Notes under the pieces: generated by a model
What the model was told of the DNA's origin: nothing
The model's input: the letters and a program-made list of their open reading frames with translations, nothing else
The model's database searches: none
Assembly (NCBI GenBank): GCA_964016885.1
Contig: OZ024761.1
Location: 18,228,001-18,292,000, forward strand
Reading direction: 5' to 3'
DNA from: Eledone cirrhosa
Taxonomy: Eukaryota
Length of the DNA: 64,000 nt
Shown here: one piece after another, positions 1-64,000 of the stretch
How positions within the stretch are numbered: the stretch's first letter is position 1
Layout: the number at the start of each line of letters is the position of its first letter
Made by a program: the position numbers and the translations under genes

Positions 1-159
1 GAGATAATGAGAAGTGTTGGCTTGGTGGAGATTGATACAACTTTGGGTGATGTTACGAGGAGAGGCAAGGCTATGGAGAGTGTCTTAGTGGAAGAGATGA
101 CATCAGAGCAGTAACCTCCAAAGAGATGAAATTAGTGACTGAGATGCTATCATTGCATA

Positions 160-480
160 GTTAAGAATATATATAACAAACATATACTATAAATTTAACA
201 AGTCAAACTACAGTTATACTCTAACACGGAAGACAAATAAAACTTTACCTCTCTCATGCACGTCGTATCCAGTGTGTTGTTATAAGAAAACCGGTGAAAC
301 ACTAAATATGCCACCAGTGTAGCGATTTTATACTCTCTCTCTGCTTCATCGTACCACCCAGTAACATGAAACTGTGTTCAAATCCCTGGGAGGTAGAATT
401 TCGTCGCTTTAAAATAAACACACTGGGGTCAGTTTGAATATTGATTTCATGTGAAAAATATATACATATTATGATTGTAC
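160..480 (+). pseudogene. Orphan ORF family A, copy A1 (degenerate; present in every unit)
   Basis: Translates LRIYITNIYYKFNKSNYSYTLTRKTNK... then NR*NTKYATSVAIL after a frameshift. Aligns with A2 and A3; shared DNA motif ACCGGTG(A/T)AACACTAA. Confidence 0.45.
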
Positions 481-784
481 TCCGAACTATCAATATTGAA
501 ACAATTTTAATGTGCCAATAAAATTTATATATATCTATACAGCAACAGTGTTTTCGATCTTTCTTACTTTTTTTATTCACACTCTACAGTCACTTTAACT
601 CTGTAATAAAACCCAACACGAGACGAACGTTAACTGCAGTTACCCACGAAATTAACGCACACACAAATGAATATATATATATACTACTAAAATGTATGTA
701 AAATTAAAAAATAAATACTTAAATTCAATGTATGTATAATTACACATACAATACGTTTTGTTGTAAAACCCTAAATAATAATTT

Positions 785-1110
785 AAGAAATGATGTTAAT
801 CTCTTTGTACAGAGATAAACATTAATTTATGTGTGTGCGTATATACACCATTTAAGACAGCGAAAAAACCAGTACCTCCTTCGAAGAATGCCAAATAGTT
901 TATGCCTCAGGTATACCGGTGTAACACTAATTAAGTTACCGGTGTAGATATTTCAGTTGAACCGTGCTTCAACAAACTACCCGGTAATTTGAAATCGAGT
1001 TTAGAGTGAGGGGGTGTAAAACAGAATTCTGTTTGGAAAATAGTAAATTCTAAACCTGCTAGAAACAGCAGCCAAATGTCGCACTTTGGGTGCGACTCGT
1101 CTTACCTCTT
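785..1110 (+). pseudogene. Orphan ORF family A, copy A2 (degenerate)
   Basis: PFKTAKKPVPPSKNAK*FMPQVYRCNTN*VTGVDISVEPCFN..FEIEFRVRG..KPARNSSQMSHF with stops and frameshifts. DNA is clearly homologous to the reverse complement of 2520-2680. Confidence 0.5.
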
Positions 1111-1248
1111 CTAATATATATATGTGTGTGTGTGTGTGTGTAGATTCACAGGTCGCGTCGGAGAGAAACCACAATAAATACAATGTACTCAATAGATTGG
1201 CACAGTATATATGTGTGTGTGTGTACATATAAATATGTGTGTGTGTAT

Positions 1249-1279
<31 letters not shown>

Positions 1280-1402
1280 AATGTATATATACATATAAAT
1301 ACTTATATATATACATAAACATATGTATACATACACACATATATAGATATATATGTGTGTATATATATATATCTGTGTGTTTATTTCTCTATATATATAT
1401 AT

Positions 1403-1450
1403 AATTATTACTTAGGTTCTAAGGAATATTCCGCGAATGTAGGGGTTTAC
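1403..1450 (-). mobile_element. 5' terminal piece of a Tc1/mariner (pogo/Tigger-like) MITE; present in units 1, 2 and 6, deleted in units 3-5
   Basis: Reverse complement AGTAAACCCCTACATTCGCGGAATATTCCTTAGAACCTAAGTAATAATT matches the left end of the element at 63645-63992. Confidence 0.7.
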
Positions 1451-1462
1451 TCTCTCTCTCTC

Positions 1463-1510
<48 letters not shown>

Positions 1511-1517
1511 CATATAT

Positions 1518-1890
1518 ATTACTTTCACTGTTCTTTCTAGCATAAAAAAGAAAAACCGGAAGGGTAGAAAATTGAAAAACTTCTTCTTTTTCCCTCCTCT
1601 AACTTTTCAAACAAAAGATAATTTTATGTAAACAAAAACGAAATTTTTGCCAAGAAAGATAACTCTTCTCTGACTTAAATCCAAAATTGGGATACAAAAT
1701 AAATTCCGCAATTTTTTGTATCCCAATTTTGGATTTAAGTCAGAGAAGAGTTATCTTTCTTGGCAAAAATTTCGTTTTTGTTTACATAAAATTATCTTTT
1801 GTTTGAAAAGTTAGAGGAGGGAAAAAGAAGAAGTTTTTCAATTTTCTCCACTTCCGGCTTTTTCTAGTGTATGCTAGAAATAGCAGTCAA

Positions 1891-1896
<6 letters not shown>
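1518..1896. repeat. Long palindrome (hairpin), unit 1
   Basis: Perfect ~134 bp inverted arms at 1566-1699 and 1714-1847 around a short asymmetric spacer (TAAATTCCGCAATT), imperfect outer arms, flanked by (TG)n/(TA)n. Confidence 0.97.
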
Positions 1897-1943
<47 letters not shown>

Positions 1944-1964
1944 TTTCTTGTGACAATATATATT

Positions 1965-2171
1965 GTTTTAACGCTAGATTATTAACAACAATATATTGTA
2001 TTTGTTGGCCTATTGGACGCATAAGACGCTCACTCGATTTTTATTATATTTTACGTTGTATTTTGAGGTTTATAGGCATTTCTGTGGACCACCTACAATA
2101 TTCGCGGTTTTTCACTGTTCTCGGGTTCTCTAGGACTGTAAACCCCACGAATGCCGGGGGAGGGGTAATTG
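1965..2171 (+). mobile_element. 3' part of the same pogo/Tigger-like MITE (every full unit)
   Basis: GGACCACCTACAATATTCGCGGTTTTTCACTG...GGGGTAATTG-TA aligns with 63810-63992. Confidence 0.7.
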
Positions 2172-2499
2172 TATATGAATATATCGACTAATAATATACA
2201 GTATAATTATACGAGTATGCATATACATTGCAATATATATATACACTAATATATATACATATTTACACATATATGTACATATATATATATATAGACACAC
2301 ATGTATATATATATATGCATGTATGTATATATGTATACATATATATACATATATATATATATGCATGTATGTATATACATATATATATATATACATAGAC
2401 CATGTGTATGTGTGTGTGTGTGTGTGTACATTCTTAGGTATATACATATATATTTATACACACATACAAATATATATATTTCTATGAGTCACGGTTTAT

Positions 2500-2810
2500 T
2501 ACACATTGGAGACAGAGTGAGAGATTTAGCTGTCATTTTTAGCAGATTTAGAAACTTCGCAAACGCTTTATTTTTTTCTTATTGCCGGTACTCTGAACAC
2601 GATTTGAAATGACTGGAGTGAGTTTATAAAAGGGTAAACTGAAATAGTTGCACCGGTAATATATTTAGTGTTACACCGGTATTTTTGAAACAATCTCTTT
2701 TCGCATTCGCTTGTAAGAGGTAACGTTTTCTATGCCGTCTCTGTTAGTGTAGAACTGTAGGTTGACTTGCTTGGTTTTTACAACTCTTTGTCAACATGCA
2801 TATTATTATT
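2500..2810 (-). pseudogene. Orphan ORF family A, copy A3 (degenerate), directly downstream of the RT remnant
   Basis: Inverted homologue of A2. Its counterpart at 37520-37832 reads [71 protein letters not shown]. Confidence 0.5.
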
Positions 2811-2941
2811 ATATACTTACAAACACACTTACATATATATTTATACACATATAGGATTTTACTAAGTTTTTATTCTTTCTAATGTGAAGAGATAGAAATA
2901 AGTTTAAACTAAAGTATAACGATATAACAGTATATAATAGT

Positions 2942-3493
2942 TTTCTCCACTTTATTGAGATGCAAACGTTTTAAAGAAAAAACATGACAGTATAAGAAAT
3001 ATTTACTATCATAATATATAATATTTCAGGTAGTATGGTCGTTTCTCTTATCTTCCATCTAGTTGTAGATTCTTCATATCCTCTCTAGCCATAATTATGT
3101 CGTCGACATATGCATAAGTTTGATTTCTTCTTGAATGAATTGCAAATCTTGAGGTAGCCTTCTTGGTACATTTATTAGCTTTAATTCGTGTTTACACTGC
3201 TTGTAATAATTCTTACGTTTTTTACTTTGGATGAAACATATATATGAAAACGTCTGACTTTAGTATACCTTTAAGTTTGATTTCAATAGAAAAATACTTA
3301 CTGAACATGTGTAACACAATTATAACTGGAGCTACTAAGTTTCTAGCCACTAGAAAATCTATTTGATAGAAGTTATTTCCTAGTTCTATGCACTGTCAAT
3401 ATCCCCTCTACTTTTTATATGCTTGTTTGTTAAAGAAACATTCTCTGATTTAGAAACCACGATCTTCTCGCACCATCGTTGTAGTAATTCTTG
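2942..3493 (-). pseudogene. Degenerate Ty3/Gypsy-type reverse transcriptase core, unit 1
   Basis: Motifs in canonical order across frameshifts: QELLQ..IVVSKSENVS..KVEG; SKYFSIEIK; LINVP; YAYVDDIIMA (YVDD codons 3099-3110); LNKVEK. Confidence 0.65.
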
Positions 3494-3579
3494 TTAGATG
3501 TTTTGTCTGGTCTATTGTCAATAAGTGGCCTTGTTTTCTGATTATTAATAAAGTTAAGTGGTCTACTGAATTGTCTAAA

Positions 3580-4033
3580 TTATTGCCTATTTATAAGTTT
3601 TGTTTAACTGCCGATAACTTTAAAATCTATTTCTTAGGTTGCTAAGGCCTACAAACCTTATATCAGTGTCCCTTCTTTTGACACTTTCTACGAGTGAATC
3701 CTTAAATTGACATTTTATTTTGGGTTGTACTGCCTTATCCCACCTATAACAGCTTGAAGCAGATATAGTAAAAACAGGTACTTGACTGTGGAGATTGATA
3801 TGAGTTAGATTGAACAAACCTCAACAATTATATTCAACATAACAGAAGAAAAAGGAATTATAAGTAAAGTGCAAAATTAACGTTTAAAGACAAGAAAAGT
3901 ATTTCTCTTTCTCTCTGGCAAAATAAATCAGCTGTTTTTAGACCTGGAGGAGGGGAGGATTGACTCAGTCAGGTTTAAATGCCCACATGATGGTAATTAC
4001 GGCACCCCTACAACAACAGTTAAATGTCTATAA
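3580..4033 (+). pseudogene. Orphan ORF family B, copy B1 (degenerate)
   Basis: Diverged direct repeat of 4493-4938; begins LPIYKFCLTADNFKIYFLGC; contains stops and frameshifts. Confidence 0.4.
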
Positions 4034-4119
4034 CCACCACGCATTTATGAGACTAAAAACCTTGATAGTGTATTTTTATTTTGGTACAAAAGTTTTTTAA
4101 ATAATTTCATCAGTTTTAA

Positions 4120-5412
4120 TTCAAGTAAGTCCAATATAATGTATTTAAACGAATCTAGAGATAGGATTTCAATATCTGTCAGAGCTTATGAAATAGTAAA
4201 ACAATTTTTTTTTTTTTTTCTTCATTTATGTCAAATACCATGAGTTGTTCTTTATTAAATAAATGCTAAAATAGATTTAGTTAGTATGACTCTGAAATGT
4301 GTTCAGAAACGGTAATGTTATGTTTTCCTTAGAGCCTGTCTGTCTTACAGTATGTTTACACACAATACATATACATAAATTAATTGTTTATTAGCTATAT
4401 TCTTCTGTTTACACTCCTCGTAATGATTCGAGCGGTTTTGTTTTTGTTTTTTCTTCAGGAGAGACGTAGATAGAAAAACGTTTGTGGCTTTAGTATTGCT
4501 TATTTTTAAGTTTTGTTTAATTGCCGATAAATTTGAAATATATTTGTTAGGTTTCTTAGAACTACAAATCTTTCTTATGACACGTACTACGGAATAAATT
4601 CTTAGCTGGATACTTTACTTTGTGATTACTTTCCTCCCAAAGCCATAACAGCTTGAATCAGATGTAGCAAAAACTTGTGAAGACTGACATGAGTTATGTT
4701 GAATATAAGTGTAGACGTAAAATATTTTTGTTTATTCAATCTAAAGGGAAGGAGAAAGAATTTTAAGTCAAGTGCAAAATTAACGTTTAAAGGCATAAGA
4801 AAGGTATCTCGCTTTCTCTCCTGTAACATAAATAGGCTGTTTTTAGACCAGGAGGATGGGAGGATTGACTCAGTCAGATTTAAATGTACACATGACGGTA
4901 AATACGACAGCCCTACAACAACAGTTAAGTGTCTATAACAACCATGCATTTAAGAGACTGAAAACCTTACGAATTTGTTTATATTTTGGTACATGAAAAC
5001 AAAATTTAAAAACAAATTATATATTTAATTTCATGTAAGTCAAATACAATGTATTTAAATGAATCTACAGATGGAGTTGCAATATCTGCCAGGACTTTGA
5101 AATAGTGAAATATATAAAAATGTTTAATTAAAACTACTTTTCAAAGGAATAATAAAGATATATACACACACACACACATCTCTAGTGGAGATATTTCTGA
5201 GATTGGAAACCCTATCGATGTATGTATTTTGTCACTGTAAAGTTATCAAAAAATTATTATTATATATACATGTTTGCGTTTTTGACGTAAGTAAATTATG
5301 AGGTGTTCGATACCTGCCAGAGCTTATGAAATAGTAAAAGAATATTTTTCTCTTTTCAATTATGTCAAACATCGTATGTAGTTCTTTATTAAAGAAATGC
5401 TAAAATAGATTT
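4120..5412 (+). repeat. Three internal direct repeats of the CTG(C/T)CAG(A)G..TGAAATAGT.AAA module (~4120-4280, ~5030-5110, ~5310-5412)
   Basis: Directly visible. The first and third copies also share TTCTTTATTAAA.AAATGCTAAAATAGATTTA. Confidence 0.85.
4493..4938 (+). pseudogene. Orphan ORF family B, copy B2 (its 80-aa 3' ORF is open in all five full units)
   Basis: LLIFKFCLIADKFEIYLLG... then ORF 4696-4938 ...KLTFKGIRKVSRFLSCNINRLFLDQEDGRIDSVRFKCTHDGKYDSPTTTVKCL; recurs at 10978, 17201, 23373 and 29594. Confidence 0.4.
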
Positions 5413-5788
5413 AAATATATGAAATTTGCACAGTAGAATTACGGCCGCTTGGCGGGCGTCTGGTAAAGTGGTGGTAGTGTAGGTTCGAGCGGAGGGGGAA
5501 CTAGAAGGGTGGCTTCGAGATGATCGTGGCCCCGGGTATCCCAGAAGATAGAGACCAATATTTAAAATAAAAAAAATAAAAATGTTTTATATTTAAGATA
5601 AAGTAGAAGATCGAAACCCTATCTCCAAATCGATACACACTGAATTGATGCATAGATACACCACAACTATCCACACGGCTACCTACAGACCAACAAATAC
5701 GGAGTGAAAATAAACACATTTAAAGCTATTTTATTGTTAGACTAAAAATAAGTTTATATATGTAAATATTCAAAAGAAAATCACTTAA

Positions 5789-5872
5789 GTCTTTATAGTC
5801 TAGTGGTAAGACATAGGACTGGGGAATGCCGTAGTTGGATTTCGAATCAACTTAAAACATTAACTTTTTTTA
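5789..5872 (+). ncRNA. tRNA-like (pseudo-tRNA / Pol III) cassette in each unit
   Basis: A-box TAGTCTAGTGG within a perfect D-stem GTCT/AGAC, B-box-like ATTTCGAATC within a GTTG..CAAC stem, partial acceptor pairing and a downstream T-run. The anticodon arm pairs poorly. Confidence 0.45.
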
Positions 5873-7534
5873 TCCTCACACTGTAAGGAATTTGCTTGAT
5901 TTGAACACGTAGTCATACCATTTGAAGCTTTATTTTTCTCTTTCTAGTCGTAACACAGTCAGCATATAAATAAACGTGATTCACTTCAACACGTTGCCAT
6001 ACCATTTAAAACTTTATTTGGAGATGAGACAAAGACACATAAATACACCAAGTAGTAAACCCTTGATTGAACTTACTATGAAGATGAAGAATGTCTGTTA
6101 ATATCAAAGTGACGTTAAATTTAGGTGTCACTTTCATTGTTTTTAATTTACAGAAACACCTTAATATAATACAATGTACAAGATATATATATTAGAAGGA
6201 ATATTTTTTATTTTCTTGTTTCGTCAAACCTTGCGTTTATTCTACACACACACACGTCGAAACACTTGCTTAAGGTGGCTTTCTTAGAGATAATGAGAAG
6301 TGTTGGCTTGGTGGAGATTGATACAACTTTGGGTGATGTTACGAGGAGAGGCAAGGCTATGGAGAGTGTCTTAGTGGAAGAGATGACATCAGAGCAGTAA
6401 CCTCCAAAGAGATGAAATTAGTGACTGAGATGCTATCATTGCATAGTTAAGAATATATATAACAAACATATACTATAAATTTAACAAGTCAAACTACAGT
6501 TATACTCTAACACGGAAGACAAATAAAACTTTACCTCTCTCATGCACGTCGTATCCAGTGTGTTGTTATAAGAAAACCGGTGAAACACTAAATATGCCAC
6601 CAGTGTAGCGATTTTATACTCTCTCTCTGCTTCATCGTACCACCCAGTAACATGAAACTGTGTTCAAATCCCTGGGAGGTAGAATTTCGTCGCTTTAAAA
6701 TAAACACACTGGGGTCAGTTTGAATATTGATTTCATGTGAAAAATATATACATATTATGATTGTACTCCGAACTATCAATATTGAAACAATTTTAATGTG
6801 CCAATAAAATTTATATATATCTATACAGCAACAGTGTTTTCGATCTTTCTTACTTTTTTTATTCACACTCTACAGTCACTTTAACTCTGTAATAAAACCC
6901 AACACGAGACGAACGTTAACTGCAGTTACCCACGAAATTAACGCACACACAAATGAATATATATATATACTACTAAAATGTATGTAAAATTAAAAAATAA
7001 ATACTTAAATTCAATGTATGTATAATTACACATACAATACGTTTTGTTGTAAAACCCTAAATAATAATTTAAGAAATGATGTTAATCTCTTTGTACAGAG
7101 ATAAACATTAATTTATGTGTGTGCGTATATACACCATTTAAGACAGCGAAAAAACCAGTACCTCCTTCGAAGAATGCCAAATAGTTTATGCCTCAGGTAT
7201 ACCGGTGTAACACTAATTAAGTTACCGGTGTAGATATTTCAGTTGAACCGTGCTTCAACAAACTACCCGGTAATTTGAAATCGAGTTTAGAGTGAGGGGG
7301 TGTAAAACAGAATTCTGTTTGGAAAATAGTAAATTCTAAACCTGCTAGAAACAGCAGCCAAATGTCGCACTTTGGGTGCGACTCGTCTTACCTCTTCTAA
7401 TATATATATGTGTGTGTGTGTGTGTGTAGATTCACAGGTCGCGTCGGAGAGAAACCACAATAAATACAATGTACTCAATAGATTGGCACAGTATATATGT
7501 GTGTGTGTGTACATATAAATATGTGTGTGTGTAT

Positions 7535-7565
<31 letters not shown>

Positions 7566-7748
7566 AATGTATATATACATATAAATACTTATATATATAC
7601 ATAAACATATGTATACATACACACATATATAGATATATATGTGTGTATATATATATATCTGTGTGTTTATTTCTCTATATATATATATAATTATTACTTA
7701 GGTTCTAAGGAATATTCCGCGAATGTAGGGGTTTACTCTCTCTCTCTC

Positions 7749-7796
<48 letters not shown>

Positions 7797-7803
7797 CATA
7801 TAT

Positions 7804-8176
7804 ATTACTTTCACTGTTCTTTCTAGCATAAAAAAGAAAAACCGGAAGGGTAGAAAATTGAAAAACTTCTTCTTTTTCCCTCCTCTAACTTTTCAAACAA
7901 AAGATAATTTTATGTAAACAAAAACGAAATTTTTGCCAAGAAAGATAACTCTTCTCTGACTTAAATCCAAAATTGGGATACAAAATAAATTCCGCAATTT
8001 TTTGTATCCCAATTTTGGATTTAAGTCAGAGAAGAGTTATCTTTCTTGGCAAAAATTTCGTTTTTGTTTACATAAAATTATCTTTTGTTTGAAAAGTTAG
8101 AGGAGGGAAAAAGAAGAAGTTTTTCAATTTTCTCCACTTCCGGCTTTTTCTAGTGTATGCTAGAAATAGCAGTCAA

Positions 8177-8182
<6 letters not shown>
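7804..8182. repeat. Long palindrome, unit 2
   Basis: Same as the unit 1 hairpin, offset +6286. Confidence 0.97.
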
Positions 8183-8229
<47 letters not shown>

Positions 8230-9227
8230 TTTCTTGTGACAATATATATTGTTTTAACGCTAGATTATTAACAACAATATATTGTATTTGTTGGCCTATT
8301 GGACGCATAAGACGCTCACTCGATTTTTATTATATTTTACGTTGTATTTTGAGGTTTATAGGCATTTCTGTGGACCACCTACAATATTCGCGGTTTTTCA
8401 CTGTTCTCGGGTTCTCTAGGACTGTAAACCCCACGAATGCCGGGGGAGGGGTAATTGTATATGAATATATCGACTAATAATATACAGTATAATTATACGA
8501 GTATGCATATACATTGCAATATATATATACACTAATATATATACATATTTACACATATATGTACATATATATATATATAGACACACATGTATATATATAT
8601 ATGCATGTATGTATATATGTATACATATATATACATATATATATATATGCATGTATGTATATACATATATATATATATACATAGACCATGTGTATGTGTG
8701 TGTGTGTGTGTGTACATTCTTAGGTATATACATATATATTTATACACACATACAAATATATATATTTCTATGAGTCACGGTTTATTACACATTGGAGACA
8801 GAGTGAGAGATTTAGCTGTCATTTTTAGCAGATTTAGAAACTTCGCAAACGCTTTATTTTTTTCTTATTGCCGGTACTCTGAACACGATTTGAAATGACT
8901 GGAGTGAGTTTATAAAAGGGTAAACTGAAATAGTTGCACCGGTAATATATTTAGTGTTACACCGGTATTTTTGAAACAATCTCTTTTCGCATTCGCTTGT
9001 AAGAGGTAACGTTTTCTATGCCGTCTCTGTTAGTGTAGAACTGTAGGTTGACTTGCTTGGTTTTTACAACTCTTTGTCAACATGCATATTATTATTATAT
9101 ACTTACAAACACACTTACATATATATTTATACACATATAGGATTTTACTAAGTTTTTATTCTTTCTAATGTGAAGAGATAGAAATAAGTTTAAACTAAAG
9201 TATAACGATATAACAGTATATAATAGT

Positions 9228-9779
9228 TTTCTCCACTTTATTGAGATGCAAACGTTTTAAAGAAAAAACATGACAGTATAAGAAATATTTACTATCATAA
9301 TATATAATATTTCAGGTAGTATGGTCGTTTCTCTTATCTTCCATCTAGTTGTAGATTCTTCATATCCTCTCTAGCCATAATTATGTCGTCGACATATGCA
9401 TAAGTTTGATTTCTTCTTGAATGAATTGCAAATCTTGAGGTAGCCTTCTTGGTACATTTATTAGCTTTAATTCGTGTTTACACTGCTTGTAATAATTCTT
9501 ACGTTTTTTACTTTGGATGAAACATATATATGAAAACGTCTGACTTTAGTATACCTTTAAGTTTGATTTCAATAGAAAAATACTTACTGAACATGTGTAA
9601 CACAATTATAACTGGAGCTACTAAGTTTCTAGCCACTAGAAAATCTATTTGATAGAAGTTATTTCCTAGTTCTATGCACTGTCAATATCCCCTCTACTTT
9701 TTATATGCTTGTTTGTTAAAGAAACATTCTCTGATTTAGAAACCACGATCTTCTCGCACCATCGTTGTAGTAATTCTTG
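9228..9779 (-). pseudogene. Degenerate Gypsy-type RT core, unit 2
   Basis: Copy of 2942-3493; YVDD at 9385-9396. Confidence 0.65.
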
Positions 9780-12700
9780 TTAGATGTTTTGTCTGGTCTA
9801 TTGTCAATAAGTGGCCTTGTTTTCTGATTATTAATAAAGTTAAGTGGTCTACTGAATTGTCTAAATTATTGCCTATTTATAAGTTTTGTTTAACTGCCGA
9901 TAACTTTAAAATCTATTTCTTAGGTTGCTAAGGCCTACAAACCTTATATCAGTGTCCCTTCTTTTGACACTTTCTACGAGTGAATCCTTAAATTGACATT
10001 TTATTTTGGGTTGTACTGCCTTATCCCACCTATAACAGCTTGAAGCAGATATAGTAAAAACAGGTACTTGACTGTGGAGATTAATATGAGTTAGATTGAA
10101 CAAACCTCAACAATTATATTCAACATTACAGAAGAAAAAGGAATTATAAGTAAAGTGCAAAATTAACGTTTAAAGACAAAAGTATTTCTCTTTCTCTCTG
10201 GCAAAATAAATCAGCTGTTTTTAGACCTGGAGGAGGGGAGGATTGACTCAGTCAGGTTTAAGTGCCCATATGACGGTAATTACGGCACCCCTACAACAAC
10301 AGTTAAATGTCTATAACCACCACGCATTTATGAGACTAAAAACCTTGATAGTGTATTTTTATTTTGGTACAAAAGTTTTTTAAATAATTTCATCAGTTTT
10401 AAATTCAAGTAAGTCCAATATAATGTATTTAAACGAATCTAGAGATAGGATTTCAATATCTGCCAGAGCTTATGAAATAGTAAAACAATTTTTTTTTTTC
10501 AATTATGTCAAATACCAAAAGTTGTTCTTTATTAAAGAAATGCTAAAATAGATTTAGTTAGTATGACTCTGAAATGTGTTCATAAACGGTAATATGTTTT
10601 CCTGAGAGCCTGTCTGTCTTACAGTATGTTTACACACAATACATACATGCATATACATAAATTAATTGTTTATTAGCTATATTCATCTGTTTACACTCCT
10701 CGTAATAATTCGAGCGGTTTTGTTTTTGTTTTTTCTTCAGGAGAGACGTAGATAGAAAAACGTTTGTGTCTTTAGTATTGCTTATTTTTAAGTTTTGTTT
10801 AATTGCCGATAAATTTGAAATATATTTGTTAGGTTTCTTAGAACTACAAATCTTTCTTATGACACTTACTACGGAATAAATTCTTAGCTGGATACTTTAC
10901 TTTGTGATTACTTTCCTCCCAAAGCCATAACAGCTTGAATGAGATGTAGCAAAAACTTGTGAAGACTGACATGAGTTATGTTGAATATAAGTGTAGACAT
11001 AAAATATTTTTGTTTATTCAATCTAAAGGGAAGGCAAAAGAATTATAAGTCAAGTGCAAAATTAACGTTTAAAGGTATAAGAAAGGTATCTCGCTTTCTC
11101 TCCTGTAAAATAAATAGGCTGTTTTTAGTCCAGGAGGATGGGAGGATTGACTCAGTCAGATTTAAATGCACACATGACGGTAAATACGACAGTCCTACAA
11201 CAACAGTTAAGTGTCTATAACAACCATGCATTTAAGAGACTGAAAACCTTACTAATTTGTTTTTATTTTGGTACATGAAAACAAAATTTAAAAACAAATT
11301 ATATATTTAATTTCATGTAAGTCAAATACAATGTATTTAAATGAATCTACAGATGGAGTTGCAATATCTGCCAGGACTTTGGAAATAGTGAAATATATAA
11401 AAATGTTTAATTAAAACTACTTTTCAAAGGAATAATAAAGATATATACACACACACACATCTCTAGTGGAGATATTTCTGAGATTGGAAACCCTATCGAT
11501 GTATGTATTTTGTCACTATAAAGTTATCAAAAAATTATTATTATATATACATGTTTGCGTTTTTGACGTAAGTAAAATATGAGGTGTTCGATACCTGCCA
11601 GAGCTTATGAAATAGTAAAAGAATATTTTTCTCTTTTCAATTATGTCAAACATCGTATGTAGTTCTTTATTAAAGAAATGCTAAAATAGATTTAAATATA
11701 TGAAATTTGCACAGTATAATTACGGCCGCTTGGCGGGCGTCTGGTAAAGTGGTGGTAGTGTAGGTTCGAGCGGAGGGGGAACTAGAAGGGTGGCTTCGAG
11801 ATGATCGTGGCCCCGGGTATCCCAGAAGATAGAGACCAATATTTAAAATTAAAAAAATAAAAATGTTTTATATTTAAGATAAAGTAGAAGATCGAAACCC
11901 TATCTCCAAATCTATACACACTCAATTAATGCATAGATACACCACAACTACCCACACGACCACCTACAGACCAACAATTACGGAGTGAAAATAAACACAT
12001 TTAAAGCTATTTTATTGTTAGACTAAAAATAAGTTTATATATGTAAATATTCAAAAGAAAATCACTTCAGTCTTTATAGTCTAGTGGTAAAACATAGGAC
12101 TGGGGAATGCCGTGGTTGGATTTCGAATCAACTTAAAACATTAACTTTTTTTAACCTCACACTGTAAGGAATTTGCTTGATTTGAACACGTCGTCATACC
12201 ATTTAAAGCTTTATTTTTCTCTTTCTAGTCGTAACACAGTCAGCATATAAATAAAGGTGATTCACTTCAACACGTTGCCATACCATTTAAAACTTTATTT
12301 GGAGATGAGACAAAGACACATAAATACACCAAGTAGTAAACCCTTGATTGAACTTACTATGAAGATGAAGAATGTCTGTTAATATCAAAGTGACGTTAAA
12401 TTTAGGTGTCACTTTCATTGTTTTTAATTTACAGAAACACCTTAATATAATACAATGTACAAGATATATATATTAGAAGGAATATTTTTTATTTTCTTGT
12501 TCCGTCAAACTTTGCGTTTATTCTACACACACACACGTCGAAACACTTGCTTAAGGTGGCTTTCTTAGAAATAATGAGAAGTGTTGGCTTGGTGGAGATT
12601 GATACAACTTTGGGTGATGTTACGAGGAGAGGCAAGGCTATGGAGAGTGTCTTAGTGGAAGAGATGACATCAGAGCAGTAACCTCCAAAGAGATGAAATT

Positions 12701-13967
12701 AGTGACTGAGATGCTATCATTGCATAGTTAAGAATATATATAACAAACATATACTATAAATTTAACAAGTCAAACTACAGTTATACTCTAACACGGAAGA
12801 CAAATAAAACTTTACCTCTCTCATGCACGTCGTATCCAGTGTGTTGTTAAAAGAAAACCGGTGAAACACTAAATATGCCACCAGTGTAGCGATTTTATAC
12901 TCTCTCTCTGCTTCATCGTACCACCCAGTAACATGAAACTGTGTTCAAATCCCTGGGAGGTAGAATTTCGTCGCTTTAAAATAAACACACTGGGGTCAGT
13001 TTGAATATTGATTTCATGTGAAAAATATATACATATTATGATTGTACTCCGAACTATCAATATTGAAACAATTTTAATGTGCCAATAAAATTTATATATC
13101 TATACAGCAACAGTGTTTTCGATCTTTCTTACTTTTTTTATTCACACTCTACAGTCACTTTAACTCTGTAATAAAACCCAACAGGAGACGAACGTTAACT
13201 GCAGTTACCCACGAAATTAACGCACACACAAATGAATATATATATATACTACTAAAATGTATGTAAAATTAAAAAATAAATACTTAAATTCAATGTATGT
13301 ATAATTACACATACAATACGTTTTGTTGTAAAACCCTAAATAATAATTTAAGAAATGATGTTAATCTCTTTGTACAGAGATAAACATTAATTTATGTGTG
13401 TGCGTATATACTCCATTTAAGACAGCGAAAAAACCAGTACCTCCTTCGAAGAATGCCAAAAAGTTTATGCCTCAGGTATACCGGTGTAACACTAATTAAG
13501 TTACCGGTGTAGATATTTCAGTTGAACCGTGCTTCAACAAACTACCCGGTAATTTGAAATCGAGTTTAGAGTGAGGGGGTGTAAAACAGAATTCTGTTTG
13601 GAAAATAGTAAATTCTAAACCTGCTAGAAACAGCCAAATGTCGTACTTTGGGTGCGACTCGTCTTACCTCTTCTAATATATATATATATATAAATAAATA
13701 TATATATATGTGTGTGTGTAGATTCACAGGTCGCGTCGGAGAGAAACCACAATAAATACAATGTACTCAATAGATTGGCACAGTATATATGTGTGTGTGT
13801 GTACATATAAATATGTGTGTGTGTGTGTATATATATATGTATATATATATATATGTATAAATGTATATATACATATAAATACTTATATATATACATAAAC
13901 ATATGTATACATACACACATATATAGATATATATGTGCGTATATATATATATCTGTGTGTTTATTTC

Positions 13968-14037
<70 letters not shown>

Positions 14038-14044
14038 CATATAT

Positions 14045-14414
14045 ATTACTTTCACTGTTCTTTCTAGCATAAAAAAGAAAAACCGGAAGGGTAGAAAATT
14101 GAAAAACTTCTTTTTCCCTCCTCTAACTTTTCAAACAAAAGGAAATTTTATGTAAACAAAAACGAAATTTTTGCCAAGAAAGATAACTCTTCTCTGACTT
14201 AAATCCAAAATTGGGATACAAAATAAATTCCGCAATTTTTTGTATCCCAATTTTGGATTTAAGTCAGAGAAGAGTTATCTTTCTTGGCAAAAATTTCGTT
14301 TTTGTTTACATAAAATTTTCTTTTGTTTGAAAAGTTAGAGGGGGGAAAAAGAAGAAGTTTTTCAATTTTCTCCACTTCCGGTTTTTTCTAGTGTATACTA
14401 GAAATAGCAGTCAA

Positions 14415-14420
<6 letters not shown>
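14045..14420. repeat. Long palindrome, unit 3
   Basis: Same inverted arms and spacer, with a few arm mismatches. Confidence 0.97.
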
Positions 14421-14449
<29 letters not shown>

Positions 14450-14863
14450 TTTTTTGTGACAATATATATTGTTTTAACGCTAGATTATTAACAACAATAT
14501 ATTGTATTTGTTGGCCTATTGGACGCATAAGACGCTCACTCGATTTTTATTATATTTTACGTTTATAGGCATTTCTATGGACCACCTACAATATTCGCGG
14601 TTTTTCACTGTTCTCGGGTTCTCTAGGACTGTAAACCCCACGAATGCCGGGGGAGGGGTAATTGTATATGAATATATCGACTAATAATATACAGTATAAT
14701 TATACGAGTATGCATATAGATTGCAATATATATATACACTAATATATATACATATTTACACATATATGTACATATATATATATATAGACACACATGTATA
14801 TATATATATGCATGTATGTATATATGTATACATATATATACATATATATATATGCATGTATGT

Positions 14864-14898
<35 letters not shown>

Positions 14899-15443
14899 GA
14901 CGTGTGTGTGTGTGTGTGTACATTCTTAGGTATATACATATATATTTATACACACATACATACAAATATATATATTTCTATGAGTCACGGTTTATTACAC
15001 ATTGGAGACAGAGTGAGAGATTTAGCTGTCATTTTTAGCAGATTTAGAAACTTCGCAAACGCTTTATTTTTTTCTTACTGCCGGTACTCTGAACACGATT
15101 TGAAATGACTGGAGTGAGTTTATAAAAGGGTAAACTGAAATAGTTGCACCGGTAATATATTTAGTGTTACACCGGTATTTTTGAAACAATCTCTTTTCGC
15201 ATTCGCTTGTAAGAGGTAACGTTTTCTATGCCGTCTCTGTTAGTGTAGAACTGTAGGTTGACTTGCTTGGTTTTTACAACTCTTTGTCAACATGCATATT
15301 ATTATTATATACTTACAAACACACTTACATATATTATATTTATACACATATAGGATTTTACTAAGTTTTTATTCTTTCTAATGTGAAGAGATAGAAATAA
15401 GTTTAAACTAAAGTATAATGATATAACAACAGTATATAATAGT

Positions 15444-15999
15444 TTTCTCCACTTTATTGAGATGCAAACGTTTTAAAGAAAAAAAATGACAGTATAAGAA
15501 ATATTTACTATCATAACATATAATATTTCAGGTAGTATGGTCGTTTCTCTTGTCTTCCACCTAGTTGTAGATTCTTCATGTCCTCTCTAGCCATAATTAT
15601 GTCGTTGACATATGCATAAGTTTGATTTCTTCTTGAATGAATTGCAAATCTTGAGGTAGCCTTCTTGGTACATTTATTAGCTTTAATTCGTGTTTACACT
15701 GCTTGTAATAATTCTTACGTTTTTTACTTTGGATGAAACATATATATGAAAACGTCTGTGACTTTAGTATACCTTTAAGTTTGATTTCAATAGAAAAATA
15801 CTTACTGAACATGTGTAACGCAATTATAACTGGAGCTACTAAGTTCCTAGCCACTAGAAAATCTATTTGATAGAAGTTATTTCCTAGTTCTATGCACTGT
15901 CAATATCCCCTCTACTTTTTATATGCTTGTGTTTGTTAAAGAAACATTCTCTGATTTAGAAACCACGATCTTCTCGCACCATCGTTGTAGTAATTCTTG
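15444..15999 (-). pseudogene. Degenerate Gypsy-type RT core, unit 3 (YVND variant)
   Basis: ORF 15597-15854 gives FSKYFSIEIKLKG...KLINVP in one frame; catalytic codons read TAT GTC AAC GAC. Confidence 0.6.
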
Positions 16000-18900
16000 T
16001 TAAATGTTTCGTCTGGTCTATTGTCAATAAGTGGCCTTGTTTTCTGATTATTAATAAAGTTAAGTGGTCTACTGAATTGTCTAAATTATTGCCTATTTAT
16101 AAGTTTTGTTTAACTGCCGATAACTTTAAAATCTATTTCTTAGGTTGCTTAGGCCTACAAACCTTATATCAGTGTCCCTTCTTTTGACACTTTCTACGAG
16201 TGAATCCTTAAATTGACATTTTATTTTGGGTTGTACTGCCTTATCCCACCTATAACAGCTTGAAGCAGATATAGTAAAACCAGGTCCTTGACTGTGGAGA
16301 CTAATATAAGTTAGATTGAACAAACCTCAACAATTATATTCAACATAAGAGAAGAAAAAGGAATTATAAGTAAAGTGCAAAATTAACGTTTAAAGACAAG
16401 AAAAGTATTTCTCTTTCTCTCTGGCAAAATAAATCGGCTGCTTTTAGACCTAGAGGAGGGGAGGATTGACTCAGTCAGGTTTAAATGCCCACATGACGGT
16501 AATTCCGGCACCCCTACAACAACAGTTAAGTGTCTATAACCACCACGCATTTATGAGACTAAAAACCTTGCTAGTGTATTTTTATTTTGGTACAAAAGTT
16601 TAAATAATTTCATCAGTTTTAAATTCAAGTAAGTCCAATATAATGTATTTAAACGAATCTATAGATAGGATTTCAATATCTGCCAGAGCTTATGAAATAG
16701 TAAAACAATTTTTTTTTTTCAATTATATCAAATACCATAAGTTGTTCTTTATTAAAGAAATGCTAAAATAGATTTAGTTAGTATGACTCTGAAATGTGTT
16801 CATAAACGGTAATGTTATGTTTTCCTGAGAGCCTGTCTGTCTTACAGTATGTTTACACACAATACATACATGCATATACATAAATTAATTGTTTATTAGC
16901 TATATTCATCTGTTTACACTCCTCGTAATAATTCGAGCGGTTTTGTTTTTGTTTTTTCTTCAGGAGAGACGTAGATAGAAAAACGTTTGTGGCTTTAGTA
17001 TTGCTTATTTTTAAGTTTTGTTTAATTGCCGATAAATTTGAAATATATTTGTTAGGTTTCTTAGAACTACAAATCTTTCTTATGACACGTACTACGGAAT
17101 AAATTCTTAGCTGGATACTTTACTTTGTGATTACTTTCCTCCCAAAGCCATAACAGCTTGAATCAGATGTAGCAAAAACTTGTGAAGACTGACATGAGTT
17201 ATGTTGAATATAAGTGTAGACGTAAAATATTTTTGTTTATTCAATCTAAAGGGAAGGAAAAAGAATTTTAAGTCAAGTGCAAAATTAACGTTTAAAGGCA
17301 TAAGAAAGGTATCTCGCTTTCTCTCCTGTAAAATAAATAGGCTGTTTTTAGACCAGGAGGATGGGAGGATTGACTCAGTCAGATTTAAATGTACATATGA
17401 CGGTAAATACGACAGCCCTACAAGAACAGTTAAGTGTACATGAAAACAAAATTTAAAAACAAATTATATATTTAATTTCATGTAAGTCAAATACAATGTA
17501 TTTAAATGAATCTACAGATGGAGTTGCAATATCTGCCAGGACTTTGGAAATAGTGAAATATATAAAAATGTTTAATTAAAACTACTTTTCAAAGGAATAA
17601 TAAAGAGATATACACACACACATCTCTAGTGGAGATATTTCTGAGATTGGAAACCCTATCGATGTATGTATTTTGTCACTGTAAAGTTATCAAAAAATTA
17701 TTATTATATATACATGTTTGCGTTTTTGACGTAAGTAAAATATGAGGTGTTCGATACCTGCCAGAGCTTATGAAATAGTAAAAGAATATTTTTCTCTTTT
17801 CAATTATGTCAAACATCGTATGTAGTTCTTTATTAAAGAAATGCTAAAATAGATTTAAATATATGAAATTTGCACAGTAGAATTACGGCCGCTTGGCGGG
17901 CGTCTGGTAAAGTGGTGGTAGTGTAGGTTCGAGCGGAGGGGGAACTAGAAGGGTGGCTTCGAGATGATCGTGGCCCCGGGTATCCCAGAAGATAGAGACC
18001 AATATTTAAAATTAAAAAAATAAAAATGTTTTATATTTAAGATAAAGTAGAAGATCGAAACCCTATCTCCAAATTTATACACACTGAATTGATGCATAGA
18101 TACACCACAACTACCCACACGGCCACCTACAGACCAACAAATACGGAGTGAAAATAAACACATTTAAAGCTATTTTATTGTTAGACTAAAAATAAGTTTA
18201 TATATGTAAATATTCAAAAGAAAACCATTTAAGTCTTTATAGTCTAGTGGTAAGACATAGGACTGGGGAATGCCGTGGTTGGATTTCGAATCAACTTAAA
18301 ACATTAACTTTTTTTAACCTCACACTGTAAGGAATTTGCTTGATTTGAACACGTCGTCATACCATTTAAAGCTTTATTTTTCTCTTTCTAGTCGTAACAC
18401 AGTCAGCATATAAATAAAGGTGATTCACTTCAACACGTTGCCATACCATTTAAAACTTTATTTGGAGATGAGACAAAGACACATAAATACACCAAGTAGT
18501 AAACCCTTGATTGAACTTACTATGAAGATGAAGAATGTCTGTTAATATCAAAGTGACGTTAAATTTAGGTGTCACTTTCATTGTTTTTAATTTACAGAAA
18601 CACCTTAATATAATACAATGTACAAGATATATATATTAGAAGGAATATTTTTTATTTTCTTGTTCCGTCAAACTTTGCGTTTATTCTACACACACACACG
18701 TCGAAACACTTGCTTAAGGTGGCTTTCTTAGAAATAATGAGAAGTGTTGGCTTGGTGGAGATTGATACAACTTTGGGTGATGTTACGAGGAGAGGCAAGG
18801 CTATGGAGAGTGTCTTAGTGGAAGAGATGACATCAGAGCAGTAACCTCCAAAGAGATGAAATTAGTGACTGAGATGCTATCATTGCATAGTTAAGAATAT

Positions 18901-20130
18901 ATATAACAAACATATACTATAAATTTAACAAGTCAAACTACAGTTATACTCTAACACGGAAGACAAATAAAACTTTACCTCTCTCATGCACGTCGTATCC
19001 AGTGTGTTGTTAAAAGAAAACCGGTGAAACACTAAATATGCCACCAGTGTAGCGATTTTATACTCTCTCTCTGCTTCATCGTACCACCCAGTAACATGAA
19101 ACTGTGTTCAAATCCCTGGGAGGTAGAATTTCGTCGCTTTAAAATAAACACACTGGGGTCAGTTTGAATATTGATTTCATGTGAAAAATATATACATATT
19201 ATGATTGTACTCCGAACTATCAATATTGAAACAATTTTAATGTGCCAATAAAATTTATATATCTATACAGCAACAGTGTTTTCGATCTTTCTTACTTTTT
19301 TTATTCACACTCTACAGTCACTTTAACTCTGTAATAAAACCCAACAGGAGACGAACGTTAACTGCAGTTACCCACGAAATTAACGCACACACAAATGAAT
19401 ATATATATATACTACTAAAATGTATGTAAAATTAAAAAATAAATACTTAAATTCAATGTATGTATAATTACACATACAATACGTTTTGTTGTAAAACCCT
19501 AAATAATAATTTAAGAAATGATGTTAATCTCTTTGTACAGAGATAAACATTAATTTATGTGTGTGCGTATATACTCCATTTAAGACAGCGAAAAAACCAG
19601 TACCTCCTTCGAAGAATGCCAAAAAGTTTATGCCTCAGGTATACCGGTGTAACACTAATTAAGTTACCGGTGTAGATATTTCAGTTGAACCGTGCTTCAA
19701 CAAACTACCCGGTAATTTGAAATCGAGTTTAGAGTGAGGGGGTGTAAAACAGAATTCTGTTTGGAAAATAGTAAATTCTAAACCTGCTAGAAACAGCCAA
19801 ATGTCGTACTTTGGGTGCGACTCGTCTTACCTCTTCTAATATATATATATATATAAATAAATATATATATATGTGTGTGTGTAGATTCACAGGTCGCGTC
19901 GGAGAGAAACCACAATAAATACAATGTACTCAATAGATTGGCACAGTATATATGTGTGTGTGTGTACATATAAATATGTGTGTGTGTGTGTATATATATA
20001 TGTATATATATATATATGTATAAATGTATATATACATATAAATACTTATATATATACATAAACATATGTATACATACACACATATATAGATATATATGTG
20101 CGTATATATATATATCTGTGTGTTTATTTC

Positions 20131-20206
<76 letters not shown>

Positions 20207-20213
20207 CATATAT

Positions 20214-20586
20214 ATTACTTTCACTGTTCTTTCTAGCATAAAAAAGAAAAACCGGAAGGGTAGAAAATTGAAAAACTTCTTCTTTTTCCCTCCTCTAACT
20301 TTTCAAACAAAAGGAAATTTTATGTAAACAAAAACGAAATTTTTGCCAAGAAAGATAACTCTTCTCTGACTTAAATCCAAAATTGGGATACAAAATAAAT
20401 TCCGCAATTTTTTGTATCCCAATTTTGGATTTAAGTCAGAGAAGAGTTATCTTTCTTGGCAAAAATTTCGTTTTTGTTTACATAAAATTTTCTTTTGTTT
20501 GAAAAGTTAGAGGGGGGAAAAAGAAGAAGTTTTTCAATTTTCTCCACTTCCGGTTTTTTCTAGTGTATACTAGAAATAGCAGTCAA

Positions 20587-20592
<6 letters not shown>
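20214..20592. repeat. Long palindrome, unit 4
   Basis: Same inverted arms and spacer. Confidence 0.97.
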
Positions 20593-20623
<31 letters not shown>

Positions 20624-21036
20624 TTTTTTGTGACAATATATATTGTTTTAACGCTAGATTATTAACAACAATATATTGTATTTGTTGGCCTATTGGACGC
20701 ATAAGACGCTCACTCGATTTTTATTATATTTTACGTTTATAGGCATTTCTATGGACCACCTACAATATTCGCGGTTTTTCACTGTTCTCGGGTTCTCTAG
20801 GACTGTAAACCCCACGAATGCCGGGGGAGGGGTAATTGTATATGAATATATCGACTAATAATATACAGTATAATTATACGAGTATGCATATAGATTGCAA
20901 TATATATATACACTAATATATATACATATTTACACATATATGTACATATATATATATATAGACACACATGTATATATATATATGCATGTATGTATATATG
21001 TATACATATATATACATATATATATATGCATGTATG

Positions 21037-21067
<31 letters not shown>

Positions 21068-21613
21068 ATAGACGTGTGTGTGTGTGTGTGTACATTCTTA
21101 GGTATATACATATATATTTATACACACATACATACAAATATATATATTTCTATGAGTCACGGTTTATTACACATTGGAGACAGAGTGAGAGATTTAGCTG
21201 TCATTTTTAGCAGATTTAGAAACTTCGCAAACGCTTTATTTTTTTCTTACTGCCGGTACTCTGAACACGATTTGAAATGACTGGAGTGAGTTTATAAAAG
21301 GGTAAACTGAAATAGTTGCACCGGTAATATATTTAGTGTTACACCGGTATTTTTGAAACAATCTCTTTTCGCATTCGCTTGTAAGAGGTAACGTTTTCTA
21401 TGCCGTCTCTGTTAGTGTAGAACTGTAGGTTGACTTGCTTGGTTTTTACAACTCTTTGTCAACATGCATATTATTATTATATACTTACAAACACACTTAC
21501 ATATATTATATTTATACACATATAGGATTTTACTAAGTTTTTATTCTTTCTAATGTGAAGAGATAGAAATAAGTTTAAACTAAAGTATAATGATATAACA
21601 ACAGTATATAATA

Positions 21614-22171
21614 GTTTTCTCCACTTTATTGAGATGCAAACGTTTTAAAGAAAAAAAATGACAGTATAAGAAATATTTACTATCATAACATATAATATTT
21701 CAGGTAGTATGGTCGTTTCTCTTGTCTTCCACCTAGTTGTAGATTCTTCATGTCCTCTCTAGCCATAATTATGTCGTTGACATATGCATAAGTTTGATTT
21801 CTTCTTGAATGAATTGCAAATCTTGAGGTAGCCTTCTTGGTACATTTATTAGCTTTAATTCGTGTTTACACTGCTTGTAATAATTCTTACGTTTTTTACT
21901 TTGGATGAAACATATATATGAAAACGTCTGTGACTTTAGTATACCTTTAAGTTTGATTTCAATAGAAAAATACTTACTGAACATGTGTAACGCAATTATA
22001 ACTGGAGCTACTAAGTTCCTAGCCACTAGAAAATCTATTTGATAGAAGTTATTTCCTAGTTCTATGCACTGTCAATATCCCCTCTACTTTTTATATGCTT
22101 GTGTTTGTTAAAGAAACATTCTCTGATTTAGAAACCACGATCTTCTCGCACCATCGTTGTAGTAATTCTTG
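21614..22171 (-). pseudogene. Degenerate Gypsy-type RT core, unit 4 (YVND variant)
   Basis: Essentially identical to the unit 3 copy; ORF 21769-22026. Confidence 0.6.
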
Positions 22172-25100
22172 TTAAATGTTTCGTCTGGTCTATTGTCAAT
22201 AAGTGGCCTTGTTTTCTGATTATTAATAAAGTTAAGTGGTCTACTGAATTGTCTAAATTATTGCCTATTTATAAGTTTTGTTTAACTGCCGATAACTTTA
22301 AAATCTATTTCTTAGGTTGCTTAGGCCTACAAACCTTATATCAGTGTCCCTTCTTTTGACACTTTCTACGAGTGAATCCTTAAATTGACATTTTATTTTG
22401 GGTTGTACTGCCTTATCCCACCTATAACAGCTTGAAGCAGATATAGTAAAACCAGGTCCTTGACTGTGGAGACTAATATAAGTTAGATTGAACAAACCTC
22501 AACAATTATATTCAACATAAGAGAAGAAAAAGGAATTATAAGTAAAGTGCAAAATTAACGTTTAAAGACAAGAAAAGTATTTCTCTTTCTCTCTGGCAAA
22601 ATAAATCGGCTGCTTTTAGACCTAGAGGAGGGGAGGATTGACTCAGTCAGGTTTAAATGCCCACATGACGGTAATTCCGGCACCCCTACAACAACAGTTA
22701 AGTGTCTATAACCACCACGCATTTATGAGACTAAAAACCTTGCTAGTGTATTTTTATTTTGGTACAAAAGTTTAAATAATTTCATCAGTTTTAAATTCAA
22801 GTAAGTCCAATATAATGTATTTAAACGAATCTATAGATAGGATTTCAATATCTGCCAGAGCTTATGAAATAGTAAAACAATTTTTTTTTTTCAATTATAT
22901 CAAATACCATAAGTTGTTCTTTATTAAAGAAATGCTAAAATAGATTTAGTTAGTATGACTCTGAAATGTGTTCATAAACGGTAATGTTATGTTTTCCTGA
23001 GAGCCTGTCTGTCTTACAGTATGTTTACACACAATACATACATGCATATACATAAATTAATTGTTTATTAGCTATATTCATCTGTTTACACTCCTCGTAA
23101 TAATTCGAGCGGTTTTGTTTTTGTTTTTTCTTCAGGAGAGACGTAGATAGAAAAACGTTTGTGGCTTTAGTATTGCTTATTTTTAAGTTTTGTTTAATTG
23201 CCGATAAATTTGAAATATATTTGTTAGGTTTCTTAGAACTACAAATCTTTCTTATGACACGTACTACGGAATAAATTCTTAGCTGGATACTTTACTTTGT
23301 GATTACTTTCCTCCCAAAGCCATAACAGCTTGAATCAGATGTAGCAAAAACTTGTGAAGACTGACATGAGTTATGTTGAATATAAGTGTAGACGTAAAAT
23401 ATTTTTGTTTATTCAATCTAAAGGGAAGGAAAAAGAATTTTAAGTCAAGTGCAAAATTAACGTTTAAAGGCATAAGAAAGGTATCTCGCTTTCTCTCCTG
23501 TAAAATAAATAGGCTGTTTTTAGACCAGGAGGATGGGAGGATTGACTCAGTCAGATTTAAATGTACATATGACGGTAAATACGACAGCCCTACAAGAATA
23601 GTTAAGTGTACATGAAAACAAAATTTAAAAACAAATTATATATTTAATTTCATGTAAGTCAAATACAATGTATTTAAATGAATCTACAGATGGAGTTGCA
23701 ATATCTGCCAGGACTTTGGAAATAGTGAAATATATAAAAATGTTTAATTAAAACTACTTTTCAAAGGAATAATAAAGAGATATACACACACACATCTCTA
23801 GTGGAGATATTTCTGAGATTGGAAACCCTATCGATGTATGTATTTTGTCACTGTAAAGTTATCAAAAAATTATTATTATATATACATGTTTGCGTTTTTG
23901 ACGTAAGTAAAATATGAGGTGTTCGATACCTGCCAGAGCTTATGAAATAGTAAAAGAATATTTTTCTCTTTTCAATTATGTCAAACATCGTATGTAGTTC
24001 TTTATTAAAGAAATGCTAAAATAGATTTAAATATATGAAATTTGCACAGTAGAATTACGGCCGCTTGGCGGGCGTCTGGTAAAGTGGTGGTAGTGTAGGT
24101 TCGAGCGGAGGGGGAACTAGAAGGGTGGCTTCGAGATGATCGTGGCCCCGGGTATCCCAGAAGATAGAGACCAATATTTAAAATTAAAAAAATAAAAATG
24201 TTTTATATTTAAGATAAAGTAGAAGATCGAAACCCTATCTCCAAATTTATACACACTGAATTGATGCATAGATACACCACAACTACCCACACGGCCACCT
24301 ACAGACCAACAAATACGGAGTGAAAATAAACACATTTAAAGCTATTTTATTGTTAGACTAAAAATAAGTTTATATATGTAAATATTCAAAAGAAAACCAT
24401 TTAAGTCTTTATAGTCTAGTGGTAAGACATAGGACTGGGGAATGCCGTGGTTGGATTTCGAATCAACTTAAAACATTAACTTTTTTTAACCTCACACTGT
24501 AAGGAATTTGCTTGATTTGAACACGTCGTCATACCATTTAAAGCTTTATTTTTCTCTTTCTAGTCGTAACACAGTCAGCATATAAATAAAGGTGATTCAC
24601 TTCAACACGTTGCCATACCATTTAAAACTTTATTTGGAGATGAGACAAAGACACATAAATACACCAAGTAGTAAACCCTTGATTGAACTTACTATGAAGA
24701 TGAAGAATGTCTGTTAATATCAAAGTGACGTTAAATTTAGGTGTCACTTTCATTGTTTTTAATTTACAGAAACACCTTAATATAATACAATGTACAAGAT
24801 ATATATATTAGAAGGAATATTTTTTATTTTCTTGTTCCGTCAAACTTTGCGTTTATTCTACACACACACACGTCGAAACACTTGCTTAAGGTGGCTTTCT
24901 TAGAAATAATGAGAAGTGTTGGCTTGGTGGAGATTGATACAACTTTGGGTGATGTTACGAGGAGAGGCAAGGCTATGGAGAGTGTCTTAGTGGAAGAGAT
25001 GACATCAGAGCAGTAACCTCCAAAGAGATGAAATTAGTGACTGAGATGCTATCATTGCATAGTTAAGAATATATATAACAAACATATACTATAAATTTAA

Positions 25101-26154
25101 CAAGTCAAACTACAGTTATACTCTAACACGGAAGACAAATAAAACTTTACCTCTCTCATGCACGTCGTATCCAGTGTGTTGTTAAAAGAAAACCGGTGAA
25201 ACACTAAATATGCCACCAGTGTAGCGATTTTATACTCTCTCTCTGCTTCATCGTACCACCCAGTAACATGAAACTGTGTTCAAATCCCTGGGAGGTAGAA
25301 TTTCGTCGCTTTAAAATAAACACACTGGGGTCAGTTTGAATATTGATTTCATGTGAAAAATATATACATATTATGATTGTACTCCGAACTATCAATATTG
25401 AAACAATTTTAATGTGCCAATAAAATTTATATATATATACAGCAACAGTGTTTTCGATCTTTCTTACTTTTTTATTCACACTCTACAGTCACTTTAACTC
25501 TGTAATAAAACCCAACACGAGACGAACGTTAACTGCAGTTACCCACGAAATTAACGCACACACAAATGAATATATATATATACTACTAAAATGTATGTAA
25601 AATTAAAAAATAAATACTTAAATTCAATGTATGTATAATTACACATACAATACGTTTTGTTGTAAAACCCTAAATAATAATTTAAGAAATGATGTTAATC
25701 TCTTTGTACAGAGATAAACATTAATTTATGTGTGTGCGTATATACACCATTTAAGACAGCGAAAAAACCAGTACCTCCTTCGAAGAATGCCAAATAGTTT
25801 ATGCCTCAGGTATACCGGTGTAACACTAATTAAGTTACCGGTGTAGATATTTCAGTTGAACCGTGCTTCAACAAACTACCCGGTAATTTGAAATCGAGTT
25901 TAGAGTGAGGGGTGTAAAACAGAATTCTGTTTGGAAAATAGTAAATTCTAAACCTGCTAGAAACAGCCAAATGTCGTACTTTGGGTGCGACTCGTCTTAC
26001 CTCTTCTAATATATATATATATATAAATAAATATATATATATATATGTGTGTGTGTAGATTCACAGGTCGCGTCGGAGAGAAACCACAATAAATACAATG
26101 TACTCAATAGATTGGCACAGTATATATGTGTGTGTGTGTGTGTACATATAAATA

Positions 26155-26195
<41 letters not shown>

Positions 26196-26304
26196 AAATG
26201 TATATATACATATAAATACTTATATATATACATAAACATATGTATACATACACACATATATAGATATATATGTGTGTATATATATATATCTGTGTGTTTA
26301 TTTC

Positions 26305-26406
<102 letters not shown>

Positions 26407-26413
26407 CATATAT

Positions 26414-26786
26414 ATTACTTTCACTGTTCTTTCTAGCATAAAAAAGAAAAACCGGAAGGGTAGAAAATTGAAAAACTTCTTCTTTTTCCCTCCTCTAACT
26501 CTTCAAACAAAAGGAAATTTTATGTAAACAAAAACGAAATTTTTGCCAAGAAAGATAACTCTTCTCTGACTTAAATCCAAAATTGGGATACAAAATAAAT
26601 TCCGCAATTTTTTGTATCCCAATTTTGGATTTAAGTCAGAGAAGAGTTATCTTTCTTGGCAAAAATTTCGTTTTTGTTTACATAAAATTTTCTTTTGTTT
26701 GAAAAGTTAGAGGGGGGAAAAAGAAGAAGTTTTTCAATTTTCTCCACTTCCGGTTTTTTCTAGTGTATACTGGAAATAGCAGTCAA

Positions 26787-26790
<4 letters not shown>
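26414..26790. repeat. Long palindrome, unit 5
   Basis: Same inverted arms and spacer. Confidence 0.97.
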
Positions 26791-26835
<45 letters not shown>

Positions 26836-27837
26836 TTTTTTGTGACAATATATATTGTTTTAACGCTAGATTATTAACAACAATATATTGTATTTGTTGG
26901 CCTATTGGACGCATAAGACGCTCACTCGATTTTTATTATATTTTACGTTGTATTTTGAGGTTTATAGGCATTTCTATGGACCACCTACAATATTCGCGGT
27001 TTTCCACTGTTCTCGGGTTCTCTAGGACTGTAAACCCCACGAATGCCGGGGGAGGGGTAATTGTATATGAATATATCGACTAATAATATACAGTATAATT
27101 ATACGAGTATGCATATACATTGCAATATATATATACACTAATATATATATACATATTTACACATATATGTACATATATATATATATAGACACACATGTAT
27201 ATATATATATGCATGTATGTATATATGTATACATATATATACATATATATATATGCATGTATGTATATACATATATATATATATACATAGACCATGTGTA
27301 TGTGTGTGTGTGTGTGTGTGTGTACATTCTTAGGTATATACATATATATTTATACACACATACAAATATATATATTTCTATGAGTCACGGTTTATTACAC
27401 ATTGGAGACAGAGTGAGAGATTTAGCTGTCATTTTTAGCAGATTTAGAAACTTCGCAAACGCTTTATTTTTTTCTTATTGCCGGTACTCTGAACACGATT
27501 TGAAATGACTGGAGTGAGTTTATAAAAGGGTAAACTGAAATAGTTGCACCGGTAATATATTTAGTGTTACACCGGTATTTTTGAAACAATATCTTTTCGC
27601 ATTCGCTTGTAAGAGGTAACGTTTTCTATGCCGTCTCTGTTAGTGTAGAACTGTAGGTTGACTTGCTTGGTTTTTACAACTCTTTGTCAACATGCATATT
27701 ATTATTATATACTTACAAACACACTTACATATATATTTATACACATATAGGATTTTACTAAGTTTTTATTCTTTCTAATGTGAAGAGATAGAAATAAGTT
27801 TAAACTAAAGTATAACGATATAACAGTATATAATAGT

Positions 27838-28391
27838 TTTCTCCATTTTATTGAGATGCAAACGTTTTAAAGAAAAAACATGACAGTATAAGAAATATTT
27901 ACTATCATAATATATAATATTTCAGGTAGTATGGTCGTTTCTCTTATCTTCCATCTAGTTGTAGATTCTTCATATCCTCTCTAGCCATAATTATGTCGTC
28001 GACATATGCATAAGTTTGATTTCTTCTTGAATGAATTGCAAATCTTGAGGTAGCCTTCTTGGTACATTTATTAGCTTTAATTCGTGTTTACACTGCTTGT
28101 AATAATTCTTACGTTTTTTACTTTGGATGAAACATATATATGAAAACGTCTGACTTTAGTATACCTTTAAGTTTGATTTCAATAGAAAAATACTTACTGA
28201 ACATGTGTAACACAATTATAACTGGAGCTACTAAGTTCCTAGCCACTAGAAAATCTATTTGATAGAAGTTATTTCCTAGTTCTATGCACTGTCAATATCC
28301 CCTCTACTTTTTATATGCTTGTGTTTGTTAAAGAAACATTCTCTGATTTAGAAACCACGATCTTCTCGCACCATCGTTGTAGTAATTCTTG
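27838..28391 (-). pseudogene. Degenerate Gypsy-type RT core, unit 5
   Basis: Copy of 2942-3493; YVDD at 27995-28006. Confidence 0.65.
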
Positions 28392-31300
28392 TTAAATGTT
28401 TTGTCTGGTCTATTGTCACTAAGTGGCCTTGTTTTCTGATTATTAATAAAGTTAAGTGGTCTACTGAATTGTCTAAATTATTGCCTATTTATAAGTTTTG
28501 TTTAACTGCCGATAACTTTAAAATCTATTTCTTAGGTTGCTAAGGCCTACAAACCTTATATCAGTGTCCCTTCTTTTGACACTTTCTACGAGTGAATCCT
28601 TAATTTGACATTTTATTTTGGGTTGTACTGCCTTATCCCACCTATAACAGCTTGAAGCAGATATAGTAAAAACAGGTACTTGACTGTGGAGATTAATATG
28701 AGTTAGATTGAACAAACCTCAACAATTATATTCAACATTACAGAAGAAAAAGGAATTATAAGTAAAGTGCAAAATTAACGTTTAAAGACAAAAGTATTTC
28801 TCTTTCTCTCTGGCAAAATAAATCAGCTGTTTTTAGACCTGGAGGAGGGGAGGATTGACTCAGTCAGGTTTAAGTGCCCATATGACGGTAATTACGGCAC
28901 CCCTACAACAACAGTTAAATGTCTATAACCACCACGCATTTATGAGACTAAAAACCTTGATAGTGTATTTTTATTTTGGTACAAAAGTTTTTTAAATAAT
29001 TTCATCAGTTTTAAATTCAAGTAAGTCCAATATAATGTATTTAAACGAATCGAGAGATAGGATTTCAATATCTGCCAGAGCTTATGAAATAGTAAAACAA
29101 TTTTTTTGTTTTCAATTATGTCAAATACCAAAAGTTGTTCTTTATTAAAGAAATGCTAAAATAGATTTAGTTAGTATGACTCTGAAATGTGTTCATAAAC
29201 GGTAATGATATGTTTTCCTGAGAGCCTGTCTGTCTTACAGTATGTTTACACACAATACATACATGCATATACATAAATTAATTGTTTATTAGCTATATTC
29301 ATCTGTTTACACTCCTCGTAATAATTCGAGCGGTTTTGTTTTTGTTTTTTCTTCAGGAGAGACGTAGATAGAAAAACGTTTGTGGCTTTAGTATTGCTTA
29401 TTTTTAAGTTTTGTTTAATTGCCGATAAATTTGAAATATATTTGTTAGGTTTCTTAGAACTACAAATCTTTCTTATGACACTTACTACGGAATAAATTCT
29501 TAGCTGGATACTTTACTTTGTGATTACTTTCCTCCCAAAGCCATAACAGCTTGAATGAGATGTAGCAAAAACTTGTGAAGACTGACATGAGTTATGTTGA
29601 ATATAAGTGTAGACATAAAATATTTTTGTTTATTCAATCTAAAGGGAAGGCAAAAGAATTATAAGTCAAGTGCAAAATTAACGTTTAAAGGTATAAGAAA
29701 GGTATCTCGCTTTCTCTCCTGTAAAATAAATAGGCTGTTTTTAGTCCAGGAGGATGGGAGGATTGACTCAGTCAGATTTAAATGCACACATGACGGTAAA
29801 TACGACAGTCCTACAACAACAGTTAAGTGTCTATAACAACCATGCATTTAAGAGACTGAAAACCTTACTAATTTGTTTTTATTTTGGTACATGAAAACAA
29901 AATTTAAAAACAAATTATATATTTAATTTCCTGTAAGTCAAATACAATGTATTTAAATGAATCTACAGATGGAGTTGCAATATCTGCCAGGACTTTGGAA
30001 ATAGTGAAATATATAAAAATATTTAATTAAAACTACTTTTCAAAGGAATAATAAAGATATATACACACACACACATCTCTAGAGGAGATATTTCTGAGAT
30101 TGGAAACCCTATCGATGTATGTATTTTGTCACTGAAAAGTTATCAAAAAATTATTATTATATATACATGTTTGTGTTTTTGACGTAAGTAAAACGAATCT
30201 ATATACGAGGTTTTCGATACCTGCCAGAGCTTATGAAATAGTAAAAGAATATTTTTATTTTTCAATTATGTCAAACATCGTATGTGGTTCTTTATTAAAG
30301 AAATGCTAAAATAGATTTAAATATATGAAATTTGCACAGTAGAATTACGGCCGCTTGGCGGGCGTCTGGTAAAGTGGTGGTAGTGTAGGTTCGAGCGGAG
30401 GGGAAACTAAAAAGGTGGCTCAGAGATGATCGTGGCCCCGGGTAGCTCAGAAGATAGAGACCAATCTCTTAAATTAAAAAAATAAAAATGTTTTAAACAT
30501 AAGATAAAGTAGAAGATCGAAACCCTATCTCCACAACTACCCACACGACCACCTACAGACCAACAATTACGGAGTGAAAATAAACACATTTAAAGCTATT
30601 TTATTGTTAGACTAAAAATAAGTTTATATATGTAAATATTCAAAAGAAAATCACTTCAGTCTTTATAGTCTAGTGGTAAGACATAGGACTGGGGAATGCC
30701 TTGTTTGGATTTCGAATCAACTTAAAACATTAATTTTTTTTATCCTCACACTGTAAGGAATTTGTTTGATTTGAACACGTAGTCATACCATTTACAGCTT
30801 TATTTTTCTCTTTCTAGTGGTAACACAGTCAGCATATAAGTAAACGTGATTCACTTCAACACGTTGCCATACCATTTAAAACTTTATTTGGAGATGAGAC
30901 AAAGACACATAAATACACCAAGTAGTAAACCCTTGATTTAACTTACTATGAAGATGAAGAATGTCTTAATATCAAAGTGACGTTAAATTTAGGGGCCACT
31001 TTCATCGTTTTTAATTTACAGAAACTCCTTAATATAACACAATGTACAAGATATATATATATCAGAAGGAATATTTTTTATTTTCTTGTTCCGTCAAACC
31101 TTGCGTTTATTCTACACACACACACACACGTCGAAACACTTGCTTGAGGTGGCTTTCTTAGACATAATGAGAAGTGTTGGCTTTGTGGAGATTGATACAA
31201 CTTTGGGTGATGTTACGAGGAGGGGCAAGGCTATAGAGAGTGTCTGTCTTAGTGGAAGAGATGATATCAGAGCAGTAACCACCAAAGAGATGAAATTAGT

Positions 31301-32652
31301 GACTGAGATGCTATCATTGCATAGTTAAGAACATATATAACAAACATATACTATAAATTTAACAAGTCAAACTACAGTTATACTCTAACACGGAAGACAA
31401 ATAAAACTTTACCTCTCTCATGCACGTCGTATCCAGTGTGTTGTTATAAGAAACCGGTGAAACACTAAATATGCCACCAGTGTAGCGATTTTATACTCTC
31501 TCTCTGCTTCATCGTACCACCCAGTAACATGAAACTGTGTTCAAATCCCTGGGAGGTAGAATTACGTCGCTTTAAATAAACACACTGGGGTCAGTTTGAA
31601 TATTGATTTCATGTGAAAAATATAAACATATTATGATTGTACTCCGAACTATCAATATTGAAACAATTTTAATGTGCCAATAAAATTTATATATATATAC
31701 AGCAACAGTGTTTTCGATCTTTCTTACTTTTTTTATTCACATTCTACAGTCACTTTAACTCTGTAATAAAACCCAACACGAGACGAACGTTAACTGCAGT
31801 TACCCACGAAATTAACGCACACACAAATGAATATATACATATATACTACCAAAATGTATTTAAAATAAAAAAATAAATACTTAAATTCAATGTATGTATA
31901 ATTACACATACAATATGTTTTGTTGTAAGACCCTAAATAATGATTTAAGAAATGATGTCAATCTCTTTGTACAGAGATAAACATTAATTTATGTGTGTGC
32001 GTATATACTCCATTTAAGACAGCGAAAAAAACCAGTACCTCCTTCGAAGAATGCCAAATAGCTTATGCCTCAGGGATACCGGTGTAACACTAATTAAGTT
32101 ACCGGTGTAGATATTTCAGTTGAACCCTGCTTCAACAAACTACCCGGTAATTTGAAATCAAGTTTAGAGTGAGGGGTGTAAAACTGAATTCTGTTTGGAA
32201 AATAGTAAATTCTAAACCTGCTAGAAATAGCAGCCAAATGTCGTACTTTGGGTACGAGGTGCGACTCGTCTTACCTCTTCTAATATATATATATATATAT
32301 ATATAAATATATATATGTGTGTGTGTGTGTAGAATCACGGGTCGCGTCGGAGAGAAACCACAATAAATACAATGTACTCAATAGATTGGCACAGTATATA
32401 TATATATGTGGGTGTGTGTGTACATATAAATATGTGTGTGTGTGTGTGTGTATGTATATATATATGTGTATAAATGCATATATACATATAAATACTTATA
32501 TATATACATAAACATATGTATACATACACATATATATAGATATATATGTGTGTATATATATATATCTGTGTGTCTATTTCTATATATATATATATAAATA
32601 TATATAATTATTACTTAGGTTCTAAGGAATATTCCGCGAATGTCGGGGTTTA

Positions 32653-32702
<50 letters not shown>

Positions 32703-32712
32703 ATACATATAT

Positions 32713-33088
32713 ATTACTTTCACTGTTATTTCTAGCATACACTAGAAAAAGCCGGAAGTGGAGAAAATTGAAAAACATCTTCTTTTTCCCCCCTTTAACT
32801 TTTCAAACAAAAGGAAATTTTATGTAAACAAAAACGAAATTTTTGCCAAGAAAGATAACTCTTCTCTGACTTAAATCCAAAATTGGGATACAAAAAATTG
32901 CGGATTTTTTGTATCCCAATTTTGCATTTAAGTCAGAGAAGAGTTATCTTTCTTGGCAAAAATTTCGTTTTTGTTTACATAAAATTCTCTTTTGTTTGAA
33001 AAGTTAAAGGGGGGAAAAAGAAGATGTTTTTCAATTTTCTCCCCTTCCGGTTTTTCTTTTTTATGCTAGAAAGAACAGTGAAAGTAAT
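32713..33088. repeat. Long palindrome in flipped orientation; centre of the array-terminal inversion
   Basis: Spacer reads AATTGCGGATT (reverse-complement form of AATTCCGCAATT), and the outer arms are swapped relative to units 1-5. Confidence 0.93.
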
Positions 33089-33098
33089 AAATATGTAT

Positions 33099-33144
<46 letters not shown>

Positions 33145-35751
33145 TAAACCCCTACATTCGCGGAATATTCCTTAGAATATATATATAGAAATAGACACAC
33201 AGATATATATATATACACACATATATATCTATATATGTGTGTATGTATACATATGTTTATCTATATATATAAGTATTTATATGTATATATACATTTATAC
33301 ATATATATATATACATACACACACACACACATATTTATATGTACACACACACACGCATATATATATATACTGTGCCAATCTATTGAGTACATTGTATTTA
33401 TTGTGGTTTCTCTCCGACGCAACCCGTGAATCTACACACACACACATATATATATATTAGAAGAGGTAAGACGAGTCGCACCTCGTACTCAAAGTACGAC
33501 ATTTGGCTGCTATTTCTAGCAGGTTTAGAATTTACTATTTTCCAAACAGAATTCTGTTTTACACCCCTCACTCTGAACTCGATTTCAAATTACCGGGTAG
33601 TTTGTTGAAGCAGGGTTCAACTGAAATATCTACACCGGTAACTTAATTAGTGTTACACCATTATCTCTGAGTCATAAACTGTTTGACATTCTTTGAAGGA
33701 GGTACTGGTTTTTTAGCTGTCTTAAATGGACTATATACGCACACAATGCATATACATAAATTAATGTTTTTCTCTACAAAAAGATTGACATCATTTCTTA
33801 AATCATTATTTAGTGTTTTACAACAAAACATATTGTATGTGTAGTTATACATAGAATTTAAGTATTTATTTTTTTATTTTACATACACTTTAGTAGTATA
33901 TATATATATTCATTTGTGTGTGCGTTAATTTCGTGGGTAACTGCAGTTAACGTTCGTCTCGTGTTGGGTTTTATTCCAGAGTTAAAGCGACTGAAGAGTG
34001 TGAATAAAAAAAGTAAGAAAGATCGAAAACACTGTTGCTGTATATATATATATAAATTTTATTGGCACATTAGAATTGTTTCAATATTGATAGTTCGGAG
34101 TACAATCATAATATGTATATATTTTTCACATGAAATCAATATTCAAACTGACCCCAGTGTTTTTATTATAAAGCGACGTAATTCTACCTCCCAGGGATTT
34201 GAACACAGTTTCATGTTACTGGGTGGTACGATGAAGTAGAGAGAGTATAAAACCGCTACACTGGTGGCATATTTAGTGTTTCACCGGTTTTCTTATAACA
34301 ACACACTGGATACGATGTGCATGATAGAGGTAAAGTTTTATTTGTCTTCCGTGTTAGAGTATAACTGTAGTTTGACTTGTTAAATTTATAGAACATGTTT
34401 GTTATATATATTCTTAACATAGCTAAGATTCCATCTCCATTACTGATTTCATCTGTTCGGAGCTTACTGCTCTCGTGTCTTCTAAGACACTCTCGACACC
34501 TTTGCATCTCCTTCTTTCGTCACAAACCCGACACTTCTCATTATATCCAGTTTTTGTGGATAATGTCGGCTTCATAGAACTCCTTCTTTACGTCATTCTA
34601 TAAAATGTAGGTTTCCAACAGTTTAAGTACATGGAACTCCGTTTAGGTCTTTTTATAAAAAAAAGGAAGCCCCCACTCCTAAGAAAGTGTTTCGGCCACA
34701 CGTGTGTCGAGTAAACGCAAGGTTTGACAAAACAATAAAATAAAAAATAATTCTTTCTGACAATTATATCTTGTACATTGTATTATATTAAGAGGCTTCT
34801 GTACATTAAAAACAATAAAAATGAACCCCTAGATTTAAGGAAACGTTGATATTAACAGACATACTCCATCTTCATAGTAAGTTAAATCAAGGGTTTACTA
34901 CTTAGTGCAGTTATGTGTCTTTGTCTTATCTCCAAATAAAGTTTCAAATGGTATGAATATGTGTTGAAATGAAACAAGTTTATTTATTTCCTGACAGTCT
35001 TAGCTCTAGGGAGAGAGAAAATAAAGTTTTAAATGGTATGACTACGTGGTGAAATGCAACAAGTTTATTTCCCGATTGTCCTAGGTCTAGAGAGAGAGAA
35101 AATAGAGTTTTAAATTGTATGACTACGTGTTCAAAAGAAGCAAGTTCCTCTCCGGCCTGATAATTAAAATAAAAATCAAATTATAAGTCGATTCGAAAGC
35201 CAACCAGAGCATTCCCTAGTTCTATGTCTTACCACTGGACTACAAAGACCAAGACAATTCTTTGGTCAATATTTATATATATAAACTTATTTTCAGTCTA
35301 ATAGTAAAATAGCTTTAAGTATGTTAATTTTCAATGTGTTTGTCGAGCTGTAGGTGGCCGTGTGGGTAGTTGTGGTGTATCTATGCATAATTTATGTATG
35401 TTGGAGGTAGGGTTTCGATCTCCTTTGTTTAAAATAATGTTCTCTACCTTTTGGGCCACCTTTTTAGTTCCCTCTTCGCTACCTAGGTACACAACCACTA
35501 CCTACGATACCACACGACCACCAAGCGGTTGTAATTCTATTGTGCAAATTTAATATATTTTATAATTTCTTTCATAAAGAACCACATACTGTGTTTGACA
35601 TATTTGAAAAAGAAAAAAAAAAAAACATTTTACTATTTCATAACCAAGCATTTAAACGTGGCTGAGACAATGTCCTTCCCCTGGTCTGAAAACAGCCGCT
35701 TTATTTTTACCCAGGGAGAAAGAAAGATACTTTTATTATTTCTTTAAACGT

Positions 35752-35944
35752 CGGGCGGTGGATTGGCAGTATCGGTAGAGGGTCGGACGCCATGCTTTCC
35801 AGCATAGTCACGTCCCTTTACGATCTGAGTTCAAATCCCGCCGAGGTTGACTTTGCCTTTCATCCTTACGGGGGTCGATAAAATAAAGTACCAGTAATGT
35901 TCTGGTTAATTGCTGGCCTTGTGCCTAAAGTAGAAACAATTATT
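35752..35944 (+). mobile_element. tRNA-derived SINE family 1 with target-site duplication
   Basis: A/B boxes (TGGCAGTATCGG, GAGTTCAAATCC), core GCCTTTCATCCTTACGGGGGTCGATAAAATAAAGTACCAG, and a flanking duplication of about ATTATTTCTTTAAACGT; inserted into the family B copy. Confidence 0.88.
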
Positions 35945-36254
35945 TCTTTAAACGTTAATTTTGTACTTGACTTATAATACCGGTTTCTTCTCTTTAGATT
36001 GAATAAAGAACATTTTACGTCTACAATTATATTCAACATAACTCATGTTAGTCTTCACAGTCACGGACCTGTTTTTACTATATCTGCTTATGGGTGGGGA
36101 GGGGCAGTACAACCCCAAAATAAGTCCATTTAAGGATTCACTCGGTAGAAAGTGTCAAAAGAAGGAACACTGGTATAAGGTTTTTAGGTCTAAGCAGCCT
36201 AACAAATAGATTTCAAAGTTATCGGCAACTAAACAAAACTTTAAAATAAGCAAT

Positions 36255-36572
36255 AATGGTTTCTTATATAGGCACAAGGCGAGCAATTTGGTAGGGGGGG
36301 GGGGACGATTAAATCGACCACAGTGCGTGACTGGTACTTTATTTTATCCAGCACGTAAGGATGAAAGACAAAGTTAACCTCGGCGGGATTTGAGCTTAAA
36401 TCATAAAGGGTCATAACTCTATGCTGCAAAGCATGGCGTCCGACCCTCTACCAATACTGACAAAAGCAATAAATTGTTTCTATTTTTGGCATAAGGCCAG
36501 TAATTATCTCAGTGCATTACTGGTACCTTATTTTATCGACCCCGTAAGGATGAAAGGTAATGTTAACCTCAA
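36255..36572 (-). mobile_element. SINE family 1, one near-full and one partial copy
   Basis: Two reverse-complement cores CTGGTAC.TT.ATTTTATC...GGATGAAAG. Confidence 0.8.
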
Positions 36573-36717
36573 TAATGAAGTCAATTCTGACCAAGATTAG
36601 ACAACTCTCACATCCATATTAGCCTCTGTTAATTCAGGAGACCACTTAATTTTATTTATTAATAATTACAAAACAAGGCCACTTATTGTCACTAGAACAG
36701 TGGAAACATTCATTTAA

Positions 36718-37258
36718 CAGGAATTGCTACAGCGATGGTGCGAAAAGATCAGGGTTTCTAAACTAAATCAGAGAATGTTTCTTTAACAAACACAAGCATA
36801 TAAAAAGTAGAAGGGATATTGACAGTGCATAGAACTAGGAAAAAACTTCTATCAAATAGATTTTCTAGTGGCTTGGAACTTAGTAGCTCCAGTTATAATT
36901 GTGTTACACATGTTCAGTAAGTATATTTTTATTGATATCAAACTTAAAGGTATACTAAAGCCTCATACGTTTTTATATATATGTTTCAGCTTAAGTTTTA
37001 AAAAAACGTACGAATTATTACAAGCAGTGTAAACACGAATTAAAGATAATAAATGTACCAAGAAGGCGACCTCAAGATTTTCACTTCATTTAAGATGAAA
37101 TCAAACTTATGCATATGTCGACGACATCATTATGGCTGGAAAGAACATTCACTGAACATCACGAATCTACTAGAGGCGGAAGACAAGAGAAACGACCATC
37201 CTACCTGAAATATTATGTTATGATAAAACGTTTGAATCTCAATAAAGTGGAGAAAACT
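36718..37258 (+). pseudogene. Degenerate Gypsy-type RT core, inverted copy
   Basis: QELLQRWCEK..; KVEGILTVHRTRK..MFSKYIFIDIK; IINVP; YAYVDDIIMAGKN (YVDD 37114-37125) / FTEHHE; KRLNLNKVEK. Confidence 0.68.
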
Positions 37259-37339
37259 GTTGTATGTTGTTGTTATATCATTATACTTTAGCTTGATTTA
37301 TTTCTATCTCTTCCCATAAGAAATAATACAACTTAATAG

Positions 37340-37468
37340 TTGTTTCTACTTTTGGCACAAGGCCAGCAATTATCCCAGTGCATTACTGGTACTTTATTTT
37401 ATCGACCCCGTAAGGATGAAAGGCAAAGTTAACCTCGGCGGGATTTGAACTCAGATCGCAAAGAGACG
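37340..37468 (-). mobile_element. SINE family 1, 5'-truncated
   Basis: Reverse-complement core and B box. Confidence 0.82.
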
Positions 37469-37834
37469 TAAAACCCTATCAGTGTATGGAAATGTGCGTA
37501 TGAGAGTATATAATAATAATAATATATATGTTGACAACAAGTTGTATAAACGAAGCAAGTCAAGCTGCAGTTATACACTAAGAAAGACGGCTTAAAACGT
37601 TACCTTTTACAAACGTATGTCAAAGATATTGTTTCGGAAAAACCGGTGTAACACTAATTACGTTACCGGTGCAACTATTTTAGTTTACCCTTCTTTAAAC
37701 TCACTCCAGTCATTTCAAATCGTATTCAGAGTACCGGGAATAAGAAAAATAAACCGTTTGCCGAAGTTTTTAAATCTACTAAAAATAGCAGTCATATCTC
37801 TCATTTTCGCTCCAAGGTGTAATAAGCCGTGACA

Positions 37835-38345
37835 TCTAGATATATAAAACTGAGGATGTCTGTCTGTGTGTGTGTAAGTTTGAATCCCTAAAACTCGAGA
37901 ACCACCAACCGATTGTTTTCAAACTTTACACATGTAATACTTATGTTTCAGGGAATGTTCTGAGCAAAAGAAATTTCAAATTTTCAATGCCCTAGGGACT
38001 GCATTAGGCGATTTAGCGATCTCTCTCTCTATAATTCTTAGTCTTTCACTTTTTAAATAGATACATACATATAACGTCGCGCCCTTATAATATCTGTCTG
38101 TATGTCTGACTGTCTGCATTACGTCACTTCCCACAATTCCCTCTCTGTCCAGAACGCGCCCTTATAATATCTGTCTGTATGTCTGGCTGTCTGTTGCCCG
38201 CATTAGGTGAAAAATTTCATTTTTTCAGCTTTTTAGGGCTTTTTTGAGGCGTCTATCCGATTTTCCCGAAATTTCACATTAAAAAAATTCATTTTCTTGA
38301 TCCCCTAGGGCCCCACATTAGGTGAAAACCTGCATTTTTCCTGCT
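37835..38345 (+). mobile_element. Probable non-autonomous Helitron-like element at the end of the inverted arm
   Basis: Starts A-TCTAGATATATAAAA...GTCTGTCTGTGTGTG...AACCGATTG...AAACTTTACAC, a pattern typical of Helitron 5' ends; internal duplications CGCGCCCTTATAATATCTGTCTG and CATTAGGTGAAAA. No 3' CTAG end seen. Confidence 0.5.
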
Positions 38346-38399
38346 ATATATGTATTATATATATATATATATATATGGATATATATATATATCCATATA

Positions 38400-38724
38400 T
38401 ATGGCTTAGTGGTTAGAGCATTGGCCTTGCAATCGAAAGGTTGTGAGTTCAATTCTCAGACCGGGTGATGTGTTGTTTCCTTGAGCAAGACACTTTATTT
38501 CACATTGCTCCAGTTTACTCAGCTGTAGAAATGAGATGATAGGGACTGCAAAGTGGTCGTGGAGGTGCCACAGCCAAAAAAAGCACCCAGTACTCACTGT
38601 AAATGAGGTTGGTGTTCGGAAGGGCATCCAGCTGTAGAAATCAAGCCAGAATCAGTTCCCGTCCCACCCTTGCAAGCAGGGAAAAAGCGGACGTAAAATG
38701 AAATGATGATGATGATGATGATGA
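38400..38724 (+). mobile_element. tRNA-derived SINE family 2 with RTE-like tail
   Basis: TGGCTTAGTGGTTAGAGC A box, GAGTTCAATTC B box, CCTTGAGCAAGACAC core, tail CCCGTCCCACCCTTGCAAGCAGGG...(ATG)n. Confidence 0.9.
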
Positions 38725-39228
38725 TATATATGCACATATAGAATTCACAGGAATCAAAGTTATGTTCAAAGCATTTATTCACTTACAATTGTTTCATCCA
38801 AACCTAGGCTTGGAGTCTTTGTAGCATTTTTCAATGTTTGTACATATAATTGACCTCCTATCCAACGCAAGAGACATACAGACACATATATATATATTGA
38901 TGTACAGTGGAGTGACATATATTATACTATACTATTTTTGTATAGCAATTCAAAATCAAAATCAAAATTAAAATACATTCGGCAGATAACACAGATAATG
39001 AAAGAGGATAGTTTGATAGTCAGGTCTAGTAGGTAGTGTATGCGTTAGTTACACATGGAGCATACAAGTGTGTCTCTGACCTTCACTGTTTAGGGTTTAA
39101 AATATACATAATTATAAAAAGTTTTAATATATACATAACCATAAATAGTATCCCTAATATTATATATACATATATAATATGTCTATATATTATATATACA
39201 TATATAATATGTTATATAAAATATAATA

Positions 39229-39352
39229 TTTACGATCTGAGTTCAAATCCCGCCAAGGTTGACTTTGCCTTTCATCCTTACGGGGGTCAATAAAATAAAG
39301 TACCAGTAATGAACTGGGTAATTGCTGGCCTTGTGCCTAAAGTAGAAACAAT

Positions 39353-39353
<1 letters not shown>
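39229..39353 (+). mobile_element. SINE family 1, 5'-truncated
   Basis: Matches 35818-35944. Confidence 0.85.
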
Positions 39354-39393
<40 letters not shown>

Positions 39394-39399
39394 CACATA

Positions 39400-39592
39400 T
39401 GTATATATACATACATATATATATATAGATACATTTATATACAACACATGTATATATACATACATATATATATAGATACATTTATATACAACACATATGT
39501 ATATATACATACATATATATATAGATACATTTATATACAACACATATGTATATATACATACATATATATATAGATACATTTATATACATACA
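39400..39592. repeat. AT-rich minisatellite (ATAGATACATTTATATACAACACATATGT..., about 4 copies)
   Basis: Direct tandem copies visible. Confidence 0.85.
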
Positions 39593-40362
39593 TATGACAG
39601 TCGGTTGACTTTCGTCAAATTGGACCAAGGAAACAATGTTTCCACTGGTCTTTCCAATTGCTAATACTATCTATCAGTCGCAACTCCAGGTAGAAGGAGC
39701 ATACATATATACATACATACATATATATATATACCCTTGCAAGCAGGGAAGAGCGGACGTATAATGATGATGATGATGATGATATATATATATAACCAAA
39801 TATAAAAGAAAGATAAACTCAGATATAAAGATATATATGTTCAAATTTTGTAGAGCTAATTTAAATGTTGTGTAAACTTGGCTGCTCTTTTTAGTACTAT
39901 ATGTTTATGAGACACGCTAGGGTCTGGTGCCATGTGTGTTATTTTATATTCGCACACTATTCAGTCTTCTGAGATACTTAGAAGTGAAGGGTTTACTAAT
40001 TTTACACCCACTGATGAACAAAGAATTGGTAATTCCCTTTGCTAAAATTGCCAAAAGCTGTCTGGGTGTTAGGCAGTTGCCCAATATCAGTTTGTATTTA
40101 TTTTCTTGATTTATTCTTTTAAATTGAGTCTGGCAAACCTTATTGTTAATAGTTAGTATTTTTTTCACCCCACTGGATCTGGTCCCTCACGATTTGAACA
40201 ATTATATGTTTATCTCTCTTTTATATTCAATTATATTACACTTCTCAGAAAAACGTCTTTCTTTGAGCTATTTAATTGTAAGAGATTATTTTGAGTTTCT
40301 AACTTAATATAAACCTTTGATATATATATATGCATATACATATATATATATATACATATTTA

Positions 40363-40433
40363 CAAGGTGCCCCCCATAAATGTATACATACTTCAACAGC
40401 ATTTAATCAAATTGTGTATACATTTTTGGGACA

Positions 40434-40437
<4 letters not shown>
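40363..40437. mobile_element. Miniature Tc1/mariner-type MITE
   Basis: Inverted termini CAAGGTGCCCCCCATAAATGTATACA / TGTATACATTTTTGGGACATCTG, flanked by TA. Confidence 0.7.
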
Positions 40438-40479
<42 letters not shown>

Positions 40480-41032
40480 GAAAAAAATATATTTTTCTTC
40501 CTAATAATCGTCTCTTTCTCTCTGTTTTCATATATATATATATATTTATATATAATTGGTTGTTTAAAAACCTTGTTGAGTTTCCCTTGAGACTGTGAAT
40601 AAATCCTTTATTCCCACTTTTGAATGTACCTGCCAATACTTGAGAAACTGACCTGACCTTCCTCTTTTTGAGAAATGACATGTGACCTCACTGCCAAATT
40701 TACTGTTACAGTTAAATGGTAGTGTTATCTCAGAGCCCGATGAAAGTGGATAATTGAAACAAAAAACCTGTTGACGAAGGGAAATCACTATTTCATCTTA
40801 GGATGCATTAACTTACATATACATTACGTAACTCGGAGTGTAACTTCCAGATTCCCAGAAACCTATCGAAGATATTTATCAATTAACATCTATCGATCAG
40901 ACCCAGTTCGTCTTTTACCTGTCCGTATTTTTCGTTGCTGTACTATTGATGTGGTAACATGCCTCTGGTCTCATTATTCATAGTGTCTTTATTACTTAAC
41001 TTCTTGTGTTCACTCTGGGGAGAAATTTATTA

Positions 41033-53994: not shown

Positions 53995-54927
53995 GTGAAA
54001 GAGGTGATGGGGATGTTGATGGAGGTGATGGTGATGGTTACTTACAGCAATGGTGGTGGTGATAATGTTAATACTGTGATGGCGGTGATGGCGATGGTGA
54101 TGGTAGCAGTGAAAATGATGATGGTGATGATGATGATGATGATGTCGGTGATAGTAATAAAGATGATGATGATGATGATGGTGGTGACGATGGTGGTGAT
54201 GCTGATGATGGTTGAGATGCTGATGATGATGGTGGTGATGCTGATGATGGTTGAGATGATGATGGTGGTGATGCTGATGATGGTTGAGATGATGATGATG
54301 GTGGTGGTGGTGATGATGATGGTTGAGATGATGATGATGGTGGTGATGCTGATGATGGTTGAGATGATGATGATGGTGATGCTGATGATGGTTGAGATGA
54401 TGATGATGGTGGTGGTGGTGATGATGATGGTTGAGATGATGATGATGATGATGGTGATAGAAGTAAAGATGAGGGTGACGATGGTGATGGTGATGGTGAT
54501 GGTGATAGCGGTAAAGATGATGGTGATGATATATCACCTGACACTATTTTTCTACCAGTCAGTGCCAACATTTTGCTATGTGTTGTTGTTGCCGTTGTTG
54601 CTGTTGTTGTTGTTGTTGTTGCTGTTGTTGTTGCTGCCAAACTTCGAATCAGTTTCACTGAGCAGAGAAACGTGGTGATATGCAGGAAAACATTTGTACT
54701 AGTACAACCACCACCACCACCATTACTACTACCACCACCACCACCATTACTACTACTACCACCACCACCACCATTACTACTACTACCATCACCACCACCA
54801 CCACTACTACTACCATCACCACCACCACCACCACTACTACTACCATCACCACCACCACCACCATCACCACCATTACCACCACCACCACCACTACTACCAC
54901 CATTTCTACTACTACTTCTACCACCAT

Positions 54928-54959
<32 letters not shown>

Positions 54960-54985
54960 TTACTACTACTACCACCACCAGTAGT
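53995..54985. repeat. Trinucleotide repeat complex (GAT/GGT)n, (GTT)n, (CCA/CTA)n
   Basis: Directly visible; explains the poly-M/H/T/P ORFs. Confidence 0.95.
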
Positions 54986-55167
54986 ACCAATATGTAATAA
55001 AAGTTATTTGTACTATTACTAACATGGAATGAAGTTCCGGTTTCGTCTATGAGTGTTCCAGTTGTTCAATCAATAGAACAGCTTTCTTGTGTAAGTGGCT
55101 GAGCATTCCACAGACGTGTATCTAATATAGTTCAGCATAACAGTGTCTGAGAAGGCTGACCCACTGA

Positions 55168-55369
<202 letters not shown>

Positions 55370-55427
55370 TTTTGAGTAATGCCATTTCTTGATACTTAAG
55401 CATGAGCATCACCGATGTGGCTTTCTA

Positions 55428-55487
55428 GTCCGGCAAGGGACTTGCACATGTCCGGCAAGGGACTTGCACATGTCCGGCAAGGGACTT
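55428..55487. repeat. About 2.7 x 22 bp tandem GTCCGGCAAGGGACTTGCACAT
   Basis: Directly visible. Confidence 0.9.
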
Positions 55488-55913
55488 TCCTATGGCCAGC
55501 AATAAAATGCATCACAAAAAATGTCACCTATCAAGCGATGCCTGTGCTTGAAGGTTTTTGAAATTTGCCCCATTGTATATCATCAAATATACCACACAGT
55601 GGCAATGAATCTGAAGCCATATGGGTTATGAAGCAAAGTCCTTAACCATGCAGCCATGCCTGGGACTATATGTAAGGGTCAGCTGACCAAGATACTCTCA
55701 TGGAATGACCAAATGAGTTTTTTTTTTTCAACATAGTCCCTAGAAAGAAATAATTGCAGTTATTAATAAGAAGAGTTGAAATTAATGTATGCAAGATTTC
55801 ACACATCTAGCATCACTCATTTATAGTCAGCCTATGAACTTTTAAGCCAACCCTCATAAAAGCACATTTTAAAAATAATGTTTGAAATATATACACACAC
55901 ACACACACACACA

Positions 55914-55949
<36 letters not shown>

Positions 55950-55953
<4 letters not shown>

Positions 55954-56730
55954 TCATCATCATCATCATCATCAGGTTTAGCGTCCGTGTTCCACGCTTG
56001 CATGGGTTTGGACGGGGGTTTTCCCACTTGAGGCAAGAGTGGTTGTCTTGCTCGCATAGGACTGTCTGGCGGGTTTTCTACAGTTGGATGCCCTTCCTAA
56101 CACCAACCACATTTACAGTGTGGGGCTGGGAGGTTTTTACCGTGTTGCCTACACGGCCACATTACAGCGTGGACTGTCTGGCGGGTTTTCTACAGCTGGA
56201 TGCCCTTCCTAACACCAACCACATTTACAGTGTGGGACTGGGAGGTTTTTACCGTGTTGCCTACACGGCCACATTTACAGCGTGGACTGTGTGTTTTTTT
56301 GTCGTGACACCTACACGATCTCATTTGTTTCGGCCTGGATGTTGTGGGACCAACATAACTTTACATTGAAAGGGGTGGTGTGGGTGGGGTGGAGGTGGTG
56401 GGACGGGGGTGTGTTTTGATAGAGATGCCTACTGACTGTAGTAGGTTTTTACTTTGTATTTAGGTAAGGCGGGTCTTCTCTATTACTGAGTACCGCCAAA
56501 GGTCTCGGTCCAGTGACATTGTCTTGGAGAGGTGTAAGCGTGTGAGGTCGGAATTTATCAGCTCGTCCCATGTTTTTCTGGGTCTGCCTACTCCGTGGCT
56601 ACCGTGTATCTTTATTGCCCTGCACTTTGTTATACAGCTGTCGTCTTTCATGCGCATCACGTGACCGTACCAACGTAGCCTTCTCTCGAGTAAACAACAT
56701 CTGATCCCTCTTATTTCTAATTTTTTCCTT
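55950..56730 (-). mobile_element. 5'-truncated RTE LINE (ORF end, 3' UTR with ~112 bp internal duplication, (GAT)n tail)
   Basis: RRLRWYGHVMRM...GRPRKTWDE...DRDLWR, followed by the UTR shared with 41033 and 62575. Confidence 0.9.
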
Positions 56731-56834
56731 ATATGTATATATAGATGAATATTATATATATATATATATATAGAAATTACATGAATCATTTATTTGCTTA
56801 CAATTGTTTCTTCCAAACCGATGTATATATATAT

Positions 56835-57968
56835 AATAATAATGAAATTATTGTGTAAAGTGCTCAGGTGTACTACAACTCGCCAAAGGTGCATGTATAG
56901 TACATAGAATAATACACAAATGTCAGGGAAGTGAATAGTGTATGAGTCATGATATACATGTGTGTATGTGTATAGAGGGGGAACATTAGGTGTAGTGTTG
57001 GCGAATCTTGGGAAGCATGGAGGTTTTAAAGGATGCAGTGTCTCGACAGCTAACAACTGATGCTGGTAGTTTGTTCCATGCTTCAGCAACTCTGAGCGTG
57101 AAAAAATGTTTCCGAAAGTCATGGGAACTGTACTGTTTTCTGACTTTGTGGGCATGCCCACGTGTGTTAGACACATGGAAATCAAAAAGGTGGTCAGGGT
57201 TGTTGTTGGCAAGATGGTTAACAATTTTGTGGGTGTTTACCAAGTCCATTGACAGACGTCGGAGCTTCAATGTATCCATGCCCAGGGAAGCAAGGCGTTC
57301 AGAGTATGGTAGATGCCTGATGGAAGGTATTCGCTTGGTTGCATGTCTCTGAACAGTTTCCAGGCGGTCAATGTTCTGAGCAAGATAGGGGTTCCAGACT
57401 GGTGATGCAAATTCTAAGTGTGGCCGCATCATAGCCATGTACAGCCTTAAATAGATAGCTGGAGAGTGGCTGACAAAGGTCTTGCTGAGTGATGCTAAGA
57501 CACCCTCGGCCCTCTTGACAATTTTAGAGACGTGCTTCGTCCAACGCAAATCGCTGCTGACCGTAATGCCCAGGTCACGTTCACAAAAAGACTTCTTGAT
57601 ATTAGTGCTGGGGAGGGAGTATGTGGACGCTGGGATTTTACTCCCAAAATGCATGGTGGTGCACTTGTCCACAGCTAGCTTGAGTTGCCAGTCTGAGATC
57701 CATTGTTGCATTGTGTCCAGGTCAGACATCAAGCAAGATCTATAGTGTTCAGGATCTGTCCTTTTTATCTCAAGGTACAGTTTGATGTCATCTGCGTACT
57801 TTAGTACCGTGGCATTCTTTAAGTTGGCATCTATGTCATTAATATATACCACAAACAAAAAGGGGCCAAGAACAGATCCCTGTGGTACACCAGATGACAT
57901 CTCATATGGTGAGGAATGCTGTCCCAGAACCGTGACTACCTCTCTTTGACTGAGAATGAAGGACTTCA
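56835..57968 (-). mobile_element. 5'-truncated CR1-group LINE; open RT C-terminal ORF 56986-57972
   Basis: SGVPQGSVLGPFLFVVYIND, KYADDIKL, ERDLGI, RPHLEFASPVWNP, LETVQR, FFTLRVAEAWNKLP. Confidence 0.93.
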
Positions 57969-58004
57969 ACAATATTCATATATATATATATATATAAAAC
58001 AATA

Positions 58005-58067
<63 letters not shown>

Positions 58068-58859
58068 ATATTCATATATATATATATATATATATATAGT
58101 AATAATAATAAATTTGAAGACTAAAATTCAAATTAATATATATATATATATGTATATATATATATGAATATTATATATATACATATATATACATACATAC
58201 AACAATATTCATATATATATGAATATTGTATGTATGTATGTCAAGGCAGAATTCTAGGAGAAGGAAAACTCTGATATAACACCTGCAACCCTGATGGTAT
58301 CCAATGATGTTGACTTGTTCTTCTTTTTGGTAAATATCATCTTGGTTAAGAGAGTGGGACTGGCTTTGTGCAGTGCCTTTGCTCACTATAAAAGCTTCAC
58401 GGCACAGGCATTGCTTTATATCTGGAGATCTCTCTGCACTTGTCGTCACATGGTAACATGGTCCCAGCACTATGTGTCAATAATTGTCACAAGTGTAGTG
58501 TTTGTACCAGAGTTTTCAAGTCGCTGGCTGGACTAAAAAGTCACACTCGTTCAGTGCATCAGTAGAGGTTCTCCTACATGGATATAAAGTAGTGGCTCTA
58601 CTCGAAAATGAGTTGGCAGCCACCATGTATGTATATATATATATATATATATATACTGTTATATATATATATATAGTTGACATTGTCTCAGATGAAATAT
58701 ATTGTGTCCATTGTCTAGAATTACAACATAGTTGAGATTGTTGACTAAAATGTTTCCATTTGATCTAACAGGGAAATATATAAACATGGCAGACAACACT
58801 GTCAACCATATTGGAACAATGACCACATAATTGTAAATTAACAGGAACCTAATTAACAA

Positions 58860-59520
58860 CAACACCTCTACCGCTACCTACACCACCACCTACACCAACA
58901 CCAACACCACCTACACCAACAACTCCACCACCACCACTACCATCTCCTACACCACCACTACCACTACCATCTCCTACACCACCACCTACACCGATACCAA
59001 CACCACCACCAACACCAACAACACCAACTCCACCACCACCACTACCATCTACACCACCACCTACACCGATACCAACACCACCACCAACACCAACAACACC
59101 AACTCCACCACCACCACTACCATCTCCTACACCACCACTACCATCTCCTACACCACCACCTACACCAACAACACCAACTCCACCACCACCACTACCATCT
59201 CCTACACCAACACCATCTCTTACACCACAACGCCACCACCATCACTACAACAACAACACCACCACAACACACCACCACCTCCATCAATGCCTCCTACACC
59301 AACTCCACCACCACCACCACCACCATATCCTACACCACCACCACCACCTCCACCGCCATTAACCACCAGAACTACAACACCAACAACCACCATTAAAACA
59401 ACAACACTACCACTGTCAACACCACCGCCACCAAAACCTCTTACATCAATACCACCAACACCAACACCATCAACATCAACACCACCATTATCAACACCTC
59501 CACCTCCACCTCCACCTCTA
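58860..59520. repeat. (CCA/CAA)n low-complexity tract
   Basis: Directly visible. Confidence 0.93.
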
Positions 59521-59619
59521 CATTTATTAACTGTCATGGGAGACAGACAGACAGACAGGAGAAAACCCAGTTAGTTTTTAGTTTTTAAACTGGTAATTTT
59601 ATGTGTGGGTGTTTGTATA

Positions 59620-60458
<839 letters not shown>

Positions 60459-60652
60459 TAAATAAATCATTAAAAAATGTTGTGTGTAAAAGAATATATT
60501 CTTCAAGAGGAGTGAATGAACTTTGGAAAGAGCAACTGGCTACCCCCTCCAACCCTGTAAATTGCCTGTATTTATAATGTATATATATATATATATATAC
60601 ATATATACATATATATTATCGTCATTGTTTTAATGGCTGGTTTCCCTGCTAG

Positions 60653-60707
<55 letters not shown>

Positions 60708-60759
60708 AGTATATCATTGTCATCCAACAGTTCCCATGTCTTTAGTTATACTATGAGAC

Positions 60760-60843
<84 letters not shown>

Positions 60844-61009
60844 AATATATACATAAACACATACACACACACACACATATATATATAACATATATTTGTA
60901 TATTCATATAAAATCTGACTGGACAAACCTGTTGTAACTGAACTAAACTGTTCAGTTATATAAGACTTCTAGATACCATTATCACCATTATCCTTATTGT
61001 AGTATTTGT

Positions 61010-61262
61010 ACAGTGTTAGACACTATGCTTTGCAGCATAGTGTTATGGCCCTTTACATTTTGAGTTAAAATCCCGCCGAGGTTAACTTTGCCTTTCATCC
61101 TTACGGGGTTGATAAAATAAAGTACCAGTAATGCACTGGGTAATTGCTGGCCTTGTGCCAAAAGTAGAAACAATTATTATTATCATTGTATTGGCAGTAT
61201 CGGTAGTGTCTGACAACATGCTTTGCCGCACAGAGTTATGGCCCTTTACGATCCGAGTTCAC
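61010..61262 (+). mobile_element. SINE family 1, one near-full copy plus a second head
   Basis: Core CCTTTCATCCTTACGGGGTTGATAAAATAAAGTACCAG; second TTGGCAGTATCGGTAG head. Confidence 0.85.
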
Positions 61263-61429
61263 AGCATAGCAGAGGCACAGCATGGTGGAATCGCAGCAGA
61301 GCAGAGGCAGTCCTATACAAACGTGACACTGTCACCCAAACCAGCTTGCCTCGAGTAGGACAAACCTGTCTAACCCATGCTAATGTGGAAGATCGACATT
61401 AAACAATGATGATGATGATGATGATATAC

Positions 61430-61657
61430 CATCATCATCATCATACGTCCGCTTTTCCCTGCTTGCAAGGGTGGGACGGGTCCTATTCAGCACAGCATCT
61501 CTCCACTTGTCACAGGTCCTTCATCATCCCCTCCGTGAGTTCCAGCTATCTGAGGTCTGCTCTCACCACCTCTGCCCATGTTTTTTGTGGTCTACCTCTG
61601 CTGCGTCCAACCATTGCAAGCAGGGAATTGCGGACGTAAAATGATGATGATGATGAT
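61430..61657 (-). mobile_element. RTE LINE 3' end carrying the SINE family 2 tail, with an inverted tail copy
   Basis: Minus-strand GRSRGRPQKTWAEVVRADL, then CCCGTCCCACCCTTGCAAGCAGGGAAAAGCGGACGTA(TGA)n. Confidence 0.8.
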
Positions 61658-61684
61658 ATATATATATCATATACATATATATAA

Positions 61685-61734
<50 letters not shown>

Positions 61735-62049
61735 GTGTTATATATTATATATATGTGCTAGGAAGAATTTTGGAGAACTTTTCACTAATTCTAAGAGGTA
61801 ACTTCCTGAAACTAGAGTAAAAACACCAAGTAGCTAACTTAAATACACCTCTCTCTCCCCACTCACTTCTTCATTCTATTTAATTTTCCCTCTAACTGAC
61901 TCTCATATTTGGATAGAATAAAAAATATATATATATATATAAATATAGTAATAATAATAAATTTGAAGACTAAAATCCAAAGATATATATATATAAATAT
62001 TAATTCAAAATTAACCATCTACTATGTCAGGGTATGTCATGTATCATTT

Positions 62050-62120
62050 TATTTTATCTGATGAGGACGTACTGTTGGTTGAACTTAACTCAGTACCTCT
62101 GAAATATGTATAGTAAAATA
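62050..62120 (+). ncRNA. Type I hammerhead ribozyme (Penelope-like)
   Basis: Stem I TATTTTAT/GTAAAATA; CTGATGA 62058-62064; stem II GTACTG/CAGTAC; GAAA 62101-62104; short stem III ATA tg TAT then A. Confidence 0.7.
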
Positions 62121-62258
62121 TAATTGATCACAAGAATATCTATTTTGTTAATATTTTGAATTAATATTAATAACTCTGGAAAACCTTTTTCTATTGAGTG
62201 CTTCCAATCTATTGTAAAACTCATTTTTTGATGTATTCATTGAACCTTGTTTAACTTT

Positions 62259-62319
<61 letters not shown>

Positions 62320-62574
62320 GTAATAAACAAGATAAATCATGGAGTATGTTGGTTAACTTCCTATAACTGAAGAGTGCTCAACTTATCGGGCTGGAAGATG
62401 CCAACCACATATGAGATATAGAATATGCTTCGATCATTCCTGGTGGGAGCTGTTTATAAGAAGTGTTTCCATTGTTTATTACATAACTAAAAAGCTCTGT
62501 AGTCTACATAGAGCACTCTCCTTTCCTTTACCTTTCCTACGGAAACACTTCATATATTTATATGTACGAAGCGA

Positions 62575-62925
62575 AACCTAGTCAGTAGGCACCCATATCC
62601 CACTCCCATCCACACCGCCCCTTTCAATGTAAAGTTATGTTGGTACCACAACATCCAGTCCGAAACAAATGAGGTCGTGTAGGTGTCACGACAAAAAAAC
62701 ACACAGTCCACGCTGTAATGTGGCCGTGTAGGTAACACGGTAAAAACCTCCCAGCCCCACACTGCAAACGTGGTTGATGTTAGGAAGGGCATCCAGCCTT
62801 AGAAAACCTGCCAGACAGTCCTATACGAGCGAGACGACCAATCTTGCCTCAAGTGGGACAATTCCCGTCTAAACCCCTGCTAGCGTGGAAGATAGACGTT
62901 AAACGATGATGATGATGATGATGAT
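62575..62925 (+). mobile_element. RTE LINE 3' UTR fragment
   Basis: Reverse complement of 55950-56450. Confidence 0.82.
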
Positions 62926-63147
62926 ATATATAGATAGACATAAACATACATATATATATATAATATATATATATATGATGATGATGATATATATAGATGT
63001 ATAGATAGACATACACTTAACATATATATATATATATATATATGTTAAGTGTATGGAATTTTAATAATACTAAATAAGCTGTCTTGCAATAGAATGAGCA
63101 TTGTTTTTCTTGGCCTTATCTACGAATATCTTGCATATATAAATATG

Positions 63148-63199
<52 letters not shown>

Positions 63200-63297
63200 G
63201 TATAACTGAACAAAAAAGAAAAACGGACACAAACATATATGTGTTCAAATCGTAATGGACCAGAATTGAGTTTCTAACTCAATACATGCCTTTGATA

Positions 63298-63632
63298 TGG
63301 CTTAGTGGTTAGAGCATTGGCCTTGCAATCGAAAGGTTGTGAGTTCAATTCTCAGACTGAGTGATGTGTTGTTTCCTTGAGCAAGACACTTTATTTCACA
63401 TTGCTCCAGTTTATTCAGCTGTAGAAATGAGATGATACGGACTGGGGTCCATATCATACCACTGCAAAGTGGTCGTGGAGGTGCCACGGCAAAAAAGCAC
63501 CCAGCACTCAGTGTAAATGAGGTTGGTGTTAGGAAGTGCATCCAGCTGTAGAAATCAAGCCAGAATCAGTTCCCGTCCCACCCTTGCAAGCAGGGAAAAG
63601 CGGACGTAAAATGATGATGATGATGATGATGA
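63298..63632 (+). mobile_element. SINE family 2, full length
   Basis: Matches 38400-38724. Confidence 0.9.
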
Positions 63633-63644
63633 TATATATATATA

Positions 63645-63992
63645 TAGTACTCCCAGTTATTCGCGGAATTTTCCTTAGAACCTAACTAATAGTTATCCGT
63701 AGAAACCACTGTGTATTCACAGAATCGTAAATATTTTCCGTGATTTTTTTAATGATTTTTTTTCATGGCAATAGATATTTAACACTAAATTATCAATAAC
63801 TATATACTATATTTTCCGGACTATTGGGCGCCCCTTCGCATAAGATGCTCCCTCTCCTCTTTTTTTAAATTATATTTCATGTTATATTTGACGTTTGTAA
63901 GCATTTTTATGGACCATGTCCAATATTCGCGGTTTTTCACTCTTCGCGGGTACTCTAAGAACGTAACCCCTGTAAATAACAGGGGTCAACTG
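63645..63992 (+). mobile_element. pogo/Tigger-like MITE, intact arrangement
   Basis: Imperfect TIRs TAGTACTCCCAGTTATTCGCGG / AATAACAGGGGTCAACTG with TA flanks; homologous to the split pieces in the array. Confidence 0.75.
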
Positions 63993-64000
63993 TATATATC

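Follow-up and report, generated by a model that had tools for sequence, protein, structure and literature searches.

INTRODUCTION

Molluscs and cephalopods are reported to be rich in Gypsy elements (PMC6238403, PMC8967140), with the C-clade as the most abundant among mollusc Gypsy elements (PMC6238403). Satellites derived from LTR retrotransposons are described in a legume, with monomers that derive from short tandem arrays within the elements (PMC7004042). Two further papers report that inverted repeats promote amplification with inversions in yeast (PMC6007334) and that oyster Helentrons carry tandem repeats (PMC7492417).

Here we analyse a window of 64,000 nucleotides from Eledone cirrhosa (contig OZ024761.1, positions 18,228,001 to 18,292,000), for which a preliminary description had proposed a cryptic Gypsy-type reverse transcriptase (RT) in every unit of a repeat array. 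We put at roughly 85% the probability that the sequence is instead a damaged gag-protease-RT fragment from a Gypsy LTR element, interrupted by stops in each of its copies and likely already dead when it came to be passively copied within a 6.2-kb repeat. The locus resembles the legume satellites in being a tandem array made of LTR-retrotransposon sequence, but the monomer here is a 6.2-kb composite with decayed coding sequence, microsatellites and a palindrome. It also resembles the yeast amplicons in having an inverted repeat at the junction of direct and inverted copies and a segment flipped between the arms, although those amplicons arose on engineered chromosomes and the mechanism here is one that we infer.

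MATERIALS AND METHODS

We wrote a frameshift-aware profile-to-DNA aligner for this analysis and calibrated it on dinucleotide shuffles. The clade for the profile was chosen by the likeness of the residues around the YVDD motif. Two pattern scans for such a clade returned phage or unrelated loci or nothing, and a third fetched two decayed members, L195 (CBDHEM010000012.1) and L196 (CBDHDT010000099.1). Both are filed as bacterial MAG contigs, yet hold decayed eukaryote-type Gypsy gag-pol sequence, which is likely host contamination of the assemblies. L196 brought 120 polyproteins (the best 120 of 677 matches), of which 119 (P0002-P0120) were used in the profile; P0001, longer and more distant, was excluded. 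The hhalign comparison used 40 of the 120 polyproteins, and motif spacing was measured in the 43 of the 119 proteins in which patterns located both the first RT helix and motif C.

The P0002-P0120 proteins form a single-ORF clade of Ty3/Gypsy elements (Metaviridae), ∼1200 aa long, with YLDN, YLDD or YVDN as motif C. The named matches of the clade come from corals, a nematode and cartilaginous fish, and we take it to be probably the Mag lineage, or C-clade, of Gypsy.

RESULTS

A tandem array of 6.2-kb units joined to an older inverted copy

The units of the array (GC ∼0.31) lie head-to-tail with starts at 1, 6287, 12568, 18731, 24903 and 31161, the last unit being partial, in a window that is AT-rich, full of microsatellites and scattered with interspersed repeats. 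Each unit is a composite in which a palindrome and microsatellites are combined with two copies of the decayed gag-protease sequence and three of the tail (Table 1). The inverted copy that had been reported exists, in that 2860-3572 matches 37338-36631 at 82%; its identity to the array ranges from 76 to 97% per 100 bases, and it is broken up by interspersed repeats, one insertion of which (∼36260-36630) splits its relic.

Table 1. Features of the array, the inverted copy and the Gypsy relics (window coordinates)
Feature	Coordinates	Strand	Remarks
Tandem array, ∼6.2-kb units	1-32717	+	units 0.02-2.3% apart
Near-perfect palindrome, one per unit	1520-1892		arms 1551-1699 and 1714-1862, 98% (149 bp)
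Tail beyond RT stub	2488-2830	-	two more diverged inverted copies, ∼162-400 and 844-1088
Probable RT motif C stub, unit 1	3069-3122	-	YVDD 3099-3110; 23.6 bits; joined to helix across a likely deletion
Protease-RT linker and first RT helix, unit 1	3113-3266	-	holds LINVP; colinear alignment; 17.0 bits alone
Decayed retropepsin-type aspartic protease, unit 1	3267-3549	-	22.3 bits, 0/500 shuffles
Decayed Gypsy Gag C-terminal zinc-knuckle pair (CCHC-type), unit 1	3630-3790	-	profile 37.1 bits
Second gag/protease-end fragment within unit	4387-5110	-	more diverged, differently deleted; DNA self-match
Relic, unit 2	9355-10076	-	ends set by offset from unit 1; hmmsearch domains
Relic, unit 3 (YVND)	15571-16296	-	50.4 bits, 0/200 shuffles
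Relic, unit 4 (YVND)	21743-22468	-	ends set by offset from unit 3; hmmsearch domains
Relic, unit 5	27965-28688	-	46.1 bits, 0/200 shuffles; low end by offset from unit 1
Older inverted copy of one unit	32717-37833	-	joined to array via palindrome, centre ∼32900
Relic, inverted copy	36090-37213	+	knuckles 36090-36236, protease 36658-36963, motif C stub 37099-37213

Before unit position 3797, not one substitution separates units 1 and 2, which are identical across the relic stretch, and a single substitution separates units 3 and 4 over 6161 aligned bases. Such closeness might be seen if the array were partly an artefact of assembly. We consider such an artefact unlikely, since the remaining pairs of units are 1.7-2.3% apart, with variants in a mosaic pattern that is consistent with unequal exchange or conversion, and since contigs of a public run cover 30 of 30 bins of the stretch that was compared. 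It would, moreover, alter the copy number and not the nature of the relic.

In this one public run, 966 contigs match positions 2480-6290 of the unit at 80-100% identity (119 at 99% or above, 165 at 95-99%, 333 at 90-95% and 349 under 90%), and thus the unit belongs to a multi-copy family, the count itself giving no copy number. Some contig joints skip one of two internal 0.9-kb repeats; together with the presence of contigs in all identity bands, these joints indicate that the family has many variants. Three other public runs (X5, X7 and X8), with 0, 16 and 97 contigs as short pieces, were excluded as evidence. Searches of open-access text brought up no description of the 6.2-kb repeat.

The relic aligns with the Gag knuckles and protease of a Gypsy clade

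The YVDD context alone picked the clade, and the clade then predicted a gag and protease match upstream. Indeed, a colinear alignment runs on the minus strand from 3790 to 3113 across profile columns 196-433, scoring 45.4 bits in unit 1, 50.4 bits in unit 3 and 46.1 bits in unit 5, compared to a shuffle background of ∼16 ± 2 bits with maxima of 22-26 (0 of 200 shuffles as high). These columns comprise the Gag zinc knuckles, the aspartic protease, the linker and the start of RT, as assigned by Pfam on two relatives, and the protease columns agree with Pfam Asp_protease_2 and gag-asp_proteas at residues 280-367 of intact relatives. Taken alone, the Gag knuckles (3790-3630) score 37.1 bits (0 of 500 shuffles as high, shuffle maximum 18.8), the protease 22.3 bits in unit 1 and 26.3 bits in one frame of the inverted copy (0 of 500 shuffles), and the linker 17.0 bits (2 of 500 shuffles as high). 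When 36 relatives were aligned singly, the median was 34.9 bits against a reversed-sequence maximum of 19.0.

Similar results are obtained with standard tools. A six-frame hmmsearch covering the whole window listed 10 domains at conditional E < 0.5, and 9 of them sit on the relic, at or just upstream of 2942-3493, with matches on the expected strand in each of the six copies. With hhalign, the inverted copy matches at E = 6.4e-6 for the knuckle, 0.0028 for the protease (104 columns) and 0.0035 for the YVDD region, and the knuckle, protease and motif C come in polyprotein order, although the hhalign probability is just 11% for the protease and 9% for motif C. Control regions reach 19.9, 23.5 and 23.9 bits, which is close to what is obtained for the protease (22-26 bits), for motif C (20-26 bits) and for the second knuckle (24 bits, the knuckle region of the fragment at 4387-5110), and thus these parts count through their order and position and not by score alone. 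In a scan of the whole window, triplet microsatellites scored higher than the relic, reaching 82 bits (81 in the reversed control), and a spot near 61490 reaches 35.6 bits.

The relic resembles the clade in its domain order (Gag knuckles, protease, RT), in the spacing from knuckle to helix and in its motif C residues. It differs from the clade in that it has no open frame, that ∼128 RT codons have likely gone, that RNase H, integrase, an LTR pair and a primer-binding site (PBS) all went undetected, and that it lies in tandem and inverted copies and not as a provirus-like insertion. The assignment to the Ty3/Gypsy superfamily in the preliminary description is therefore correct. The peptide strings that it quoted are all present on the minus strand of 2942-3493, in different frames, but their interpretation changes: ELLQ...KVEG and SKYFSIEIK, read as RT motifs, both align within the aspartic protease (3549-3267), and LINVP falls in the pre-RT linker. 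Likewise, accompanying LTR-element genes had been described as absent; this holds for RNase H and integrase, which are undetected, but not for the Gag knuckles at 3790-3630, nor for a protease that lies inside the very stretch described as RT.

Searches with broader targets found little. Pfam returned 0 families (E up to 10) for the six frames of the stretch and the inverted copy, and no credible family (best E = 0.018) for a further 21 frames from the unit and the inverted copy. With phmmer, the PDB gave 0 matches, and the YVDD frame found 0 among 1.84 billion representative proteins at E up to 0.001. Frames of the window used in word-indexed searches for homologues yielded 0 of 624 and 0 of 69 candidates, and neither these nor the phmmer search returned a close intact relative. 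Generic Gypsy gag-protease columns were without signal (33 of 200 and 53 of 200 shuffles as high), and profile alignment found no gag capsid match in the unit. These null results do not imply that the motifs are chance, because the clade-matched profile recovered the fossil at z ∼15. An empty RVT_1 search had been proposed as the sign of chance matches; the search is indeed empty when run frame by frame, because most of the RT is absent, and still the stretch 3790-3069 is, on the evidence of these alignments, non-random, Gypsy-derived DNA.

A likely deletion joins the first RT helix to a probable motif C

The distribution of the motif among the copies is as reported, with YVDD in units 1, 2 and 5 and in the inverted copy (3099-3110, 9385-9396, 27995-28006 and 37114-37125) and YVND in units 3 and 4 (15601-15612 and 21773-21784). 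The distance from the first RT helix to this motif is 29 nt in all six copies, while motif C lies 138 codons (∼414 nt) past the helix in 40 of the 43 intact relatives measured. Thus, ∼385 nt (∼128 codons of RT, including motifs A and B) have likely been deleted, and since the 29-nt spacing is the same in 6 of 6 copies, the deletion would be older than the split between the array and the inverted copy. In intact relatives the two ends of the deleted gap resemble each other, a likeness that would favour a homology-guided slip as a plausible route.

Among the downstream columns (434-1110), the ∼190 nt after the helix fit motif C best, at 23.6, 20.4 and 25.9 bits (0, 1 and 0 of 1000 shuffles as high), a test that is optimistic, the clade having been chosen for its motif C likeness. 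This same choice of clade could favour another reading of the same gag-protease relic, in which YVDD is a chance look-alike from the decayed first RT helix and homology ends near 3040. The colinear alignment does extend to profile column 458 with one extra frameshift and, with long deletions disallowed, the aligner reads YVDD through as the first RT helix and gains ∼5 bits. However, the colinear continuation fits poorly (13.5 and 12.7 bits, with 45 and 137 of 1000 shuffles as high) compared to the motif C placement in the same test (23.6 and 25.9 bits, 0 of 1000), and an independent generic Gypsy profile also places the spot as motif C. We therefore regard a chance look-alike as decidedly unlikely, and YVDD is probably a true remnant of RT motif C, as had been suggested.

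A complete RT domain, with motifs A, B and C in their spacing, was not found in the relic, which holds a first helix and a motif C stub. When the stretch was forced end to end onto two RT-core profiles, z lay between -0.4 and 2.0, compared to 3.8-4.5 for an unrelated LINE RT of the window that served as control, and thus the statement that motif spacing matches an RT palm fails. Generic Gypsy RT profiles (19 and 37 sequences) find the YVDD spot and nothing else, at 20-26 bits, a score that 0-21 of 200 shuffles equal depending on the settings, and hhalign with generic Gypsy RT gives a probability of 14% at best. The first reading was misled because the protease end sits about where motif A would normally be: by coincidence, its distance to YVDD is close to the normal distance from motif A to motif C. 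The caulimoviral alternative also finds no footing, in that badnavirus-like Caulimoviridae RTs have YxDD and the general RT fold in common with the relic, but a profile of badnavirus-like loci has no match here (z ≤ 1.4).

The relic copies are decayed and without codon signal

Every frame of the 2942-3493 stretch carries several stops and all six copies carry stops; over the protease-linker alignment, each of the array units has 3-4 frameshifts and 1-3 stops, and the inverted copy has 4 stops. Substitutions between the array and the inverted copy, and between the two gag copies, are without three-base periodicity (P = 0.25-0.98), and the synonymous to non-synonymous counts per frame (4/22, 10/17 and 5/23) give no clear synonymous excess. 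The comparison of array and inverted copies that had been proposed as a test of selection therefore yields none of the open frame and purifying selection expected of an active or domesticated RT gene. Given the shared deletion, stops and frameshifts and the lack of codon bias, the relic was likely dead before its amplification by the 6.2-kb repeat, and a protein product from it is not expected.

One patch is less diverged than its surroundings: 26 of 400 sites differ between 3100-3500 and 36700-37120, compared to a divergence of 13-15% for the flanks, again without codon bias. A conversion tract may be the plain explanation, with constraint as the alternative. This roughly twofold conservation and the retention of YVDD in 4 of the 6 copies are what might be said for a stand-alone, cryptic but complete RT palm, free of other LTR-element genes and perhaps driving the array. 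We consider it extremely improbable, in view of an end-to-end RT-core fit at chance level, upstream motifs that belong to the protease and linker, several stops per frame and no codon signal.

The remainder of the element is undetected

Downstream of the stub, RNase H and integrase (columns 621-1110) are undetected, at 15.6-18.7 bits with 11-104 of 200 shuffles as high. Self-comparison of the unit showed no flanking direct repeats of an LTR pair, a comparison that a single LTR per unit would escape, and a crude motif scan of the unit gave no convincing PBS or polypurine tract (PPT). The orphan ORF that had been placed after the RT does not appear, the longest stop-free frames between 2490 and 2940 being 53 aa; nearby frames of at least 100 aa run through an AT/GT microsatellite.

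The three copies of the tail are ∼30-37% apart, and nothing significant was found on comparing the tail to the polyprotein profile. Its identification as gag or integrase is unsupported (E = 0.15; 8-393 of 500 shuffles as high).

The palindrome and a proposed origin of the composite unit

The palindrome of the unit has a DNA fold of -179 kcal/mol (z = -34). The array joins the inverted copy at the palindrome (32700-33100), and there the palindrome centre is flipped. Within one copy, both arms carry the same copy-specific variants, which points to arm-to-arm repair, while the flipped centre points to flip-flop inversion. The region around the palindrome (1410-2230) also resembles a repeat at 63650-64000, with 71% identity over 1951-2176 and a 27-bp inverted match, and therefore the unit includes another interspersed element.

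We propose that the unit and array arose as follows. The alignment indicates that the DNA at 3790-3069 derives from a Gypsy element that bore a double zinc knuckle. A single ∼385-nt deletion, plausibly by homology-guided slip, would then have taken out motifs A and B and brought the first RT helix up against the sequence that precedes motif C, and the sequence from the RT palm end through RNase H and integrase would have been lost or replaced. The fragment was duplicated locally to give 4387-5110, as DNA matches show (3572-4195 versus 4485-5104, 74%; 3171-3283 versus 4387-4518, 67%). At a point whose order we infer, the fragment would have come to adjoin microsatellites and the 370-bp palindrome, and the composite would have become the repeat unit. 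Unequal exchange or rolling-circle replication could have amplified it head-to-tail, and exchange between palindrome arms may have joined the array to the older inverted copy.

The carrier of the relic might be of another kind, and this is compatible with the Gypsy relic reading: the 6.2-kb unit could itself be a DNA transposon of a non-autonomous kind, either Helitron/Helentron-like or foldback, which took up a Gypsy scrap and is moved by an enzyme in trans. Head-to-tail copies, a palindrome, microsatellites and captured fragments are described for Helitron-type elements of oyster (PMC7492417), and here the family is multi-copy with many length variants and a second hairpin, at 49315-49502, has a 12-nt end in common with the unit's palindrome. 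However, the arms here are ∼150-180 bp and perfect, compared to the 11-12 bp subTIRs in the oyster elements (PMC7492417), and 21 frames translated from the unit and the inverted copy gave no transposase or helicase match. We hold such a carrier to be unlikely.

A more speculative idea, which we judge highly improbable, is that the palindrome-bearing unit is self-amplifying and host-tolerated: the hairpin would flip, homogenise its arms and seed inverted junctions, and read-through across the array and the inverted copy would give long double-stranded RNA from gag-protease that feeds small-RNA silencing. If true, this would explain a protease patch twice as conserved as its flanks.

Decayed Gypsy fragments in tandem repeats are a known sort of genomic debris, and the relic itself matters little. 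It carries two lessons, namely that a deletion can fake motif spacing by bringing protease residues to where RT motifs are expected, and that a null result in Pfam and 1.8 billion proteins does not make a fossil chance. More unusual is the palindrome, for its flipped centre and the homogenisation between its arms, which, if found genome-wide, would matter for the growth of large satellites.

Other features of the window

Unrelated near-perfect hairpins lie beside AT microsatellites at 41669-41981, 49315-49502, 52376-52607 and 46992-47057, with arms of 154, 94, 104 and 31 bp, respectively, and are possibly a family of foldback miniature elements. Among the Rfam matches listed (150 of 288), there were only sub-threshold microsatellite and hairpin matches, and no tRNA genes were found. 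The LINE RT control came from a 329-aa open frame at 56986-57975 (minus strand), with RVT_1 at E = 2.5e-18 and a LINE-like motif context. A GC-richer stretch at 43300-46500 is probably another decayed retroelement; it includes a frame at 44014-44442 (minus strand) with a weak PHD-finger match (E = 0.0005). A 200-base N gap (53739-53938) falls within an AT microsatellite, and short tandem arrays occur at 34934-35146 (81 bp × 2.6, in the inverted copy) and at 43056-43163 (36 bp × 3).
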